A program made the position numbers and the translations under genes. The notes below the pieces were generated by a model, which ran no database searches, had not been told where the DNA came from, and saw only the letters and a list, made by a program, of their open reading frames with translations. A DNA stretch of 64,000 nt. Origin: Bacteroidales bacterium. GTDB taxonomy: Bacteria; Bacteroidota; Bacteroidia; Bacteroidales; JAUNSR01. Each line of letters opens with the position of its first letter. Position 1 is the stretch's first letter. Below, one piece after another: positions 1 to 64,000 of this stretch. Where the stretch lies: assembly GCA_036655355.1 (NCBI GenBank), contig JAVVQG010000008.1, positions 30,404 to 94,403 on the forward strand, written 5' to 3'.

Positions 1-381
1 AAGTCCTCGCCCTACCTGCGAACCGGTGTTTCAGCCAATCCGGGATGGTACACCCTGCCGGATTGTAACAAGAGTTATCCCTACGGACTAAAAGGAACCT
101 CTTTCGCCAATGAAAATACACAACGCCGCTTTTTTTCGAAAAAGCTGATCGTGGCATTGGGCAAAGCCGATGTTGTGGTTGACAGCAACCTGAACACTTC
201 CGCGGGAGCCAATGCTCAGGGAGCCAACCGCTATGCGCGCGGTTTGTATTTCTGGGAAGAATCAAACCGTTTGGCGAATCAAACCGGAACCGCTCTTCTC
301 TGGAATAAACTCGAAGTACCCGGAGTGGGCCATGAATATAAGAAAATGGTAAGCGCCAGCGTCTCCCTGCTTTTCCCTTAA
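1..381 (+). CDS. 3' end of a hydrolase-like protein (partial, enters from window start)
   Basis: Frame 1 is open from base 1 to the TAA at 379-381, so the GTG at 151 in the track is an internal codon. The C-terminal ...VPGVGHEYKKM... resembles the catalytic-His end of alpha/beta-fold esterases. The family assignment is weak. Confidence 0.45.
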   Translation, partial: KSSPYLRTGVSANPGWYTLPDCNKSYPYGLKGTSFANENTQRRFFSKKLIVALGKADVVVDSNLNTSAGANAQGANRYARGLYFWEESNRLANQTGTALLWNKLEVPGVGHEYKKMVSASVSLLFP

Positions 382-451
382 TAGTTGGAAATCAATCTCA
401 AAAAGGCTATATTCGCACCTTCTTACATTCATAAATGGGATATTTTTGTCA

Positions 452-2026
452 ATGATTAATACGCTACGCTCTTTTTGTAACTATTTCAGAATTCGAATTG
501 TTCTTTTACTCCAACTTCTTGCTTTCGGGAACTCTTACATGTTAGCGGAAACTACTGCGGAAATGCCGGTTGTTGGGGCCGCTGAAACCGTTTCGCTGAT
601 GGGGGTAACTGCAGCGGAGAAACCAGCTGTTGGGAACACGGAAACCGATTCGCTGATTGGGGTTGAAGCTTCTACATTCTTTAATAATACACGTTTTGAC
701 TTTTTCTCTGATAAACTGAGCCTGCGCATCCCATTAAAGATCAATGTAGAGAATTATATAGGCGTTATTCTGGCCATCGAATCGAGTGACGGGTCTTTCT
801 TGAACCTGGCATTGGAAACCGAACAGAATAGGGAGAAACAGTTGCTTCTATATACGAAACAGCAAATTTATACCTATCCGGTATTTCCACACCGAAATTC
901 TGTTTCATCTCCTTTCGGAACGTCGACAGACAGCACCATTCTTTCGCTTGCGATAGATTTTAAGAAGAATATTCTCAACCTCAAAATCAACGAAGAACCG
1001 ATCGTGGTGAAAGGATTGGGTCTGACGGTAAACAACGGCTATAAATTCCATCTACTCCCCAACCGGCCGCTGATGGTAAACGGTCGCGAAGTGATCGTAG
1101 CCGGAACGCCCGCTGTTCAGATTACTTCGGTAACCACTCCGCGTTATCCAACCTGGTTTTGGTACATCATCATCTTGTGTGCGGATTTGCTGATCTTTCT
1201 GGTCGTGCACCGAAGACGCAAGAATAAAAAGCAAAAGACTACCGTCCCTTCTCTATCGCAAGAATCGGGCAAAATTCCCCAAAAAGAGAGTGCCGTGGAG
1301 TTTCCGCAGAAGTCGGCGATCTATCTTTTCGGAGGTATGCGCATCTATGATCGTAACGGTGAAGACATCGCCAAACAATTCTCTCCGTTGTTGAAAGAAT
1401 TACTCTCTTTATTGGTGATTACATCCAATCAACAGGGAATCTCCTCGGAAAAACTGAAGGATATTCTGTGGAGTGATAAAAGTGAAGCGAGCGCGCGTAA
1501 TAACCGTGCCGTGAATTTTGGAAAGTTGCGTACCTTGTTGTCGTTGGTGGGGGATTATGAATTGGAGCGTACCAATGGTTATTGGAACCTCTCGTTGCGC
1601 GGTATCTTTTCCGATTACCATGAATATGAGACGTTGGTGGCAACTCCCGAATTGGACCGGCAGCAGATTCGTTCGCTGCTTGCGTTGATTTCGGAAGGCG
1701 TGATTCTCAAGAACTCCGGATATCATTGGCTGGATAAGTACAAGAGTCGTATTTCCGATCAAGTTATCGAGGTATTGAGTCGTTATGCCAATACACCCGA
1801 ACCGGAGAAGGACGTGCAGCTTACGGAGCGAATCGCAGATGCGATGTTCTTGTATGACTCGGTGAATGAGTATGCCCTTCATCTGAAATGCTTCCTTTAC
1901 GTCCATACGGGGAATGCCTATATGGCCAAATCGTTCTTCTGTAAGTTCAGCAAGGAGTATCAATTGCTTTATGGTGAAAATTATCCCTATACGTTAGAGG
2001 ATGTACTGGAACGAAAGTTTCTTTAA
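452..2026 (+). CDS. membrane-anchored SARP-like transcriptional regulator (N-terminal exported domain, one TM, C-terminal OmpR-type winged helix + BTAD-like domain)
   Basis: It has a signal/anchor segment, then about 230 aa of non-cytoplasmic sequence. TM helix WFWYIIILCADLLIFLVV is followed by RRRKNKKQ (positive-inside rule). Next comes LFGGMRIYDRNGEDI...LLKELLSLLV...GISSEKLKDILWSD...NRAVNFGKLRTLL...GYWNLSL, the SARP/AfsR-DnrI DNA-binding pattern, followed by a helical BTAD-like tail. The ATG at 452 is preferred over the TTG at 446. Confidence 0.7.
   Translation: MINTLRSFCNYFRIRIVLLLQLLAFGNSYMLAETTAEMPVVGAAETVSLMGVTAAEKPAVGNTETDSLIGVEASTFFNNTRFDFFSDKLSLRIPLKINVENYIGVILAIESSDGSFLNLALETEQNREKQLLLYTKQQIYTYPVFPHRNSVSSPFGTSTDSTILSLAIDFKKNILNLKINEEPIVVKGLGLTVNNGYKFHLLPNRPLMVNGREVIVAGTPAVQITSVTTPRYPTWFWYIIILCADLLIFLVVHRRRKNKKQKTTVPSLSQESGKIPQKESAVEFPQKSAIYLFGGMRIYDRNGEDIAKQFSPLLKELLSLLVITSNQQGISSEKLKDILWSDKSEASARNNRAVNFGKLRTLLSLVGDYELERTNGYWNLSLRGIFSDYHEYETLVATPELDRQQIRSLLALISEGVILKNSGYHWLDKYKSRISDQVIEVLSRYANTPEPEKDVQLTERIADAMFLYDSVNEYALHLKCFLYVHTGNAYMAKSFFCKFSKEYQLLYGENYPYTLEDVLERKFL
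554..664 (+). repeat. in-frame tandem duplication (54 + 57 nt) inside the regulator's exported domain
   Basis: The units are actgcggaaatgccggttgttggggccgctgaaaccgtttcgctgatgggggta and actgcagcggagaaaccagctgttgggaacacggaaaccgattcgctgattggggtt. They encode TAEMPVVGAAETVSLMGV and TAAEKPAVGNTETDSLIGV. Confidence 0.8.
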
Positions 2027-2040
2027 GCCTCTTTGAAGAA

Positions 2041-2085
2041 AGTCGGGTTTTCGTGAAGTTCTCACGGGAATCCGACTTTTTGTTT
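2041..2085 (+). terminator. intrinsic terminator after the regulator gene
   Basis: Imperfect hairpin agtcgggttttcgtg / cacgggaatccgact, followed by tttttgtttt. Confidence 0.6.
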
Positions 2086-2134
2086 TCATGACTGTACGGA
2101 TTGGAAAGGCTGAACGATCTAAGAAGGGGATTAA

Positions 2135-2168
2135 AAAGAAAAAGCCCGAAAACTTTCGTCTTCGGGCT
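2135..2168 (-). terminator. intrinsic terminator downstream of tRNA-Ser
   Basis: The minus strand reads gcccgaagacgaaagttttcgggc followed by a T-run (A-run on the plus strand, 2135-2143). Confidence 0.6.
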
Positions 2169-2174
2169 TCGTTG

Positions 2175-2261
2175 CGGAGAGAGAGGGATTCAAACCCCCG
2201 GAACCTGTAACAGTTCAACGGTTTTCAAGACCGCCGCAATCGATCACTCTGCCATCTCTCC
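2175..2261 (-). tRNA. tRNA-Ser (anticodon UGA), class II with long variable arm
   Basis: The reverse complement reads GGAGAGATGGCAGAGTGATCGATTGCGGCGGTCTTGAAAACCGTTGAACTGTTACAGGTTCCGGGGGTTTGAATCCCTCTCTCTCCG. The acceptor stem is GGAGAGA/TCTCTCC, the anticodon loop is CTTGAAA, the T-loop is GGTTTGAATCC, and the length is 87 nt. Confidence 0.9.
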
Positions 2262-2428
2262 AGTGCGTCTTCGGGTATTACCCGATTGCGTTGCAAAGGT
2301 AACGTAAAAAGTTTATTTTGCAAATGAATCGGAAACATTTTTTCGAGTATGAACTTTTGAATTGAATAAGTGTTTTCTTAATGTAAACTTATCTGATTCG
2401 TTCCTAGGATTTTCCATGGGAATCAGAG

Positions 2429-2755
2429 ATGAATGTATTCAATAAAAAAATGAAGGATATGACAGACTTTAATGAAATCATTAGTTCCGATAAACCGGTA
2501 TTAGTAGACTTTTTCGCTGAGTGGTGCGGTCCGTGCAAGATGATGAAACCGATTTTGGAAGATTTGAAAACCAAAATAGGCGATTCGGCTACCATTCTCA
2601 AGATTGATGTGGATAAGAATCAGAAGCTGGCTCAGAAATATCAGATTCAGTCCGTGCCCACGTTGATGATCTTTAAAAATGGAAAAGACGTTTGGCGTCA
2701 GTCCGGCGTAATGCAGGTGCCCCAATTGATGGAGTTGATCAATAAATTTAAGTAA
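2429..2755 (+). CDS. trxA: thioredoxin
   Basis: About 105 aa with the [12 protein letters not shown] active site and the thioredoxin C-terminal pattern ([10 protein letters not shown]). The start could instead be the ATG at 2450 or 2459. Confidence 0.9.
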
Positions 2756-2818
2756 TTACGCTACAAAAGGCATTCGGACGGCACATCTGAGCTTGATGTA
2801 AAAATAAAAACCCTACAG

Positions 2819-3298
2819 ATGAGAAAGAATCTTCTATTTCTCTTCATGTTGTTCTTTTCCTGCTTTACGATGTCGCTGATCGCACAAGAACAGGGTGAAC
2901 AGCCTGTTCTCTCGGGAAAGCCGATCAAGGTGAATAAAGCGGAATTTATCAAATTGATTTACAATTTTGAAAAGAATCCGGATGCATGGAGCTATGAGGG
3001 AACGCTGCCCTGTATAATCGACTTTTATGCCGATTGGTGCGGTCCGTGTCGAAAACTGGCCCCTACGCTTGAAAAGATAGCCAAATTGTATAAAGGAAAG
3101 GTGATCGTTTATAAGGTGGATGTGGAAGCACAACGTGAACTCGCCGCTTATTTTGGAATCCAGACGTTGCCTACCGTGGTTTTTGTTCCAATCAATGGAC
3201 AGCCACAGGCCGCTATGGGACTGATGCCTCAGGAAACGATTGAGCAGATCATACAGGATGTCTTTCAGATCGCCCCTAAAACGCAAACTGAAATCTAA
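2819..3298 (+). CDS. exported thioredoxin-fold protein
   Basis: N-terminal signal peptide (MRKNLLFLFMLFFSCFTMSLIAQ) followed by a Trx domain with the FYADWCGPCRKL motif. Confidence 0.85.
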   Translation: MRKNLLFLFMLFFSCFTMSLIAQEQGEQPVLSGKPIKVNKAEFIKLIYNFEKNPDAWSYEGTLPCIIDFYADWCGPCRKLAPTLEKIAKLYKGKVIVYKVDVEAQRELAAYFGIQTLPTVVFVPINGQPQAAMGLMPQETIEQIIQDVFQIAPKTQTEI

Positions 3299-3342
3299 AC
3301 TACAACTTGAAGGTTAAACTACAAACTGAAAAGGTGTAACGC

Positions 3343-3404
3343 AAAGAATTCCCTTGTTCTCCCTTTTTCAAATGCTGAAAAGGAGAGAGCAAGGGAATTC
3401 TTTT
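3343..3404. terminator. bidirectional hairpin between convergent trx-like and crp/fnr genes
   Basis: Long stem aaagaattcccttgttctcc ... ggagagagcaagggaattcttt, flanked by A/T runs. Confidence 0.6.
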
Positions 3405-3412
3405 ATACGATG

Positions 3413-4111
3413 TTATCCGAATCGGTTTACTTTTCGGAGTTTCTCTTCGTCGATAATCTTGATCTTGCGCCCGTCTACCGTTACGATACCCTCCGTGCAG
3501 AAGCTCGAAAGCGTGCGGATGGCATTCGATGTGGTCATGTTAGAGAGGTTGGCCAGATCTTCACGTGCCAGATAGATATTAATGGTGCAACCGTCTGATT
3601 CCGTCCCATATTTATCCAAAAGGAATACCAGAGAGTCGGCTAAACGTCCCCGGATATGTTTCTGTGTGAGGTTTACGGTGCGTTCATCCGATTCGCCCAA
3701 GTCAATCGCCAATTCGCGAATAAAGAAAAGAGCCAGCTCATTATTCTTCGTAATGAGATTCTCGATCAGCTTCATCGGAATCAATGCGATGATAGAGGGT
3801 TCAAATGCCGCCGCTTCCGTAACATACGGTTGGCCGGCAAAATAAGCGCGGTAACCGAAATATTGTACGGGACGGATCAGGCGCATGATCTGATTGCGAC
3901 CGCCAATCCCTCCTTTGAATATTTTTACTTTTCCCCTGAAAAGACACATCAGCTGCGTGGCTTCGTCTCCTTCCCGGTAGATGGGTTCATTCTTTTTGTA
4001 TTGCTGGATCTTTGTGTTCTGCATTACCAACTCTTGCTGGTCAGGGGTTAGTAAACTCCAGATATTAGACATGTACTTTGTAATGTCTATTTCGCGAATA
4101 GGTGTTGTCAT
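3413..4111 (-). CDS. Crp/Fnr family transcriptional regulator
   Basis: 232 aa with an N-terminal cNMP-binding beta-roll pattern (FKGKVKIFKGGIGGRNQIMRLIRPVQYFG). The C-terminal HTH is REDLANLSNMTTSNAIRTLSSF. Confidence 0.85.
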   Translation of the reverse strand: MTTPIREIDITKYMSNIWSLLTPDQQELVMQNTKIQQYKKNEPIYREGDEATQLMCLFRGKVKIFKGGIGGRNQIMRLIRPVQYFGYRAYFAGQPYVTEAAAFEPSIIALIPMKLIENLITKNNELALFFIRELAIDLGESDERTVNLTQKHIRGRLADSLVFLLDKYGTESDGCTINIYLAREDLANLSNMTTSNAIRTLSSFCTEGIVTVDGRKIKIIDEEKLRKVNRFG

Positions 4112-4175
4112 GGAAGCCTATTAATAAACAATGTTGTAAAGCACAAATATAATAAATATTAGTATTCGTGTTAAG

Positions 4176-4223
4176 TTTTTATTACAAAAAGAAACCGGCG
4201 CTCGCTTTAAAAACGGGCGCCGG
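4176..4223 (-). terminator. intrinsic terminator after trxB
   Basis: Hairpin aaaccggcgc ... gcgccggttt with A/T runs on both sides. Confidence 0.65.
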
Positions 4224-4238
4224 TTTAAAAAAATATAA

Positions 4239-5189
4239 TTATTTGCCTAAGTCGGCCAAATAACGCTCCACATCGATTGCTGCTTTACATCCTGAACCGG
4301 CAGCTGTAACCGCCTGTCTGTAATGTGGGTCCGCAACGTCTCCGGCAGCAAAAACACCTGCCATATTTGTCGCGGTAGATTTACCTTCGGTGATGATATA
4401 ACCGTGATCGTCTAATTCGATGTATTCGGCAAAGATATCCGTATTCGGTTTGTGGCCGATCGCCAAGAAGAATCCGTCGATAGGCAATGTGAAGATCTCC
4501 TCTTCGTCAGTTCCTTTTTTGCGAACCAGCGTAGCGCCTTCAACACCTTTTTCACCGTATAAACCTACGGTTTGTGTTTCAAACAGGATCTCGATGTTAT
4601 CCTCTTTTTTCACACGAGCCTGCATGATCTTAGATGCACGAAGCTCATCGCGACGAACAATCAGATACACTTTGCTTGCCAAGTGAGAAAGGTAGATCGC
4701 CTCTTCGCAAGCAGTGTCTCCACCACCAACAACGGCAACAACTTTCTTGCGATAGAAGAATCCGTCACACGTAGCACATGCCGAAACACCCATTCCCGCA
4801 TATTTCACCTCGTCTGCGATACCCAGGTATTTAGCGCTCGCACCGGTAGCGATGATGACCGCATCCGCTTCGATCTGTTTCTTTTCATCGATCGTGATGA
4901 TGTGTTTGCCGTCACAGTTGAATTCAACGGAAGTTGCGATACCGAAACGGATGTCCGCTCCAAAGCGTTCAGCCTGTTTCTTCATATCTTCCATCATCTC
5001 AACACCCGTGGTTCCTTCCGGATAGCCCGGGAAGTTTTCCACTTCGGTAGTGATTGTCAACTGGCCGCCTGGTTGGATGCCTTCATATAAAACCGGAGAC
5101 AGGTTGGCGCGACTTGCATAGATCGCCGCAGTATATCCTGCCGGGCCTGATCCGATGATTAAACAACGTACTTTTTCAATAGTTTCCAT
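4239..5189 (-). CDS. trxB: thioredoxin-disulfide reductase
   Basis: 316 aa with the GSGPAGYTAAIYASR FAD motif, the CATCDG redox-active disulfide and the GGGDTACEEA NADPH motif. Confidence 0.95.
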   Translation of the reverse strand: METIEKVRCLIIGSGPAGYTAAIYASRANLSPVLYEGIQPGGQLTITTEVENFPGYPEGTTGVEMMEDMKKQAERFGADIRFGIATSVEFNCDGKHIITIDEKKQIEADAVIIATGASAKYLGIADEVKYAGMGVSACATCDGFFYRKKVVAVVGGGDTACEEAIYLSHLASKVYLIVRRDELRASKIMQARVKKEDNIEILFETQTVGLYGEKGVEGATLVRKKGTDEEEIFTLPIDGFFLAIGHKPNTDIFAEYIELDDHGYIITEGKSTATNMAGVFAAGDVADPHYRQAVTAAGSGCKAAIDVERYLADLGK

Positions 5190-5252
5190 ATGTAATTACA
5201 AGTTAATTTAAAGGGTTAAATGCTCCTGTCGGTTGATTCCTCTTGCTCTGAA

Positions 5253-5894
5253 TCAACGAAGATCGATGATCTCAACCGCAGGGAAGTTTATCTTATTAAA
5301 TACAAACTCCGTATCCTTTAAGTTCAGTTTATCAGTTATTTTTAAGAATGTGATCTCATGTGTCGAGCCTCCCTTCTGACGCAGTGTAATGGAAAGGGGA
5401 CGATGGGTCACCGGATCGATTACAAGATTTACTTGTTGCCACTGAGCGTTTTTCACGGAAGGAATCATCTCAATATCGTATCCCGTTTTCCCTCCCACGT
5501 TCTTCTCGCCTTTGTAGCTTACTTTGAATCCTTTTTTATAGAGACGCAATAAAGCTACGGGGTTAACCGCTTCCACCTCTTCGGGTGTGGGATCCGTCAC
5601 ATTCACCTCTTCGTTACCCTTCACGTAAGACCATTGGGTTTTTCCGTCGAACCAAGTATCGACATCGGGTGTGGAGATATAGAATTTATTCCCCCTGCTT
5701 TTTAATACCCCTTCGAAAGAGTGACTCTCTTTACTCCCTTTTTCCATCTCACGCAGGATGAAAAGAGCTTCCACGCCTGTGTTGTTTTCAAAATAAGCCG
5801 CGCATTTTTCAAGTTCGGCGACGGCTTTTTCCCTATTCTGCCCCGTCACGGAGAAAGAAAGGAGTAAGATAATGCCCAATATCAGATTTCTCAT
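5253..5894 (-). CDS. LolA-like outer-membrane lipoprotein carrier family protein
   Basis: 213 aa with a signal peptide. Size, position downstream of ftsK and the C-terminal ...FVFNKINFPAVEIIDLR pattern are typical of Bacteroidetes LolA-like proteins. Confidence 0.7.
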   Translation of the reverse strand: MRNLILGIILLLSFSVTGQNREKAVAELEKCAAYFENNTGVEALFILREMEKGSKESHSFEGVLKSRGNKFYISTPDVDTWFDGKTQWSYVKGNEEVNVTDPTPEEVEAVNPVALLRLYKKGFKVSYKGEKNVGGKTGYDIEMIPSVKNAQWQQVNLVIDPVTHRPLSITLRQKGGSTHEITFLKITDKLNLKDTEFVFNKINFPAVEIIDLR

Positions 5895-5922
5895 AGCTAT
5901 TTACGGATTTTAATGATTTTAA

Positions 5923-8523
5923 TTATCGCAATTGCTCCAAAACCTGGTCCAGATGCATGTCGTCCATCACCAAAACCTGGCGCGCTTTACTTCCTTCAAA
6001 CGGACCTACGATACCGGCGGCTTCCAACTGATCCATGATGCGTCCGGCGCGATTGTATCCGATGGAGAACTTGCGCTGGATCATCGACGTGGAGCCTTGT
6101 TGATTGGCTACCACCAGTCGGGCGGCTTCTTCGAACATCTGATCGCGATCACGCAGATCGACATCCGATGCGGCATCGCTGCCTTCCACCACATATTCCG
6201 GTAAAAGGAATGCCGTCGGGTAGCCTTGCTGATTACCGATGTATTCGCTCACCTGTTCCACTTCCGGGGTATCGACAAAGGCACACTGTACACGAACCAG
6301 ATCGCCTCCTTGTGAGAAAAGCATATCCCCGCGGCCGATCAGCTGATTGGCTCCCGGAGTATCCAGAATCGTACGTGAGTCAATCATTGAAGAAACACGG
6401 AAGGCGATTCGGGCCGGGAAGTTGGCCTTGATGATACCGGTGATGATGTTTGTTGACGGTCGCTGTGTGGCGATAATCATGTGGATACCTACCGCACGGG
6501 CCAACTGGGCGATACGTGCAATCGGCAATTCCACCTCTTTGCCCGCGGTCATGATCAGATCACCGAACTCATCGACGATTACCACGATGTAAGGCATGTA
6601 GCGGTGTCCTTTTTCCGGGTTCAACTGACGCGACTGGAATTTGACGTTGTACTCCTTGATGTTACGTGTGCTTGCCATTTTGAGCAAGTCGTAACGGTCA
6701 TCCATCTCCTTACAGATCGAATTCAGCGTAGCCACCACCTTCGTTACGTCCGTGATGATCGCCTCTTCCGAATCCGGCAGTTTGGCCAGGAAGTGACGCT
6801 CGATCTTCGAATAGATGTTGAACTCCACCTTTTTCGGATCGATCAGCACCAACTTCAATTGTGCCGGGTGCTTCTTATATAACAAAGAAGTGATGATGGC
6901 GTTCAGTCCGACCGATTTACCCTGTCCGGTTGCCCCCGCAACCAGTACGTGCGGCATTTTGGCAAGGTCGATCATGAAGATCTCGTTGGTGATGGTTTTA
7001 CCCAACGCTACCGGCAGTTCGTATTTCGATTCCTGGAACTTGCGCGAAGCGATGATGGAGTGCATCGGCACCATCTGCGGATCTTTATTCGGCACCTCGA
7101 TACCAACCGTTCCTTTCCCCGGAATCGGAGCGATGATACGGATGCCCAGTGCCGCAAGACTCAACGCGATATCATCTTCGAGACTACGGATCTTGGCGAT
7201 TCGCACGCCCTGTTTCGGGATAATCTCATAAAGTGTGATGGTGGGACCAACCGTTGCGGTGATCGCCTGAATTTCAATACCGTAATTACGCAGCGTATCC
7301 TCGATGCGTTTCTTATTGGCATTCTGTTCCTCCATGTCCACCTCTTTTTCGCCTCCTTCGTATTTATTCAGAAGGTCAAACGATGGGGTTTTATAACGGG
7401 AGAGATCCAGTGTCGGATCATAATCTTCGAGCACTACCGCCTCTACCAACTCTTCGTCCTCCGGTTTTCCGCCGGCGTTGACAACGAATTCGGCACCTTT
7501 CTCCTCTTTCGGTTGCGGTTTCTCTTCCGGAATTACCGGAATGAATTCCGATTCGAACGGCGTTTCGGCGAGTGGGGTAGGAGGGACGATGCGTTCGCGT
7601 GCGTCTTTTGAGATCCAATGCGGATTCTCATGCTCCACTTCGCCCGGTTTACTCAATACGTAGCCCAAATCGTCAAGGGGATCCTTTTCAACTTTGCTCT
7701 TGGGTAGGATAACCTCTTCGAATGGTTTTTCCTCCTCTTCGAATCTCTCGGAGAACATCTCCTCTGCCGGAGCCGGTTTGTAAACGGGTTCCGGAACCGG
7801 TATCGTGGCCGTAAGTTCCTGAGTGGAACGGTCGTCTTCGAACTCCTCAACAGCCTGGTGTTTCTTTCTCGGGAAACGGAACTGTGAAAAGGAAGGTATG
7901 TTGATATGTAGTACCTGACGGATGTAGTCGATCGTTTTGGGACTGGCAACGGTAAGGATGATCAGAAAGCTGAGTGTGATGATCAGGAAAGTTCCGAAGG
8001 TACCGATATTCGCTTTTAACAATAAAGACATATAGTATCCGTGGGCTCCTCCAAGATAGATGAAGCTGTCTTCGTAACCGTTGATGAAAAAGAAGCCGAA
8101 GAACAAAGAACCCCACAACAACAGGATGTTGCAGTATAAGAAGATAGGGGTCAATCTGAAGTCTTTGATTTTCATCATCTTAAGTCCTGCTGCCGCTAGA
8201 AACAAACAGATCAGGAAAGAGGAGATCCCCACCCATCGATTGATCAGCAACTCCGCAAGATAGGCTCCGATGAAACCGGTCCAGTTTTGCAGGTTGTTCT
8301 TGACGTCTGTCAATTGAGAAATCGGAAGGTTTTCCAAACTACTCTGGTCGGCGTCTCCTGTAAAGAAAAACGAAATAAATGAAAGGAAAAGGAATACGGC
8401 AAACATCAGAATGCACATCCCTGCGATAAAACGAGTCCTCTCATTGTGGAGAAAGGTCGAAATTTTCCGCATCATTTTAGGGGAACTTTCCGCATCGCGT
8501 TTTTCAGGTTTCTTTTTACTCAT
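5923..8523 (-). CDS. ftsK: DNA translocase FtsK
   Basis: 866 aa with N-terminal TM helices and an acidic/proline-rich linker. The motor domain has Walker A GATGQGKSV and Walker B VVIVDEF, and there is a C-terminal gamma winged helix (STSMIQRKFSIGYNRAGRIMDQLE). Confidence 0.95.
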   Translation of the reverse strand: MSKKKPEKRDAESSPKMMRKISTFLHNERTRFIAGMCILMFAVFLFLSFISFFFTGDADQSSLENLPISQLTDVKNNLQNWTGFIGAYLAELLINRWVGISSFLICLFLAAAGLKMMKIKDFRLTPIFLYCNILLLWGSLFFGFFFINGYEDSFIYLGGAHGYYMSLLLKANIGTFGTFLIITLSFLIILTVASPKTIDYIRQVLHINIPSFSQFRFPRKKHQAVEEFEDDRSTQELTATIPVPEPVYKPAPAEEMFSERFEEEEKPFEEVILPKSKVEKDPLDDLGYVLSKPGEVEHENPHWISKDARERIVPPTPLAETPFESEFIPVIPEEKPQPKEEKGAEFVVNAGGKPEDEELVEAVVLEDYDPTLDLSRYKTPSFDLLNKYEGGEKEVDMEEQNANKKRIEDTLRNYGIEIQAITATVGPTITLYEIIPKQGVRIAKIRSLEDDIALSLAALGIRIIAPIPGKGTVGIEVPNKDPQMVPMHSIIASRKFQESKYELPVALGKTITNEIFMIDLAKMPHVLVAGATGQGKSVGLNAIITSLLYKKHPAQLKLVLIDPKKVEFNIYSKIERHFLAKLPDSEEAIITDVTKVVATLNSICKEMDDRYDLLKMASTRNIKEYNVKFQSRQLNPEKGHRYMPYIVVIVDEFGDLIMTAGKEVELPIARIAQLARAVGIHMIIATQRPSTNIITGIIKANFPARIAFRVSSMIDSRTILDTPGANQLIGRGDMLFSQGGDLVRVQCAFVDTPEVEQVSEYIGNQQGYPTAFLLPEYVVEGSDAASDVDLRDRDQMFEEAARLVVANQQGSTSMIQRKFSIGYNRAGRIMDQLEAAGIVGPFEGSKARQVLVMDDMHLDQVLEQLR

Positions 8524-8554
8524 GTCTTATGTAATATTTTACGCTTGTTAGATC

Positions 8555-10018
8555 TTATTTTTTCCAGAATCCGGGTGTAAAGATGACCAATACGGTAAAG
8601 AGTTCCAGACGGCCAACCAACATCAGAAAAGAGAGGAACCATTTTGCGGCTCCCGGAAGAGAAGCAAAACTTCCTGCCGGACCGGTAATTCCTAAACCGG
8701 GTCCAACGTTACTGATGCATGTGAGGCTGGATCCGATAGCCGTATCGAACCCGATTCCCAAGGAGGTAAGGAAGAATACACTGCAAATAGTCAGAATAAG
8801 ATATACGAAAATAAATGCAAGCACTTTACTTACTAAGTCGAAAGAGATGACATGACGGTTAATCCGGACCGGAACGATCGCATTGGGATGAACCTGTCTA
8901 AAAAGTTCGTTCATGGTGTTTTTCAACAAAACCATGATACGGATAATCTTGATTCCGCCGCTGGTGGATCCGGCACAAGCACCCATCGCCATGATGATCA
9001 GGGTGATTACCCAGAAAATCGGTCCCCAAACCACATAGTCGGCATTGATACCGGCAAATCCCGTGGTAGTCAGAATCGTAATGGTCTGGAAAAGAGAGGT
9101 GCGGAAGGTTGATTCCAATCCGGTAGCCTGTCCGGTCATCCAAAACGCAATCATGAAGATGACGGTGAAAAGTCCCACGATCCACAAATACCATCTGAAC
9201 TCCTCGTCTTTTCCGAATTTATCTCCTTTACCGGTTAACAGAAAGTACACCAGGGTGAAGTTTGTTCCGGCGATAAACATGAAAAAGCACAATACGTATT
9301 CAATATAGGAAGAGCCCCAATAGGCGATACTGGCCTGGTGTGTGGAGTATCCTCCGGTAGCCATCGCCGTGAAAGAGTGGCAAATCGCATCAAACAGATT
9401 CATCGGTCCGAGCCATAACAACCCGGCGCAAACCATGGTGATCGCGAAATAGATCACCCACAGTCTTTTCGCCGTATTCTGGATACGGGGACGCAGTTTA
9501 TCGTGCGTCAAGCCCGGTACTTCGGCGTTGAAAAGCTGTATCCCACCCGAACTGAACATCGGCATCAGCGCCAACGTAAAAACGATGATTCCCATTCCCC
9601 CCAGCCATTGGATGATGCTTCGCCAGAAAAGAATTCCGTGCGATAGCGAATCGATATCCAACAGGATAGAGGCACCGGTGGTGGTAAATCCCGACATGGT
9701 TTCAAAGAAAGCGTCTGCCGCATTGGGAATCGCGCCGCTGATCATGAAGGGCAACATTCCGAATAGTGAGAAGATCACCCACGAAACGGCAACGATGAAG
9801 AATCCCTCCCGTTTTCCGATCTGGGTATCGAAGTCTTTTCCTTTATAGGCCAGAAAACCTCCGGCCCCTGCGGCAATGGCAGCGGAAAGAAGAAATGTCC
9901 AGACATCCTCCTCTTTATATAAGAGGGAGACTCCGCCGGAAAGGAGCATGAATATCGACTCTATAAGCAATAATATGCCGAAAATGCGCCCGATGAGGCG
10001 GAAATTAAGTTTTTTCAT
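8555..10018 (-). CDS. trkH: TrkH family potassium uptake protein
   Basis: 487-aa polytopic membrane protein with repeated selectivity-filter-like motifs (TTTGAS, ATGGYS, TTTGFA, SNVGPG). It is adjacent to trkA. Confidence 0.9.
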   Translation of the reverse strand: MKKLNFRLIGRIFGILLLIESIFMLLSGGVSLLYKEEDVWTFLLSAAIAAGAGGFLAYKGKDFDTQIGKREGFFIVAVSWVIFSLFGMLPFMISGAIPNAADAFFETMSGFTTTGASILLDIDSLSHGILFWRSIIQWLGGMGIIVFTLALMPMFSSGGIQLFNAEVPGLTHDKLRPRIQNTAKRLWVIYFAITMVCAGLLWLGPMNLFDAICHSFTAMATGGYSTHQASIAYWGSSYIEYVLCFFMFIAGTNFTLVYFLLTGKGDKFGKDEEFRWYLWIVGLFTVIFMIAFWMTGQATGLESTFRTSLFQTITILTTTGFAGINADYVVWGPIFWVITLIIMAMGACAGSTSGGIKIIRIMVLLKNTMNELFRQVHPNAIVPVRINRHVISFDLVSKVLAFIFVYLILTICSVFFLTSLGIGFDTAIGSSLTCISNVGPGLGITGPAGSFASLPGAAKWFLSFLMLVGRLELFTVLVIFTPGFWKK

Positions 10019-10030
10019 ATCCCCTCTGAA

Positions 10031-11362
10031 TCAATTGAATAGTTTTTCTATTTTGCGGATCGCCGTATCCAGGCAGAATACCAATACGTGATCATAAGGC
10101 ATGATCTGCGTATTTCCATTTACCATCATTCCCACGCCGTTTCGGATCAAACCGCCGATCGTAAGGTCTTTCGGCAGATTCAGATCGCGTACCGGAGCCT
10201 GCGTGATTTTTGAGCCCGGTTTGGCAATCAGTTCCGCTACCTCCGAATTCGACAGGGTGAGGCATTTCACGTTCGAAACGTCTGCCGCCAACAACAACTG
10301 GTAAATACGACTTGCCGCAATCAGTTTTTTATTGATGACGGAACCGATATTCAGGTTCTCGGCCATCGAAACGTAACTTAGGTTTTCTACTTCGGCGATG
10401 GTTTTGGCCACTCCGAAGTTCTTGGCGCTCAAACAAGCCAAAATATTTGTTTCAGAGCTGTCTGTCAGGGCGATAAATGCATCCACGTCGCTGATCCCCT
10501 CGTCTTTCAGAAGTTCCGGATCGCGACCGTCTCCAAGCACGATGTCCACCCCTTCCATCTTCTCCACCAGTTTCATCCCTTTGTTGCGATCGGCCTCGAT
10601 GATTTTCACATGCATTGATTCGGGAATATAGTCAGCCGTACGTACGGCGATGCGGCTACCTCCCATGATCATGATCTTTTTAATGTCCACCTCCTCTTTA
10701 CCGGCAAGGATACGGATATCCGCCACGTGGTCTTTGGTTGTGGTAAAGTAAACCAAGTCGTCGGCAAGAATCTTGTCATTTCCTTTCGGGATGATGATCG
10801 AGTCCTTTCTTTTGATGGCGGCGATGTGGTAAAACTCATTGCTACCCGACAATTCACTCAGGCGATGGTTGACGATCAGGGCATTCTCGCGAAGTTTGAC
10901 TCCCAGTAGAATCAACGCTCCGCCAAGCAGTTCAAACCACTGACGTACCCAGGTTTTCTTTAATGCGGTTACAATTTCCTGTGCGGCGAGCATCTCCGGG
11001 TAGATCAGTTCATCCACACCCAGCTTCTTGAAGAACTCCCGGTTTTCAGGCTGTAAATATTCGTAATTATCGATACGTGCCAGCGTTTTTGCGGCTCCCA
11101 GATTTGCAGCCAACATACATGCGTTGATGTTCTGACTCTCATACGGGGTTACGGCGATAAAGAGATCGGCATTTTTGACGCCGGCTTCTTTTAAATCCTT
11201 GATAGAAGTAGGAGAGCCTTCGATCGTCATTAAGTTATAAGTAGAGAGCGCTTCGAGTTTCTCTTCGTCAGAATCCATCAGAACGATGTCCTGATCCTCT
11301 CTTGAAAGTAATTTGGCAAGGTGAGTACCTACGGCACCCGCGCCGGCAATAATGATTCTCAT
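10031..11362 (-). CDS. trkA: Trk system potassium uptake protein TrkA (two RCK/NAD-binding repeats)
   Basis: 443 aa. It has MRIIIAGAGAVGTHLA and a second IMIMGGSRIAVRTA Rossmann motif, each followed by a TrkA_C-like region. Confidence 0.9.
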   Translation of the reverse strand: MRIIIAGAGAVGTHLAKLLSREDQDIVLMDSDEEKLEALSTYNLMTIEGSPTSIKDLKEAGVKNADLFIAVTPYESQNINACMLAANLGAAKTLARIDNYEYLQPENREFFKKLGVDELIYPEMLAAQEIVTALKKTWVRQWFELLGGALILLGVKLRENALIVNHRLSELSGSNEFYHIAAIKRKDSIIIPKGNDKILADDLVYFTTTKDHVADIRILAGKEEVDIKKIMIMGGSRIAVRTADYIPESMHVKIIEADRNKGMKLVEKMEGVDIVLGDGRDPELLKDEGISDVDAFIALTDSSETNILACLSAKNFGVAKTIAEVENLSYVSMAENLNIGSVINKKLIAASRIYQLLLAADVSNVKCLTLSNSEVAELIAKPGSKITQAPVRDLNLPKDLTIGGLIRNGVGMMVNGNTQIMPYDHVLVFCLDTAIRKIEKLFN

Positions 11363-11377
11363 TATGTATTTTATTGT

Positions 11378-13303
11378 TTACCAGTCATTACAAAGTTTCA
11401 GACAAATACTCTCTTGATCCATTCCGCACACTTTATGGAGTTCATTTACCGTACCGTGTTCGATGAAATGATCCGGAATACCGATGCGTTTGATTTTGGA
11501 GGAGTATCCGTTATCTGCCATAAATTCAAGTACGGCAGATCCGAATCCGCCTTTCAGCGAACCGTCTTCAAGGGTGACGATGCGATTGAATCGCTTCATG
11601 ACGTCGTGAAGCAGCTCTTCATCAAGGGGTTTGAGAAATATCATGTCGAAATGGGCGATCGAAAGTCCCGTTTTTTCCGCCTCTGCAATCGCTTTGGCTG
11701 CGGTATTGCCGATCGGTCCCAACGAAAGAACCGCGATATCGGTTCCCTCTTTCAGTTGTTGTCCTTTTCCAATCGTGATTTCCTGTAATTCGTTGCGCCA
11801 GTTCGGAAGTACTCCGCGACCGCGCGGGTAACGAATCATGAATGGACCCGTGGGATTCTGCTGCGCCGTAAACATCAGGTTTCTCAGCCAGTGTTCATTC
11901 AGCGGCGAGGCTATCGTCATGTTCGGGATCGTACGGAAATAGACCAAATCGAACACCCCGTGATGGGTTGCTCCGTCTTCGCCCACTAAACCGGCACGGT
12001 CCAGACAGAAAATTACCGGTAGATTCTGCAGCGCAACGTCGTGGATCACCTGATCGTAAGCACGTTGCATAAACGAAGAGTAGATGTTGCAGAACGGCAG
12101 CATCCCCTCTTTCGCCAACCCGCCCGAAAAGGTCACGGCGTGTTCTTCGGCGATTCCCACGTCGAAAGAGCGATTCGGGAACTCCTGCATCATGTAAGTC
12201 ATGGAACAACCCGTAGGCATCGCCGGAGTGATTCCCACGATCTTTTCATTCTTGCGAGCCAGTTCCACCAGTGTTTTGCCAAAGACATCCTGAAACAAAG
12301 GGGGTTGCCCTTCTGTAGAAAGCAGGATGCGTTCTCCGGTGAATTTGTTGAATTTACCGGGAGCATGCCAGATGGTAGCCGACTCTTCGGCCGGTTTGAA
12401 CCCTTTTCCCTTCACCGTACGCAGGTGCAGGATCTTTGGTCCGTTCATATCCTTGATGTGATCCAGTATCTTGACCAACGATTTGACATCGTGACCATCT
12501 ACCGGCCCGAAATAACGGATGTCGAGTCCCTCAAAGATGTTGTGCTGGCGTGTGATCAGCGATTTCAAGCTGTTGTTGAACCGCAGAATCGCGCCTTTCA
12601 TGTCATCTGTAATGAGATTCGCTTTCCGGAAGGCCCGGTACATGTCGTAACGGATCTTATTGTATTGTTTCGAAGTGGTGATGTTTACCAAATATTGGTT
12701 TAATCCCCCTACGTTGTGGTCTATGGCCATGTTGTTATCGTTGAGGATAATCAACAGGTTGTTGGGGTGAGAAGAGGCGTTGTTCAATCCCTCGAAAGCA
12801 AGACCGCCGGACATAGCGGCGTCTCCGATCACGGCAATCACGTGACGGTTCTTCTCATCTTTGTTCAGGGTACTGGCAATCGCCATCCCTAAAGCTGCGG
12901 AAATAGAGTTGGAGGCATGCCCCGCGGCGAAAGTGTCGTATTCACTCTCGGCAGGGTTCGGGAATCCGCTTAATCCTTTGAACTTGCGGTTGGTGTGGAA
13001 TTTTTCGCGACGACCCGTCAGGATCTTATGTGCGTAGGCCTGATGCCCCACATCCCAAACGATGCGGTCTTCAGGTGTATTGAAAACATAATGCAATGCA
13101 ACGGTCAGCTCTACCACTCCCAGACTCGACGCAAAATGCCCCGGGTTGGAAGATAACTCATCAATAATGAACCGGCGTAACTCTTCGCAAACCAGTTCAA
13201 GCTTATCTGTCGGCAATTTGCGAAGATCCGACGGATAAACAATCTTGGATAATATATCGGTTTGATTCTTTTCAGTCATATAAGACGTAAATGATTTACG
13301 CAA
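11378..13303 (-). CDS. dxs: 1-deoxy-D-xylulose-5-phosphate synthase
   Basis: 641 aa with [20 protein letters not shown], the ThDP motif [16 protein letters not shown] and a transketolase-like C-terminus. The start may instead be the ATG at 13279 (MTEKNQ...). Confidence 0.95.
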
Positions 13304-13353
13304 AATTACTCATTTCGGAACACCACAGGAAATCCCTAGGACAGTTTTCCCGT

Positions 13354-13530
13354 TTACTTTACCTTTTTTCGGAAATGTTTCCAGATAGGGATGAAAACGA
13401 AGGCGGCCGAGAAAAAAAGATACAAAGCAAGTTTCGCTGTAAATTCTTCCGTTTCGGTTATGACCACGTAACATAAAAATCCCCATAAGAGGATTATACA
13501 GCTGATGTTGAAGTTATTTAATTTTCTCAT
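13354..13530 (-). CDS. possible small two-TM membrane protein (58 aa, below the ORF-track cutoff)
   Basis: A hand translation of the minus strand gives MRKLNNFNISCIILLWGFLCYVVITETEEFTAKLALYLFFSAAFVFIPIWKHFRKKVK*. It has two hydrophobic helices and a basic tail, and lies in the dxs-tyrA gap. There is no homology evidence. Confidence 0.3.
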   Translation of the reverse strand: MRKLNNFNISCIILLWGFLCYVVITETEEFTAKLALYLFFSAAFVFIPIWKHFRKKVK

Positions 13531-13658
13531 AAAAACAAATTTGTCTTTATCGCGGAATCGTAATTCTACAATAAAGACAAATATATATATAAAAAAGGGA
13601 AAATGTAAATATATACCGAATAAGGTGGTCGATTCGTCGGTTGGGGGACGAATTCCGA

Positions 13659-14438
13659 TTAGACGCTTTTTATATTCTCGCGTGCCGTGACAAGGTATTG
13701 CTTGAGTGCGTCCGCATCTTTGTTACGGATGATTTGAAGCAGTTGCTCCATTTGTACGCAGATCTTTTCAACTTGCTCCGGTGTATGGGGGTTGAAGAGA
13801 ATCTCACTCAGCAGGTAATCATCTTCCGAAAGAAGTCCCTGTGCGATAGCCATGTGTTTCTTGAAAGTTGTTCCGGGCGCATTCTGCGGCTTCATCACAC
13901 CGGTAAAAACCAAGGTGGATACAAACGGGATAGAGAGCGAGTAGGCGATCGTTTCATCGTGTTCTTTGAAACTGTATTCGAAGATGTTCAGTCGCAAGCT
14001 CTGATAAAGGTCCTTGAAGAACACTTTGCCCAAGTGATCCGATTCGGAAATGATGATGGTGAACTGAGTCGACAGATCGCTTAGATTGGCGAACGTCGGC
14101 CCGAACATCGGATGTGTCGAAACAAACGGATGTGCCGCACGGGCATAGAATTCCGGTAATCCGGTTTTTACCGAAGCGATATCCGATAGGATGCATTGCG
14201 CACTCAGGTAGGGTAGTACCAGGTTGAATGCATCGATCGTATATTTTACAGTCGCCGCGTTGATCACCAATTCGGGATTAAACGCGCGGATCTCTTCGGG
14301 ATCGGTCATCCGGATGGTATTAAACACAAAACGCAACTTGTGCGGATCGGTATCGAAAAGAGCTACCTCGTGCTGCATGCACAGCACGTCGGTAAAGAAG
14401 GTGCCCATTTTTCCGGCACCCAGGATCAGGATTCTCAT
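13659..14438 (-). CDS. tyrA: prephenate dehydrogenase
   Basis: 259 aa with the MRILILGAGKMG Rossmann motif and SVKT...HPMFGP motifs. It sits in the aromatic operon. Confidence 0.85.
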   Translation of the reverse strand: MRILILGAGKMGTFFTDVLCMQHEVALFDTDPHKLRFVFNTIRMTDPEEIRAFNPELVINAATVKYTIDAFNLVLPYLSAQCILSDIASVKTGLPEFYARAAHPFVSTHPMFGPTFANLSDLSTQFTIIISESDHLGKVFFKDLYQSLRLNIFEYSFKEHDETIAYSLSIPFVSTLVFTGVMKPQNAPGTTFKKHMAIAQGLLSEDDYLLSEILFNPHTPEQVEKICVQMEQLLQIIRNKDADALKQYLVTARENIKSV

Positions 14439-14441
14439 AAT

Positions 14442-15509
14442 TTACTTGTTGATTAGCTCGATCTGTTTGCGAACCGATTCTTCGTGAATCGCCTCGAGCA
14501 CCGTCATGATGAAATCTTCAGACATACCCATCTCCACGCCTTGATTGACACGGCGCGTAAGGATGTCGTCATAGCGTCCGGTCTGCAGTACCGGCATGTT
14601 GTTCTCTTTTTTGTATTGTGCGATTTCTCCCGAAACACGCATACGTTTCGCCAAAAGCTCCAGCAACTGATCGTCAAGATCATCAATCTGACGGCGTAGT
14701 GAGGAGAGGCTTTCAGTATTCTGAGTGGTGTTACGGATCACCAATGCGTTGAGGATCACTTCGAGCGTAGCCGGCGTAACCTGCTGCTCTTTGTCACTCC
14801 ATGCGCAATCGGGGTTGCAATGAGACTCGATGATCAAGCCGTCGAACCCAAGGTCCATCGCCTGTTGAGAGATCGGAGCGATTAATTCGCGTTTTCCCCC
14901 GATGTGGCTCGGATCGCACAGGATAGGCAATTCAGGCAGACGGCGGCGCAATTCGATCGGAATGTGCCAAGCCGGCTGGTTGCGGTAAATCTTTTTATCG
15001 TAGGTGCTGAACCCGCGATGAATCGCCCCGATGCGGCGAATCCCCGCATTGTAGATTCGTTCGATTCCGCCGATCCACAGTTCGATGTCCGGGTTTACCG
15101 GGTTTTTGATCAATACCGGCAGATCCACCCCTTTCAGCGCATCGGCGATCTCTTGCATCGCGAATGGGTTGGCTGAGGTACGGGCTCCGATCCAGAGCAT
15201 ATCCACTCCGTGTTTCAGTGCTTCGAAAACGTGTCTTTCTGTAGCCACTTCAACAGCGGTGTACATCCCTGTTTCCTCTTTCACTCTTTTCAGCCACGGT
15301 AATCCGATCACGCCTACGCCTTCGAAGCCTCCCGGTTTGGTGCGGGGTTTCCAGATTCCCGCGCGGAAGATTTTCACACCGGCCTTCGCCAGTTCGTGAG
15401 CTGTCTGTAATACCTGTTCCTCGCTTTCGGCGCTGCATGGGCCGGAGATTACCAACGGACGTTTGTTGTCCATTCCCGGTAATAATATAGATTCGAATTT
15501 CATGTTCAT
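14442..15509 (-). CDS. bifunctional 3-deoxy-7-phosphoheptulonate (DAHP) synthase / chorismate mutase
   Basis: 355 aa. The N-terminal type I-beta DAHPS/KDO8PS-like barrel shows GPCSAES, KPRTKPGGFEG and CDPSHIGG. The C-terminal AroQ chorismate mutase shows LRRQIDDLDDQLLELLAKRMRVS... Confidence 0.9.
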   Translation of the reverse strand: MNMKFESILLPGMDNKRPLVISGPCSAESEEQVLQTAHELAKAGVKIFRAGIWKPRTKPGGFEGVGVIGLPWLKRVKEETGMYTAVEVATERHVFEALKHGVDMLWIGARTSANPFAMQEIADALKGVDLPVLIKNPVNPDIELWIGGIERIYNAGIRRIGAIHRGFSTYDKKIYRNQPAWHIPIELRRRLPELPILCDPSHIGGKRELIAPISQQAMDLGFDGLIIESHCNPDCAWSDKEQQVTPATLEVILNALVIRNTTQNTESLSSLRRQIDDLDDQLLELLAKRMRVSGEIAQYKKENNMPVLQTGRYDDILTRRVNQGVEMGMSEDFIMTVLEAIHEESVRKQIELINK

Positions 15510-15519
15510 GTTGATGTGT

Positions 15520-16704
15520 TTATTGGATTATATTCTCAATTCGTTTATAAGCTTCATTTAGTTTCTCTTCGGAAGCGCAAAGGGAAAGGCGAATAAATCG
15601 CGTTCCGTTTTGGCCAAAGATAGTGCCGGGCGTGATAAAAACCCGAGCCTGATGTAAAATCTGTTCTGTTAATTCTTCTGCATCCGCATATTTCTCGGGG
15701 ATGCGTCCCCACAGGAACATACCGGTTTGCGCCGCATCGTATTCGCAGTTCAGCAGTTGCATGATCCGCTCCGCAACACCTCTTCGCTCTCGGTAGATGG
15801 TGTTGTTGGCTGCGTGCCATTCGGGGGTGTTTTTCAACGCTTCGATGGCTGCCATCTGCAACGGACGGTAAACGCCCGAATCGATGTTGCTCTTTACACG
15901 CAGGATCCATTGGATAAAGTCGGCATTCGAACAAGCCACGCCCATTCGCCAACCGGGCATGTTGTGCGATTTACTCATCGAATTGAGTTCGATGCAAATC
16001 TCTTTCGCACCTGCAACGCTAAGGATGCTGAGTGGTTTGTCGTTCAGAATGAAGCTGTACGGATTGTCATTCACAATCACGATGTTGTGTTTCTTTCCGA
16101 AAGCAACGAGTTTTTCGAACAGTTCGGGAGTGGCATTTTTGCCCGTCGGCATGTGGGGATAGTTCACCCACATCAGTTTCACGCCGCTGAGGTCGCTCTT
16201 CTCTAACGCCTCAAAGTCGGGCATCCAATCGTTCTCGTGTTTCAGGTCGTATTTGATTACCTGAGCATCGGCCAGGGTGCTCACCGAAGAGTAAGTTGGA
16301 TATCCCGGATCGGGAACCAGCACCTTATCGCCCGGATTAACGAAAGCGAGTGTGATGTGAAGAATACCCTCTTTCGAACCGATCAACGGTTGGATCTCCG
16401 TAGCCGGATCGAGAGAAACGTCGTACCAACGGTCGTACCATTCGGCGAATGCCTTGCGGAAGGCCGGAATGCCCACGTAAGGCTGGTAGCCGTTCGCATC
16501 CGGTTTTACGCTGTCAATCTGCAAGCCGGAGATTGTATTTTCAGAAGGAGAAAGGTCGGGACTGCCAACACCCAGACTGATCACATCCAGTCCTCGGGCG
16601 TTCATTTGAGCGATTTCTTTCAGTTTTCGGGAGAAGTAGTACTCCTTTACCTGTGAAACGCGTTCGGCCGGGCAGATCGCGCTTTTATGGATTTGATTCT
16701 TCAT
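15520..16704 (-). CDS. PLP-dependent aminotransferase (class I; likely aromatic/prephenate aminotransferase)
   Basis: 394 aa with the NSMSKSHNMPGWRMG PLP-lysine motif and NYPHMPTG. It overlaps the pheA 3' end by 20 nt. Confidence 0.85.
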   Translation of the reverse strand: MKNQIHKSAICPAERVSQVKEYYFSRKLKEIAQMNARGLDVISLGVGSPDLSPSENTISGLQIDSVKPDANGYQPYVGIPAFRKAFAEWYDRWYDVSLDPATEIQPLIGSKEGILHITLAFVNPGDKVLVPDPGYPTYSSVSTLADAQVIKYDLKHENDWMPDFEALEKSDLSGVKLMWVNYPHMPTGKNATPELFEKLVAFGKKHNIVIVNDNPYSFILNDKPLSILSVAGAKEICIELNSMSKSHNMPGWRMGVACSNADFIQWILRVKSNIDSGVYRPLQMAAIEALKNTPEWHAANNTIYRERRGVAERIMQLLNCEYDAAQTGMFLWGRIPEKYADAEELTEQILHQARVFITPGTIFGQNGTRFIRLSLCASEEKLNEAYKRIENIIQ

Positions 16705-17521
16705 ATTCGCCTAATATTTTAAAGTCTTTCGTAAAGGGAATAATTGCTTCGAGCGCTTGTTTATATCTCAGGTAATCGTTGAATGTAAGGTCCACGTAAA
16801 AGCGGTATTCCCACTCCCGTCCCAGGATCGGCATCGATTGTATTTTAGTCAGGTTGATATCGTAAAAAGAAAGAATCGTAAGCACTTTGGAGAGCGAGCC
16901 GTGTGTATGCGGCACGCAGAAGACGATGGACGATTTGTCTACGTTTTCTTTTCGTACCAATTCATCGGCGATCCATTGATCCGCCAGAATCAGGAAACGG
17001 GTGAAGTTGCGTTTATTCGTCTCAATGGCTCTTTCCAGGATTTCCAGTCCGTAAATCCCGGCGGCATATTCACTGCAGATGGCGGCATGTCCGGTTAGTT
17101 TCCTTTCGCTGATCTCTTGCGCACTGCTTGCCGTGTCTCCTTTCTCAACCACTTTTACCCCGTGTTGTTTCTCAAGGTATTCGGTACATTGCATCAAGGC
17201 GATCGGATGAGAATTCACTTCGCGTATTTCGCGCAGGGTTTGTCCCGGTAAAGCGCAAAGGGTATGGGAGATGTGGAGCTTGTGTTCCCCGATAATCTTC
17301 ATGTCGCTTTGGCGAAGCAGTTCGTGATTCTGGAGCAGGCTTCCGGCAATGGTGTTTTCAATCGCCATTACGCCTAAGAGAGAACGGTCGGCGTCAAACC
17401 TGGTGAACATTTCCGGGAAAGAGAGACAAGGTACCACCTCGATCTCTTGGGGTTGGAAATATTGTTTGGCAGCCATTTCGTGGTAACATCCTGAGATGCC
17501 CTGGATTGCAACTTTTGTCAT
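16685..17521 (-). CDS. pheA: prephenate dehydratase
   Basis: 278 aa with a PDT domain (AIENTIAGSL, TRFLIL) and a C-terminal ACT domain (GSLSKVLTILS..., ESNP-type end). Confidence 0.9.
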   Translation of the reverse strand: MTKVAIQGISGCYHEMAAKQYFQPQEIEVVPCLSFPEMFTRFDADRSLLGVMAIENTIAGSLLQNHELLRQSDMKIIGEHKLHISHTLCALPGQTLREIREVNSHPIALMQCTEYLEKQHGVKVVEKGDTASSAQEISERKLTGHAAICSEYAAGIYGLEILERAIETNKRNFTRFLILADQWIADELVRKENVDKSSIVFCVPHTHGSLSKVLTILSFYDINLTKIQSMPILGREWEYRFYVDLTFNDYLRYKQALEAIIPFTKDFKILGEYEESNP

Positions 17522-17533
17522 AGTATTTTGAGA

Positions 17534-17569
17534 TAAAAAAAGGGTCCCGCCATTTCAGTGACGGGACCC
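17534..17569 (-). terminator. attenuator terminator 13 nt upstream of the pheA ATG
   Basis: The minus strand reads GGGTCCCGTCA-CTGAAA-TGGCGGGACCC, an 11-bp stem with one G-U pair. Seven T residues follow (17541-17535). Confidence 0.8.
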
Positions 17570-17607
17570 TTCGGTATTTTGTTATGCTTTTATATACTCA
17601 CATACAT

Positions 17608-17691
17608 TTATATATACAGCCTCCCGCCACTACTTATCTGATAAAAGTAGAAGTAATAAAATCGGAAGTATGTAAAGAATGTATTGAACAT
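17608..17691 (-). CDS. putative Phe/Tyr-rich leader peptide of the aromatic amino-acid operon (27 codons, not in ORF track)
   Basis: Minus-strand ATG at 17691, TAA at 17610-17608, peptide MFNTFFTYFRFYYFYFYQISSGGRLYI. Codons 2-17 contain 7 Phe and 5 Tyr. The 3' end carries the antiterminator segment AGTGGCGGGA. Confidence 0.7.
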   Translation of the reverse strand: MFNTFFTYFRFYYFYFYQISSGGRLYI

Positions 17692-17718
17692 AGTGCTTGT
17701 TTTTTCCTTTGTACGCTA

Positions 17719-17726
17719 CAAATGTA
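17719..17726 (-). promoter_or_regulatory. Bacteroidetes-type -7 promoter box (TAnnTTTG) for the leader/pheA operon
   Basis: The minus strand reads TACATTTG 28 nt upstream of the leader ATG. A TTTG lies 19 nt further upstream as a possible -33 element. Confidence 0.55.
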
Positions 17727-17959
17727 GGAACGTAATTTTAATAAACAAATTTTTCAAAAAGTTTTTTTGTTATTTATTTTACTGATTAGCTGACTTATTG
17801 TTATTGAAAACAAGGGAGCGCTGACTTTTGTTGAGTTCTCTTTTGTTATAAAAAGGTTATAAATATACTCGGAAGGTCCAATATTTAGTCGTTTCAGAAT
17901 TAACGTTTCTATTTTTTACTATCTTTGAATAATATATCATTTACGACCAGTCAAAGAAA

Positions 17960-18415
17960 ATGAGTGAATTTGTAACATCTCCGGATAATCATGTAAAAGG
18001 TGTTTTTCTGGAAGCGATCGGGAAAGTAAAGAATAATGAGTTACTCTCATTATCAGATTTATACGTAGGCGTCAGTTTTGATGATCTGGCACTTACAGTT
18101 TATGATGACGAGGAAGCGTTGCTTGCCCAGGCCAACATCGATGAGTGGGCGGACTTTAAAGAGGATCCCGATACGTTTCAAGAGCGTGTGACGGAAGTGT
18201 TGAAGAAAACACTTCACGAGAAGGATCTTAAAGATGCAATTGAGGCGCTCGATGTGATTCGTCCGTTTTCAGTTGTGTTGGTTGATGAAGATTTTGAACA
18301 AAAGGAGGAGCTCTTCAGACTAGATGACAATCTGGTGGTTATTGAAGATGATTTTCTAAAAAATATTGATCAGGAACTGGATGACTTCCTTAAGAATCTT
18401 TTAGCGGATGTATAA
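17960..18415 (+). CDS. acidic hypothetical protein
   Basis: 151-aa ORF with a clean reading frame, very rich in D/E (…DEDFEQKEELFRLDDNLVVIEDDFLKNIDQELDDFLKNLL). No motif was recognised. Confidence 0.55.
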   Translation: MSEFVTSPDNHVKGVFLEAIGKVKNNELLSLSDLYVGVSFDDLALTVYDDEEALLAQANIDEWADFKEDPDTFQERVTEVLKKTLHEKDLKDAIEALDVIRPFSVVLVDEDFEQKEELFRLDDNLVVIEDDFLKNIDQELDDFLKNLLADV

Positions 18416-18562
18416 GGAGTTGTTTGAGATGGCTTGAAGACATTTTGAAAAAACTATGAAGGAGGATGTACCGGCGAGGTATATCCTCCTTTTGACATAA
18501 ACGATACCGGGGTCTCCTTGGTAATGAGGCGAGCGATTGATTATCAAATAACATATAGATAT

Positions 18563-19699
18563 ATGAAAAACACGATTTTGTATTGCTTTTTATTTTTAGG
18601 TACGATGGCGAGCCCAAAACTATCGGCTCAATTTCAGGAGAACACAACCCCGAATGAATCCTTTAAACCGGGGCAAATCTGGAAAGATGATCAAGGAAAA
18701 CACATTAATGCGCATGGAGGTGGTATTCTTTTCCATGAAGGAGTCTATTATTGGTATGGAGAACATAAAAGTGAAGATACAAGTTCAGCATTGGTAGGGG
18801 TTACGATTTATGCTTCTAAAGATCTATACAACTGGGTAAATCGTGGAGTTGCATTGTCTGTAATGCCTGAAGGGAGTGGACATAAGTTAGAGTCGGGTTG
18901 TGTCATTGAACGGCCAAAAGTGATTTACAATTCCCAAACGGGGAAGTTTGTAATGTGGTTTCACTTGGAACTAAAAGGGCAAGGATATAAGGCTGCAGAA
19001 TACGGCGTCGCTCAAAGCGATACCCCTTTCGGACCGTTTCAATTCCTATATGCCTCTCGCTCTTGTGCGGGCAAATGGCCTCAAAATATGACTGAATCGG
19101 AAATTCAAGTAGCCAACTCTTTGAAAAACGGTGAGTCGAAAGATTTAAGTTGGGCGGAATCCGTAAAATTAGGCAGCTTAATAGCACGGGACTTACAAAC
19201 GGGCCAGATGTCTCGCGATATGACACTTTTTGTAGATGACGATGGAAGTGCCTATCACATTTTTTCTTCGGAAGAAAATCAAACCTTGCATATTGCACAG
19301 CTCACCCCCGATTATTTACATCACACAGATAAATATGTACGCATCCTTCCGGGAGAACAAAATGAAGCACCGGCTATCTTTAAGAAAGACGGGGAGTATT
19401 GGATGATTAGTTCCGGGTGTACAGGGTGGAGTCCGAATAAAGCACGTCTTTCTAAAGCTTCTTCCATTTGGGGTCCATGGGAATCGCTTCCCAATCCATG
19501 CATCGGTGAAGGTGCCGAAAAAACCTTCTACTCCCAAAGTACGTATATCTTGCCGTTAGAAGGAACGAACAAACAATGGATATTCATGGCAGACCGTTGG
19601 CGTCCGGAAAATCCAATCGATGCCCGCTATATCTGGTTACCTATCAAATTCAATGAGGGCGTTCCCTATTTGGAATGGCAGGAGGAGTGGAAACGTTGA
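18563..19699 (+). CDS. secreted glycoside hydrolase family 43-like protein
   Basis: The signal peptide begins at the internal ATG (MKNTILYCFLFLGTMASPKLSAQ). Five-bladed-propeller GH43-type motifs are present (HAHGGGILFHEGVYYWYGEH, VIERPKVIY, SRDMTLFVDDDGSAYHIFSSEEN, EAPAIFKKDGEYWMISSGCTGW). Confidence 0.75.
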   Translation: MKNTILYCFLFLGTMASPKLSAQFQENTTPNESFKPGQIWKDDQGKHINAHGGGILFHEGVYYWYGEHKSEDTSSALVGVTIYASKDLYNWVNRGVALSVMPEGSGHKLESGCVIERPKVIYNSQTGKFVMWFHLELKGQGYKAAEYGVAQSDTPFGPFQFLYASRSCAGKWPQNMTESEIQVANSLKNGESKDLSWAESVKLGSLIARDLQTGQMSRDMTLFVDDDGSAYHIFSSEENQTLHIAQLTPDYLHHTDKYVRILPGEQNEAPAIFKKDGEYWMISSGCTGWSPNKARLSKASSIWGPWESLPNPCIGEGAEKTFYSQSTYILPLEGTNKQWIFMADRWRPENPIDARYIWLPIKFNEGVPYLEWQEEWKR

Positions 19700-19700
19700 T

Positions 19701-20996
19701 TCAGAATCTGATCTTGAATCTTGTCAAGCCGTCCGAATAAGTGCGCAATGAGAAGGTGCAATGATGCTTGATCAACACTTCTCGGATGAATATAAGTCCG
19801 ATTCCTTGTCCGTTTGGTTTGGTGGAAAAGAAAGGCGTGAATAGTTTTATTTCCACATCTTTACTTATACCTTTTCCTGTATCGGCGATCTCTATTGACA
19901 CTGGAGCCGAAGTGGTTTTAATATAAATTTTGCCGTCGTGAGTAATACTCTCGGCGGCATTTTTAATGATGTTAAGCATCACCTGCTCAAATAGAATCGT
20001 ATCTATTTTTGCTTTCGGAAGCTCAGTGCATAGATCAAGATGAAGTTCTATTTTGCGATTGGTGCATATATTTTCCATGAAGCGTTTGCAGATGGTTATG
20101 CGCTCATTGAGGTCCACAAGCTGTAATTGTGGTTCGGGAATCTTAATCACATTGGCAAAGTTGGTAATGAAACTACTCATGCTAAAACAACGTTCGATAC
20201 AAACCTTCATCACCTCGCGAAGGTCGTCGGTTTCGCTTTCATCCTGAAGGGCATCCTGCACGGTGTCGAGCGTGGATGTTATTCCGGCAACCGTGTTGTT
20301 AACTTCATGTGCGATCATGCGGATCACTTTTTCGTAAACTTTTTTTTCGGCTTTCACCACCTCAGACGTAAGGCTCTCTATAAGAATGAAAGGATGAGCA
20401 AATCCTCTATCCAGGAATGAAAGACGCGAACAACGATAGATCTTGGAGTCACTAAGACGTATGGTCTCTGTGGTATCTTTCTTCAGAAGTGATATGCCTT
20501 CGCCTAATGGAGATGTAAGTGCACTAAGCTGAAGTCCCTTCAGCTCATGCTCTGTTTTTGAATCAAGAAACGCTATCGCAGCTTTATTCACCATGGAAAT
20601 CTCTCCGTCGAAAGAAAGCAGTATGACACCCATCGGCGAAGCACTTACAAGCAGATCCAAAAAGTGATTTTGTTCTCGCAGTCTGAGGCGTTCATCCTTT
20701 AGTTGGTCCATCATTCGATTGAATACCTGAACAATCCGATCGGCCTCGGTTTGTCCCACCGGTGTAAGTCGACTGCTGAAATCCTGTTCACGAAGCAATT
20801 CCATCCCGTTACCGATCGTGTCGAGTGGCTTCACGGCTTTTCTATAAAGATAGATTATAAAAATAAGGGTGATACTAACCATACCCTCGGCAAAATAGAA
20901 CAGGACGCCCCCTTCTTTCATCGACAGTAAAAGAAGCAATCCCCATATAATTAACAGCAGTGCGGAGAGGATGGAGAATAGGAATTTCAGTTTCAT
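19701..20996 (-). CDS. sensor histidine kinase (NtrB-like; TM-HAMP-PAS-HisKA-HATPase)
   Basis: 431 aa with two N-terminal TM helices, H-box MIAHEVNNTVAGI, N-box NIIKNAAESI, and G-boxes DTGKGIS and GQGIGL. Confidence 0.9.
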   Translation of the reverse strand: MKLKFLFSILSALLLIIWGLLLLLSMKEGGVLFYFAEGMVSITLIFIIYLYRKAVKPLDTIGNGMELLREQDFSSRLTPVGQTEADRIVQVFNRMMDQLKDERLRLREQNHFLDLLVSASPMGVILLSFDGEISMVNKAAIAFLDSKTEHELKGLQLSALTSPLGEGISLLKKDTTETIRLSDSKIYRCSRLSFLDRGFAHPFILIESLTSEVVKAEKKVYEKVIRMIAHEVNNTVAGITSTLDTVQDALQDESETDDLREVMKVCIERCFSMSSFITNFANVIKIPEPQLQLVDLNERITICKRFMENICTNRKIELHLDLCTELPKAKIDTILFEQVMLNIIKNAAESITHDGKIYIKTTSAPVSIEIADTGKGISKDVEIKLFTPFFSTKPNGQGIGLIFIREVLIKHHCTFSLRTYSDGLTRFKIRF

Positions 20997-21008
20997 GGTA
21001 CGATTGGA

Positions 21009-22370
21009 TTATTGATTTTCGTCGAAACGAATGTTGTATTTTTCCAGACGCCGATAAAGAGCTGCACGACTTATACCCAGCGTCTGCGACGTTTTGGACA
21101 GGTTGCCATGATGTTTCTCTAGAACCCCGCCAATTGTCTGGCGCTCGATCTCTTCCAGTGTCATCCCATGTGTTCTGAGTTGGTTCGTGTGAGCGTGTAG
21201 GTGATGATGTTGAGATCTAAAATCTTCCACTGATAGCAAATTTTTACCACTCACAAGTATTGTTCGCTCGATGAGATTCTTTAATTCGCGTATGTTACCC
21301 GGATAAGAGAGCGAACAAAGATATTCCATTGCATCGTCTGTGAAGTCAACCACCGCCAGACCATTTTCTTCGCATTGTTTTTTTGCAAAGTAACGTACAA
21401 GGAGGGGAATATCTTCACGGCGCTCGCAGAGAGGAGGCACATGAACCGTAATTAAGTTTATGCGATAGAACAGATCTTCACGAAAAGAATGCTCCTTAAT
21501 CAGTGTATGTAAATCTGCATTCGTGGCGCTTACTACTCTGATATCTACTTTGTGGGGAGTACTGTCGCCCAACACCTCGAATGTCTGTTCCTGAAGCACA
21601 CGAAGTAGCTTGACTTGACAACTGAGGTCCAATTCTCCTATCTCGTCAAGAAAGATGGTTCCTCCGTTTGCTATTTCAAACCTACCGATACGGTCTGCGG
21701 TCGCATCTGTGAAAGCTCCTTTTTTATGACCAAACATCTCGCTTTCGAATAGATTCTGTGAAATACCACCAAGATTAACCTTTACAAATGCATTCTTAGC
21801 GCGTGAACTATTTCGATGAATCGCTTCGGCGATCAACTCTTTGCCTGTGCCACTGTCGCCTGTTATGAGAACAGAAGCGTTGGTATGGGCAATTCGCTTG
21901 ATTGTGTTTAGTATATCCATCAGCCCGCTGCTGTTGCCAATGATATTACTTCGGTCAAAGTTGTCGTTTTCGTTTATGCTCGCACTCGATTGTTTACGCT
22001 CATTGCTAATTTCCAAGGCCGTTTGAATACGTTGCAGAAGTGCTATGTTGTTCCATGGTTTGGTTACGAAGTCGAACGCTCCTGCCTGCATTCCTTGCAC
22101 AGCCAGTTCGATGCTTCCCCATGCGGTAATCAAAATCACCGGTACATCCGGACGAAAGATTTTTGTTTGCTTTAGAAGTGTAAGACCTTCATCTCCACTT
22201 GTCGAGAGACTGAAATTCATATCCATAAGGATCAGCTCGGGTGCCTCCGTTCGTATTATTGCCAGCGCCTCCTGAGGTGTAGCTGCCGTGCGCACTTCAT
22301 ATTTCGCCCTTTTCAGCAGTATGCCGAGCGAGGAACGTATCGAACTGTCATCGTCAATTATAAGTATCAT
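21009..22370 (-). CDS. sigma54-dependent response regulator (NtrC family)
   Basis: 453 aa. The receiver domain shows MILIIDDD...LILMDMNF. The AAA+ domain has Walker A GDSGTGKE and the GAFTGA-type loop (GHKKGAFTDA). The C-terminal Fis-type HTH is LSKTSQTLGISRAALYRRL. Confidence 0.95.
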   Translation of the reverse strand: MILIIDDDSSIRSSLGILLKRAKYEVRTAATPQEALAIIRTEAPELILMDMNFSLSTSGDEGLTLLKQTKIFRPDVPVILITAWGSIELAVQGMQAGAFDFVTKPWNNIALLQRIQTALEISNERKQSSASINENDNFDRSNIIGNSSGLMDILNTIKRIAHTNASVLITGDSGTGKELIAEAIHRNSSRAKNAFVKVNLGGISQNLFESEMFGHKKGAFTDATADRIGRFEIANGGTIFLDEIGELDLSCQVKLLRVLQEQTFEVLGDSTPHKVDIRVVSATNADLHTLIKEHSFREDLFYRINLITVHVPPLCERREDIPLLVRYFAKKQCEENGLAVVDFTDDAMEYLCSLSYPGNIRELKNLIERTILVSGKNLLSVEDFRSQHHHLHAHTNQLRTHGMTLEEIERQTIGGVLEKHHGNLSKTSQTLGISRAALYRRLEKYNIRFDENQ

Positions 22371-22386
22371 AGTGGGAACAAAGGTA

Positions 22387-23883
22387 TCATTGTTTTATAA
22401 TTTTTTCAAAATCAAAATTAATATTCCTATTATTTTGAAAGTCCCATAAGGTAAGACTACGGATCTGATAATAGTAATACCAAAAATAGAAAAGTTGACT
22501 GATATGTTTCTGACGGGCTTCATCTTTTTTTAGTTGGGAGTCGTTGAGGTCGAGGGTTGATATTTTTCCAATCAGAAATGTCTCAACATTGGTGTTATAG
22601 CGTTTCTGAGCTATTTTGTCGGCAACAGAGGCGATATCGAGCTGTGTGAGTTGATTGTTATATTGTTCCACAAGAATAAAAATATTCTGATTAAAATTCA
22701 TCGTTTCCTGGCGCAATTTACTCTCCGTAACCTGTCGGTTGCTTTCGGCCACTTTCACTTTGCCGTGACGTTTCCCCCAATCGATCAGCGGGATCTTGAC
22801 GCCCACCTTCACGATTTGATTGTCTTTTAAATAATTATAAACTTCCCCTATTTCCTGATTCATTCCCGTATAGCCAATTTGGGCGAATAATGAAATTTCT
22901 CTCCTATTGCCTTTCGCTTTCGCTACCTCATAGTCGGCTTCCAATTGTCGCCTCCGGATGTTGTGAGCAAACGAATTATTGGCGAGCGATTTATTGAGCA
23001 CATCCTGATAGTTAAGCACTACTGAGGGAAGCGTATCGGGGACGATCGGATCGAGCTCTTCATTTTCACTAAGAGCCAGAAACGAACGCAGTTTGAACAT
23101 ATTGCTTTTTTGAGAACTTTCATTGTCGGTAAGGGTAGAGCGAGCATTGAGAACATTCAACTCCAACTGCAGAAGATCATTCTCACTGATTTGTCCCATT
23201 TGGCGCTTTGCTTTTGCAACTTCATGAAGTTTGATTGCATTCGAAAGATTCTGTTTGGCAATGATGACATTTTCTTGTGCCAAAAGCAGGTTGAAGAAGT
23301 TATTGATGGCTTTCATTGTCACCTCTTCGGTTGCTGAAAGAAAAGAAGCTTTTGCTTCGGCATAGCGTACCGGCTCAATCCGACGGTTCCATTTCGTGTT
23401 GTTTACCCCGAAAATCGGTTGATTGATCGTTAGCGCTATCGGAACTGACATAAATCTTTTTGTTTTGTCTCCGTCCAGTTGCTGAAGATAATCTAATGAA
23501 GTTTTAAGTGACAAAGTACCCCCTGTCAACCAGATATTCTGGTCTATGGAAAATGCACCGTTCATGTCCATATAGTCATTTCGAACAAAGGTGTAGGTTC
23601 CGTCTTCCGTCTGATAGGAATTATATTTTTTATTATAATCCGGAACCGTGGCAATGAAGTTCATCTCGGGCAGAAGATTTGCTTTGTAGGTGCGATATTC
23701 CCAATAGGCCGTTTTCAACTCGTTTAGCGCTGTCGCCGCATCAACACTTTGTGCTCTGGCGATCAAGATTACCTCCTCGAGCGTAATAGAGCGTGTTTGA
23801 TTCGTTTCTTGTGCCCACAATGCGATGACGTGTGTTGAAAATATCAGCGAAACGAATAGGACGAATAATCGGTTTATCATCAT
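22387..23883 (-). CDS. TolC-family outer membrane efflux protein
   Basis: 498 aa with a signal peptide and two OEP-type coiled-coil/beta repeats. It sits in the efflux operon. Confidence 0.85.
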   Translation of the reverse strand: MMINRLFVLFVSLIFSTHVIALWAQETNQTRSITLEEVILIARAQSVDAATALNELKTAYWEYRTYKANLLPEMNFIATVPDYNKKYNSYQTEDGTYTFVRNDYMDMNGAFSIDQNIWLTGGTLSLKTSLDYLQQLDGDKTKRFMSVPIALTINQPIFGVNNTKWNRRIEPVRYAEAKASFLSATEEVTMKAINNFFNLLLAQENVIIAKQNLSNAIKLHEVAKAKRQMGQISENDLLQLELNVLNARSTLTDNESSQKSNMFKLRSFLALSENEELDPIVPDTLPSVVLNYQDVLNKSLANNSFAHNIRRRQLEADYEVAKAKGNRREISLFAQIGYTGMNQEIGEVYNYLKDNQIVKVGVKIPLIDWGKRHGKVKVAESNRQVTESKLRQETMNFNQNIFILVEQYNNQLTQLDIASVADKIAQKRYNTNVETFLIGKISTLDLNDSQLKKDEARQKHISQLFYFWYYYYQIRSLTLWDFQNNRNINFDFEKIIKQ

Positions 23884-23904
23884 GGTATTTAATTTATTGC
23901 GCAG

Positions 23905-24576
23905 TTATTCCACTTGTCTTCCATCAAAGAATCGAATCGTTCGAGAGGTTTGTTTCGCTTGCTCCTCATTGTGTGTCACCATAACGATTGTTCTATGATC
24001 CTCTTTGTTGAGCTTATGCAACAAATCCATCACATCGATACCCATCTTGGAGTCGAGATTTCCCGTAGGCTCATCGGCAAGGATTATCTCCGGATTGCCA
24101 ATGATGGCACGGGCGATCGCTACACGCTGACATTGTCCTCCCGATAGCTGCGTAGGCATGTGACGCATGCGATGGCTTAGTTCGACCCGCTCGAGTACCT
24201 CCTTGGCAAGGCGAGAACGCTCCGAAGATGAAATATTTCGGTAGAGTAGTGGAAGTTCCACATTGTCCAGCACATTGAGCGAATTGATAAGGTGGAACGA
24301 CTGAAACACGAAACCAAGGTTGCGGTTACGAAACGCCGCCAGCTCTTTGTCGCTCATGTGATCTACAGAAGTGCCATCAATCTCAATGGTTCCGCTAGTT
24401 GGCGTATCGAGCAATCCCATAATGTTGAGCAGCGTAGATTTTCCACATCCGGAGGGTCCCATTATACTCAGGAATTCTCCTTTTTCCACCTCCAAATTTA
24501 CATGTTCCAAAGCCTGTGTCTCAATTTCGTCTGTGCGATAGATTTTATTTATTCCGCTAAGTTTAATCATTGTCAT
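23905..24576 (-). CDS. ABC transporter ATP-binding protein (MacB/LolD-type)
   Basis: 223 aa with Walker A GPSGCGKST, signature LSGGQCQRVAIARA and Walker B ILADEPTGNLD. Confidence 0.95.
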   Translation of the reverse strand: MTMIKLSGINKIYRTDEIETQALEHVNLEVEKGEFLSIMGPSGCGKSTLLNIMGLLDTPTSGTIEIDGTSVDHMSDKELAAFRNRNLGFVFQSFHLINSLNVLDNVELPLLYRNISSSERSRLAKEVLERVELSHRMRHMPTQLSGGQCQRVAIARAIIGNPEIILADEPTGNLDSKMGIDVMDLLHKLNKEDHRTIVMVTHNEEQAKQTSRTIRFFDGRQVE

Positions 24577-24597
24577 AATCGTTGTATTTTTTAATTA

Positions 24598-25878
24598 TTA
24601 TTCATCTCTAAGAGCATCTGTCGGGGGGATTCTGCTAATACTTCTCGCAGGTACGTATATCCCTATACTTACTATTATGAGTAGGATAATCCAGATGATG
24701 GCGCTAACTCCGATGAAGTGCATGGTGAAATTGTTTATCCAATAGGGAAGCAGCTGGTCCGCACTGTCCCACATATTCGTGTATAATCCCTCTTTTAAAG
24801 CAAACTGCAAATAAATAATACATCCTATAAGCGTTCCCATTGTAGTTAACATTAAGCCTTCCCCTAGAAACAACCTGAGAATAGAAAGTGAACTTCCGCC
24901 AAAACTTTTCAAAACACCTATCTCTTCTCGGCGACTCCGGGTTTGTATCCAGAAAGTGCCAAATACGCCAAGGCATAGGTTTATGAGGAAGAAGGATCCT
25001 AGAATCAGGTTTACCCTATACGTATAGTTTACGGCATTCTCTTCTGCATTTTCTTCAATCAAATCCCTATAGCTGGAGATGTTTTGTACATAAAGATTAC
25101 CTATTCTAAGATTGTTGTTACTCCATTCTCTTAAGTCTTCAACGAAGCGCCGTTCATCTACATTTGACTTTTTTCGAAGAAGGATAACTACATCTTCCGG
25201 AATATTTGCTGCATCAAGAGCGATTGGCATTAGCAATACGTTTGATGGTTGCATTCCTGCACGCATAATTAATCTACCGATACTGCCTTTTGCAATATAT
25301 TTTATACTGTCTGTTTTCGTCTCTTTGAAATTATATCCTATAGAAGGAGTGGTTGACTTCGGATGAAGCGTCATTATTATTTCTTTATTGGCAAAAGTCA
25401 ATTGATCTAATTGCTCATTTGTCTGTCCCTCCACTTCGTCGAAGCCAATCGTGCGGAAGAAGTCCGACTGCGGTTCGAAATACATAAACCAATAGTTGTA
25501 GACATTCGCAGAGTCCTCTTCAATGATCGTAGTGGAAGAACTTTGGCAAAAAGGCCCTAATCCATTAAACATCATTGTGGCGGACGCTACATCTTTATGA
25601 TTTCTTAGGGTAGCAATCAGCGTACGCATGCTCTTTATTTTTGCTTCGGCGCTATCTTCTTCAGCTTTATAGTTGTTTGTCGTTGGTAGCCAGGAAGAAA
25701 GCGTCACCCTATACAGTCCCTCTTGGGTGATTCCATTTGGAAGAGACTGATCGTGAAATGTTACGATTATAGGATCTATATTAAGCCACATGATGAAGCT
25801 GATAATAATAATTTCGGTTAGCAGCCAGCCGTTTCGACCGCGATGAGCCCAAAGATTTTTGAATATTAAGTGTATCAT
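24598..25878 (-). CDS. ABC transporter permease, FtsX/MacB-like
   Basis: An N-terminal TM is followed by a large periplasmic domain and a C-terminal FtsX 3-TM bundle. The start is set at the internal ATG (MIHLIFKNLWAHRGRNGW) to avoid overlapping the upstream permease. Confidence 0.8.
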   Translation of the reverse strand: MIHLIFKNLWAHRGRNGWLLTEIIIISFIMWLNIDPIIVTFHDQSLPNGITQEGLYRVTLSSWLPTTNNYKAEEDSAEAKIKSMRTLIATLRNHKDVASATMMFNGLGPFCQSSSTTIIEEDSANVYNYWFMYFEPQSDFFRTIGFDEVEGQTNEQLDQLTFANKEIIMTLHPKSTTPSIGYNFKETKTDSIKYIAKGSIGRLIMRAGMQPSNVLLMPIALDAANIPEDVVILLRKKSNVDERRFVEDLREWSNNNLRIGNLYVQNISSYRDLIEENAEENAVNYTYRVNLILGSFFLINLCLGVFGTFWIQTRSRREEIGVLKSFGGSSLSILRLFLGEGLMLTTMGTLIGCIIYLQFALKEGLYTNMWDSADQLLPYWINNFTMHFIGVSAIIWIILLIIVSIGIYVPARSISRIPPTDALRDE

Positions 25879-25892
25879 GTCTGTTGATCTTG

Positions 25893-27200
25893 TTATTTTT
25901 TTTGATTCAATGAGTAGACGATGTTCTTTCTGAGTGATCGCCATGCCGGAATAAGCGCCGCTCCCAGATTAAGCAGTGCACATAATGTAAAAGCGATTAG
26001 AAATAAAACCGGAGAGAAAAGCATATCAGCTCTTATGATGGTATCTACTCCTTCCGGCGCCTTTTCTCCATATTTTTCGAACATCGTGAACACCCAGTTA
26101 CGGCCTATGACCAAGGTGCTCCATGCGATGATTAATCCGAGTAGACCTCCAATACAGGTGAGTATCAGGTTTTCGTTAAGGACTTGCAGTAGTAAATGTT
26201 TTTTTGTAGCTCCGAACGCTTTCTGTATCCCCATCTCCGGAAGTCGACTTTCCATTCTGAAACTGATCATACCTATAAGATTTAGAGCAGGGACCAAAAG
26301 AAACATAAAAACAAGCATCCCCCAATCGCTAACTATTCTCGAAAAGTCCAACGGCTGATTTCCGCGACGATAGGTGCTTTTCCAATGTATATCCGGTCCT
26401 CCCAAAGTAAGTTCGCTATCTTTCATTGAAGCGTTATATTTTCGTACCAGTTCGTTTGTCTCTTTCTCGAGAGCAGCCCCCTGTTCTTTATTTTTAATCT
26501 TGAAATAGACGGTATATCCACCTGTCACATTATTATCGTTATCCTTATCATATCCTCGGCATATCGTATAGGGAAGGTATATTTGAGCAAAAGAGTTGGG
26601 AGTCAAGATGCTCGCGTCTTTAACGACTCCGGCTACTCTGTACTCGTTGAAGTTAACACTGAATCTCTTTCCCTGCGCTTTTATGGTTCCAAATATGCGT
26701 TTTGCTGTAGACTCAGTGATTACTGCATTCATAACTCCACTTTCAAAATCTTCTCTGCTAAACGGTGTCCCTTCTTTGAACTCAAAATTAAATACCTCGA
26801 AGAATTCCGGATCTGTGTATTTTACTTTGACTTTTATATTATCAATGTAATTTTTGTTTGGAGACGTAAATTGAATATAATCAGTAGTTTTCCAATTAAT
26901 ATATTCGGCTGATACCTTTTCGGTAGATTGTATCGTATACCACCAGTTTTGAACCAGATAGTATGAACTTCTCCAATTTGTTTGCCAATTATCCTTTGTG
27001 TTTTTTAAAGTAACCGACTTCAAAATATAAATTTGATTCCTGTTGTTTTCAGGATAGATGGGAGCAACCTTTATATAATGGAACATGAATATAATCATAG
27101 ACATAGCGATCGCCAATCCGGTGCCAATTATATAAAGCGTACTGAATAATTTATTCTGCATCAGCATCGTCCAGGCTTGTTTAAAATAACGCGATTTCAT
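25893..27200 (-). CDS. ABC transporter permease, FtsX/MacB-like
   Basis: 435 aa with the same architecture as the neighbouring permease (MacB periplasmic domain plus FtsX C-terminus ...IPAWRSLRKNIVYSLN). Confidence 0.85.
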   Translation of the reverse strand: MKSRYFKQAWTMLMQNKLFSTLYIIGTGLAIAMSMIIFMFHYIKVAPIYPENNRNQIYILKSVTLKNTKDNWQTNWRSSYYLVQNWWYTIQSTEKVSAEYINWKTTDYIQFTSPNKNYIDNIKVKVKYTDPEFFEVFNFEFKEGTPFSREDFESGVMNAVITESTAKRIFGTIKAQGKRFSVNFNEYRVAGVVKDASILTPNSFAQIYLPYTICRGYDKDNDNNVTGGYTVYFKIKNKEQGAALEKETNELVRKYNASMKDSELTLGGPDIHWKSTYRRGNQPLDFSRIVSDWGMLVFMFLLVPALNLIGMISFRMESRLPEMGIQKAFGATKKHLLLQVLNENLILTCIGGLLGLIIAWSTLVIGRNWVFTMFEKYGEKAPEGVDTIIRADMLFSPVLFLIAFTLCALLNLGAALIPAWRSLRKNIVYSLNQKK

Positions 27201-27201
27201 T

Positions 27202-28449
27202 TCAATTGATTTTTAGTTTGTTTTTATTCCGATATTCACCCATGTCGCTCACAACCACCTGTTCGCCTTTTTTCAGTCCGCTCACAACTTCGACATACTC
27301 GAAGTTACTGTCGCCGAGCACCACTTTTCTGCGCACCAACTCATTTTCATTATCCAGCACAAACAGTTGATATTCACCGGCTCCTATATAATAAGAAGCG
27401 TTAGCGATTCGCATGACATTCTCCTTTATTGCGGTCATTACATATACATCTGTTTTCAGACCTGAACGCAGTCGCTTATTGCTATCCGAATCTAATTGAA
27501 CGCTGAAAGCCACCACGCCATTACGACTAAGGGGAGTAATGCTGCTTACGGTACCCGGTAGTTTTTCGCCGCCTATTTTTACGAGAGCCTTCGCTCCTAC
27601 CAAAACCCGATCACTATAGCTGTCTGCAATCTCAGCATCTACTTTGAAGCGACTAAGATCCGAAACTATTGCAACCTGACTGCCTTGTGAGATCTGAGCA
27701 CCCACTTGATTGTTGATGTAGGTAAGTGTAGCTTTCCGCGGCGACCGTATCTGAGCATCGTCGAGCGTGCGCTTGGTTTCTGCCATTCCTTTCAGAAAAA
27801 TGTTGAGTTCGAGTTCGCGCACTTTTAACTCTGAATCTTTGACTAGCTGCTCATTCGCATACTGCTGCCTAAGTTGTTCCAATTCGAGTTTGCCTGTATT
27901 ATAGGCAAGTTCCACTTGCCGAACCTTGTCGGTGGTACCCGATCCGAGACTGTCAAGATATTGCTCATTGCGCAACTCCACTTCCATCCGATTAAGTTTC
28001 ATTGCCGATACTTTCACCTTCATTTCGAGGTCGCTCAGATACGTATGGTTGTTTATTTTGAGTTGTTCGAGTTGATAACGCTTCATCTGCTCTTCGTCGA
28101 GAAGTTTTTTATAATCTGTTTCAGCACTTTGAAGGTCGAGTTTCAGTATGGGAGTCCCCACATTAACCGTGTCGCCCCCTTTGCGATATACCTCTACAAT
28201 TCTTGTGTTTATAGGCGAGTTTATAATCTCTTCGAAAGCCGGAACGACTCTTCCCGATGCACTCACACTCACTTCAATCATTCCTTCGCTTACTTCCGAA
28301 AAATTGAGATTTTTAAGATTAACCTTGCTTTGCATGATAGAAAATAAGATGCTGATGCCAATTATAGAACCTGCGGCAATACTTCCAAATTTAATTATCT
28401 TCTTTTTACATCTCTTTTTGCGAATATCCTTCGGAATTTCTCTGTCCAT
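27202..28449 (-). CDS. HlyD-family efflux periplasmic adaptor
   Basis: 415 aa with an N-terminal anchor, a biotinyl-lipoyl-like hairpin, a long coiled coil and a beta-barrel domain. It is the first gene of the efflux operon. Confidence 0.9.
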   Translation of the reverse strand: MDREIPKDIRKKRCKKKIIKFGSIAAGSIIGISILFSIMQSKVNLKNLNFSEVSEGMIEVSVSASGRVVPAFEEIINSPINTRIVEVYRKGGDTVNVGTPILKLDLQSAETDYKKLLDEEQMKRYQLEQLKINNHTYLSDLEMKVKVSAMKLNRMEVELRNEQYLDSLGSGTTDKVRQVELAYNTGKLELEQLRQQYANEQLVKDSELKVRELELNIFLKGMAETKRTLDDAQIRSPRKATLTYINNQVGAQISQGSQVAIVSDLSRFKVDAEIADSYSDRVLVGAKALVKIGGEKLPGTVSSITPLSRNGVVAFSVQLDSDSNKRLRSGLKTDVYVMTAIKENVMRIANASYYIGAGEYQLFVLDNENELVRRKVVLGDSNFEYVEVVSGLKKGEQVVVSDMGEYRNKNKLKIN

Positions 28450-28492
28450 ATTTATATTATTTCTTATTATCCACGATGTCGATCGATAATAT

Positions 28493-28507
28493 GCAATCCG
28501 TGTGCCA
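28493..28507 (-). promoter_or_regulatory. sigma54 (-24/-12) promoter of the efflux operon
   Basis: The minus strand reads cTGGCACacggaTTGCAt, a full match to TGGCAC-N5-TTGCW. It lies about 45 nt upstream of the hlyD-like ATG, and a sigma54-dependent activator is encoded in the same gene string. Confidence 0.75.
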
Positions 28508-28633
28508 GATTTTTAAAACAATGATAATCAATGGATTTGTGAAAAAGTAGCTGTTCGGAATCGGACACTTGTGTTCATTATCGTATTGTGAAACTTCTGA
28601 CTTTCTATATGAAAGTAAAATATCCCAAAAATG

Positions 28634-28892
28634 AAATTCTATTTTTTGAGAGTTATCTACCCAGAAGAATCTTTGGCTGGATAAACACCTTATTTACTCT
28701 TAATGCAAGAGATTATATAAAAGCAGAAAATCCAAGATAATCACAACGACGATCTTGGCTCTTCTGCTTTTACTATTGGACTATTATAATGGGTATTATG
28801 GAACGAGCTGATGACAAAGTTTATTACAGTCTCGAAATCACAGAAAAATCAAATGCTGCTTAACTTTGGTCCAACAAAAGATGGCAATTCCA
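28634..28892 (+). repeat. island intergenic repeat, copy A (full length, diverged)
   Basis: It shares aaattctatttt...ttatttactcttaatgcaagagattatataaaagcagaaaa-hairpin-tactattggactattataat...ggaacgagctgatgacaaagtttattacagtctcgaaatcacagaaaaatcaaatgctgcttaac...ggcaattcca with copies C, D and E. Its big hairpin carries 2 stem mismatches. Confidence 0.85.
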
Positions 28893-29080
28893 GCCGGATA
28901 ATCTATGATTTGTCTTTCATACGAATCATTTTAACCTTGCATTGGTTTGATAACACAAAGAAGTTAAATATTTTAGAGTATTCTATTATTCCTCTAACGA
29001 ATACTCCGTCTATGATGATTAGTGGTATACTTTTCAATGAGTATATAGATTTGCTCTTATTTCAAAAGTTCCTATGAAAT

Positions 29081-29158
29081 AAGAAGGCCAGAATAATCGA
29101 ATTGATTGTCCTGACCTTTAGATTTTTACTATTGGACTATTATAATCCGTATCATGGA
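29081..29158 (+). repeat. island intergenic repeat, copy B (diverged hairpin module only)
   Basis: Hairpin aagaaggccagaataatcgaattgattgtcctgaccttt is followed by the conserved tail tactattggactattataat. Confidence 0.6.
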
Positions 29159-29189
29159 GTAATATTGTCAATTGCACCACTTTTTCTTC

Positions 29190-29501
29190 TTATATTAGAT
29201 CCTGTTGGAATTCATGAATAATCTTTATTCCCAGCACTGATTCTATTTTAGAAAGAGTTTCAAGTGAAAGGTTCTCTTTTCCTTTTAGTATCTTGGAAAT
29301 ATACTGTTGACTACAATCCATCATTTCAGCTAGTTTCTTTTGGGTTAAGCCTAGTTCATCCATACGATCGTGCATCCGAATAGCTATCATCTGAGAATAC
29401 CGCAACCATTCACGGTTTTGTCTGCGAAATTCAGCTTCTTCTCTCCATTTGGAGGGAGTGGCAGAAGTAAATTTTCTTAGTTTCTCTACTGTTGCTTCCA
29501 T
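29190..29501 (-). CDS. XRE-family helix-turn-helix protein (putative antitoxin)
   Basis: 103 aa with the HTH LGLTQKKLAEMMDCSQQYISKILKGKENLSLETLSKIESVLG. It starts 9 nt after the upstream ORF. Confidence 0.8.
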   Translation of the reverse strand: MEATVEKLRKFTSATPSKWREEAEFRRQNREWLRYSQMIAIRMHDRMDELGLTQKKLAEMMDCSQQYISKILKGKENLSLETLSKIESVLGIKIIHEFQQDLI

Positions 29502-29509
29502 TGATTTTT

Positions 29510-30061
29510 TTATTTTAGTTCGCGAAGATAGTCTTCAAAACCATCATTATCTATTATACCTTCATTAAGTAGGAAAGTCCTTACACGTTCCATATTTGCC
29601 AATTCATCAAGTGTATGTTGACGATCTTGCATAGTGGCTGTTAGTTTAATAGCACCTCCCGTTATGATATAAACTCCCTTTGATAACTTTATCGCATATA
29701 TTCTTAACCAAGATGCATGGTAAGATCGCTTATCAACTTTTCCCTTTTCCTTTCCAAGCATTATATCTTTTATTCTGCTTGGTTCGAGATGACGAAATAA
29801 TTCATCGAGGTCAGCATCCGGTGAAATATCCATAATAAGGCATTGTAGACGTTCGGCATCCTCTATAGTGTCATAGATTGCCTGATTGACCTCCGTAATC
29901 TTAAAATATGAATTAAGGTCATCATAATTCTCTTTGAAGAAGGAACGAAGCCATGTCACATCATTCCATTTATCAAGTATAGTATATAATATATTTTCAC
30001 TATGCCCATCATATCTTACAGCCCAAAGGCGCCCATCCTGTGTTATATCATCAAAAGTCAT
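29510..30061 (-). CDS. hypothetical 183-aa protein, possible RelE/HigB-like toxin with N-terminal extension
   Basis: It appears translationally coupled to the XRE gene. The C-terminal SWLRIYAIKLSKGVYIITGGAIK resembles the RelE/ParE-fold beta strands, while the N-terminal half is unassigned. Confidence 0.5.
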   Translation of the reverse strand: MTFDDITQDGRLWAVRYDGHSENILYTILDKWNDVTWLRSFFKENYDDLNSYFKITEVNQAIYDTIEDAERLQCLIMDISPDADLDELFRHLEPSRIKDIMLGKEKGKVDKRSYHASWLRIYAIKLSKGVYIITGGAIKLTATMQDRQHTLDELANMERVRTFLLNEGIIDNDGFEDYLRELK

Positions 30062-30350
30062 CTATTATTTATTTAATGCAAAGATAATAGACCTCTTTCT
30101 TTTATACAACTATCAGGTTGTATAAAAGAAGTAATCATCTTATTTTTAATAAATAACAAGCTATGGTTATAGAAGTTTATTTGCTTCCGATTTGTGTATT
30201 TAGCCGTCCATATCTTCCCATCGTTATTTACACACCGTAGTTGCGTTTATAAATATACTCAAGTCTGATTGGAAGAAAAGCACCTTAAGAATGATTAAGA
30301 ACGTCGTATAAATACCCGTCGCCATTCGAAAAGGAAATCGATGAAAAACT

Positions 30351-30550
30351 AAATTCTATTTTCAGATGGTTATTTATATCTCTAGGGTTTTAATCGGATA
30401 AAATACCTTATTTACTCTTATTGCAAGAGATTATATAAAAGCAGAAAAGCCAAGATAATCACATCGACTATCTTGGCTTTTCTGCTTTTACTATTGGATT
30501 ATTATAATTGGTGTTTTGGAACGAAATGATTAATCGAAACAGTTTATTTC
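30351..30550 (+). repeat. island intergenic repeat, copy C (5' two-thirds)
   Basis: It is nearly identical to copy E over the perfect 20-bp-stem hairpin (30438-30488) and the tail tactattggattattataattggtgttttggaacgaa. It diverges after about 30529. Confidence 0.85.
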
Positions 30551-30717
30551 TTTAGAATGGAACTATGTATAAAAACAAATCCCCTTCGACAAAGGAAGAG
30601 GATTCTTGATATTTTTTATAGTGCAGTAAGCTGGGATTTAGTATGTAGGGGTTACTTACCCATTTCACCCCACTATATTGGTCGAGCTATTAAATGATTT
30701 AGGGACTTTCTTGTTTT

Positions 30718-31122
30718 TTATAGAGACAATAGTTCAGCTCCAATTTTGTGAAGCACATCTATTATCTGTTGTTTTCTTTCGCAAGAAGGATTCTTACTTC
30801 CTTTTATATAGGCTGCCATAAGACTCTGTGGGATACCAAGTCTTCGAGAAACTGCAGATACATTTAGTTCGGGATGTCCTCGAAATATATTCGCAATATC
30901 TCCGGATGGTTTGCGTTCTTCATATTCAAAGCTTTCGAAAGACACGTCTTCATCAATATCCTCCCAATGGATTCCGAAAGCATTGGTTCGATAATTAACA
31001 CGTTGTTCTTGTGTAGCAAGTTTCAATCTTGGATACCATAATAGAGATTGCCAAAGTATTTTACCTTCATCGGTCTCGATGAAAATCTTATCATCATCAA
31101 ACCATAATCTTCCTACTTTCAT
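30718..31122 (-). CDS. DUF2442-like domain fused to a C-terminal HTH
   Basis: 134 aa. The N-terminal pattern FDDDKIFIETDEGK...LLWYPRLKLATQEQRVNY...GIHWEDIDEDVSFESF matches DUF2442. The C-terminal LNVSAVSRRLGIPQSLMAAYIKG is a HTH. Confidence 0.7.
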   Translation of the reverse strand: MKVGRLWFDDDKIFIETDEGKILWQSLLWYPRLKLATQEQRVNYRTNAFGIHWEDIDEDVSFESFEYEERKPSGDIANIFRGHPELNVSAVSRRLGIPQSLMAAYIKGSKNPSCERKQQIIDVLHKIGAELLSL

Positions 31123-31132
31123 AATTCATTTT

Positions 31133-31369
31133 TTAAACTCCGAAATAATGATTCCATTCTTCCCGGAAATTAATCTTATTTTCTTCAAGTATACTTTCTG
31201 CTAAACGTATGTCTTTAGGTTTTAACCCTTTATTCTCTATAAGAATTACATCTTCTTCAATAACAAACTTTGCTACACCATCAGAGCACTCAACATGTAT
31301 ATGTATCGGTTCGTGTTCTCTGCTATAGAAGTAAAATCTAAGTCCAAATAATATTAATAATGTTGGCCT
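31133..31369 (-). pseudogene. DUF4160-like ORF lacking a canonical start codon (AGG where ATG is expected)
   Basis: A hand translation gives (R)PTLLILFGLRFYFYSREHEPIHIHVECSDGVAKFVIEEDVILIENKGLKPKDIRLAESILEENKINFREEWNHYFGV*. This fits the DUF4160 pattern MPT...FY..EH.PPH.H. It is absent from the ORF track because there is no ATG/GTG/TTG start, and it ends 10 nt before the DUF2442 gene. Confidence 0.5.
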
Positions 31370-31584
31370 TGTGGGTAATTTTAGATATATACAAATATAG
31401 GTTATAAAATTATATCCTACAATTATAACACATGAAATTAGATTAAGTAAAAACTATTTAGAAGAAGTACTTAACCGAAGGTTTATGAATGCTTGAGAGA
31501 AGTAGGTAATTATCTTCCTTATTTGAAATTTGAACACTTATTTCACACAATATGTTATAGTTATAATAAGCAGCCTATTTACAT

Positions 31585-32181
31585 ATGAAGCACGTAATTG
31601 TATATATTATATTTTTAATCACACTTTTCTCTTGTGAAGAGAAAAGTGTAATACCTATCTACGATTTAGGTAGGGTAGAATATGAAGTTCTTAAAGTTGA
31701 AGAGAAAAGTGAATTATCCAATTGGGTGGAAATTGATAATCTAAATAGTTCTTCCGAAACTATTCATAATTTAGAACTTCCTTCGAAACTATATTTTTCA
31801 TATCAATATATAGAACCTTATTGTCTGGATTCTATTAAACCAACATTGATTAATATTCCAAAATATAATGCAGCTGGTACTTTTATAAATATGACAAAAA
31901 ATAAGTATCAGTTTAGAATTAATCATTCCGAAAAAATAGATTCAGATAATATATATCAATTTCAAGTGATTGTACCTAAAAACGAAAAATATATAATTGA
32001 AATTTATAATAATGGAATTTCAATAGAAGGAAAATTTAAAGCATTATTAAATGGACTAGAATCAAAAGAGGTAGAGGGTAAATGGCTTAGTATTCAATTT
32101 GTTAGTTATACCGTAATTATAAGGGACAATCAGCAGGAGGTAGTCATGAGAAATACCTTAGATATTATCGATAATTTTTAA
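31585..32181 (+). CDS. hypothetical lipoprotein
   Basis: 198 aa with the lipobox ITLFSC, in AT-rich island context. No recognisable domain. Confidence 0.6.
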   Translation: MKHVIVYIIFLITLFSCEEKSVIPIYDLGRVEYEVLKVEEKSELSNWVEIDNLNSSSETIHNLELPSKLYFSYQYIEPYCLDSIKPTLINIPKYNAAGTFINMTKNKYQFRINHSEKIDSDNIYQFQVIVPKNEKYIIEIYNNGISIEGKFKALLNGLESKEVEGKWLSIQFVSYTVIIRDNQQEVVMRNTLDIIDNF

Positions 32182-32263
32182 ATTTATATTATTAAGATTA
32201 CCGCTATATAAAAATAATAACCAAGACGTGAGGGATTTGTTACCTATGAATCGGGTAAAAGTA

Positions 32264-32308
32264 CAAGTTTGAAAAAGTGTGATGAACTTTTTCAAACTTG
32301 ACTTTTTA
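32264..32308 (+). terminator. intrinsic terminator after the 198-aa lipoprotein gene
   Basis: Perfect 15-bp stem caagtttgaaaaagt / actttttcaaacttg with loop gtgatga, followed by actttttatt. Confidence 0.75.
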
Positions 32309-32340
32309 TTGCTTTGAATGATGTGCTTTACCGGAGGCTT

Positions 32341-32435
32341 ATGGAACGAACTGACGACAAAGTTTATTACAGTCTCGAAATCACAGGAAAATCAAATGCT
32401 GCTTAGCTTTTATTCAATAAAAGTAGGCAATTCCA
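32341..32435 (+). repeat. island intergenic repeat, copy D (3' module only)
   Basis: atggaacgaactgacgacaaagtttattacagtctcgaaatcacaggaaaatcaaatgctgcttagcttttattcaataaaagtaggcaattcca. It ends 16 nt from the stop of the 209-aa lipoprotein gene. Confidence 0.85.
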
Positions 32436-32451
32436 ATTGCCATTTTCTATG

Positions 32452-33081
32452 TTATCTTGTTCCATAAGTGGCATGGATCGTAATGGAATCAGTTGGATTC
32501 TTTTCGTTGTATAATGTCCCTTCTATTTTTACTTCTATTATCGGCTTCATGTAATTAAGCCATATTACATCCAAAATTTCTACTTTAAAGGGGTTGTTTT
32601 CTTTTGTTACATACCGAGATTCAATGCTTTTTTCGGTTTCATTCTCTAGTTTTGTAAAGTATAGATTTATCCGATTGTGGTCCCAATCCTTATAATAAGA
32701 ATTAGTGAGATAACGAATACCTTTTTTTAAATCATACATATATATGACAATAGAAGCATTCTCTTCATATTCAATAGATGTAGGCATTGCTACTATAGTA
32801 TCTTTATCGTTACCACTTGGATAAAAGATTCCTTTCATATTACTATGTATAGGGTTGAAAGGGTATCCTATTTTTTCTGGATACCCAACATTTTCAATCG
32901 AAATATATTTTTTATTGATTGTCCCTTTGAAATATCCCCAATGTATGTTCTCTTCTTTTGATTTTGGTTCCAAAATCGTACCATCTTTATCATTACATGA
33001 AGATATAATCAGATTAGATAAAAGAATTGTCAAAATAAGAATTTTGTACTTTTTCATCCATTTAAAAATTTGTGTATTCAT
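32452..33081 (-). CDS. hypothetical lipoprotein
   Basis: 209 aa with the lipobox LIISSC. It is AT-rich and has no recognisable domain. Confidence 0.6.
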   Translation of the reverse strand: MNTQIFKWMKKYKILILTILLSNLIISSCNDKDGTILEPKSKEENIHWGYFKGTINKKYISIENVGYPEKIGYPFNPIHSNMKGIFYPSGNDKDTIVAMPTSIEYEENASIVIYMYDLKKGIRYLTNSYYKDWDHNRINLYFTKLENETEKSIESRYVTKENNPFKVEILDVIWLNYMKPIIEVKIEGTLYNEKNPTDSITIHATYGTR

Positions 33082-33291
33082 ACAATGAGTATTCCGACGA
33101 AAGTGTAGATCTGTTCCGGAGGAAAGTGTACATCTCAGAAGAGTTGAAAAATTATAGATAAACGTATTAAGATTTATTTTCTACTCATAGACTCTCCTTT
33201 ATTATGTAAAGAATTACATAACAAAGGGTAAGCGTAAAGCTGTTGCCATCAATCACATAAAAGGAGTTACTTTTAAAGTTGACTTCTTATG

Positions 33292-33538
33292 TGGTAGCTG
33301 ATTCCTGGTTTGCAAAATCAACTTTTTATCAAGGGCTTAACAAGATGGAATTTCATCTTATTTCGAGATTCAGAGATGATGCACAATGTTTTCCTGCTCG
33401 GAAGATTTATTGCAATGTTTGTCATTAATCTGAACAGAATCTTAAATGACAGACTTTTCAAAGGACTGGCCTAGTTTAGGGCGAATGCCGTTTAGCTCCA
33501 ATATTGGGTTTTTCGAATTTAATTACGAAATATTGTAA
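33292..33538 (+). mobile_element. decayed DDE transposase fragment with IS right end (copy 1)
   Basis: A broken frame reads VVADSWFAKSTFYQGLNKMEFHLISRFRDD, then jumps to a 3' part homologous to 41440-41596. It shares the terminus tagctccaatattgggttt..cgaat..aat.acgaa.tattgtaa. Confidence 0.6.
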
Positions 33539-33584
33539 TTTAATACCCCCCTAAAAAGGAGAAGCGGACATCGTGATACTATGC

Positions 33585-34187
33585 TTAGAATTTTAATGGA
33601 ACAAATACTGATATACCAAAATCTCTAGTGTAAACTCTTTGAGTAGACTTTAAATATTCAAGAACGGGCTTAAATCCATTCTTATAGAAAACAGATACCT
33701 GCATAAACTGAAAATCAAATCCAATCTGCCCCATTGCTGCAATATCCCAATACGTTTTTTGTTTGTTATTAAAAGTTCGGTTATCCCAATAATAGCTTGG
33801 ACAGGCTCCTATTCCAACAAATAACCGATTCCATACAAATCGGTTTACGGAGATAGTCATACCGACAGACTGTAGTCGAGTGGTCTGTTTTTCTGTTTCA
33901 TCGATAAAAGTGACACCAATACCGCGGTTTTGATAAGCAAGAGATAAATCATACATATATCTTTTTGATTCATATTGGATTTTATATCCTATATTAAATG
34001 AAAAACTTGGATGCCATTTATCTGATTCTAAAATTGGAGTATACGGATCGTCCGGTCTGGTATACATTGAAGCTTGTCGTCTTACCCAACTATCAGCCAT
34101 TTCTAAAACTACACCATTCCGAAATTGACTAAAGAGACAAAATGGAGTACATATCAAAAAAGCGTAAATAAATATGATTCTTTTCAT
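33585..34187 (-). CDS. small outer-membrane beta-barrel protein (hypothetical)
   Basis: 200 aa with a signal peptide, alternating hydrophobic beta-strand pattern, aromatic girdle residues and a C-terminal ...VFVPLKF. Confidence 0.6.
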   Translation of the reverse strand: MKRIIFIYAFLICTPFCLFSQFRNGVVLEMADSWVRRQASMYTRPDDPYTPILESDKWHPSFSFNIGYKIQYESKRYMYDLSLAYQNRGIGVTFIDETEKQTTRLQSVGMTISVNRFVWNRLFVGIGACPSYYWDNRTFNNKQKTYWDIAAMGQIGFDFQFMQVSVFYKNGFKPVLEYLKSTQRVYTRDFGISVFVPLKF

Positions 34188-34313
34188 TTTTGTATAATTA
34201 AAAGTCAGTCATAAATTAAACTCTATCAAAGAAAATATATTTGAAATTGTTTTATATAGGAGATATATTATTAAAAGTCAGAATAATATTATAATGCCAG
34301 AGAAACAAATTAA

Positions 34314-35300
34314 TTAGGGATTATCCTTCTTGTCATATAATGTTTTTTTCTCACAAACAGAGATTACTCGAAAATAACCTAATATTTCATTCCCGAAATT
34401 CCCTTTCAAACTTGTAGGAGAAGGCATATATGCCCCTCCATCGGCCCGTAATTGATCTATTTGTCCGGAAACGAAGTTGAAGTATGATTCTGATATTGAT
34501 CCAACACGGATAGTGGCAGAATCAGTTTCATTAAAGGGATACCACATATTAGTGGGATAACCCTTTGATGTTTCACCACTATTTACCTGGAAATTACGAA
34601 CATTTAATGGTAGGTTTTGCCCATCAGTAATAGAATATGACCAATTTTTTATATTCACCATATCCATAATCTCTTCCAAGGAACTACGTTTAAAGGAAAA
34701 GATATAATAGTTATTCTCATGAGAAGGGTTTATAAAGTCAATAAATGGAGTAAGTTGCCACCCCTCTTTTTCATGAGACACATAACGTATTTCAAAATTT
34801 GTTACTTCTGGGATACTTTGCATCTTTTCGGTAGCAATATACCGATGTTCATCATAAATAATCTCTAGTGTATAAGTATTACCAGGAATTCCTCTGATAT
34901 GATGAGAAGCAAAATATCCGTCAAAAATACTTTTGGGATCACTTATCTTCTTTGACTTAGAACAAATATAAATTGAATCCCCCCTATCATCAATATAGTA
35001 ATAAGAACATGTTTCGTAATTGCGTGATAAATATATATCTTTTTCAAGGGGTTGTAAGGTATCCTTCTTTCCAGTATTATCAGATAAAATCAATAAAGCA
35101 TTCTCAACCCCTTCAAAATAAGAAGCATTTAATGCTCCACTCTTGAAGAGTCTAAAATAATAAGGTGGGGAATCATTACTAATTTCTCCTTCTATTACTA
35201 ACTTTTGTGGATAATAATACTGTTCCACTAAGTCTACTGTTTCAACACATCCTATATGTAATAGTAATAATAAACAAAAGCACAGTAATTCTCTTTTCAT
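34314..35300 (-). CDS. DUF4249-like lipoprotein
   Basis: 328 aa with the lipobox LHIGC. Its size and position immediately downstream of a CarboxypepD_reg-type TonB-dependent receptor fit the common Bacteroidetes TBDR-DUF4249 pair. Confidence 0.65.
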   Translation of the reverse strand: MKRELLCFCLLLLLHIGCVETVDLVEQYYYPQKLVIEGEISNDSPPYYFRLFKSGALNASYFEGVENALLILSDNTGKKDTLQPLEKDIYLSRNYETCSYYYIDDRGDSIYICSKSKKISDPKSIFDGYFASHHIRGIPGNTYTLEIIYDEHRYIATEKMQSIPEVTNFEIRYVSHEKEGWQLTPFIDFINPSHENNYYIFSFKRSSLEEIMDMVNIKNWSYSITDGQNLPLNVRNFQVNSGETSKGYPTNMWYPFNETDSATIRVGSISESYFNFVSGQIDQLRADGGAYMPSPTSLKGNFGNEILGYFRVISVCEKKTLYDKKDNP

Positions 35301-35302
35301 GA

Positions 35303-37582
35303 TTAAAATTTAAAATTATAAGTTACAGAAGGTAGGATGCCATACAAATACATCTTACAAAAATGGCCTTTATTCATCCCGTCTTTATCATATCCCGCAA
35401 ACATGCTAAATACATTTTTCCGGTCATAAAGATTCATTATACCAAAACTCCATTCTGACTTCAATCGATAGTTATTAATAGGCTTATAATTTATCATTAA
35501 ATCTAATTGATGAAACAATGGTGCGCGATAACCATTTCGTTCAGAATATTCATAAAAAACTACACCTTGATAGATATAAGAATTAATAGGTAATGTTAAA
35601 TTCATACCTGATCGTAAAGCAAAGGTTGAAGAAAGACTCCATTTGGAATCTAATTGCTGTGCTATGAATAATTTTAAGGAATGAGGACGATCATAAACTG
35701 GTCTATAGCTTTTCCCATTATTAATTCCGTCAATATGATTACGTGAGAAAGAATATGTATAAGAGATAGTCGCATGAGTAGTAGCCGTTTTGAAATCAAA
35801 TAACATTTCAACACCATATGCGTTAGACCATCCTGATAAAAGTTCATTTTCAATTCCATCATTCATAAAGAGATTCGCATTATCCTTAAAGTCAGCTATA
35901 TGTTGTGTGTTTTTATAATATGTTGCTATTTCCAATGCAAACTTCTGTTTAAAAAAAGATTGTTTGTAAGCAGAAGAAAATTGATAGGTAATCATTGGAT
36001 GCAATAATTTGTTAGCCGGTAACCAAATATCAGAAGGTAAACCTATCGAAGAATTTGTCATTAAGTGCATATTTTGAGAAGCAACATTTGCTGAAATCAA
36101 GACATTTGCCGTACCAGATAATTTCTGTATTAATTGTAATCGTGGTTCTGGAATAATAAAAATAGCTTGTGACATCATTTTATTTTTATTAGAAAATAAA
36201 ATGGGTAATCTTATACCTCCTTCTAATGTGGTTTTTTCAGAAATAGAATAATTTACTCCTGTATATAATACCGTCTCGAAACATTTTCTTTCACCCATAG
36301 AGAAAGGTATTATATTTGAATTATCATTCATTTTACTCACTTCCCCAGGCAACGTATAGAAAAGAGAGCCTTCAACTCCCAGCCTAAAAGATAATCTTTG
36401 AGAAAAATACCATTCCATATTCTCTTTAAGATTAAACATTCTAATATCCGAACTCCATAGATAATCTTTTCCATCTGAATAATGTTCATAGTCATAATTG
36501 TAATTACTATAACTTAAAGTTGTATTCAAATTCATTTTTTCTTTTACAATACTACTCCAACGAAAAGTACCTGTAGCATTTTTCCAATGCATCGCATAAT
36601 CGGAAACTACAGCTGCTGCATTGAAATGATCGCTGCTAGTATAAAAAGATAAGTAAAATCTATTTCGAGAGTTGGTTGTCAGATTCACTTTTGCATTCAC
36701 ATCATAATAATCAATTTGGGAGTTACTAAAGTCTACTTGCTTATAATTAAATAAGCCTGCTTTATCAAGTAGGTTTAAAAGACCTCCCGGATTACCATAT
36801 CGTCCGGATAGAATAAATGAAAGTTTTTCCTTGATTATAGGTCCTTCTATTGACAAACGCGAAGCCACTAAACCGACTCCACCTTTCAATTGATAATGCT
36901 GATTATTACCTTCTTTCATTCTTACATCTATCACACTAGCATTTCTTCCACCATAGTTTACAGGCATATAAGCTTTGTAAAATTCCACTTCTTTAACTGC
37001 ATCATTATTAAATACTGAAAAAAAAGAAAGTGCATGGTTTGGATTATATACAATCGCCTCGTCTAATAATATAAGATTTTGCCAATGATTGCTACCTCGA
37101 ACTGATAAGTTATTAACACCGTCATTAGCATTTACTACGCCAGGGTAAGATTGTATACCTTTTAATAAATCGGGTTCACCTCCAGCTGTAGGAATTAAAG
37201 CTATATGATTATTTAGCAAATGATGATAACCTATATTGACCTTCTGCTTACTTTCTACAACAACTTCATTTAAATTGGTTACTGTTGGGGACAATGATAT
37301 TAGTATAGTCGTATCTTTCCTTACATTTAATAAAATACTTTTAGTTTCATAACCTATCATTGAACATTTAATCTCAATTGGTGCTTCTGTAAGTTTAAAT
37401 TCAATCGAAAAAAAACCATAAGAATTTGATATTGTTCCTGTATTTAATCTTTTATAATAAATATGTGCTCCACTAATCAACTCTCCGGAATTTGCAACTT
37501 GAACTCTTCCAGCCAAAGTGATAGTGCTTCCAAAAGCGACCAATGGAATAAATATTAATAAAAACAATATTATTTTTAGCAT
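35303..37582 (-). CDS. TonB-dependent receptor with N-terminal carboxypeptidase-regulatory-like domain
   Basis: 759 aa with a signal peptide and the GRVQVANSGELISGAHIY...TGTISNSYGFFSI motif. It also has a plug (LLKGIQSYPGV...LSVRGS), a long beta-barrel and a C-terminal ...SVTYNFKF. Confidence 0.85.
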   Translation of the reverse strand: MLKIILFLLIFIPLVAFGSTITLAGRVQVANSGELISGAHIYYKRLNTGTISNSYGFFSIEFKLTEAPIEIKCSMIGYETKSILLNVRKDTTILISLSPTVTNLNEVVVESKQKVNIGYHHLLNNHIALIPTAGGEPDLLKGIQSYPGVVNANDGVNNLSVRGSNHWQNLILLDEAIVYNPNHALSFFSVFNNDAVKEVEFYKAYMPVNYGGRNASVIDVRMKEGNNQHYQLKGGVGLVASRLSIEGPIIKEKLSFILSGRYGNPGGLLNLLDKAGLFNYKQVDFSNSQIDYYDVNAKVNLTTNSRNRFYLSFYTSSDHFNAAAVVSDYAMHWKNATGTFRWSSIVKEKMNLNTTLSYSNYNYDYEHYSDGKDYLWSSDIRMFNLKENMEWYFSQRLSFRLGVEGSLFYTLPGEVSKMNDNSNIIPFSMGERKCFETVLYTGVNYSISEKTTLEGGIRLPILFSNKNKMMSQAIFIIPEPRLQLIQKLSGTANVLISANVASQNMHLMTNSSIGLPSDIWLPANKLLHPMITYQFSSAYKQSFFKQKFALEIATYYKNTQHIADFKDNANLFMNDGIENELLSGWSNAYGVEMLFDFKTATTHATISYTYSFSRNHIDGINNGKSYRPVYDRPHSLKLFIAQQLDSKWSLSSTFALRSGMNLTLPINSYIYQGVVFYEYSERNGYRAPLFHQLDLMINYKPINNYRLKSEWSFGIMNLYDRKNVFSMFAGYDKDGMNKGHFCKMYLYGILPSVTYNFKF

Positions 37583-37596
37583 ACTTAAAATGTGAT

Positions 37597-37956
37597 TTAC
37601 AGATTAGAAATAGCCTCTTCAATTAGAAAGCAAATTTCTTCAGCTGGCCCGGAATTGATAACTAACTTATTGTTTATAATTAAAGAGGGAGTGGAATACA
37701 CACCGTTTTTAATTGATTTCTCATTAGAAAACTCTAATTTTTGTTTTATGCTTTCACAATGGAGATCTAGATTAAACTTATTTGTATCTAAGTCTAATGA
37801 GTCTGCAAAATGGTACAAAGTATCCTAATCAATCATTGCTTTATGATTAAATAGTAGATTTTGATTTGCTGCAGTTTCTGATGCAATTTGAGACAATGTC
37901 GGATATACAGGAAAATTCACGAATCCAAATTTAGCCTTTTCTTTATATGAATTATA
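37597..37956 (-). pseudogene. DsbA/thioredoxin-like protein remnant (N-terminally truncated, in-frame TAG at 37825-37827)
   Basis: The minus frame reads ...KFGFVNFPVYPTLSQIASETAANQNLLFNHKAMID*DTLYHFADSLDLDTNKFNLDLHCESIKQKLEFSNEKSIKNGVYSTPSLIINNKLV... This is the C-terminal DsbA-like pattern (G..sTP..iiN). No CXXC segment remains. Confidence 0.5.
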
Positions 37957-38086
37957 TCACTAGTTTCTGCTAAAAAACAAAAATCGTTCTTTTAAATAAT
38001 TGATATTCTATTACTTGTGAGCCTATTTTGAGCGTGACGATTTGAAATCATAGATTTGCGTTGCTTTAATAGCAGGATAATGAACA

Positions 38087-38600
38087 ATGGCAAATACATT
38101 TATACTCAAATAACAGATTTTTTTACTAGAATCCGTTTTCGATCGAATAGTCAATAAGTATGATGACAACAAATATGTAAAGCATTTCACCTGTTGGAAT
38201 CAACTACTAACAATGATGTTTAGTCAGTTAACATCAAGAGATAGTTTAAGAGATTTGATCGTTGCAATAGATGCTCATTCTCAGAAAAGCTATCATCTTG
38301 GATTTAGTAAAAATGTAACGTTAATGATGTAATTGTTATGGATGTCATACCTTATGAGATTCGTGCTTACTATATCTTCGATAGAGGATATGTGGATTTT
38401 GCCAGACTCTATACTATAAACAAATTGTCTTCGCAATACGTGATTTGAGCAAAAAAGAATATGAAATATTACAATTTTCAGGAACTTCGCTATTAGATGA
38501 AATTCCTGTAAAAGAGCTCTTTAGTAAAAAAGAATATCAAGAAGTCAAAGATCAAAATAATAACCAGCTGTCACTTAGCTTATTTTAAGTGGACAGCAAG
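38087..38600 (+). mobile_element. IS4-family (DUF4372-type) transposase pseudogene, internally deleted
   Basis: Three fragments are visible: MANTFILK*, then in another frame VKHFTCWNQLLTMMFSQLTSRDSLRDLIVAIDAHSQKSYHLGFSKNVT (the DUF4372 signature), then ...YYIFDRGYVDFARLYTI.... Multiple stops and deletions compress the remnant to about 0.5 kb. Confidence 0.7.
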
Positions 38601-38735
38601 GGTAATTCATGAAATATTCTGTAATGTTAAATTCAAAGATAAATTAAAGGTTTTGATTGGACTGTGTTATTGGTAAAATATTGTAAATTTATAATAATAT
38701 TTTAATTAGTGGCGATTATCATTAAAAACTATATT

Positions 38736-41048
38736 ATGAGATTATTCCTCTCTCTTCTCATTTTTCTCGTTGAATTTTCTTTGTTTGCTCAAGGAGATTG
38801 TTTCCGGGGAAAGGTTATGGATGCATCCGGAGAAACTGTACCTTTTGCCAATGTTGCATTGTATCCTAGTCAAGATAGTACTCGGATAATAAGCGGATAT
38901 ACCACAGACTTAAACGGTATATTTACCATTGATCAATTAACGGCAGGCAAGTATTTACTTAAAGTTTCATATATCGGCTACTCCACGGTTTCTTTCTCTT
39001 TTGAATTGACGGGTTCGGAAAAGACTCCTATCTATCAGGAATTCATTCTCGAGCCATCGTTTATTTCTTTACAGGAAGTTGTGGTAAAAGGAAATAATGT
39101 GACTCAGGGTATCGATAAGTCAACCTATACTTTTACAGATAAACAGATAAATAAAGCCAACGAATCGAGGGAGCTTTTATCCACATTACCCAACATGCAC
39201 ATCGATAAAAGTAGTAATGCCCTTAGCACGATTAACGGCAAAAAGGTCTTGATCCTGATAAACGGTGTTCAGGCCACGGATGCGGATCTGCAACTTATCG
39301 CTGCCGATAAAATACGAAGAGTGGAGTATTATGATGTTCCTCCAATTCGCTATATGGATAATGCGGAAATTGTATTGAATGTCGAAACCAAACCACTGGA
39401 TACCGGATACAGCGGCTCTTTATACGGCACTGTCGGCGAATTTTTTTCCAATGGCACCGCAGCCTTCTCTTTTGTAAAAGGAAACAACAAATTTGTTGTC
39501 AGCTACGGTACGCACGTCAATATAAAACGGAGTGTGAGAGATATAGAGCAGGGAATCTATCTATATCAGATTGGCAATGACGTATATAATTATAAATACA
39601 AAACCTTAAGCAAAGAATGGGGTAATCAAAATAATGCCCGTCTCTCTTACTCCAAGAGCGTAGAAGATGATTTTGACTTTCAAATCAATGTTACGGGAAA
39701 TATTGTTAAGTCAGATTTAAGAGCCGATAAAGAGATCGTAGTGTCCCAAAATCAAGATATCGATGCTTGCTCCGGATTACTCTCGGATTATACGAAGAGT
39801 AAGTCACCTGCGATGGATATTTATTATTCAAAGAAATTCAAGCATAACAACACCCTAATATTCGATGTATTGGGTACAATGTATGATAACAGGCAGCATA
39901 CGGTTTCATCACAGACAGGTAGGTTTGGTTTTGATGACAATCTTATTCTGGATAATAAAAAAAGCTCCATAATCGGAGAACTGGTTTATGAACATGCCCT
40001 CGGAGGAGCAAACATAACCGCAGGATATCGCGGATATTGCAATTTTCTATCCAACAACATACAGAATTCATTATCGGAAGAACGGGTTAAAAACAATATT
40101 GTAACTCAGAAACATCGTCTATACGGAGAGATTAGTGGTCGTGTAGGCTCTTTTATGTACCGAGCCAGTCTGGGGGGAGATTATGACCGGAATAACGATG
40201 CATCCGGATTTGATAATCTGACATTCACACCTCAGTTCTTGCTGGGTTATAATATCAATAAGAAAAATAGCATTCGCCTCACTTATGAGTCGAGTACTTT
40301 GTTACCGAACATCCAACAACTTTCAACCGCTAATATTCTGATCATGGACAAATTCTATCGTTCCGGGAACAAAGATTTGAGTAACGCCCATGTTCAGCAG
40401 TTTAGCCTGCGCCATGCATATACGTTGAATATTTTCTCCTTGCAGACAAAATTGTTTTATCATATGAATCAAAACGGTTTTTTCGACAATTATATATTAA
40501 ATGGCGATAATATTATTCTTCAGACCGCAAATGCCAAAAAAGATCACCAAAGGGGCGCCGAGGTTAGCTTAAACTTTTCTCCCTGGCAATTCCTTCGCAT
40601 CGGGGGAAATGTAAATTTCGTGAATTATGACTTTCAGCCGACAAAGGATGTACCGGCACAAACTTATTGGTCTTATCCGGCTACGGTTTATTTAAATGCC
40701 AGGTATAAAAACTTCTCTTTATATTACCTTCAGAAGTTCGGAGGTAGTTATCTGAACGGACTTTACAAGCGTGGTCTTGAGAAGGCATCTTATCTCAGTC
40801 TCGGATACCAAATAAAAAAGGTAACGATCGAGGCCAAATGTTTCTTTCCTTTTATTAAAAATGAGTTTACAAACGAAACGACAAATCAGAGTCTGATCTT
40901 CAATCAAGCCGATTTCTATAAAAAACGAAAGGACCGAACCTTTGCATTGAGTTTCTCGTGGAACTTCCAGTCTGGTAAACGCAAAAGTTCGATTGAGAAA
41001 AGTATCGAGAATTCAGATGATGATAAGGGTCTTTTTAATGTACGTTGA
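38736..41048 (+). CDS. outer-membrane beta-barrel / TonB-dependent-receptor-like protein with carboxypeptidase-regulatory-like N-domain
   Basis: The signal peptide starts at the internal ATG (MRLFLSLLIFLVEFSLFAQ). It is followed by GKVMDASGETVPFANVALY... and YIGYSTVSF (CarbopepD_reg) and a long beta-barrel. Confidence 0.8.
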   Translation: MRLFLSLLIFLVEFSLFAQGDCFRGKVMDASGETVPFANVALYPSQDSTRIISGYTTDLNGIFTIDQLTAGKYLLKVSYIGYSTVSFSFELTGSEKTPIYQEFILEPSFISLQEVVVKGNNVTQGIDKSTYTFTDKQINKANESRELLSTLPNMHIDKSSNALSTINGKKVLILINGVQATDADLQLIAADKIRRVEYYDVPPIRYMDNAEIVLNVETKPLDTGYSGSLYGTVGEFFSNGTAAFSFVKGNNKFVVSYGTHVNIKRSVRDIEQGIYLYQIGNDVYNYKYKTLSKEWGNQNNARLSYSKSVEDDFDFQINVTGNIVKSDLRADKEIVVSQNQDIDACSGLLSDYTKSKSPAMDIYYSKKFKHNNTLIFDVLGTMYDNRQHTVSSQTGRFGFDDNLILDNKKSSIIGELVYEHALGGANITAGYRGYCNFLSNNIQNSLSEERVKNNIVTQKHRLYGEISGRVGSFMYRASLGGDYDRNNDASGFDNLTFTPQFLLGYNINKKNSIRLTYESSTLLPNIQQLSTANILIMDKFYRSGNKDLSNAHVQQFSLRHAYTLNIFSLQTKLFYHMNQNGFFDNYILNGDNIILQTANAKKDHQRGAEVSLNFSPWQFLRIGGNVNFVNYDFQPTKDVPAQTYWSYPATVYLNARYKNFSLYYLQKFGGSYLNGLYKRGLEKASYLSLGYQIKKVTIEAKCFFPFIKNEFTNETTNQSLIFNQADFYKKRKDRTFALSFSWNFQSGKRKSSIEKSIENSDDDKGLFNVR

Positions 41049-41142
41049 AAGATGTTATTGTGGAATGTACTTATCACTTATTGTTTCAATATTTTCCTTT
41101 CAGATGGAAACACATTGATTCGTTTGGGAAATTTTATCTTGA

Positions 41143-41596
41143 ATAACGATTGTTCAAAAAGAAGGAGTAGTAAGTCCATTGAATGCTATACAGCTGTATT
41201 TCTCCCCAGATGTAGAAATGTCCGGCTATGACGTAATTGAAATTTATAGAAGTCGTTTTCAGATCGAGTTCAATTTTCGCGATGCTAAACAGCATGCTGA
41301 ACTCTGTGGTTCACAAAGTCGCGATATTGACAAGATTAATTTTAACTTTAATGCCTCTCTGACCACAGTAAATCTAGCAAAGGCGTATGCTATCAAGCCA
41401 AACAAGCCTTTTTCAATGGCTTCTGTTAAAACAGTGATGCACAATGCTTTCCTGCTCGAAAGATTTATTGCGGTGTCCGGTATTAATCCGAACAGAAACT
41501 TAAATGACAGACTTTTCAAAGAACTCGTTGAGTTTGCGGCTATTGCCGCTTAGCTCCAATATTGGGTTTTATCGAATATAATAACGAACTATTGTA
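41143..41596 (+). mobile_element. C-terminal fragment of a DDE transposase plus IS right end (copy 2)
   Basis: The open frame from 41143 contains the YRSRFQIEFNFRDAK motif (Y-2-R-3-E-6-K signature of IS4-like DDE enzymes). The N-terminal catalytic part is missing, and the terminus ...acgaactattgtaa abuts repeat E. Confidence 0.75.
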
Positions 41597-41769
41597 AAAG
41601 CAGAAAAGCCAAGATAATCACATCGACTATCTTGGCTTTTCTGCTTTTACTATTGGATTAATATAATTGGTGTTTTGGAACGAACTGACGACAAAGTTTA
41701 TTACAGTCTCGAAATCACAGGAAAATCAAATGCTGATTAACTTTTGTCCAATAAAAGTTGGCAAGTCCA
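41597..41769 (+). repeat. island intergenic repeat, copy E (hairpin + 3' module)
   Basis: Perfect 20-bp-stem hairpin at 41597-41647, identical to copy C. It continues tactattggattaatataattggtgttttggaacgaactgacgacaaagtttattacagtctcgaaatcacaggaaaatcaaatgctgattaacttttgtccaataaaagttggcaagtcca. Confidence 0.85.
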
Positions 41770-41996
41770 CTCTTCTTGCAGTTGAATGTTCCAACCTAAG
41801 GCCACAACCCCAAGGGGTTTCTTTGAAATTATAACGTCCCTCTATTCCTAAGCAACCGTTTATCTCTGAGCCGTCCCTCCATGATAACTACCTAAGGTGT
41901 ATTAAGTCCTGCTGGAATCTCTCCTTCAAATCATTTTTAACTACATAAAGAAACCGGTACCTATTCACGAATAGAAGGGATACCGGTTTCCATATT

Positions 41997-42266
41997 TTAG
42001 AATAATTCGGAGTGACTGCCAAGCCGTAGAATATCTATGAAATCGTTTTTCTCATCAAGCCAAATGAGTAGAAAATCCCCCTCAATATGACATTCAAGGC
42101 ATCCTTTGTATTGGCCGATTAGCCAATGAGCTTTTAACTCTGTTGGGAGCTCTTCTTCGTTTTCGAGTAGCCGAAGGACTTCCAATAGTTTTTCTAATTT
42201 TTTTGGCTGGTTGCGATATTTCTTAAAATCTTTCTTGTATTGCGTGCTATAGCGTAATATTTTCAT
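41997..42266 (-). CDS. type II toxin, YafQ/RelE family mRNA interferase
   Basis: 89 aa: KKDFKKY...LEVLRLLENEEELPTELKAHWLIGQYKGCLECHIEGDFLLIWL...ILRLGSHSELF, the YafQ pattern. Confidence 0.85.
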   Translation of the reverse strand: MKILRYSTQYKKDFKKYRNQPKKLEKLLEVLRLLENEEELPTELKAHWLIGQYKGCLECHIEGDFLLIWLDEKNDFIDILRLGSHSELF

Positions 42267-42514
42267 TCTTCACACGACTTTATGAATGCTTCCATACTGC
42301 TTGTGTCAATCGTTCCGGCATATTTCCCAGCTTTAGCCTCTTCAATGGCAGCAATAGTCGTATTATTGGGCTCATTGTAAATAATCTCCATCAAGATGCT
42401 TTCCACATAGTTATTTAGGCTCCGATGCTCTTTCTTCGCTTCTTCTTTTAGACGATCAAGCAGATCCGAACTAAGTCGGAATGCCGTCTGCTTTCTGTTT
42501 ATGATAGCTTCCAT
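42263..42514 (-). CDS. ribbon-helix-helix antitoxin (RelB/DinJ/CopG-like)
   Basis: It overlaps the toxin start by 4 nt. The start is set at the internal ATG (MEAIINRKQTAFRLSSDLLDRLKEEAKKEHRSLNNYVESIL), and the sequence fits the RHH pattern. Confidence 0.75.
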   Translation of the reverse strand: MEAIINRKQTAFRLSSDLLDRLKEEAKKEHRSLNNYVESILMEIIYNEPNNTTIAAIEEAKAGKYAGTIDTSSMEAFIKSCEE

Positions 42515-42863
42515 ATATGTTATATTATATATCACAAATGTATAACAAATGTATAACACTTAAAAGGCATAAAAGATTTTTATTTTACCGATCGACAAGA
42601 ACTAGTGTATTTACCCGTCGTTTCCCACTCGAAAGGGGAATCGACGAAAAAACGATAATACTACCTTTTTTTCGACCACTTGAGTACGTTGTTAAGTTTC
42701 AGTCTGTTAGAAGTCGAAATGACTCCTCTTGAAATTTCGCTCTTTTTTTGGTTAATTCTTCAGTGAAAGCAAGGGGGAGCGATGCGAATTCCTTCAATAA
42801 TTAACAGTCTCCCAGGGAAAATATCGAAGCATCCTGCAAAAAAGCACAGTGTTCCTAAAAAAA

Positions 42864-42941
42864 GGCGATTTCCCGGCGGACGAAGGCTTATTTCATGGCG
42901 GACGAAGGCTTGTTCCCCGGCGGACGAAAGCTTGTTTCACG
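42864..42941 (+). repeat. tandem 22-bp direct repeats (3 full + 1 partial), left array
   Basis: ggcgatttcccg | gcggacgaaggcttatttcatg | gcggacgaaggcttgttccccg | gcggacgaaagcttgtttcacg. Confidence 0.9.
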
Positions 42942-43353
42942 GCCGTCAAAACAACATTGTCTAGGCATCCGGTAAACGTTTTTCTGCTTCAGTAAAGGGT
43001 TTCGAAGGATCTTTGAGCCAGAAGTTAAGGGCGGCAATCCGCATTGGTCTATTGGTTTTAAAACGAGACTATTAACAATTTCATTTTTACATTGTTAATC
43101 GAAAATGCGTTCATGGCTCTTTCTCTTTTTTAGCTGCGTAAGGATACCGATTGAATGTTAAATTTATGATTCAAGGCGATCAATCGTTGGTTTTTCGGCT
43201 CTTGCTACGCTAGAGAAGGATTCGGAGTCGATTCCGTGTATAGTTGAATAATTGTTTATTTTTGTAAATATAACAACTATTTCTATCAATTCGGTTGATA
43301 ATGAGAAATATAATCTGTTTTTTCTTCCTGTTCAATCGATTTCGGTCCCTTAT

Positions 43354-43860
43354 TTATAAACCCGGCATTTGCTCCCGGTTTTTGCTGATTTTCCGTTCTT
43401 GGCGGTTGATGGTGTTGTAACGTATGTAAGGAATACCTTTCTGATCGGCTATTTTCTCAATCTGTTTTTTGATTTTGCGTACATCTTTAAATCGCATGAA
43501 GCCCAAGTTGATCTCTCTGTTGCCTTTTGCACCGGTGAATACCACCATGCTAGGGTAGAGCGTGATCGATTTGACGCCGTTCCAATGAATGCGGGTGGGG
43601 TATTTTGCAGTGGCATTTTTAAAGGCCATGGAATAGTCGTCGATGACGACATATTTACGGAGTTTATTGAGAACTCCGGAGAGAAATACAAAACCCAATC
43701 CGAGGTACAGGGAAATAACCAAAAGTACTAACGGGCGCGGATTGTATTTGAAAGCTACAATTAGCGCTGCTCCTCCCAATAAGATGTGCAGAATGCCTAA
43801 AACAAGGTATCCTCTTTTATGTCGTTTTCCGGGTGAGTATTCGATCTTGAATTTTTCCAT
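43354..43860 (-). CDS. hypothetical membrane protein (two TM helices + PH-like soluble domain)
   Basis: 168 aa with two adjacent hydrophobic helices (YLVLGILHILLGGAALIVAF and LVLLVISLYLGLGFVFLSGVL). A basic beta-rich domain follows. No motif was recognised. Confidence 0.6.
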   Translation of the reverse strand: MEKFKIEYSPGKRHKRGYLVLGILHILLGGAALIVAFKYNPRPLVLLVISLYLGLGFVFLSGVLNKLRKYVVIDDYSMAFKNATAKYPTRIHWNGVKSITLYPSMVVFTGAKGNREINLGFMRFKDVRKIKKQIEKIADQKGIPYIRYNTINRQERKISKNREQMPGL

Positions 43861-43980
43861 CTCAGTTTTTGTGCTTTTCTATTAAATTAAAACGTTCTGA
43901 GTTTGATTATTGTTTCACACGCAGCAGAATTTATTATTTTTCACTAAATTGCATCACGTCTCATTATCTCTTTAAAAAAG

Positions 43981-44065
43981 CAACCTAATCCTATAAAAAC
44001 GGCTCCGATTCCTATAAAAACGGCACCTGATCCTATAAAAACTACTCCGATTCCTATAAAAAACG
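43981..44065 (+). repeat. tandem 21-bp direct repeats x4 (core TCCTATAAAAAC)
   Basis: caacctaatcctataaaaacgg | ctccgattcctataaaaacgg | cacctgatcctataaaaacta | ctccgattcctataaaaaacg. Confidence 0.9.
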
Positions 44066-44144
44066 TGTGAACCTGCGGTTGAACTTTCGTGTAACCGCGC
44101 TTAAACTTTCGTGTTACCCTGCTTAAACCTTCGTGTAACCGCGG
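44065..44144 (-). repeat. tandem 22-bp direct repeats (3 full + 1 partial), right array, inverted relative to the left array
   Basis: gtgtgaacctgcgg | ttgaactttcgtgtaaccgcgc | ttaaactttcgtgttaccctgc | ttaaaccttcgtgtaaccgcgg. The reverse complement (GCGGTTACACGAAAGTT...) shares the GCGG...ACGAARGYTT core with 42876-42941. Confidence 0.8.
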
Positions 44145-44280
44145 TCTCGACACCTTTTTCGTGCTTCCGGTAGATGTTTTCTCCTTTCCCGTTACTATTT
44201 CCCAAAAACAGGATCACTTTCATGCCGGATGTTCAGTTTTTCGTTCCTTTTGTTTATTTTTGGCCGTTATTCCCTGATTT

Positions 44281-45957
44281 ATGAATAAAAAGAAACTTAT
44301 TACTCTTTTTCTGTCTCTGTGCGCTTTCACATTTCTCGCGGCTCAACCGGCGCAAGAGGTGCGCGCGGTATGGCTAACTACGAATTGGCAGTTGGACTGG
44401 CCTTCGCGGACGGGTGTGTCTGAAAAAGTGCGATTGAATCAACAGGCGGAACTGTGTCGCATATTGGATCGGATCAAACAGGCCAACATGAACGTGGTGT
44501 TTTTCCAGTCGCGGGTGAGGGGAGAGGTGCTTTTTGAATCGGCTATTGAGCCGTGGAGTCGCTTCGTTTCAGGGAAATCAGGCGTGGCGCCCGAATACGA
44601 TCCGCTGGCTTTCGCCGTAGAGGAGTGCCATAAGCGCGGATTGCAATGTCATGCATGGATGGTCAGCATGCCGTTGGGCGGGATAAGTCAGATGAAAAAA
44701 CAGGGAGCGCATTCACTCCTCAAACGAAAGCCTGCGATGGTGACCCTGCACAAAGGGGAGTATTACCTCGAGCCCTCTGATCCGGGCGCTGCCGAATACC
44801 TTGCGTCTTTAGCGGGCGAGATTGTTCAAAAATACGATGTGGATGGCGTTCATCTCGATTACATCCGTTATCCGGAAGAGGTGAAGGGGTATCCTGACGC
44901 AAAGATGTATCAAAAAAGCGGTACGACACTGAGTCTGGAGGATTGGCGGCGTGAAAACATCAATCGGATCGTATTCGCCATTTATGACCGGGTGAAAGAG
45001 ATCAAACCCTGGGTGAAGGTGAGTAGTGCGCCGTTGGGCCGTTTTCGCGATTTGCTCGGATTGAAACGATATGGCTGGGATGCTTACACGGCGGTGTATC
45101 AGGATGCGCAATATTGGATGCGCCAGGGCAAACACGATTTGATTGCCCCGATGATGTATTATAAGGAGGAGTTGTTTTATCCTTATCTGATCGATTGGGT
45201 GATGAATAGTAACGGACGACCTGTGGTGAGCGGTCTGGGTGCCTATCGCCTGGATGCGCGCGAAGCCGACTGGGATCTTCGTGAACTCGATAACCAGGTG
45301 TTCTGGGGACGTCTCTTCGGAGCCGGGGGACAGGCGATTTATCGAACCGGAAATTTTATCGAGGATAAAAAAGGGTTGTCTCGTTTGCTGCAAGAGGAGC
45401 TTTATCGCAAACCGGCATGCTATCCTCCGATGAACTGGGTGGCGGATTCCATCGTGGAGAAGCCGACTGGGGTTTGCCTGGAGGAGGAAGTTGGAGGATG
45501 GCGCATTTCATGGGTTCGGGAACCCGGATTTACGTATAATATATATGCCACCGATAAAAATGGGAAGTATGAATTGCTTGAACCGGCAGTTCATGACTCC
45601 ACTTTTTTCGTAGCTGCAAGTGAATGGGATGATCTGATTCCGCATTTTGGTATTTCAGCTGCGAATAAATATCATTATGAAAGCGAAATAGCACAAATCC
45701 CATCCAGGTGTGCTTCCGGAGAGGTTAATTTGTGTTGTTTATTGAAAAAATCCTACGATAAAGATATAAAAGTATTAAGTTTGGGTGATTTTTCTAAATA
45801 CGATAGCTTCTCTATAATGAATATAGCCGGAGAGGAAGTTTACCGGGCCGCCGTTACGGGTGCTCATTACGACGTAGCGCTTCCGGCCGGTTATTATCGG
45901 ATAGTTATGCTTAATCAAGAGAGTGAAATAGAAAATAAATATATAATAGTAGAATAA
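44281..45957 (+). CDS. GHL10/DUF187 (YngK-like, 'family 10 glycosylhydrolase-like') protein with probable T9SS C-terminal sorting domain
   Basis: 558 aa with a signal peptide and EVRAVWLTTNWQLDWPS...VFFQSRVRGE...CHAWM...GVHLDYIRYPE (TIM-barrel GHL10 pattern). The last ~80 aa (…FSIMNIAGEEVYRAAVTGAHYDVALPAGYYRIVMLNQESEIENKYIIVE) look like a T9SS CTD. Confidence 0.75.
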   Translation: MNKKKLITLFLSLCAFTFLAAQPAQEVRAVWLTTNWQLDWPSRTGVSEKVRLNQQAELCRILDRIKQANMNVVFFQSRVRGEVLFESAIEPWSRFVSGKSGVAPEYDPLAFAVEECHKRGLQCHAWMVSMPLGGISQMKKQGAHSLLKRKPAMVTLHKGEYYLEPSDPGAAEYLASLAGEIVQKYDVDGVHLDYIRYPEEVKGYPDAKMYQKSGTTLSLEDWRRENINRIVFAIYDRVKEIKPWVKVSSAPLGRFRDLLGLKRYGWDAYTAVYQDAQYWMRQGKHDLIAPMMYYKEELFYPYLIDWVMNSNGRPVVSGLGAYRLDAREADWDLRELDNQVFWGRLFGAGGQAIYRTGNFIEDKKGLSRLLQEELYRKPACYPPMNWVADSIVEKPTGVCLEEEVGGWRISWVREPGFTYNIYATDKNGKYELLEPAVHDSTFFVAASEWDDLIPHFGISAANKYHYESEIAQIPSRCASGEVNLCCLLKKSYDKDIKVLSLGDFSKYDSFSIMNIAGEEVYRAAVTGAHYDVALPAGYYRIVMLNQESEIENKYIIVE

Positions 45958-45970
45958 GAACTTGGAGATC

Positions 45971-46951
45971 ATGAAATTATATCCTTTAAAATTCAATCCC
46001 ATTCTTCGTCCTATGATTTGGGGGGGTAATGATATCTGTAAATTCAAAAATATCAATACGGAAGAACTTGGTATCGGAGAAAGCTGGGAAATATCGGATG
46101 TGAAAGATTCGGTTTCTGTAATCGCGAATGGAGAACTGGCGGGAAAAAGCCTAACCGAAGCGATTGCGATGTTTGGAGCTGAGTTGATGGGTGAGCATGT
46201 GTTGGCCCGTTTTGGTAATACATTTCCTTTGTTAATTAAATTCATCGATGCTTCAAACGACTTGTCGATTCAGGTGCATCCGGATGATGAGTTAGCACAG
46301 AAACGTCACAATTCTTTCGGGAAAACAGAGATGTGGTATGTAATCAATGCACGTGAAGGTGCCGGATTATATTCTGGTTTCTCTTCTGAAATTACACCGG
46401 AGGAGTATGTGGAGCGCGTTGAGAAAAATACGTTCATGGACGTATTGAAACGTTACGAGGTGAAAGAGGGAGACGTTTTCTTCTTGCCAGCGGGACGTGT
46501 TCATGCAATCGGAAGCGGATTGTTTATTGCCGAAATTCAGCAGACTTCTGATGTGACTTATCGTATCTACGATTACAACCGTCGCGACAAAGAGGGCAAT
46601 CGCAGAGAACTGCATACGGAATTAGCGAAAGATGCAATCGATTATACCGTAGAAGCGGATTATCGTACGCATTATGAATCAAAAAAGAATGAAGCGGTTG
46701 ATTTGGTTGATTGCAACTATTTTCACACCAATCTGCTTGAGTTGGATGCAGCTTATACAAGAGACGTCAAAGCGCTTGATTCTTTCGTGATCTATATCTG
46801 TATGGAGGGTGCCGCGATCCTAAAAACGGAAGATGGCGGTGATCTGAATGTGAAATGCGGAGAATCGATTCTGGTTCCTGCTTCTGCCGGCGTGTTGGAA
46901 ATCATTCCGGAGGGTCAGGTGAAGATGATGGAAGTATACATTCCTGCTTAA
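45971..46951 (+). CDS. manA: mannose-6-phosphate isomerase, class I
   Basis: It has PMIWGG, PLLIKFIDASNDLSIQVHPDD, KTEMWYV and LPAGRVHAIG motifs. The ATG at 45971 is preferred over the TTG at 45962. Confidence 0.9.
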   Translation: MKLYPLKFNPILRPMIWGGNDICKFKNINTEELGIGESWEISDVKDSVSVIANGELAGKSLTEAIAMFGAELMGEHVLARFGNTFPLLIKFIDASNDLSIQVHPDDELAQKRHNSFGKTEMWYVINAREGAGLYSGFSSEITPEEYVERVEKNTFMDVLKRYEVKEGDVFFLPAGRVHAIGSGLFIAEIQQTSDVTYRIYDYNRRDKEGNRRELHTELAKDAIDYTVEADYRTHYESKKNEAVDLVDCNYFHTNLLELDAAYTRDVKALDSFVIYICMEGAAILKTEDGGDLNVKCGESILVPASAGVLEIIPEGQVKMMEVYIPA

Positions 46952-46993
46952 AGATCGAAAACAATCCGGAATTTCGGATGTGATAAAATAGAC

Positions 46994-47030
46994 AAGGCTG
47001 TCGTGAAGATAAACTTCACGTCAGCCTTTT
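46994..47030. terminator. bidirectional terminator between convergent manA and malQ
   Basis: Hairpin aaggctgtcgtgaag-ataa-cttcacgtcagcctt followed by ttgtctttt. Confidence 0.7.
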
Positions 47031-47073
47031 GTCTTTTACAGAATAAACACCCATCACATATGAAATAAACACA

Positions 47074-49755
47074 TCAGGAATCTCTTCCCGATTTAAGAAT
47101 CATCATTCGTACCTTCTTATTGAACGTATCCGCTTTCAAAAGCTGATCCAAGGTAAGGTGCATTCGATAGCGCCAGTAATGGCGTGGGATCGCCGGAATA
47201 TTGATTCGCTCATCCGCCGGATTCTCCCTGCGAATGGTCTCATCCATCGAAAGCCAATCCTGCAATGGGAAAATAGCCAGGATAGAAGGGGATTTCAGAT
47301 GTTGGTCGATGATCTTCTCACATACCCACGGTTCGCAGAAATAGGGTGCCGCTCCCACCTCATGCAATACGTTGTTGAAGAAACGTTGCGTTTTCGCACG
47401 ATCTTCTTCCCACCAGCCGCGCAATGTGCTCATGTCGTGGGTGGAGGTTGTGCACACCGATAGATAAGGATAGTAGGCCGGAATGCCGAATTCGTGCGTC
47501 GGGTCTTTCGGCATGCGCTGGATTTCCAGACTCAGGATCTGCAGGTCGGCCATCACATCCGGTACGCAATGCGGAATCATGCCCAGGTCTTCGCCGCAAA
47601 CGAGCATATCGGTTGAGGAGATCAACGGCGGCAGTTTGCGCATCGCCTCGTGACGCCAGAAATCATCGTGTCGATGATAGAAGAAGTCGTCATACAAGCG
47701 GTTGAATGCATTTCGTTCCTGTTCGTTCAATCCCCGGTATGAATAGGTATATTGAGCCGAGATGCGGGGATGGTATTTCCCCGGATCGCGCGGATCGGGA
47801 ACAAACAATACATCTGCGATCAGTTCATACAATCCGTTTCTGATTCGTTTCGACTTATCGTCATTTTGTCCCACGAAGTAGTTTTCCACCTCTTTCTGCG
47901 TATCGAACTCCTTTTTCATGACATAGGTGTCGTCGTGCGCTTTCTCTAAGAACTTTTCAATAACCTCTTCGGTATATTCCCCAAAGATATCGCTCAAGAA
48001 ATAGCGTCGAATGTAAGGCGTTGCGTGACGTTCTTGGTTGAACCAGAAATCAAAATAAGTCATCTCCTGCGGATAGAAAGGAAGTGCGGGGTTGAAATGG
48101 CCCAATAAGCCTTGTACCGCTTTCTCCGGAATTTCCCAGATCCGGAAGAATCCCAGGATGTGGTCGATGCGGTAGGCATCGAAGTAATCGGCCATTTTGC
48201 GGAAACGTTTCTTCCACCATGCGAACTGGTCTTTTTCCATCTCGCTCCAGTTGTAGGTGGGGAATCCCCAGTTCTGACCCTCTTTCGAGAAGTCGTCCGG
48301 AGGTGCGCCTGCCTGGCTGTTCATATTGAAAAGCGAGGTGTCGCTCCAAGCGTCCACACTGTCACGGCTGATACCGATCGGAATGTCCCCTTTGAGTACC
48401 ACGCCGTTCTGATGTGCGTAATTGCGCACTTCGAACAACTGTTTGTGAAGGTGGTACTGGATGAAGAAATGGATCGAGATCTCCCGGTAATAAGGGGAGT
48501 CGGGGGCACACAGCTTTTCTATCTCTTTTTTATCGTAATTTGAATGGTTTTTCCAGTAATTGAAACTAGCCGTTTGGTTCTGATCGCGCAGGTAGCAGAA
48601 CGCCGCATACGGGATGAGCCAATCTTTATTTTGTTTGAAGAAGTTCTTGTAATCCGTGCTATTGAGCGTTAGATCCCCCTGTTCCGTAAAGATGTCTTGA
48701 AGGTATTCCCATTTTCCCTGCGTCACGAGTTCATAATCGATCTCCTGTAATTTATTCAGATGTTCCCGCTTTTCGTAATACGCCTGCATCTTGGCATTCT
48801 CTTTTAGGATACCCACCTCTTCGAGGTTGATATATACGGGATGTAGTGCGAAAATGGAATTCGCATTGTAGGGATAGGAGTCCACCCAGGTGTGGGTCAT
48901 CGTGGTATCGTTGATCGGGAGGACCTGAATCATGCGTTGGCCGGTCTGAACCGCCCAGTCCACCATTCTGCGAAGGTCTGTGAACTCGCCGATTCCGTAC
49001 CCCGTTTCCGAACGGAGCGAAAATACGGGAATGGCTATTCCGGCACCTTTCCATGCAGGCAGCGGGTTGTTGAGGTAAAGTCCCGAGAGAACGATGTCTT
49101 GATCGGGCGTTACTCCGGTTGGGTCGAATACCCGGTTGGGACCGTTTTCCCATGCCAAGGGTTTCTGACTTTGCGTGTCAATCACCAGGAATTTATATTC
49201 GCAAGGTAGGGTGATCTCTTTCAGGGGTAACGCGACGCTCCATTCGGGCGTTTTCAGGCAATCCATCGGAAGTGCCGCATGGGCATCCCAATTTCCCAAC
49301 GCACCGGATGCGCCGCAAATAGCCAGCGATTCGTTCTTACGCAGTGTGGGTGCGAAACAACGGATGGTTAGGGTCGGTGTGTTTTCGGGCGTTTTCCCTT
49401 TTTTATTTTTATGTGAAAAGATGTCATTGGTAAAAGCGGAAGAGAAGAACGGTTTGTCGGCCGGAAGGCTTTGCCAATGATCGTAAACCAAAACAGTGTC
49501 TTCATTTCCCTCTTGGATGTGATGCGGTTCACCCCATTCGGAGGAGATAACCGTGTCATTTTCCCCTATATAATAGTGATAGGATATCGCTTTATCTGTG
49601 TTGATATCTACTTCGAGACTCCATTTCCCGTCGTTCAGATAATTCATTGCAAGTGCTTTCTTCGGATCGGAGGCTCCTAATTCAGGGTTTGGTCCTGTTA
49701 TATATACAGTCTGACCCCAAATGGTGTGATATTCAAGGTTAAATATGATTTTCAT
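47074..49755 (-). CDS. malQ: 4-alpha-glucanotransferase (GH77) with N-terminal starch-binding (CBM20-like) domains
   Basis: 893 aa with an N-terminal beta-sandwich module. GH77 motifs are present (FSLRSETGYGIGEF, DSYPYNANSIFALHP, YRIDHILGFFRIWEIP, LVCGEDLGMIP, TSTHD). Confidence 0.9.
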   Translation of the reverse strand: MKIIFNLEYHTIWGQTVYITGPNPELGASDPKKALAMNYLNDGKWSLEVDINTDKAISYHYYIGENDTVISSEWGEPHHIQEGNEDTVLVYDHWQSLPADKPFFSSAFTNDIFSHKNKKGKTPENTPTLTIRCFAPTLRKNESLAICGASGALGNWDAHAALPMDCLKTPEWSVALPLKEITLPCEYKFLVIDTQSQKPLAWENGPNRVFDPTGVTPDQDIVLSGLYLNNPLPAWKGAGIAIPVFSLRSETGYGIGEFTDLRRMVDWAVQTGQRMIQVLPINDTTMTHTWVDSYPYNANSIFALHPVYINLEEVGILKENAKMQAYYEKREHLNKLQEIDYELVTQGKWEYLQDIFTEQGDLTLNSTDYKNFFKQNKDWLIPYAAFCYLRDQNQTASFNYWKNHSNYDKKEIEKLCAPDSPYYREISIHFFIQYHLHKQLFEVRNYAHQNGVVLKGDIPIGISRDSVDAWSDTSLFNMNSQAGAPPDDFSKEGQNWGFPTYNWSEMEKDQFAWWKKRFRKMADYFDAYRIDHILGFFRIWEIPEKAVQGLLGHFNPALPFYPQEMTYFDFWFNQERHATPYIRRYFLSDIFGEYTEEVIEKFLEKAHDDTYVMKKEFDTQKEVENYFVGQNDDKSKRIRNGLYELIADVLFVPDPRDPGKYHPRISAQYTYSYRGLNEQERNAFNRLYDDFFYHRHDDFWRHEAMRKLPPLISSTDMLVCGEDLGMIPHCVPDVMADLQILSLEIQRMPKDPTHEFGIPAYYPYLSVCTTSTHDMSTLRGWWEEDRAKTQRFFNNVLHEVGAAPYFCEPWVCEKIIDQHLKSPSILAIFPLQDWLSMDETIRRENPADERINIPAIPRHYWRYRMHLTLDQLLKADTFNKKVRMMILKSGRDS

Positions 49756-49874
49756 ACGGATCTTATTGAAAAGATTTTTAATTCTGAGGTTAAGCTAATA
49801 CATTTGGCTGTTCCCGTTTAAGAGAATAACCCATTAAGTAGGGATAAGTTTATGCAAACGTTTTAGGTTTTCGT

Positions 49875-49909
49875 AAAAAAAAAGAGTGTGAATAAAAATT
49901 CACACTCTT
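49875..49909 (-). terminator. intrinsic terminator after nrdJ
   Basis: The minus strand reads aagagtgtgaat-tttt-attcacactctt followed by a T-run of 9. Confidence 0.8.
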
Positions 49910-49965
49910 GGGTATAGGGATGCTCTATTTAAATAAAGAACTGTTCTTTTGGTTAATTTAGACTA

Positions 49966-52491
49966 TTAGCCGCATCTTGAAGTGCCACAAGAAGTACAGA
50001 TCAAACAACCCTCCTGGTAGATCAAAGACTCTTGGCCACAATTGGGACATTTCTGGCCACTCGCTTTCATTCCGTTCGGAAGGTATTTTTTCAAAGCGCG
50101 CTCCACACCGTTTTTCCAGGTGTTGATCGATTCATTGTTCAGTTCAAGTCCCGAAATCAATTTGATCACCTGATCCATCGGCATGCGGTAACGCAGCACG
50201 CCCGAAATCAGTTTCGCATAGTTCCAATATTCCGGATTGAACTTATCGGATAATCCTTCGATCGTTGTTTTGTATCCGCGTTTGTTGACGAACTGGAAAT
50301 CGTAACGTTTGTTGCCTTCGGCATCGATCGCTTTGATGATTTTTCCTTTCGTTACATTCTTTGGAATGAGGATGCCGTCTTCATCATCGGCCAAACCGGT
50401 AAAGATCTCATAAGGCATACCGTCTTTTAATCCGATGAAAGCGATCCATTTTTCGCGGTTGTTTTGGAATCTGACCACTTCAGCTTCAAGTTCCACCGGA
50501 CGTTTCACCGAGATTGGCGGCAATTCAGGTTTCTTCTCCTCTTTTTTGGTCGAAATCAATACACCCGAACGTGATCCGTCACGGTAAACGGTACATCCTT
50601 TGCAGCCGCTTTTCCACGCTTCAACATAGAGTTGGTTTACCAATTCTTCCGAAACATCGTTCGGCAGGTTGATGGTTACGCTGATCGAGTGATCTACCCA
50701 TCTCTGGATACGTCCCTGCATGCGTACTTTCTGCAACCAGTCTACGTCGTTGGCCGTGGCTTTGTGGTAAGGTGACATCGCAATCAGAGATTCGATCTCC
50801 TCCTGTGTGTAGTTGGTGCGCGCTTCGATGCCGTTCGCTTCCATCCAGGTAAGGAATTTGTGGTGGAAAACCACGTATTCTTCAAATGCATCGCCCACTT
50901 CGTCAACGAAGTCGATGCGAACCTGCGGATCGTTCGGATTCACTTTGCGACGGCGTTTGTATACCGGCATGAATACCGGCTCGATACCGGATGAGGTTTG
51001 TGTCATCAAGCTCGTTGTACCCGTCGGAGCGATTGTGAGACAGGCGATGTTACGGCGTCCGTAACGGGCCATGTCGTCGTATAGCTCCTGATCGGCTTCT
51101 TTCAGGCGTAGGATGAACGGATTGTTCTCCTCTCTCTTGGCATCGAATATTTCAAATGCGCCACGCTCTTTCGCCATCTCCACAGAGGAGCGATAAGCGG
51201 CAAGCGCCAAGGTTTTGTGAACGCTTTCGGAGAAATCGGTGGCAGCTTCCGTTCCGTAACGAAGTCCCATCGCGGCGATCATATCACCCTCGGCTGTCGT
51301 TCCTACTCCGGTACGACGACCTTGTAAGGTTCTTTTCTGTATTTTCTCCCACAAGTGCACCTCGGTCTGTTTCACTTCGTCCGTTTCCGGGTCTTGTTTG
51401 ATCTTGGCGAGTATTTTATCGATTTTCTCCATCTCCAAGTCGATGATGTCGTCCATGATGCGCTGAGCCAGTGCGACGTGCTTCTTGAATAGTTCGAAAT
51501 CGAATTCAGCTTCTTTGGTGAACGGATTCTTCACGTAAGAGTACAGGTTGATCGCCAACAAACGACAGCTGTCATACGGGCACAACGGAATCTCTCCGCA
51601 AGGATTTGTCGATACGGTGCGGAAGCCCAGGTCGGCATAGCAATCCGGTACGGACTCCCGAAGGATGGTGTCCCAGAATAGTACGCCCGGTTCGGCTGAT
51701 TTCCATGCATTGTGAACGATTTTCCCCCAAAGGGTTTTGGCGTCGATCTCTTTCGTGAATTTCGGATCTTGTGCATCAATCGGGAATTGTTGCGTGTAAG
51801 GAGTTCCGCTAACGGCTGCTTTCATAAAATCATCATCGATTTTAACAGACACGTTCGCTCCGGTCACTTTCCCTTCGGTCATCTTCGCATCGATAAACGA
51901 TTCCGAGTCGGGGTGTTTGATCGAAACACTCAGCATGAGGGCGCCACGGCGACCGTCTTGCGCCACTTCGCGGGTAGAGTTGGAGTAACGTTCCATGAAC
52001 GGAACCAATCCGGTAGAGGTAAGGGCTGAGTTTTTAACCGGTGAGCCTGCCGGACGGATGTGTGAAAGGTCATGTCCCACACCTCCGCGACGTTTCATCA
52101 GCTGAACTTGTTCTTCGTCGATTTTGATGATTCCGCCGTAAGAGTCCGCTTTCCCGTCGAGTCCGATTACAAAGCAATTTGAAAGGGATGCAATCTGATA
52201 GTTATTTCCGATGCCACTCATCGGACTACCCTGCGGAACGATGTATTTGAAGTGATCCAAAAGAGCTGTCAACTCCTCTTTCGAGAGTGGATTCGGGTAT
52301 TTATTCTCAATTCGTGCAATTTCAGATGCGATTCGTTCGTGCATCATTAAAGGTGAATTTTCATAAATATTACCAAAAGAATCCTTTAGGGCATATTTGT
52401 TCACCCATACACGGGCTGCAAGTTCGTCGCCCTTGAAATACTTCAGGGATTCTTCGAATGCTTCGTTATAACTATAAGTATTTGCTTCCAC
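49966..52491 (-). CDS. nrdJ: adenosylcobalamin-dependent ribonucleoside-diphosphate reductase (class II)
   Basis: 841 aa with the TNPCGEIPL active-site motif and a class II core. The C-terminal zinc ribbon is CPNCGQESLIYQEGCLICTSCG. The start is GTG, with an in-frame stop 3 codons upstream. Confidence 0.9.
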   Translation of the reverse strand: MEANTYSYNEAFEESLKYFKGDELAARVWVNKYALKDSFGNIYENSPLMMHERIASEIARIENKYPNPLSKEELTALLDHFKYIVPQGSPMSGIGNNYQIASLSNCFVIGLDGKADSYGGIIKIDEEQVQLMKRRGGVGHDLSHIRPAGSPVKNSALTSTGLVPFMERYSNSTREVAQDGRRGALMLSVSIKHPDSESFIDAKMTEGKVTGANVSVKIDDDFMKAAVSGTPYTQQFPIDAQDPKFTKEIDAKTLWGKIVHNAWKSAEPGVLFWDTILRESVPDCYADLGFRTVSTNPCGEIPLCPYDSCRLLAINLYSYVKNPFTKEAEFDFELFKKHVALAQRIMDDIIDLEMEKIDKILAKIKQDPETDEVKQTEVHLWEKIQKRTLQGRRTGVGTTAEGDMIAAMGLRYGTEAATDFSESVHKTLALAAYRSSVEMAKERGAFEIFDAKREENNPFILRLKEADQELYDDMARYGRRNIACLTIAPTGTTSLMTQTSSGIEPVFMPVYKRRRKVNPNDPQVRIDFVDEVGDAFEEYVVFHHKFLTWMEANGIEARTNYTQEEIESLIAMSPYHKATANDVDWLQKVRMQGRIQRWVDHSISVTINLPNDVSEELVNQLYVEAWKSGCKGCTVYRDGSRSGVLISTKKEEKKPELPPISVKRPVELEAEVVRFQNNREKWIAFIGLKDGMPYEIFTGLADDEDGILIPKNVTKGKIIKAIDAEGNKRYDFQFVNKRGYKTTIEGLSDKFNPEYWNYAKLISGVLRYRMPMDQVIKLISGLELNNESINTWKNGVERALKKYLPNGMKASGQKCPNCGQESLIYQEGCLICTSCGTSRCG

Positions 52492-52893
52492 AATAAATTA
52501 TTTTTTAATAAAAAGTTCGTGTTTTATTCGGCGTTTTTGATATCAGGTTGTGCTTGAAAAATTTGGTCTTGCAATGTTAGGAAAAACCTTTCAGTTGAAC
52601 AAATTTGGAGAAAGTAAATTCTGAAAATAATTTTGAAGTTTTCTTTTTTGAAAATTAAAACATTGATAATTATCTATATATGATTTTTGAGGCCTCTAAA
52701 AGTTTTCCATTTTGGTAAATTAGTAGAATATTGTTGTTTGTGTTATTGAAATCCTTTATTTAATAGATTTTCGTTATAAATCGCCCTTTTTCGTATTAAA
52801 AATAGAAGAAAATAAGAGCGCCTTATTTATTGTGTCGGCTGCACTGCGGGGATGCCCTTAAATTTTATATTTTTGTAGAAAAACTATTTGTAT

Positions 52894-53637
52894 ATGCTCG
52901 AATCAATGAAAAACAGACGGACGGTCCGGAAATATTCGGATCGTGAAGTGTCTGAAGAAATGTTAACAAAATTACTTGAGGTTGCACTCCGCGCCTCCAC
53001 TACGGGGAATATGCAACTCTATAGCGTGGTGGTTACCCGCGATGCTGAAAACAAATCAAAACTGGCTCCCGCACATTTTAATCAGCCGATGGTTACGGGT
53101 GCTCCGGTGGTACTGACCTTTTGTGCGGATTTTAATCGATTCACAAAATGGTGCGAATTGCGTGAGGCGGAACCCGGTTATGATAACATTCAGTCCTTCA
53201 TCGCTGCCGCTTTGGATGCCGCCTTGGTGGCTCAGAGCTTCTGTAATGCGGCGGAAGAGGCGGGACTGGGGATTTGTTACCTGGGCACGACAACCTATAA
53301 TGCGAAGCAGATTACAGAGATTCTCGGGTTGCCGGAATTGGTCGTGCCCGTTACAACCGTTACGGTGGGTTATCCGGAGGAGATTCCTGCGCAGTGCGAG
53401 CGTTTGCCGATTGAAGCGGTGTTGCATCGTGAGGTGTACCGTGATTATTCTGCAGAGACCATCGAACAGCTTTACAAAGAGAAGGAAGAATTGCCCGCAA
53501 ACCGGAAATTTGTGGAGGAAAACAACAAGAAAACCCTTGCTCAGGTGTTTACAGATGTCCGTTATACCAGAAAGAACAATGAATTCTTCTCGGAGCGGTT
53601 CATCGAATTGCTGAAAGAGCAGGGATTCTTGCGTTGA
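52894..53637 (+). CDS. NAD(P)H nitroreductase family protein (NfsA-like size)
   Basis: It shows RRTVRKYSDREV...ALRASTTGNMQLYSVVV...LTFCADFNR...AEEAGLGICYLG, the nitroreductase-fold pattern. Confidence 0.85.
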   Translation: MLESMKNRRTVRKYSDREVSEEMLTKLLEVALRASTTGNMQLYSVVVTRDAENKSKLAPAHFNQPMVTGAPVVLTFCADFNRFTKWCELREAEPGYDNIQSFIAAALDAALVAQSFCNAAEEAGLGICYLGTTTYNAKQITEILGLPELVVPVTTVTVGYPEEIPAQCERLPIEAVLHREVYRDYSAETIEQLYKEKEELPANRKFVEENNKKTLAQVFTDVRYTRKNNEFFSERFIELLKEQGFLR

Positions 53638-53743
53638 ATTGGTTTTAGGAGGGATGCACAGCGGAAAACTACTACTGGAAAAATCCTCGGAAATGGAACC
53701 TGGGGGAGAGTGGTTTCAAGCACGATTCCGAAAGCTGTGTGAA

Positions 53744-53793
53744 TAAAAAAACGGCGGGGAAAAGATCCTTCAATAGGTTCTTTTCCCCGCCGT
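53744..53793. terminator. bidirectional terminator between nitroreductase gene and dnaA
   Basis: Hairpin acggcggggaaaaga...ttcttttccccgccgt with a flanking A-run. Confidence 0.7.
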
Positions 53794-53820
53794 CTGTATA
53801 TCGGATCAATGTGATTGTCT

Positions 53821-55233
53821 TTAGCACTGGAGCATGTCTTCTATCTCAGAAAGATTCGCTCTGAAAGCTTTGTCGATGTCCAGCAACCCGCTGATGTTCT
53901 TGCAGGCGTGCAATACCGTTGCATGATCTCGTTTTCCGATCAGTTCTCCAATTCTGGAAAGCGAATAGTCGGTGTATTTCTTGGATAGGTACATTGAAAT
54001 CTGGCGTGCGTGAACGATTTCACGTTTGCGTGACTTCGAATGAATCTGTTTGTTGTCAATATTAAAGTACTTACATACCGTGTCCTGAATCAACTCAATC
54101 GTGATTTGCTTCTTTTCGATGCTTACGCTGGTGCTTAGGACGCGCTCTGCAAGGTCAATGCTGATCTCGCGGTTGAAGATGGTAGAGTGTGCCATCAACG
54201 ATACGATGATGCCTTCAAGGTCACGTACGTTGTCTGTAACGTTGCGTGCGATGTAATCTACTACTTCTTTGTTGATCGATAAGCCGTCGTGGCGGATCTT
54301 ATTGGTCAGGATCGAGCGACGAAGATCGTAGTCCGGGCGTTCCAGTTCGGCTGTTAATCCCCATTTGAAACGGGTAAGCAGTCGCGGAACCATTCCCAAA
54401 AGAGATACCGGCGGACGGTCCGAGGTCATCACCAGCTGCTTGCTGTTCTGATGGAGGTGGTTGAATATGTGGAAAAATGTATTCTGTGTCTGCGTTTTAC
54501 CGGCAAACTCCTGGATATCGTCAATCAACAAGACATCGATGGTCTGGTAGAAATTGATGAAGTCGTTTACCGTATTGTTTCGCACAGCATCCGTGTATTG
54601 TACCTGGAATTGATGCGAGGTGACATACAATACTCTTTTGGAAGGATTTTGCTCTTTGATGCGAATCCCGATGGCATGAGCAAGGTGTGTTTTCCCTACT
54701 CCCGATTCGCCATAAAGGAAAAGCGGATTAAAGGCCGTTCTACCGGGATTGGCTGCGATTGTTTCGCCAGCCGTACGAGCCAGTTTGTTGCTCATTCCGG
54801 AGAAGTAATTCTCAAAATTGTAATTTGGATTTAGTTGCGAGTCGATCTCTACATACGCTGTCTGCTTGAATTCACTCTGTTTGAAAAGTTCCGGAGTGCG
54901 GGGTGCGGTTTTAGCCGGTTGGGCTTCAATAGCGGTGGATTTGGTTGATCCTTCAATCTCCACCGTGGATTTTGTCTGATTCTCAACCACTACCTGATAC
55001 ATGAGTTGAGTACCCTCACCAAATACCCTGTAAAGGCATTGGCGAAGTATATTGACGTACTTCTCCTCTAAGTATTCGTAAAAAAAGTGAGTCGGAACCT
55101 GGATGGTTAGGACTTTATTGTGGAAATGAAGCGGAGTGATCGGCAAAAACCAAGTTTTAAATGCCGTCTCCGGTAAGTTGTCTTTGATTATATCAAGACA
55201 CTTTTCCCATAAAGTTACATGATCGGAACTCAT
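53821..55233 (-). CDS. dnaA: chromosomal replication initiator protein DnaA
   Basis: Walker [20 protein letters not shown], sensor motifs and the domain IV signature ([11 protein letters not shown]). The start is set at the internal ATG ([20 protein letters not shown]), which matches typical DnaA N-termini. Confidence 0.95.
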
Positions 55234-55696
55234 TCGTAAATCCAAATTTTTCAAGTCGTATGTATTGCAAAGACAAAAATCCAAATTTTATTTTTGAAAA
55301 ACAAATCGTCTTTTCTCTTGTATTTTTGAAATAGAATATAACTACCTGATTCTCAGTTGTCGTTTGAAATCGTCTTTCGTTGAGTGTTAATTTATATTTG
55401 CATTTTTACATTATTGATACTCAATAGGTTGCTCTGATTCTGCTCTACGGCATAAATAAAGAGAATTACATTGTTAATTTCTTCAAAACCCTTTTGTCGA
55501 AAGGTATTCCGGAGTTTGAGGAAAATAGAAGTCAACCGAAATAATATATTTTAATTCTAAATAATGAAATATGTTGAAAGATAGATAATTCAGGGAAACA
55601 GCCCTTAATAAGCTTCTTGGAGGGTATTACAGCATTTGAAAAAAAATATAATAATAGGGGGTTTTATTTTAAGGAATGGGGTGGGATTATCTCCAA

Positions 55697-55750
55697 TAAA
55701 AAGAGGAGGTTGCCTAATTCATTGGTATGAATTTTAGACAACCTCCTCTT
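55697..55750 (-). terminator. intrinsic terminator after the mlaD-like gene
   Basis: 12-bp stem aagaggaggttg / caacctcctctt with a long loop. The plus-strand A-run gives a T-run on the minus strand. Confidence 0.55.
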
Positions 55751-55771
55751 ATATGGATTGAAATCTTGTTT

Positions 55772-56665
55772 TTACTTTTTCCCGAAAATTGAGAAATGAA
55801 CGTATCGCTTCGGATTGGCTTTTAGGTCGATCATCAAAGAATCGGCATGAATCACCGTATTGTTGAGGTTTTGATACAGACCGTCGCTGTTGAGAAGCAA
55901 GCCCAACGTATTGTCTTTCGAGTTCATTTTCTGTGTCAGCTGTTCCACATTCGAGAGTGTGGTATTGATAGAGGAGATAGTTTGGTTAAAATTGATCTCC
56001 TTTACATTCTGGCTTACTTCGTTGAAGTTCGTGGACATGCTTTTTAAATTGGATACGATGACAGGCAGGTCCTTGTTCATCATCTGAGTCAGACTCCGTG
56101 AAGATTTTTCCAATTCTCCCGTAATGGTATTGACATTTTGGAAGCTTTCTTTCAATCCCGCATGATTCACGATCTGATCCAGTCCGCTTAGGATGGAGTC
56201 GATACGCGGTAACATGGTTTCAAGCGTAGGAAGGAGTTTTTCGGATACCGTTCCCATTAACCCCGCATCAAATACCCCTTCAAGGGTATCCGCTACAGCG
56301 TGGTGCGCACCCACATAATTATTCAGTTTCAGTTCGATCGAAGCTCCTCCAAGTAAGTCTGTCACCACAACGGCCTTACTGCCGGCCGGAACTTTTAGTT
56401 TCTTATCCAGGCTAACCTCTACGATCACATTTCCGGGGTTGTTGAAATCATAATCGATGCTTCTGATTAATCCAACTTTGTAACCGTCGATAGAGACTGG
56501 CCCTGAAACTGCCAATCCTGTTACATTTTTATATTTTATGTAATAGTAGTTGTCGGGTTTGAATATATTGACCCCTTTCAAGTAGTCAATACCAAAAAAA
56601 AGGATAAGAGCACAAACGATAGTCACCAGACCAATTTTAAACTCTTTGCCAATTAATTTTTTCAT
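55772..56665 (-). CDS. MlaD/MCE-family protein
   Basis: 297 aa with an N-terminal anchor. The MCE domain shows YYYIKYKNVTGLAVSGPVSIDGYKVGLIRSI, and there is a C-terminal helical region. Confidence 0.8.
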   Translation of the reverse strand: MKKLIGKEFKIGLVTIVCALILFFGIDYLKGVNIFKPDNYYYIKYKNVTGLAVSGPVSIDGYKVGLIRSIDYDFNNPGNVIVEVSLDKKLKVPAGSKAVVVTDLLGGASIELKLNNYVGAHHAVADTLEGVFDAGLMGTVSEKLLPTLETMLPRIDSILSGLDQIVNHAGLKESFQNVNTITGELEKSSRSLTQMMNKDLPVIVSNLKSMSTNFNEVSQNVKEINFNQTISSINTTLSNVEQLTQKMNSKDNTLGLLLNSDGLYQNLNNTVIHADSLMIDLKANPKRYVHFSIFGKK

Positions 56666-56904
56666 TTGTATATATTTTATTTTTTTACATTTAGGTCAAA
56701 TGCGTCATCTATCTGCCTTCAGTTGGGTATCTCTTTTTAAGTAAACCGACAGCGCTTTGTTTCTGTCAATTCAACAAGTTTAGGTGTCAATTAGATGGAA
56801 TTTTCTTTACAAAGTAACTTATTTTTCTTCAATTACCCTTCAAGTTGGTTGCTTTTTAAGCTACTGAAGCCTTTGAATCCTCTGTAAACGGTCACCAAAA
56901 CCGC

Positions 56905-58104
56905 TTATTTAAGACGTTTTCCGTCTTTAAACCGAACCACAAAAGCATCTTTGAACTTCTTTCGGACCTCTCTTTGCGTGTTCGTGATCTCCTTAAAGTT
57001 GGTGCTTTCTCCGTAAGCGTAGCGATAGGAGCCATTCTCGTGGTAGATTGTCACCGGCCAAAGACCTTTAAGTTGCGGCGCTCCTTTGCTTAATTTTTTG
57101 TGATAGGAAAGGAATTGAACTTTATAAATCACTTTCCCACGTGAAGCCGTTTCTTTTGAGACGTTGCTTTTGGAAGCACTCTCCGTTTTTACGGATGCAT
57201 TCGTTTTTACGGTTGTCCCCGTTTTGACAGAAGCGGTTTCGTTGCTTACGGCGTTTTGCTTCCGTGTTTCAGTCGTTGTTTTTCTTTTGATCTCTCCTTT
57301 TGATGCGACGGCGGCGCTGTTATGGCGATCGTAAGCCTCTTTGTAATCAGCGAAACCTTTGTATATGGAGGTGGCGATTTTACTTTTGCCTTCGGCTGTA
57401 GCCAGAAATTTCTCCTCTACCGCATTTGAAAGGAAGCCGACTTCCACCAAAACAGAGGGCATGCTGGTTTCTTTGAGAACCAGATAAGGTGCCTGTCTGA
57501 CTTGTCTGTCGTGCCGTTTGGCTGTATTCTTGAAATGGTGTTGAATGGAAGAGGCGATCTGAATACTTTGGTTCTGATGGATGCCCTGCAACGTCTCGAA
57601 CATAATATACGATTCGGCGCTATTGGGGTCGAATCCCTCATAACTCTTCTCGTAATTATCCTCTAGTAGGATCACGGCATTCTCTCTCTTTGCAATCTCC
57701 AAGTTCTCCTCACTCTTGGCCGTACCGAGCGTAAATGTGCCCGCTCCGAACACCGAAGAGGTATTTTTATTTCGAGGAATCGCATCGGCATGGATGGAGA
57801 TAAACAGATCGCCTTTCTTTTCATTGGCGATCTCCGCCCGTCGGTTTAACGGAACGAATACATCTGTGCGTCGCGTATAAATCACATCTACATCGGAATG
57901 ATTCTCCTCGATCAACTTTCCGACACGCAATGCGATATTCAGGTTGAGATCTTTCTCTTTCAAAATTCTGCCGACACATCCCGCATCGCGACCTCCGTGT
58001 CCCGCATCAATGATAACCTTGAATTTCTGGTTCTGCGCCTCTGTGACACAGAAAAGAAAGAGAAATAAGCTACTTAAGAGTATTGATTTTTTATTTAACC
58101 GCAT
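56905..58104 (-). CDS. N-acetylmuramoyl-L-alanine amidase (Amidase_3) with C-terminal SPOR domain
   Basis: It has a signal peptide and VIIDAGHGGRDAGCVG...FISIHADA...SVLVEVGFLSN. A low-complexity linker follows, then a SPOR-like C-terminus (VIYKVQFLSY...YRYAYGES). Confidence 0.9.
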   Translation of the reverse strand: MRLNKKSILLSSLFLFLFCVTEAQNQKFKVIIDAGHGGRDAGCVGRILKEKDLNLNIALRVGKLIEENHSDVDVIYTRRTDVFVPLNRRAEIANEKKGDLFISIHADAIPRNKNTSSVFGAGTFTLGTAKSEENLEIAKRENAVILLEDNYEKSYEGFDPNSAESYIMFETLQGIHQNQSIQIASSIQHHFKNTAKRHDRQVRQAPYLVLKETSMPSVLVEVGFLSNAVEEKFLATAEGKSKIATSIYKGFADYKEAYDRHNSAAVASKGEIKRKTTTETRKQNAVSNETASVKTGTTVKTNASVKTESASKSNVSKETASRGKVIYKVQFLSYHKKLSKGAPQLKGLWPVTIYHENGSYRYAYGESTNFKEITNTQREVRKKFKDAFVVRFKDGKRLK

Positions 58105-58170
58105 AGTTTTAATCTTTGGGTTTCTTGAGCTATGTAATGTTTATAGAAAAAATTAGGTATATCACGCCCA

Positions 58171-58282
58171 GTAAATGACATTCAATGAATGACGTTCTGT
58201 GAGCAGCTTTCTGTAAATAGCATTCTGTAAATAGCATTCTGTGAATAGCATTTTGTGAATAGCGTTCCGTAATACTATTATG
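58171..58282. repeat. tandem 14-bp repeat array (about 8 units, core TGTRAATAGCATTC)
   Basis: gtaaatgacattca atgaatgacgttct gtgagcagctttct gtaaatagcattct gtaaatagcattct gtgaatagcatttt gtgaatagcgttcc gtaatactattatg. It lies in the divergent amidase/aroE intergenic region, and the period is not a multiple of 3. Confidence 0.85.
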
Positions 58283-58519
58283 AATGTGCACGGCTAAAAC
58301 GTCCCTTGAGATTAACGAATTAACAGACAGTTTGATAACAAAAAAGAAGATCTGTTTCCGATTATTGATTAATCTTACTTTTAAGTTGCACAAATTTAAT
58401 AAATTAAGAGTGAAGAACGGGATTCGGTAACTTAAATTTACATCTTTACTTTATCGCATAATATCTTTTAAAGGTCTATTTTTGACACCGAAACAATAAA
58501 CGCACTTAAATAGAATCAT

Positions 58520-59260
58520 ATGGATACATTCGGACTGATCGGACACCCTTTGTCGCACTCCTTCTCAAAAAGCTTTTTTACTGAAAAATTCCGCGATGAG
58601 CGAATTGATGCCGTTTACTTGAATTTCGATCTGGAAGATATATCGGAATTTCCCAACCTGTTGCGTAGCCATCCCGATCTGAAGGGGATGAATGTGACGA
58701 TTCCCTATAAGGAGGCGATCATTCCCTATCTTGACGAATTAGACGACACGGCAAAGGCCATCGGAGCGGTTAATGTGATTCGGGTGGTTCGAGAAGGGGA
58801 GAAGGTGATTCTGAAAGGGTATAATTCGGATGTGATCGGTTTTTCGGAGTCGATACGTCCACTCCTTACTTCCTACCACAAAAAGGCATTGGTATTGGGT
58901 ACGGGAGGCGCCAGTAAGGCTGTGCTTTATGCATTGCGGAACCTCCATGTAGAGCCGCATTCTGTTTCCCGCAGGGGATCGGAAGGGGTGTATGCTTACG
59001 AAGAGATCACACCTGAGAAACTCAACGAATATCAGGTTGTCGTCAATACCACTCCGCTGGGAATGTATCCGCATGTAAATGAAAAACCCTCGCTTCCTTA
59101 TGAGAAAGCGAGGGTGAATGATATCTTTTTTGATCTGATCTACAATCCGGAAGTCACCCGATTTATGGCTGAAGCCGCACAACGGGGTGCTCGGACGAAG
59201 AACGGTTATGAGATGTTGATCGGTCAGGCATTGGAAGCGTGGCGAATCTGGAACCTCTAA
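58520..59260 (+). CDS. aroE: shikimate dehydrogenase
   Basis: 246 aa with GLIGHPLSHSFSKSFF, NVTIPYK, GAVNV and LGTGGASKAV motifs. Confidence 0.9.
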   Translation: MDTFGLIGHPLSHSFSKSFFTEKFRDERIDAVYLNFDLEDISEFPNLLRSHPDLKGMNVTIPYKEAIIPYLDELDDTAKAIGAVNVIRVVREGEKVILKGYNSDVIGFSESIRPLLTSYHKKALVLGTGGASKAVLYALRNLHVEPHSVSRRGSEGVYAYEEITPEKLNEYQVVVNTTPLGMYPHVNEKPSLPYEKARVNDIFFDLIYNPEVTRFMAEAAQRGARTKNGYEMLIGQALEAWRIWNL

Positions 59261-60088
59261 TTACCAGTTCAGTAATTCAAGGTAGATTACAACTGCCGGG
59301 CATGCCAGCAGCACGCTGTCAAAACGGTCCAAGAAGCCACCGTGTCCCGGCAGCATATTACCGGAATCTTTCACTCCGATGGTACGTTTCATGAGCGATT
59401 CAGAGAGGTCGCCCCAAGTGGAGAATACCGAAACGATCAGTGCCATCGCCATCCATTGAATCGCATTCATCTCATGCGAAAACAAAGAGAAAAGGAATCC
59501 GGCGATCAATGAAAATGCGATTCCGCCGTAAAAGCCTTCCCACGATTTCTTAGGGGAGATGCGTTCGAATAAGCGACGTTTTCCGATGCGGCTACCAACC
59601 AGATAAGCGCCGGTATCATTCATCCAAATGAATACAAACAGAGCCAACAGCGGAATCGGCGTATAAACCGGGATGCCGTCGAAATCAGAGAAACCGATCA
59701 GAGGCAATAGGGAGAATGGCAACGCGATGTAAGCCTGCCCCAATACGGAATACGCCCATCCTTTGATGGGATCCGGCTTTTTGCGATAAAGCTCACTGAT
59801 GAACATATAAAGCAGATAAGCCAGGTAAGCCAGGAATATGCGTTGATCGGCGATTCCCAGATTGTAAAGAGCCGTCATCAGAAACAAACCTGTTCCGCCG
59901 GCAGTGTTAATCAGGATGTTGATCTTAACTCCTTGGTGGCGATTCATTAATTGGTAAAACTCAGTCAGCAGAAATCCGGTTAATAGCGCGAATACACCGA
60001 TGAATGAATACGGACTCCAAAGGATAGATCCCACGAGCACTACTACGAAGATAACTCCTGTAATAGATCTGGTTATCAAATTGCTCAA
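59261..60088 (-). CDS. cdsA: phosphatidate cytidylyltransferase
   Basis: 275-aa polytopic protein with the CTP-transferase signature SLMKRTIGVKDSGNMLPGHGGFLDRFDS. Confidence 0.9.
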   Translation of the reverse strand: MSNLITRSITGVIFVVVLVGSILWSPYSFIGVFALLTGFLLTEFYQLMNRHQGVKINILINTAGGTGLFLMTALYNLGIADQRIFLAYLAYLLYMFISELYRKKPDPIKGWAYSVLGQAYIALPFSLLPLIGFSDFDGIPVYTPIPLLALFVFIWMNDTGAYLVGSRIGKRRLFERISPKKSWEGFYGGIAFSLIAGFLFSLFSHEMNAIQWMAMALIVSVFSTWGDLSESLMKRTIGVKDSGNMLPGHGGFLDRFDSVLLACPAVVIYLELLNW

Positions 60089-60162
60089 GATAGTTCTTAT
60101 TAAATGTTGTTATGTAAGCAGTCACACAGACTTCTCTGGTACAAAGATAGAGAATACATTTT

Positions 60163-60203
60163 AAAAAACGAAGAGAGTACCCTTAGTAGGGCACTCTCTT
60201 CGT
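60163..60203 (-). terminator. intrinsic terminator after ftsH
   Basis: The minus strand reads aacgaagagagtgccct-acta-agggtactctcttcgtt followed by tttttt. Confidence 0.75.
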
Positions 60204-60220
60204 TTTTATTTATCTTCAAT

Positions 60221-62296
60221 TTACTTATTCTCAGAAGAATTTTCATTGCTATCCGTTGTGTCTGAATCGGCAACTCCTGTATTCGCTTCTTCGGCGGTTT
60301 CATCATTGCTCTGTTCAACGGGACTTTCAGATGGTTTCTCGGTGATTTTTTTGCTCTCTTCATCGGCCAGCAACTCCTCCGAACGAGAAGTCCAAGGTCG
60401 TTTTCCGAAGATAGCCGTTAAGTCGTCCGTATAGATCACCTCACGTTCAATCAACACCTTGGTAAGAGATCCGTGTCCTTCGGCATGTTCAGTCAGGATT
60501 CGTTTTGCACGTTCGTACTCCTGTTTGATCAATGCGCTCACCTCCGCGTCGATCACTTTGGCCGTATCATCGCTGTAAGGTTTGGTGAACCCGTATTCCT
60601 GACCGGTCGAATCGTAATAAGAAAGGTTAGGCAGCTTGTCACTCATCCCGTAATAGGCGATCATCGCGTACGCTTGCTTTGTGACACGCTCCAGGTCGTT
60701 GGCCGCTCCGCTTGAAATGCGTCCCAAGAAGACCTCCTCGGCAGCACGTCCGCCCAAAGTAGCACACAACTCATCGCACATCTGCTCTTTCGTTGTGATC
60801 TGGCGTTCTTCCGGAAGATACCAGGCTGCACCCAATGCTTTTCCACGCGGTACGATCGTAACTTTTACAAGCGGCGATGCATATTGAAGGAACCAGCTAA
60901 CGGTAGCGTGACCCGCTTCGTGAATGGCAATGGAACGTTTTTCCTCTACCGTGGTGATTTTGGTTTTCTTTTCAAGACCACCAACGATACGATCTACGGC
61001 ATCCATGAAATCCTGTTTTGTCACGAAGCTTTTTCCGTGACGAGCGGCAATCAAAGCGGCCTCGTTACAAACATTGGCGATGTCTGCACCCGAGAATCCG
61101 GGAGTCTGACGCGCCAAGAGGTCGATATCGATCGATTCGTCCAGTTTGATCGGATGCAAATGCACTCGGAAAATATCTTTACGGTCATTCAAGTCCGGCA
61201 ATTCAACGTAAATCTGACGGTCAAAACGACCGGCACGAAGAAGCGCCTTATCCAGAATATCCGCACGGTTCGTAGCAGCCAGGATGATTACCCCGCTATT
61301 CGATCCGAAACCGTCCATCTCCGTCAGCAACTGATTCAATGTGTTTTCACGTTCGTCGTTAGATCCCATGTTCGGGTTTTTCCCACGAGCGCGTCCAACA
61401 GCGTCGATCTCGTCGATGAAGACGATACACGGAGCTTTCTCTTTGGCCTGGCGGAACAAGTCGCGAACACGCGAAGCACCCACCCCTACGAACATCTCAA
61501 CGAAGTCTGAACCGGAAAGTGAGAAGAACGGAACGTTCGCCTCTCCTGCAACGGCTTTTGCCAAAAGGGTCTTACCGGTTCCCGGAGGGCCTACCAAAAG
61601 GGCGCCTTTCGGAATCTTTCCACCCAACTCGGTATATTTTGACGGGTTTTTCAAAAACTCAACAATCTCTTCCACCTCGGTTTTCGCTTCAGAAAGGCCG
61701 GCCACATCCTTGAATGTCACCTGTACGCTGTTCTCCTTGTCGAAAAGCTGGGCTTTTGATTTACCTACATTGAAGACGCCGCCACCGGCACCACCGCCGC
61801 CGCCGGACATTCTTCTCATTAAGAAGAACCAGAAGGCGATCACCAAAAGAAACGGTCCGAACGTCCAGATAAGATCCGTAAAGTTGCTACTTGATTCGTA
61901 GCGAACATCCGCTTTGAAGTTGTTGTCTTTTCGCCATTCATCCACCTTGTCGGAGAATTTTTCAGCTGAAGGCACACTTACGGTGATCATCGGGTTCTTA
62001 CCGATTTTTTCGCGGGTTGTATGGAAAATCTGTTGTGCTGCGCTATCGGTCAGATACGCCTCAACAATATCTTTATTTGTGATTACAGTAACTTTGTCAA
62101 CGCCACCCTCCTTGGCAATTTTCTCAAACTCAGTAAATCCGATCTCTTTGGTCATCGAATTATCATTTAAGAGGTAAAGGCCAACTAAAAGAATACCGAT
62201 GATGGAATACATCCAGTAAAGGTTGAATTTAAAGAATTTAGGTTTCTTATTGCCAGAATTATTCCCTTGTAAAGGGTTTTGGTTTTTGTTCTCCAT
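60221..62296 (-). CDS. ftsH: ATP-dependent zinc metalloprotease FtsH
   Basis: 691 aa with two TM helices. The AAA domain has [22 protein letters not shown] and the SRH. The zinc motif is HEAGHA, and there is an acidic C-terminal tail. Confidence 0.97.
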
Positions 62297-62343
62297 AGAT
62301 CAAGCTTTGAATGAGTATGAATTTCGGGTTAAGTTTTCCGGGA

Positions 62344-62703
62344 TTAATCAAGATCCGGAATCTCGGTCAACTGAGCGTCAGCCCACAATTGCTCCAGTTT
62401 GTAAAATTCACGGTATTCCGGTAGGAACACATGAACCAATACATAACCGTAATCGACAGCAATCCATTGGCGATTCTGGAATCCGTCATAAGCAAATGGC
62501 TTGTGATTAGCCTCTTTGCGTACATAATCCATCATACCTTCGGCGATACTGTTAACTTGTGTGGTAGAGTTACCTTCGCAGATAACAAAATATTGAAATG
62601 CAGCTTCCTCAATATTTGTCATGTCAGCCACGACTATTTTTTTTGCTTTTTTCTCTTGTAATCCTTCAACAATTTGCTGTACTAATAAATCTTTCACTTT
62701 CAT
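62344..62703 (-). CDS. rsfS: ribosome silencing factor RsfS
   Basis: 119 aa: ...YFVICEGNSTTQV...WIAVDYGYVLVHVFLPEYREFYKLEQLW, the RsfS/Iojap pattern. Confidence 0.9.
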   Translation of the reverse strand: MKVKDLLVQQIVEGLQEKKAKKIVVADMTNIEEAAFQYFVICEGNSTTQVNSIAEGMMDYVRKEANHKPFAYDGFQNRQWIAVDYGYVLVHVFLPEYREFYKLEQLWADAQLTEIPDLD

Positions 62704-62992
62704 TTATAGGGAACTTTTTCGTTTTGTGTTTGCATAACCGGAAAATCTTCCGATCCGCCGAATTTAAATTAAGTCAACAATTCACCAACTTATTTTTCAT
62801 TCAATTCTAATCCACAAATATAATTCGAATTATACAACTGAATACGTTAAAGTTCCGAATAATTACTTTTTTAATTAAAACAGTTAAATCCTTTTTTTGT
62901 TCTGTGGGGAAACTATCTCTGCGTAATTTATATTTGAAGAAAGAGTTTTTTCTATCTTTGTGCCATCAGAAAAGAATAATAAATAAGATATT

Positions 62993-63385
62993 ATGGAAAT
63001 TAAAGGACGCATTATCCAGATTCTTCCCCTTGTAACAGGGATGAGCTCGAAAGGCGAATGGAAAAAACAGGAATATATTCTTGAAACGGAAGCGCAATAT
63101 CCCAAAAAGGTTTGTTTCAACTGCTGGGGTGATAAAGTAGATCAGTTCAATATCCAGATGGGTGAGGAGCTAATCATCAGCGTAGACGTAGAAAGCCGTG
63201 AGTTCAACGGACGCTGGTATACAGATGTAAGAGCATGGAAAGTTGACCGTGCGTCGGCTATGCAGCAGGAAGCACCGCAGCAGTTCGGGGCTGCTCAGCA
63301 GTTCGGCGGAGCACCGGTACCTCCGGCGGATTACTTCTCGCCACAAACCCCTGCTTCGAACTCGACAGACGATCTTCCTTTCTAA
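62993..63385 (+). CDS. DUF3127-family protein (OB-fold-like, Q/P-rich tail)
   Basis: MEIKGRIIQILPLVTGMSSKGEWKKQEYILETEAQYPKKVCFNCWGDKVDQF is the characteristic DUF3127 N-terminus. A TATCTTTG -7 box lies at 62953-62960. Confidence 0.8.
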   Translation: MEIKGRIIQILPLVTGMSSKGEWKKQEYILETEAQYPKKVCFNCWGDKVDQFNIQMGEELIISVDVESREFNGRWYTDVRAWKVDRASAMQQEAPQQFGAAQQFGGAPVPPADYFSPQTPASNSTDDLPF

Positions 63386-63486
63386 GTTGTTTCTTGAGTT
63401 TACAGATACGATACAACATTCATCCGGAAATGCGCTCATTCAATGAGGATGCCTTTCCTACGGATAAGAATTGATCAAGATAAACC

Positions 63487-63536
63487 AAATCCCCGCTCGA
63501 TACATTCCCGCTATGAATGTGTGGGCGGGGATTTTT
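63487..63536 (+). terminator. intrinsic terminator after the DUF3127 gene
   Basis: Hairpin aaatccccgc ... gcggggattt followed by ttt. Confidence 0.6.
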
Positions 63537-63551
63537 AATTTCTGAACCTCC

Positions 63552-64000
63552 ATGAGATTGCTTCCTAAAATTGGCTTTTTACTCCTTTTTACTTCTCTTC
63601 TTGCGCTCTTTTTCCCGCTTCAGGTAGATGCGCAACAACCCGCATCGCTGAAGTTTGAAACACTCGAGATCGACCTCGGTACGGTATCGGAAGAGGGCGA
63701 ATCGCCCGTGGCATTGTTCCGTTTTACAAACGTTTCGGGAAAACCGGTGGTGATTACCAATGTTGCCACTTCGTGCGGCTGTACGGTTGCGGAATATACC
63801 ACGGAACCTCTGGCTGCCGGGAAGGGCGGATTCGTCAAACTGACCTATAATCCCAAAGGACGTGTCGGTGCGATACTGCGTTCGGTGCAAGTGTTTACCT
63901 CGAATAATGAAAAACCCTACCGGTTATTGATAAAAGGGGACGTAAAAGCCGGTGAGCCTAGAAAATTCCGGGCATATCCTTATGTGAGCGGAAATCTTCA
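63552..64000 (+). CDS. DUF1573-domain protein (partial, runs off window end)
   Basis: It is not in the ORF track because no stop lies in the window. A hand translation gives MRLLPKIGFLLLFTSLLALFFPLQVDAQQPASLKFETLEIDLGTVSEEGESPVALFRFTNVSGKPVVITNVATSCGCTVAEYTTEPLAAGKGGFVKLTYNPKGR... This fits the DUF1573 pattern (F.F.N.G..PL.I..V..SCGCT). Confidence 0.75.
   Translation, partial: MRLLPKIGFLLLFTSLLALFFPLQVDAQQPASLKFETLEIDLGTVSEEGESPVALFRFTNVSGKPVVITNVATSCGCTVAEYTTEPLAAGKGGFVKLTYNPKGRVGAILRSVQVFTSNNEKPYRLLIKGDVKAGEPRKFRAYPYVSGNL

Follow-up and report, generated by a model that had tools for sequence, protein, structure and literature searches.

A short open reading frame (ORF) rich in phenylalanine and tyrosine codons, followed by RNA segments predicted to form mutually exclusive hairpins, lies immediately 5′ of pheA on the minus strand of the window, the whole 64-kb stretch of Bacteroidales DNA analyzed here. 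The most likely role of this leader ORF and its hairpins is to switch on the Phe/Tyr operon when those amino acids run short. Judging from the sequence and its relatives, we put at roughly 85% the probability that the element is a ribosome-mediated (leader-peptide) transcription attenuator, sensing charged tRNA-Phe and tRNA-Tyr together. Its predicted parts are an ORF of end-product codons, an intrinsic terminator, an antiterminator exclusive with that terminator, a sequestering segment 1, and spacing suited to a ribosome. The initial annotation had proposed a translated Phe/Tyr leader in which the position of the ribosome chooses between antiterminator and terminator, and conservation, covariation, and constrained folding across 67 leaders bear this proposal out. 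Each feature that it listed on the minus strand (−7 box, ATG, ORF with 7 Phe and 5 Tyr codons, helix arms, hairpin, and T7) is present at the position given in Table 1 or below.

Table 1. Features of the pheA leader and the genes that it precedes, as positions in the window
Feature	Position	Strand	Basis or remark
Bacteroidota −7 promoter box TACATTTG (TAnnTTTG)	17719..17726	−	Read in sequence
Predicted transcription start	17712..17714	−	−7 box spacing rule; 5′ UTR of ∼21–23 nt to leader AUG
Leader ORF MFNTFFTYFRFYYFYFYQISSGGRLYI*, 27 codons + TAA, ATG at 17691	17608..17691	−	Sequence and related loci
Regulatory codon run, codons 2–17, 7 Phe + 5 Tyr	17641..17688	−	Window-wide F/Y maximum
Segment 1, 5′ strand of 1:2 (anti-antiterminator) helix; overlaps start codon and F/Y codons	17649..17692	−	MFE
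Segment 2, 3′ strand of 1:2 helix	17593..17639	−	Fold; core is the antiterminator 5′ arm
Segment 3, terminator 5′ arm (17572–17559) and antiterminator 3′ arm (17566–17557)	17557..17572	−	Terminator scan and fold
Segment 4, terminator 3′ arm (17552–17539) and T7 (17541–17535)	17535..17552	−	Terminator scan and fold
pheA, prephenate dehydratase + ACT domain	16685..17521	−	First structural gene; Pfam/NCBIfam
Class I/II aminotransferase, presumed aromatic/prephenate aminotransferase	15520..16704	−	Pfam/NCBIfam
Bifunctional DAHP synthase/chorismate mutase (DAHPS/CM)	14442..15509	−	Pfam/NCBIfam
Prephenate dehydrogenase (tyrA-like), last gene of operon	13659..14438	−	Pfam/NCBIfam
Terminator-like hairpin 3′ of tyrA, probable operon end	13478..13495	−	Pattern match only

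The four genes downstream of the leader all lie on the minus strand, and their identities, checked with Pfam and NCBIfam, agree with the order pheA-aminotransferase-DAHPS/CM-tyrA read initially; the regulatory codons of the leader match the products of this operon. The T-run of the leader ends 13 nt before the pheA ATG (17521). On the other side of the leader, the genes at 17960–18415 and 18518–19699 lie on the opposite strand and form a divergent neighbor. Given this neighbor and the short distance from the T-run to pheA, transcription of pheA must read through the leader terminator. Ownership of the terminator by a co-directional upstream gene was considered and rejected, as both upstream genes are on the opposite strand.

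The Bacteroidota −7 consensus is TAHHTTTG, with the transcription start site (TSS) 4–5 nt downstream of the box (Baez et al., 2019, PMC6847099). Applied to the box in the window, this spacing would place the start at the three nucleotides given in Table 1, and a parallel is offered by the Flavobacterium psychrophilum homolog, TSS-mapped, in which the leader AUG is 20 nt from the TSS (PMC9723704). In 65/67 leaders a TAnnTTTG box is found no more than 80 nt upstream of the ATG; in 59 of these it is 18–29 nt before the ATG, against a background expectation of 0.02 per 40 nt. Translation initiation in Bacteroidota uses no Shine-Dalgarno sequence (Baez et al., 2019, PMC6847099).

The leader RNA has a predicted folding energy of −49.4 kcal/mol (Z score −5.1), and none of 200 shuffled sequences folds as well. 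The 1:2 helix of the MFE structure pairs 17668–17663 (CUUCCG) with 17626–17621 (CGGGAG), and 17659–17652 with 17634–17627. The core of segment 2 is (U)AGUGGCGGGA at 17632–17622, with AGTGGCGGGA at 17631–17622, and the antiterminator 3′ arm facing it in the alternative 2:3 helix is UCCCGUCACU, where TCCCGTCACT lies (17566–17557). The terminator hairpin GGGTCCCGTCA/TGGCGGGACCC is extended by the terminator scan to a stem of 14 bp, 8 of them GC, with a loop of 6. The helix scheme of the initial annotation stands as far as the antiterminator and terminator are concerned; it had overlooked the 1:2 helix, in which the F/Y codons pair with the GUGGCGGGAG segment. The comparison of folds that it had recommended gives −23.2 kcal/mol for the 1:2 hairpin, −24.8 for 3:4, and −24.5 for the 2:3 segment in the window. 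The 2:3 helix alone amounts to −14.9 kcal/mol; the terminator is thermodynamically stronger than this, so read-through depends on the kinetic order of folding, which is assumed.

Covariation is present in all three helices. Pairs were counted in a MAFFT alignment of the 67 leaders and compared with shuffles, a control that ignores phylogeny and that related sequences can beat. The terminator is 95.4% paired across the family, with compensatory double changes in 7/10 pairs and none of 500 shuffles scoring as high, and was predicted independently by RNAalifold. The RNAalifold consensus on this alignment contains the terminator only and does not recover 1:2 or 2:3; these two helices were specified by hand and tested by pair counts, slid controls, and an alignment-free duplex test. 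The antiterminator pairing proposed initially is 10–11 bp long in the window and 82.1% paired across the 67 leaders, compared with 35%–52% in slid controls. Its duplex energy, calculated without an alignment, is −14.2 kcal/mol for self pairs versus −6.0 kcal/mol for shuffled controls. The outer antiterminator pairs (columns 98–101) are paired in only ∼55%–70% of leaders. At the key 2:3 pair (columns 94:192) GC is found in 40 leaders, AU in 22, GU in 4, and another combination in 1. Where segment 3 has U in place of C, segment 2 has A (the 22 AU leaders), whereas segment 4 often still has G (UG in 15); resemblance between segments 2 and 4 therefore does not by itself account for the covariation of 2:3. 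Other lineages and second copies of the element carry wholly different 2:3 sequences, such as GGUCGGG/CCCGACC, GACAGGAUU/AAUCCUGUC, and UGAGGUG/CACCUCU. The 1:2 helix is 83% paired across the 67 leaders; its inner part is 90.5% paired, with double changes in 6/8 pairs.

At the codon level, the leader is dense in Phe and Tyr. Across all six frames of the 64-kb window, the richest F/Y 16-codon stretch is that of the leader ORF (12/16), compared with maxima of 7–10 per 16 codons in 100 first-order Markov simulations. No other convincing leader ORF rich in a single amino acid emerged when the window was scanned. The alignment of upstream regions from related Bacteroidales that had been advised at the outset reveals, together with the compensatory changes described above, an F/Y mini-ORF in 68/77 loci, ATG-initiated in 67 and starting with GTG in one further locus (L062). 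ATG opens the F/Y frame in 67/67 of these leaders and either of the other two frames in 0/67. The runs hold 7–12 F/Y codons each, with totals of 352 F and 331 Y. Position 1 of their codons is U in 87% of cases, position 2 is U or A (43% and 41%), and position 3 is U or C (65% and 26%), such that F-to-Y swaps and U/C changes are tolerated while position 1 remains U. Toward the other end of the ORF, in-frame conservation does not extend to peptide tails or stop positions, yet the nucleotides beneath them are conserved; this places the 3′ part of the ORF under RNA-level rather than peptide-level constraint.

These patterns bear on an alternative in which the U-rich ORF is untranslated and the three helices act as an RNA switch under protein or ligand control (riboswitch-, TRAP/PyrR-, or T-box-like), with the F/Y codons arising incidentally from a U/A-rich helix strand. 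The F/Y segment is indeed one strand of a conserved helix, and its sequence is partly constrained by pairing with the AAUAAAGG segment. Against this alternative, all leaders have an in-frame start codon (ATG, or GTG once) for the F/Y frame and none has one for either of the other frames, and the three-base periodicity is strict, with F/Y swaps at position 2, U/C at position 3, and U fixed at position 1. The stop codon is placed where a terminating ribosome would cover segment 2, and the regulatory amino acids are exactly the products of the operon. No Rfam riboswitch, T-box, or protein-binding leader was found at E ≤ 10, weak sub-threshold leader matches aside. We therefore regard an untranslated switch as highly improbable.

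Ribosomes were represented as masks reaching +12 nt from the A-site codon or +14 nt from the stop codon, footprint sizes that are coarse assumptions. Free RNA adopts the 1:2 helix and the terminator as its MFE fold in 66/67 leaders. With a mask through an F/Y codon, 2:3 forms in the nascent RNA of 66–67 of the 67 leaders; with the ribosome placed on the stop codon, it forms in 0/67. The core of segment 2 lies 11–18 nt (median 15) past the last F/Y codon in 67/67 leaders, and the stop codon is within about one footprint of this core in most of them (−16 to +36 nt relative to the end of the core over the whole set). The geometry is consistent with ribosome footprints.

Considered together, these data suggest a model in which transcription would begin a few nucleotides past the TACATTTG box and a ribosome would load on the AUG ∼21 nt downstream to translate the 27-codon leader, whose codons 2–17 are nearly all Phe or Tyr. 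With both in ample supply, the ribosome would reach the stop codon (17610–17608) and cover segment 2 or, if it had already departed, segment 1 would re-pair with segment 2; in both cases segment 3 would be free for segment 4, and the 14-bp hairpin and U7 would end transcription 13 nt short of pheA. Under shortage of either amino acid, the ribosome would stall in the F/Y run, leaving segment 1 masked and segment 2 free. Segment 2 (UAGUGGCGGGA) would then pair with segment 3 (UCCCGUCACUG) before segment 4 exists, blocking the terminator and allowing RNA polymerase to continue into pheA, the aminotransferase, DAHPS/CM, and tyrA. The 1:2 helix would set termination as the default and complete the classic four-segment design. 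In such a model the ORF would be translated, transcription would be coupled to translation, and the operon would respond to Phe and Tyr in vivo. We know of no demonstration of transcription-translation coupling in Bacteroidota, a phylum without Shine-Dalgarno-led initiation.

A translated leader could also carry another signal, either TnaC-like arrest by free Phe or Tyr or control through Rho or pheA translation instead of intrinsic termination. Aromatic-rich nascent chains are able to contact the exit tunnel, and with the terminator 13 nt from the pheA start, alternative folds could touch the initiation of pheA translation. Arrest peptides, however, usually require specific residues, whereas beyond F/Y identity the leader peptide is unconserved and its tails differ, and the canonical hairpin and U-run with compensatory changes point to intrinsic termination. 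A TnaC-like sensor would, moreover, switch the operon on at amino-acid abundance, while a biosynthetic operon is expected to be on when starved, which fits codon stalling. We consider it very unlikely that such a signal replaces attenuation by stalled ribosomes.

The related loci are the 77 with upstream sequence among the 80 closest PheA matches listed, a sample that left out isolates of Bacteroides, Phocaeicola, and Prevotella. The 68 of these Bacteroidales pheA loci in which the element is present carry the labels Muribaculaceae, Parabacteroides/Tannerellaceae, Barnesiella, Coprobacter, Alistipes, Dysgonomonadaceae, Paludibacteraceae, and Prevotellaceae. The other nine (L001, L002, L021, L028, L046, L049, L050, L064, and L078) have no F/Y ORF, alternative start codons included, so the element is not universal. 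Where present, it is always just 5′ of pheA on the same strand and nowhere else within ∼10-kb flanks. A profile built from 66 other loci, with the window left out, has exactly one match in the window, at 17685–17536 on the minus strand (52.2 bits, E 2e-15). Tandem two-unit versions occur in Coprobacter, in the closest relatives of the window organism, and in a Paludibacteraceae MAG, and in these no separate promoter box accompanies the second unit. That the mini-ORF is instead an independent small-protein gene with its own terminator, and pheA is transcribed from a separate promoter, is extremely unlikely: although a promoter box precedes the ORF and a strong intrinsic terminator follows it, and small aromatic-rich or hydrophobic peptides are numerous, the 13 nt from T-run to pheA ATG is too short for a promoter, the element is found only before pheA, the C-terminal half of the peptide and its stop position are unconserved in frame, segment 2 covaries with the terminator 5′ arm, which a gene-plus-terminator unit would not need, and the second tandem units lack a promoter box.

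The initial annotation was aware of no Phe/Tyr leader in Bacteroidota, but one has been published: a leader-peptide attenuation element of F. psychrophilum pheA-aspC3, THC0290_N_0195 (Guérin et al., 2021, ISME Commun, PMC9723704, Table S7 and SI D9). The F. psychrophilum pheA 5′ region is TSS-mapped and has the leader MNTNNTFYSNNSFYFYWNIGRDCYMVI; read-through is reported to be condition dependent, and operon expression to be maximal in minimal media (PMC9723704). The published 170-nt sequence matches the Bacteroidales profile over hmm positions 9–153 of 155 (36.7 bits, E 3.5e-10), with 0 matches in 2,000 shuffles, and by this profile match the two elements are homologous. Both belong to the same phylum and precede pheA followed by an aminotransferase, and they share the −7 box, an ∼20-nt UTR, a 27-aa F/Y-rich leader, the GGGAUUGU/ACAAUCCC/GGCGGGAUUUU segments, and the U-run. 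The F. psychrophilum element differs in coming from the class Flavobacteriia rather than Bacteroidia, and in having a leader with a smaller number of regulatory codons and one Trp (FY..FYFYW). The published account, a table and SI entry, deals with a single species and notes that the element is conserved within Flavobacteriaceae; it models no antiterminator, analyzes no covariation, and describes neither a distribution in Bacteroidales nor tandem units (Guérin et al., 2021, PMC9723704).

On this evidence from sequence comparison, the element is not undescribed in the phylum, and we take it as a genuine further case of a textbook mechanism, widely conserved. The comparative attenuator studies of Vitreschak et al. 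2004 and Lopatovskaya et al. 2010 reportedly include some Bacteroidetes, and they may already list a Bacteroidetes pheA attenuator. With those two studies outside the comparison, we found no earlier report of Bacteroidales-wide distribution, mixed Phe/Tyr sensing, or tandem units. For leader peptides of Bacteroides or B. thetaiotaomicron, the literature yielded no more than a general comment about sORFs within long 5′ UTRs. To our knowledge, very few attenuators have been documented in Bacteroidales, and mini-ORFs of this kind have never been annotated there.

An Rfam scan of the whole 64-kb window at gathering thresholds detects a tRNA only. A permissive scan of 17300–18000 returns sub-threshold matches only (Phe_leader at 21 bits, Thr_leader at 20 bits, and unrelated sRNAs), which we treat as chance or terminator driven. 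The Phe_leader match (RF01859; 21.2 bits, E 0.58, versus a gathering score of 55) is driven by the terminator and the U-rich codons, and the element, on its predicted mechanism, works like pheL without being a member of RF01859. With E. coli pheL-pheA it shares the mechanism class, prephenate dehydratase as the first structural gene function, a short Phe-codon-rich leader, the 1:2/2:3/3:4 design, and an intrinsic terminator just before pheA. In contrast, the E. coli leader has Phe codons only and controls a single gene, whereas the window leader mixes Phe with Tyr codons at ∼1:1 and precedes an operon encoding the enzymes of both branches as well as DAHPS/CM; no homology between the two is detectable at Rfam's standard, and Bacteroidota initiate without Shine-Dalgarno sequences (PMC6847099). 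Within Bacteroidota, the Bacteroid-trp leader (RF01692) is an attenuator candidate for the Trp operon (Weinberg et al., 2010, PMC2864571), so the mechanism class is already accepted for this phylum. It has Trp codons and a trp operon rather than F/Y codons and a pheA-tyrA operon, and has no match in 17300–18000 even at E ≤ 10. Candidate regulatory uORFs before shikimate-pathway genes, in other genomes and phyla, also contain notable Phe and Tyr residues (Stav et al., 2019, PMC6429828, Fig. 6b).

Mixed regulatory codons are a feature of the window element that has precedents elsewhere. The E. coli ilvGMEDA leader has Leu, Val, and Ile codons and the thr leader Thr and Ile codons. As would be the case here, shortage of any of these relieves termination of an operon serving several end products; the amino acids, phylum, and sequence are different. 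The FYFYFY alternation of the window element uses codons that differ only at position 2. Through the even Phe/Tyr mix, a branched pathway could be monitored at two of its end products by a single leader.

We lean slightly toward the broader view that the element represents a phylum-wide family of bivalent Phe+Tyr attenuators on the post-chorismate branch and DAHPS/CM, uncurated and repeatedly duplicated into serial two-unit attenuators. No Rfam model exists for such a family, and the only prior mention found is the single-species table entry. The alignment and three-helix model suffice as the seed of an Rfam family, and for annotation of the element at 68 of the 77 pheA loci examined. If the view is correct, the serial two-unit attenuators would act as a starvation gate with two stages and a sharper response, and the family would be direct evidence of tight transcription-translation coupling in a phylum that initiates without Shine-Dalgarno pairing: attenuation requires a ribosome to load within ∼20 nt of the nascent 5′ end, which would make the element a natural reporter for coupling and for Shine-Dalgarno-independent initiation. 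Cultured carriers (Parabacteroides and Alistipes timonensis, with genera such as Barnesiella and Coprobacter having the element in PheA clusters) make experiments feasible. The textbook picture of attenuation is unchanged by the element; what it offers is a specific mechanism, open to testing, by which aromatic amino-acid biosynthesis in gut Bacteroidales would be regulated in cis.

Read directly from the sequence, the −7 box, the leader ORF, the pairing segments, the hairpin with its T7 tract and the gap to pheA all lie where the initial annotation had placed them when it proposed a Phe/Tyr (F/Y) leader-peptide attenuator. Pfam and NCBIfam likewise agree with its gene identities, the operon order being prephenate dehydratase, class I/II aminotransferase, DAHP synthase-chorismate mutase fusion and prephenate dehydrogenase.

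Positions of the attenuator features in the window and of tandem units at related pheA loci
Feature	Position	Strand	Basis or remark
TAnnTTTG −7 box, TACATTTG	17726-17719	-	direct reading of 17400-17900
Leader ORF, MFNTFFTYFRFYYFYFYQISSGGRLYI*	ATG 17691, end 17608	-	sequence reading and ORF listing
AGTGGCGGGA (segment 2 core)	17631-17622	-	direct reading
TCCCGTCACT (in segment 3)	17566-17557	-	direct reading
Terminator hairpin, 14 bp + T7	17572-17559 with 17552-17539	-	pattern scan
pheA ATG	17521	-	13 nt separate T-run from ATG
Tandem units, closest relatives (L081, L082, L083, L084)	845-1200 (L084)		pheA at 1201
Tandem units, closest relative (L088)	840-1200		pheA at 1201
Tandem units, Coprobacter-cluster contig (L090)	380-690		
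Tandem units, Paludibacteraceae MAG (L073)	4669-4964		

The predicted minimum free energy structure comprises the terminator plus a long upstream hairpin, and the 191-nt leader has a folding energy of −49.4 kcal/mol (z-score −5.1). In the upstream hairpin, the F/Y codons CUUCCG (17668-17663) and UUAUUACU (17659-17652) pair with 17634-17621, a strand that includes GUGGCGGGAG, so that the leader holds a full four-segment layout. In this layout the regulatory codons make up segment 1, segment 2 can pair with either segment 1 or segment 3, and the terminator is built from segments 3 and 4. The competition between the 2:3 antiterminator and the 3:4 terminator described in the initial annotation stands, and the 1:2 helix, missing from that scheme, is added. 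The energy comparison it had suggested gives −23.2 kcal/mol for the 1:2 hairpin and −24.8 kcal/mol for the terminator versus −24.5 kcal/mol for the 2:3 segment (−14.9 kcal/mol for the 10-bp 2:3 helix alone), and termination is therefore the default state. The antiterminator is predicted to require that segment 1 be kept away from segment 2. In the window, the base of the 1:2 hairpin spans the leader AUG, pairing 17692-17685 (UAUGUUCA) with 17600-17593 (UGAGUAUA), which would block re-initiation on finished leader transcripts; in most relatives the AUG lies outside the outer 1:2 helix.

Relatives were gathered by scanning GTDB representative genomes with an alignment of PheA homologues and taking the best 80 loci, labeled Muribaculaceae, Parabacteroides/Tannerellaceae, Barnesiella, Alistipes, Dysgonomonadaceae, Paludibacteraceae, Prevotellaceae and other Bacteroidales; the 77 with upstream sequence are the denominator of the element counts. 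One Bacteroidales MAG encodes a PheA 100% identical to that of the window. As the initial annotation had anticipated, the upstream regions share an F/Y-rich mini-ORF: 67/77 loci have an ATG-initiated one with 7-12 Phe/Tyr codons, 147-243 nt upstream of pheA (typical peptides MTRFYAYYFFFYFYFAKNKNGILYA and MNRFSFTYYFYYFYFSRVKAGVCM). One further locus, L062 (4805-4885), has the full element with a GTG start, (M)NRFYFTYSFYYFYFSKQVRQDFVCK, and the element is absent from 9 of the 77. Two Muribaculaceae loci lacking the F/Y leader, L002 (4790-4830) and L021 (∼110-125 nt before pheA), have in common another conserved mini-ORF upstream of pheA (ATGATTATTATTGTTTTGCGTTTGTTCACATTT, MIIIVLRLFTF...), possibly a leader that has been replaced or has degenerated. 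In these loci of ∼10 kb, all matches to a nucleotide profile of the element lie immediately 5′ of pheA and share its strand; built without the window, the profile matches the window once, at 17685-17536 on the minus strand (52.2 bits, E 2e-15). The TAnnTTTG box precedes 65/67 leaders, mostly 18-29 nt before the ATG, against a background frequency of 0.02 per 40 nt. By the Bacteroidota rule that transcription starts 4-5 nt after this box (Baez et al., 2019, PMC6847099), the start site (TSS) in the window would lie near 17714-17712.

The F/Y frame is opened by ATG in 67/67 leaders, and neither of the other two frames has an ATG-opened reading through the run (codons 2-17 of the 27-codon window ORF) in any of them. 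Run codons carry U at position 1 (87%), U/A at position 2 (43/41%) and U/C at position 3 (65/26%), with 352 Phe versus 331 Tyr and 4 Trp in total. Beyond the run the peptides diverge, some ending in ...FDKK* or ...FSR* and others continuing through ...KNKNGILYA*. The nucleotides beneath these tails are conserved (AAUAAAGGCGGGAUUUUGUAUG), so constraint over the ORF's 3′ half acts on the RNA (segment 2) and not on the protein, which argues against the mini-ORF being an independent small-protein gene.

The helices were counted on a MAFFT alignment of the 67 leaders that is sequence-based rather than structure-aware. The terminator is 95.4% paired (slid controls 29-54%), with changes on both sides in 7/10 pairs and no shuffle as high as observed in a control that ignores phylogeny; RNAalifold recovers it independently, with compensatory pairs at 8/11. 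The 1:2 helix is 83.3% paired, and its inner stem 90.5%, with 6/8 pairs changed on both sides. Pairing of 2:3 reaches 82.1% versus 35-52% slid, its outer pairs being weak. Covariation in 2:3 could be a by-product of the likeness between segments 2 and 4. At columns 94:192 of 2:3 the 67 leaders have GC 40, AU 22, GU 4 and unpaired 1, and the same segment-3 column against segment 4 has CG 40, UG 15 and UA 11. Hence, in many Parabacteroides-type leaders, segment 2 follows segment 3 by Watson-Crick change and segment 4 only wobbles, and these AU versus UG counts rule the by-product out. In an alignment-free test, the best duplex that each leader's post-run window makes with the 5′ arm of the same leader's terminator comes to a median −14.2 kcal/mol (shuffled windows −6.0); other leaders' arms do equally well in a median 14% of comparisons. 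The 2:3 sequences that differ between lineages include GGCAGGA/UCCUGCC, GGUCGGG/CCCGACC, GACAGGAUU/AAUCCUGUC and UGAGGUG/CACCUCU.

With 12 F/Y among 16 codons, the leader ORF tops all six frames of the 64-kb window, versus maxima of 7-10 in 100 Markov simulations, so it is not explained by chance in an AT-rich genome (42% GC). Nor is the hairpin the 3′ end of a preceding co-directional gene, since the upstream genes lie on the opposite strand in the ORF listing; pheA can therefore be reached only by read-through of the hairpin.

From the last run codon to the start of the segment 2 core is 11-18 nt (median 15), and the stop codon falls ∼10-12 nt past the core in 37 leaders; in 17 others it precedes the end of the core by ∼10 nt, and a few are outliers. 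On folding, free RNA gives 1:2 plus terminator in 66/67 leaders. With assumed ribosome footprint sizes, a mask that extends 12 nt beyond an F/Y codon while segment 4 is unmade gives 2:3 in 66-67/67, and a ribosome on the stop codon gives 2:3 in 0/67; in the window the outcome is the same for stalls at Phe9, Phe14 or Tyr17. The best-supported model, to which we assign a probability of roughly 85%, is a ribosome-mediated attenuator with two regulatory amino acids. The 1:2 helix, covariation throughout the family and the conserved promoter back the attenuation reading of the initial annotation and take it further. With Phe-tRNA and Tyr-tRNA ample, the ribosome would be at the stop codon or gone, segment 2 would be covered or re-paired with segment 1, 3:4 would form and transcription would end at 17541-17535. 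With either amino acid short, the ribosome would stall within the run, segment 2 would capture segment 3 and the operon would be transcribed. Translation of the leader, its coupling to transcription, the position of the TSS and the response in vivo are inferred. A leader reporting on both amino acids fits the operon content, whose products serve Phe (pheA) and Tyr (tyrA), plus a shared aminotransferase, chorismate mutase and pathway-entry DAHP synthase. Multivalent ilv and thr leaders follow the same logic.

The closest relatives of the window organism (PheA 78-82% identical) carry two complete units in series before pheA, each with a leader ORF, segments 2, 3 and 4 and a U-run. The first-unit leader, MFNTF[Y/F]AYFRFYYFYF..., matches that of the window, where this unit type alone occurs, adjoining pheA. 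The second (M..FFFFYFYYYFMRSHEVR...) has a different 2:3 sequence, UGAGGUG/CACCUCU, and lacks a promoter box of its own. The Salmonella mgtCBR leader is a precedent for tandem leader-ORF attenuators; the arrangement is a variation and not a new principle. Two close relatives, L083 (1145-1200) and L085 (50-256), have an extra 55-200 nt between U-run and pheA that includes AAATGGCGCATTTGTACCTTA, in L085 as two copies of a ∼100-nt repeat. This stretch may represent either a repeat that has inserted there or an added promoter bypassing the attenuator.

Near the candidate TSS, a TTTG at 17749-17746 on the minus strand, 19 nt 5′ of the −7 box, may be the −33 element of a promoter of the Bacteroides type. 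Divergent from this region is a 151-aa ORF (17960-18415, plus strand) without a match in Pfam or NCBIfam searches. ORFs of 151-152 aa occupy the same position in relatives (L084 137-592, L086 252-707, L088 106-561, L089 and L090), and it is a conserved neighbor.

No Rfam 15 family reaches threshold for the element: Phe_leader scores 21.2 bits in the window versus 55 required, and Bacteroid-trp has no match at all to it. A tRNA gene at 2175-2261 on the minus strand (51.9 bits) is the sole window match at gathering threshold. The element is absent from Rfam and unannotated in Bacteroidales genomes. Vitreschak et al. 2004 and Lopatovskaya et al. 2010 may already include such predictions. A Trp leader is established for Bacteroidetes, and the ‘pheA’ motif of the same study is actinobacterial (Weinberg et al., 2010, PMC2864571). 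F/Y uORFs precede shikimate genes in other phyla (Stav et al., 2019, PMC6429828), and for B. thetaiotaomicron there is a generic mention only, of sORFs within some of its long 5′ UTRs (Ryan et al., 2020). The initial annotation knew of no Phe/Tyr leader in Bacteroidota; one had been described at Flavobacterium psychrophilum pheA, a leader-peptide attenuation element with a mapped TSS (Guérin et al., 2021, PMC9723704). It is reported to show read-through in specific conditions, with maximal expression in minimal media (PMC9723704, SI), and is noted as conserved in other Flavobacteriaceae genera without an Rfam hit (PMC9723704, main text). Its published 170-nt sequence matches the Bacteroidales profile over positions 9-153/155 (36.7 bits, E 3.5e-10), against 0/2000 shuffles with a match. 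On this match we regard the window element as the Bacteroidia homologue of the Flavobacteriia element, previously proposed with transcriptomic support.

The mechanism itself will be no surprise to a specialist, and the attenuator model is readily testable. The useful additions are how widely it occurs, how evenly the leader design balances Phe and Tyr, and its duplication into serial units.

Follow-up and report, generated by a model that had tools for sequence, protein, structure and literature searches.

An AT-rich, foreign-looking island in the chromosome of a sparsely sampled gut member of the Bacteroidales carries five copies (A to E) of a non-coding repeat with a full length of ~266 nt, all in the same orientation and placed at the joints between small gene units that are unrelated to one another. 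We tentatively read it, as possible rather than probable, as a lineage-specific junction repeat of an island that was assembled stepwise and is now decaying, and that would also act as a terminator. The window referred to below is the whole 64-kb stretch of DNA analysed, and positions are counted from its first nucleotide. Within it, a 23-mer from module iii matched four times and a 30-mer from module iv three times, compared with 0.00 expected from 100 shuffles, which excludes a chance origin of the repeat. Its edges are discrete, A and C having the left one in common and A, D and E the right one; the latter three copies also contain an identical stretch of 31 nt. Pairwise identity reached 90% for A/E over 175 nt, 92% for C/E over 113 nt (~98% within the hairpin and module iii), and 93% for D/E and 90% for A/D, both over 97 nt, while copy B matched C at ~73% of positions overall and A at 91% across module iii. 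An nhmmer --max profile search of the window returned only these five copies, neither profile nor repeat searches found a similar copy in its remaining 51 kb, and a window-wide repeat search yielded, besides this family, only IS fragments and one tandem array. By rough calculation, the shared orientation has a P of ~0.06 and the clustering within 13 kb of the 64 kb a P of ~0.01.

Most of the physical description in the initial annotation was borne out. Its five co-oriented copies are all present, with coordinates right to within a few bases, and within the window they are confined to 13 kb of the island. Copy A lies ~47 nt inside the left island edge, which was set by comparison with sister lineage L070, and is located 178 nt upstream of an HlyD-type efflux operon. 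The end of copy B, ...CATGGA, and the stop codon of the XRE gene are 31 nt apart; for copy D the distance to the stop codon at 32452, which belongs to the DUF5025 lipoprotein gene, is 16 nt, as had been claimed; and copy E does lie downstream of the YafQ/RHH pair, 228 nt past the YafQ stop. The left arm of the copy E hairpin adjoins an IS4/IS701-family fragment at the right end of the latter. The description of an AT-rich island also holds, since GC content is 26–37% at 28.3–38.7 kb and 36–43% up to 44.3 kb, against 44–53% in the flanks, and housekeeping genes extend for 19 kb or more on each side. Erosion by insertion sequences is likewise evident in three IS4/IS701-family fragments, and the 9-kb D–E interval contains outer-membrane genes and IS debris and no small cassettes, which counts against stepwise assembly at the repeat. 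The array is now decaying: IS fragments lie in it, some of the copies are truncated, and its DUF4160 gene has none of the canonical start codons ATG, GTG or TTG.

Table 1. Positions of the repeat copies and neighbouring features in the window
Feature	Position	Strand	Description
Copy A	28627–28892	+	Full length: modules i, hairpin, iii and iv
Module iii/iv junction	28796–28810	+	TTATGGAACGAGCT in copy A; putative crossover point, post hoc
Copy B	29049–29158	+	Left half: end of module i, diverged hairpin, module iii
Cassette 1: 183-aa protein and XRE antitoxin-like protein	29190–30061	−	Match to components B and C of PADLOC candidate PDC-M64
Copy C	30344–30548	+	Modules i, hairpin and iii; module iv diverged and truncated; 5-nt insertion
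Long hairpin, copy C	30436–30490	−	21–26-bp stem between runs of A and of T; from folding and a terminator call
Cassette 2: DUF4160 (DhiT-like toxin) and DUF2442	30718–31453	−	Own terminator at 30577–30605
Orphan 198-aa lipoprotein gene	31585–32181	+	Opposite direction to its neighbours
Unrelated hairpin	32256–32308		30 nt left of copy D; called as a bidirectional terminator
Copy D	32339–32435	+	Right half, module iv only; first bases TTATGGA
DUF5025 lipoprotein gene	32452–33081	−	
IS4/IS701-family fragment, 3' end	33279–33538	+	85% identical to 41435–41597
IS4-family transposase fragment, 5' part	38114–38600	+	Frameshifted
IS4/IS701-family fragment, 3' end	41143–41597	+	Stops at the copy E hairpin
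Copy E	41591–41769	+	Hairpin and modules iii and iv; left part removed by IS end
RHH and YafQ/RelE toxin-antitoxin pair	41997–42559	−	Own boxes TACATTTG at 42535–42553

The position of the repeats at joints between unrelated small gene units was upheld by annotation with Pfam, NCBIfam and PADLOC, which identified three of the units as toxin-antitoxin pairs and assigned the families HTH_3/HigA-like, YafQ/RelE, DUF4160/DhiT, DUF2442, PDC-M64 and DUF5025, and otherwise none. The XRE, 183-aa, DUF2442, DUF4160 and DUF5025 genes are all on the minus strand. Some of the units flanking the repeat are transcriptionally autonomous: at least two have their own predicted Bacteroidetes-type promoter (TAnnTTTG), namely cassette 1, with the −7 box TATCTTTG at 30079–30086 inside a palindrome, and the RHH/YafQ pair (42535–42553), and two, DUF4160/DUF2442 and RHH/YafQ, have predicted terminators of their own outside the repeat, that of RHH/YafQ being GC-rich and located near 41950–41990. 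The repeat would mark the places where such self-contained modules, the three toxin-antitoxin pairs together with the small lipoprotein genes, were joined.

The discontinuities among the copies gather at the junction of modules iii and iv. In copy A coordinates, B stops at 28802, D begins at 28796, and C/E identity falls from ~98% to ~75% past about 28810, so that three breaks lie within ~15 nt of the 266-nt element (roughly P = 0.003, a post hoc statistic on three events because there are only five copies). Three discontinuities at one point favour recombination at the repeat over random scatter, and their clustering suggests, at the level of the alignment, a preferred spot for it; on inspection, no conserved dyad-symmetric core typical of tyrosine recombinase sites was seen at the junction. 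The layout as a whole also hints at DNA addition at the repeat. New DNA would most likely have been inserted or exchanged by recombination there, with the module iii/iv junction TATGGAACGA as the preferred crossover. This would leave A and, before IS insertion, E as full copies, B and D as left and right halves respectively, and C as a mosaic; one such insertion may be the 3.2-kb stretch that separates B from D (29159–32338). The enzyme could have been a site-specific recombinase that has since been lost or whose gene lies elsewhere; alternatively, copies that arrived on incoming DNA may have undergone homologous recombination with one another. When genomic islands accrete in tandem at a single att site, direct repeats arise at every joint, and the array resembles this process in its one-orientation direct repeats at the joints of unrelated blocks, in the complementary half sites B and D (overlapping by 5–7 nt) and in the position of copy A ~50 nt or less from the island edge, but differs from it in that no block keeps an integrase, att cores are usually far shorter than this repeat, and no attB-like sequence was seen in L070.

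The long hairpin described in the initial annotation is real, with folding energies of −23 to −41 kcal/mol and z-scores of −7 to −13.6; equivalents of the copy C hairpin lie at 28718–28772 (A), ~29076–29126 (B) and 41595–41649 (E). The hairpins gain stability when folded as RNA of the minus strand (−39.6 vs −33.9 kcal/mol in copy C), the minus strand being also that of the neighbouring genes, and on this strand the hairpins of A, C and E have energies of −29 to −41 kcal/mol and that of B −15.8 kcal/mol, B still forming a hairpin although ~30% of the sequence has changed. On the minus strand, the copy C hairpin was predicted to be an intrinsic terminator, and its stable GC-containing stem is followed by the U-rich tract UUUUAUAUAAU, as is expected of such terminators. 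With its A and T runs, the central hairpin most likely provides the minus-strand units with factor-independent termination or insulation.

Comparative searches found the repeat in no other locus scanned. At the efflux-operon junction, L070 (HlyD 94% identical in amino acids, DNA 89% identical, sigma-54 promoter kept) has neither copy A nor the island, which indicates that the repeat is island-borne and not part of the ancestral chromosome. The initial annotation had proposed looking for the repeat and for cassette turnover in other genomes; no copy emerged from the genome, metagenome, viral, plasmid and phage collections scanned, and every assembly with the island has identical content, with no differing cassette at a repeat boundary among them. 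Specifically, the exact module iii 23-mer had no match in 185,579 species genomes, modules i and iv had no exact match in JGI metagenomes, modules iii, iv and the hairpin arm had none in IMG/VR, BLASTN with copy A as the query gave no plasmid or phage match, and ~1 Mb of related loci searched with the profile contained no copy. No related repeat was found elsewhere, and the cassette pool that stepwise assembly requires is unobserved.

These comparisons also bear on an unlikely alternative, in which the copies are homologous non-coding backbone relics of several related mobile elements or island segments (e.g., accessory regions of ICEs) that decayed after landing, toxin-antitoxin modules being kept because they are hard to delete, with the hairpin a carried-along terminator and the repeat having no role in recombination. 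Locus L075 has 183-aa/XRE and DUF4160/DUF2442 pairs together in an SSB/RadC/UmuCD/ParA region, typical conjugative-element cargo, with duplicated segments on the sides of the toxin-antitoxin pair, and in locus L063 the 183-aa/XRE pair lies at the end of an integrase-bearing element; moreover, local intergenic repeats of 80–200 nt are common in related Bacteroidaceae loci, the island is plainly decaying, and the 8–12% divergence between copies fits independent origins. However, no homologous cassette context in other genomes has anything like the repeat, the homologues of the 183-aa/XRE cassette included, and this explanation would need the loss of all backbone genes, integrases among them, from each segment, while leaving the three discontinuities within ~15 nt unexplained.

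Repeated intergenic insertion of a non-autonomous mobile element (a MITE, a palindrome-associated element or an IS110-type end relic) with its transposase encoded elsewhere is improbable. It would account for the discrete common edges and for the strong fold (whole-element z −4.4 to −4.8, together with the long hairpin), a 21–24-codon open frame with a conserved stop inside the repeat could be a fused transposase remnant, and short-read (Logan) contigs break within the repeat, as expected for multi-copy DNA. Yet in end alignments 129/2000, 1786/2000 and 878/2000 shuffles scored at least as well as the actual ends, the best case being copy A (P ~0.065), so that membership in the MITEs, which the initial annotation had offered as one option, was rejected. 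The lack of terminal inverted repeats and of dispersed copies in the window argues against simple transposition, and inspection revealed no target-site duplications, the orientation is the same in all five copies, no gene for a transposase from a hairpin-recognising family lies nearby, and the exact-match module scans, each on some collections, were empty, as was BLASTN of copy A. A generic genome-wide REP or MITE is unlikely as judged within the 64 kb seen. Pneumococcal BOX, enterobacterial REP/BIME and Neisseria Correia elements occur in tens to hundreds of copies genome-wide and in both orientations; the repeat is similar to them in being non-coding and modular, with subsets of modules in each copy and stable hairpins able to terminate, and unlike them in having five copies in one island, in one orientation and without terminal inverted repeats.

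Still less probable is a genuine cassette array of the rAID type, or one served by another recombinase, comparable to a CALIN, in which the repeat would be the recombination site and an XerD-like recombinase would be encoded elsewhere or deleted. Integrons and CALINs have highly similar, co-oriented, hairpin-forming repeats of >100 nt between unrelated cassettes, sedentary chromosomal integrons commonly contain toxin-antitoxin cassettes that have promoters of their own, and attC sites are imperfect palindromes with a 5' R'' box RYYYAAC, a 3' R' box GTTRRRY and extrahelical bases. The island shares with them the co-oriented hairpin repeats of >100 nt between unrelated units and the self-promoted toxin-antitoxin cassettes, and its breakpoints gather at one point of the repeat. 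Nevertheless, its hairpin is a near-perfect 55-nt palindrome in which inspection against the consensus found no R''/R' boxes, the only R-box-like 7-mers, ATTGGAC ... GTCCAAC, running in reverse order to RYYYAAC ... GTTRRRY, and its cassettes are loosely packed. Assignment to the integrons or CALINs was rejected, as the window contains no IntI, attI or Pc and the repeat departs from the attC consensus, although CALINs, attC clusters without an integron integrase (Cury et al. 2016, PMC4889954), similarly have no integrase nearby.

Bacteroidales rAID-1 arrays (Ross et al., bioRxiv 10.1101/471110; PMC12247911) are defined by a 5' recombinase and co-oriented genes with a GC content ≤41% (10.1101/471110), have repetitive intergenic sequence as a stated feature, and are reported in over half of Bacteroidales (10.1101/471110; PMC12247911). 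The island is likewise an AT-rich block in a Bacteroidales chromosome with several co-oriented small genes and a repeated intergenic sequence, and agrees with rAID-1 definitions (ii) and (iii) (10.1101/471110), with at least two co-directional downstream genes of GC ≤41% (26–37%). It differs in having no XerD-like recombinase at its 5' end or anywhere in the 64 kb: Pfam annotation of every ORF of at least 180 aa in the window gave no Phage_integrase or other recombinase domain, in agreement with the absence of a tyrosine recombinase claimed at the outset, and no recombinase fragment stood out when stop-free segments of at least 40 aa in the non-coding stretches of the island were read by eye. 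Nor did Pfam, NCBIfam and PADLOC detect an Imm, SUKH or other immunity homologue, and the cassettes are toxin-antitoxin pairs and DUF lipoproteins, in units of 1.2–1.8 kb with long spacers, only five repeats and one inverted gene; and the 23-mer occurred in 0/185,579 species-representative genomes, vs rAID-1 in over half of Bacteroidales. Without a tyrosine recombinase, attC layout, terminal inverted repeats or immunity genes, integron and MITE membership fail, and membership in rAID-1 is not established. The integron- or rAID-like organisation first proposed is thus partly supported: it holds as a layout, in the confinement, co-orientation, joints and clustered breaks of the repeat, and is not supported as membership in either system.

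It is very unlikely that modules iv, iii and the hairpin are transcribed on the minus strand as a regulatory small RNA or 3'-UTR element with the invariant 31-mer as functional core, for although that 31-mer is shared by A, D and E, the hairpin is stabler as minus-strand RNA and precedes a U-rich tail, and copy D is within the 3' UTR of the DUF5025 gene, the covariance-model check against Rfam 15 suggested in the initial annotation found no family fitting the repeat at the gathering or a relaxed threshold (in the window only a tRNA reached the gathering score, and E ≤10 gave only sub-threshold hairpin matches, e.g., NrrF with 33 bits vs a cut-off of 60), there is no conserved promoter (upstream on the minus strand, A, D and E each have a different sequence) and no conserved TAnnTTTG box inside the repeat, C lacks most and B all of module iv, and five copies in one lineage are too narrow for covariation. 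The separate hairpin to the left of copy D has no significant similarity to the repeat, which indicates that the left flank of D is not a diverged copy; this hairpin sits between the convergent 198-aa (+) and DUF5025 (−) genes.

The AT-rich island (GC 26-37% at 28.3-38.7 kb, then 36-43% as far as 44.3 kb; flanks 44-53%) carries a composite non-coding repeat of four ordered modules (i, a central hairpin, iii and iv), and both the island and the five co-oriented copies (A to E) described in the initial annotation were borne out, the latter by repeat finding, BLASTN, pairwise alignment and an nhmmer profile. A diagnostic 23-mer was present four times and a 30-mer three times (0.00 expected), and the 64-kb window contained no dispersed repeat families other than the A-E repeat and a set of IS fragments. 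In pairwise comparison copies A, C, D and E were 87-93% identical and copy B reached about 73%. C and E hardly differ over the hairpin and module iii, and 156 nt separate copy B from copy A. Three discontinuities fell within about 15 nt at the junction of modules iii and iv: copy B ends (...CATGGA) at A-coordinate 28802, copy D starts (TTATGGA...) at A-coordinate 28796, and copy C matches E at about 98% as far as GGAACGAA and at about 75%, with a 5-nt insertion, beyond it, until similarity ends. The left flank of D is not a diverged copy, and D was rejected as a diverged full-length copy because this part had no significant similarity to the other copies. For a 266-nt element, the chance that three breaks share one 15-nt span was about 0.003, a post hoc estimate for n = 3 events. 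Clustered breaks, shared orientation and confinement to the island together favor recombination at the repeat and argue against random transposition and random decay.

Features of the AT-rich island and its surroundings, in window coordinates
Feature	Position	Strand	Remark
Sigma-54 promoter	28493-28507	-	perfect, TGGCAC-N5-TTGC; 44 nt upstream of efflux operon
Copy A	28627-28892		full length, ~266 nt
Copy B	29049-29158		
Copy C	30344-30548		
Copy D	32339-32435		
Copy E	41591-41769		
Conserved frame, copy A	28790-28860	+	stop TAA
Conserved frame, copy D	32341-32406	+	stop TAG; GGAGG 5 nt upstream of ATG
Conserved frame, copy E	41676-41740	+	stop TAA
183aa/XRE pair	29190-30147	-	PADLOC candidate defence system PDC-M64
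-7 box of 183aa/XRE pair	30079-30086		TATCTTTG
Palindrome	30080-30147		31-nt arms
DUF4160 (DhiT-like toxin) frame	31136-31453	-	no ATG, GTG or TTG start
23-nt unit x2	33092-33135		upstream of DUF5025 gene
IS4/IS701-family fragment	33279-33538	+	
IS4/IS701-family fragment	38114-38600	+	
IS4/IS701-family fragment	41143-41597	+	
TonB-dependent-receptor-like gene	38709-41048		between a 5' transposase fragment and a 3' fragment that share a strand
Tandem array	42868-42943		21-22-nt units, ~3.5 copies
Tandem array	43983-44062		21-22-nt units, ~3.5 copies
Tandem array	44064-44143		21-22-nt units, ~3.5 copies
dnaA	53821-55284	-	10 kb beyond GHL10 side

The central hairpin has a stem of 21-26 bp and is kept in copy B despite heavy sequence change. 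As minus-strand RNA its energy is -29 to -41 kcal/mol (copies A, C and E), 4-6 kcal/mol better than on the plus strand because mismatches turn into G-U pairs, and it is followed by a U-rich tract, with copy C being called as a predicted intrinsic terminator. A promoter inside the repeat was discarded, as no TAnnTTTG box is conserved within it, and the genes downstream have promoters of their own (the TATCTTTG box and the sigma-54 promoter). The sole conserved open frame is hydrophilic and spans 21-24 codons, reading (M/L)ER(T/A)DDKVYYSLEIT(G/E)KSNA(A/D) with a stop codon whose position is shared by A, D and E; as a gene it was rejected, being too short and too poorly supported.

Followed along the minus strand with coordinates descending, the order is the RHH/YafQ pair, copy E and an IS end. 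Some 8 kb of outer-membrane genes, which include two further IS fragments, separate these from a DUF5025 lipoprotein gene and copy D. An unrelated bidirectional terminator and an oppositely oriented 198-aa lipoprotein gene come next, after which the DUF4160/DUF2442 pair is followed by copy C and the 183aa/XRE pair by copies B and A, with the efflux operon last. The units between copies are mutually unrelated. At least two are equipped with a promoter of their own, and DUF4160/DUF2442 and RHH/YafQ each have a terminator of their own, the RHH/YafQ toxin-antitoxin pair also having its own TACATTTG boxes. The PADLOC assignment of the 183aa/XRE pair came from component C (2e-17) and component B (8e-6), and the palindrome that overlaps its -7 box is probably an operator. 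NCBI annotates the DUF4160 frame as a 101-aa product, whose gene may be in decay or may start at a rare codon. The hairpin of copy E directly adjoins the right IS end (...TATTGTAA).

The window lies within contig JAVVVU010000007.1 of assembly GCA_036652475.1, a Bacteroidales MAG. The island is bordered on the left by a sigma-54-driven HlyD/MacB-type efflux operon, whose distal genes code for a histidine kinase and a response regulator of the sigma-54 activator type, and on the right by a GHL10 glycosidase gene. The HlyD-type protein showed at most 76% identity to any species-representative genome (nearest Phocaeicola and Bacteroides), and 48 HlyD loci from relatives were either paralogous or lacked synteny upstream and gave no empty-site comparison; only the sister lineage L070 was informative. 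Its HlyD is 94% identical at the amino acid level and its DNA 89% identical, and it is collinear with the window up to position 28579, past which a radical-SAM gene stands in place of copy A and the island, which indicates that the repeat arrived with the island. The sigma-54 promoter of the efflux operon is also kept in L070.

We tentatively interpret these observations as a lineage-specific junction repeat of an island that was assembled stepwise and is now decaying, in which the hairpin would double as a minus-strand terminator and the iii/iv junction would be the preferred crossover, through a recombinase lost or acting in trans, or through homology between copies. Nothing related to the repeat turned up elsewhere: exact scans returned no module iii 23-mer in 185,579 species genomes, no module iv in IMG/VR or JGI metagenomes, no module i 28-mer in JGI metagenomes and no hairpin arm in IMG/VR, while a single IMG/VR match to the module iii 23-mer was ascribed to chance because it lay within a coding region with dissimilar flanks. 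Distant-mode BLASTN of a full copy against plasmids and phages was negative, and profile searching of about 1 Mb of fetched Bacteroidaceae loci gave nothing related. A translated probe, the open frame that runs through module iv (WNELTTKFITVSKSQ...), was meant to reveal further copies by way of spuriously called ORFs and gave no candidate among 5.8 billion proteins, a weak negative as this database may omit such small ORFs.

Less probably, the copies are passive remains of the backbone of mobile elements that decayed while their toxin-antitoxin pairs survived. The 183aa/XRE family is widespread (2440 matches, mostly short contigs), turning up beside IS elements, terminally in an integrase-bearing element and also within an SSB/RadC/UmuCD/ParA region, and in the contexts examined the repeat never lay beside these homologues. 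If the copies are only such relics with a terminator, the locus is an unremarkable record of island history in a lineage that is poorly sampled. A MITE-like element is unlikely, and no significant terminal inverted repeats were found. It is rather unlikely that the repeat serves as recombination site for a Bacteroidales cassette-capture system not yet described, a functional analogue of a sedentary integron or of a CALIN (an attC cluster lacking the integron integrase) with no sequence relationship to attC or to the rAID-1 recombinase context; its recombinase would be encoded elsewhere and make its cut at the TATGGAACGA junction beside the long hairpin, and self-contained modules stabilised by toxin-antitoxin pairs would be stacked into a chromosomal array.

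That this is a true array of the rAID or CALIN type, served by another part of the genome, is improbable. The locus works most like an integron, a CALIN or rAID array, or tandem island accretion. It cannot be assigned to any of them. As had been proposed, no tyrosine recombinase was found in the window by Pfam annotation of every ORF of at least 180 aa, and when the non-coding stop-free segments of the island were read by eye, only IS4-family transposase fragments were recognisable. Neither a recombinase nor immunity content matching rAID-1, the recombinase-associated orphan-immunity arrays of Bacteroidales, was found; nor were an attC consensus and IntI. The classical attC arrangement is absent, the 55-nt palindrome being without R boxes and the ATTGGAC ... 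GTCCAAC pair being in the wrong order. Integron-/rAID-like organisation is partly supported as a pattern of organisation, though not as membership of a known system. Every assembly with the island had the same content, so that cassette turnover is unobserved. A small-RNA or 3'-UTR family is the most doubtful explanation, and Rfam gave no match to the repeat at the gathering or a relaxed threshold.

The present data, five copies under sparse sampling, form a suggestive pattern in a single lineage. If recombination at the repeat is real, it would represent a second, sequence-unrelated way to stack accessory modules in gut Bacteroidales, where rAID-1 is the known example, in an array without a recombinase in cis that is stabilised by toxin-antitoxin pairs; this would bear on how defence and addiction islands form and on the repeated appearance of integron-like logic beyond the Proteobacteria.

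In an unrelated Logan contig (L075), 183aa/XRE and DUF4160/DUF2442 pairs lie 7 kb apart on the same strand (9935-10866 and 17841-18501), the first flanked by duplicated SSB-containing segments, and their SSB/RadC/UmuCD/ParA region resembles conjugative-element cargo. Weak nhmmer matches to the repeat in this contig (E 0.12-9) showed no real similarity once read, and a single-strand (Frpo-like) promoter of a conjugative leading region, an analogy with this contig only, was rejected as having no supporting feature. Local intergenic repeats also occur in loci of other relatives; at least one relative, a Bacteroides sp. MAG (L010), carries a different palindromic REP-like element, ATGTCATCCTGAGG...CTCAGGATGACAT, absent from the window, at 9866-9960, 14686-14770 and 18236-18320. 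These positions lie between the sigma-54 promoter and HlyD, as well as between FtsX paralogues. Within the island, at a distance of about 16 kb from dnaA, a 1.1-kb AT-rich gap between divergent TonB-like genes (about 37.6-38.7 kb) contains both the minimum of the cumulative GC skew and a switch in gene strand. The three separate tandem arrays occupy the non-coding stretch from the 168-aa gene region to the GHL10 gene and have an iteron- or operator-like look.
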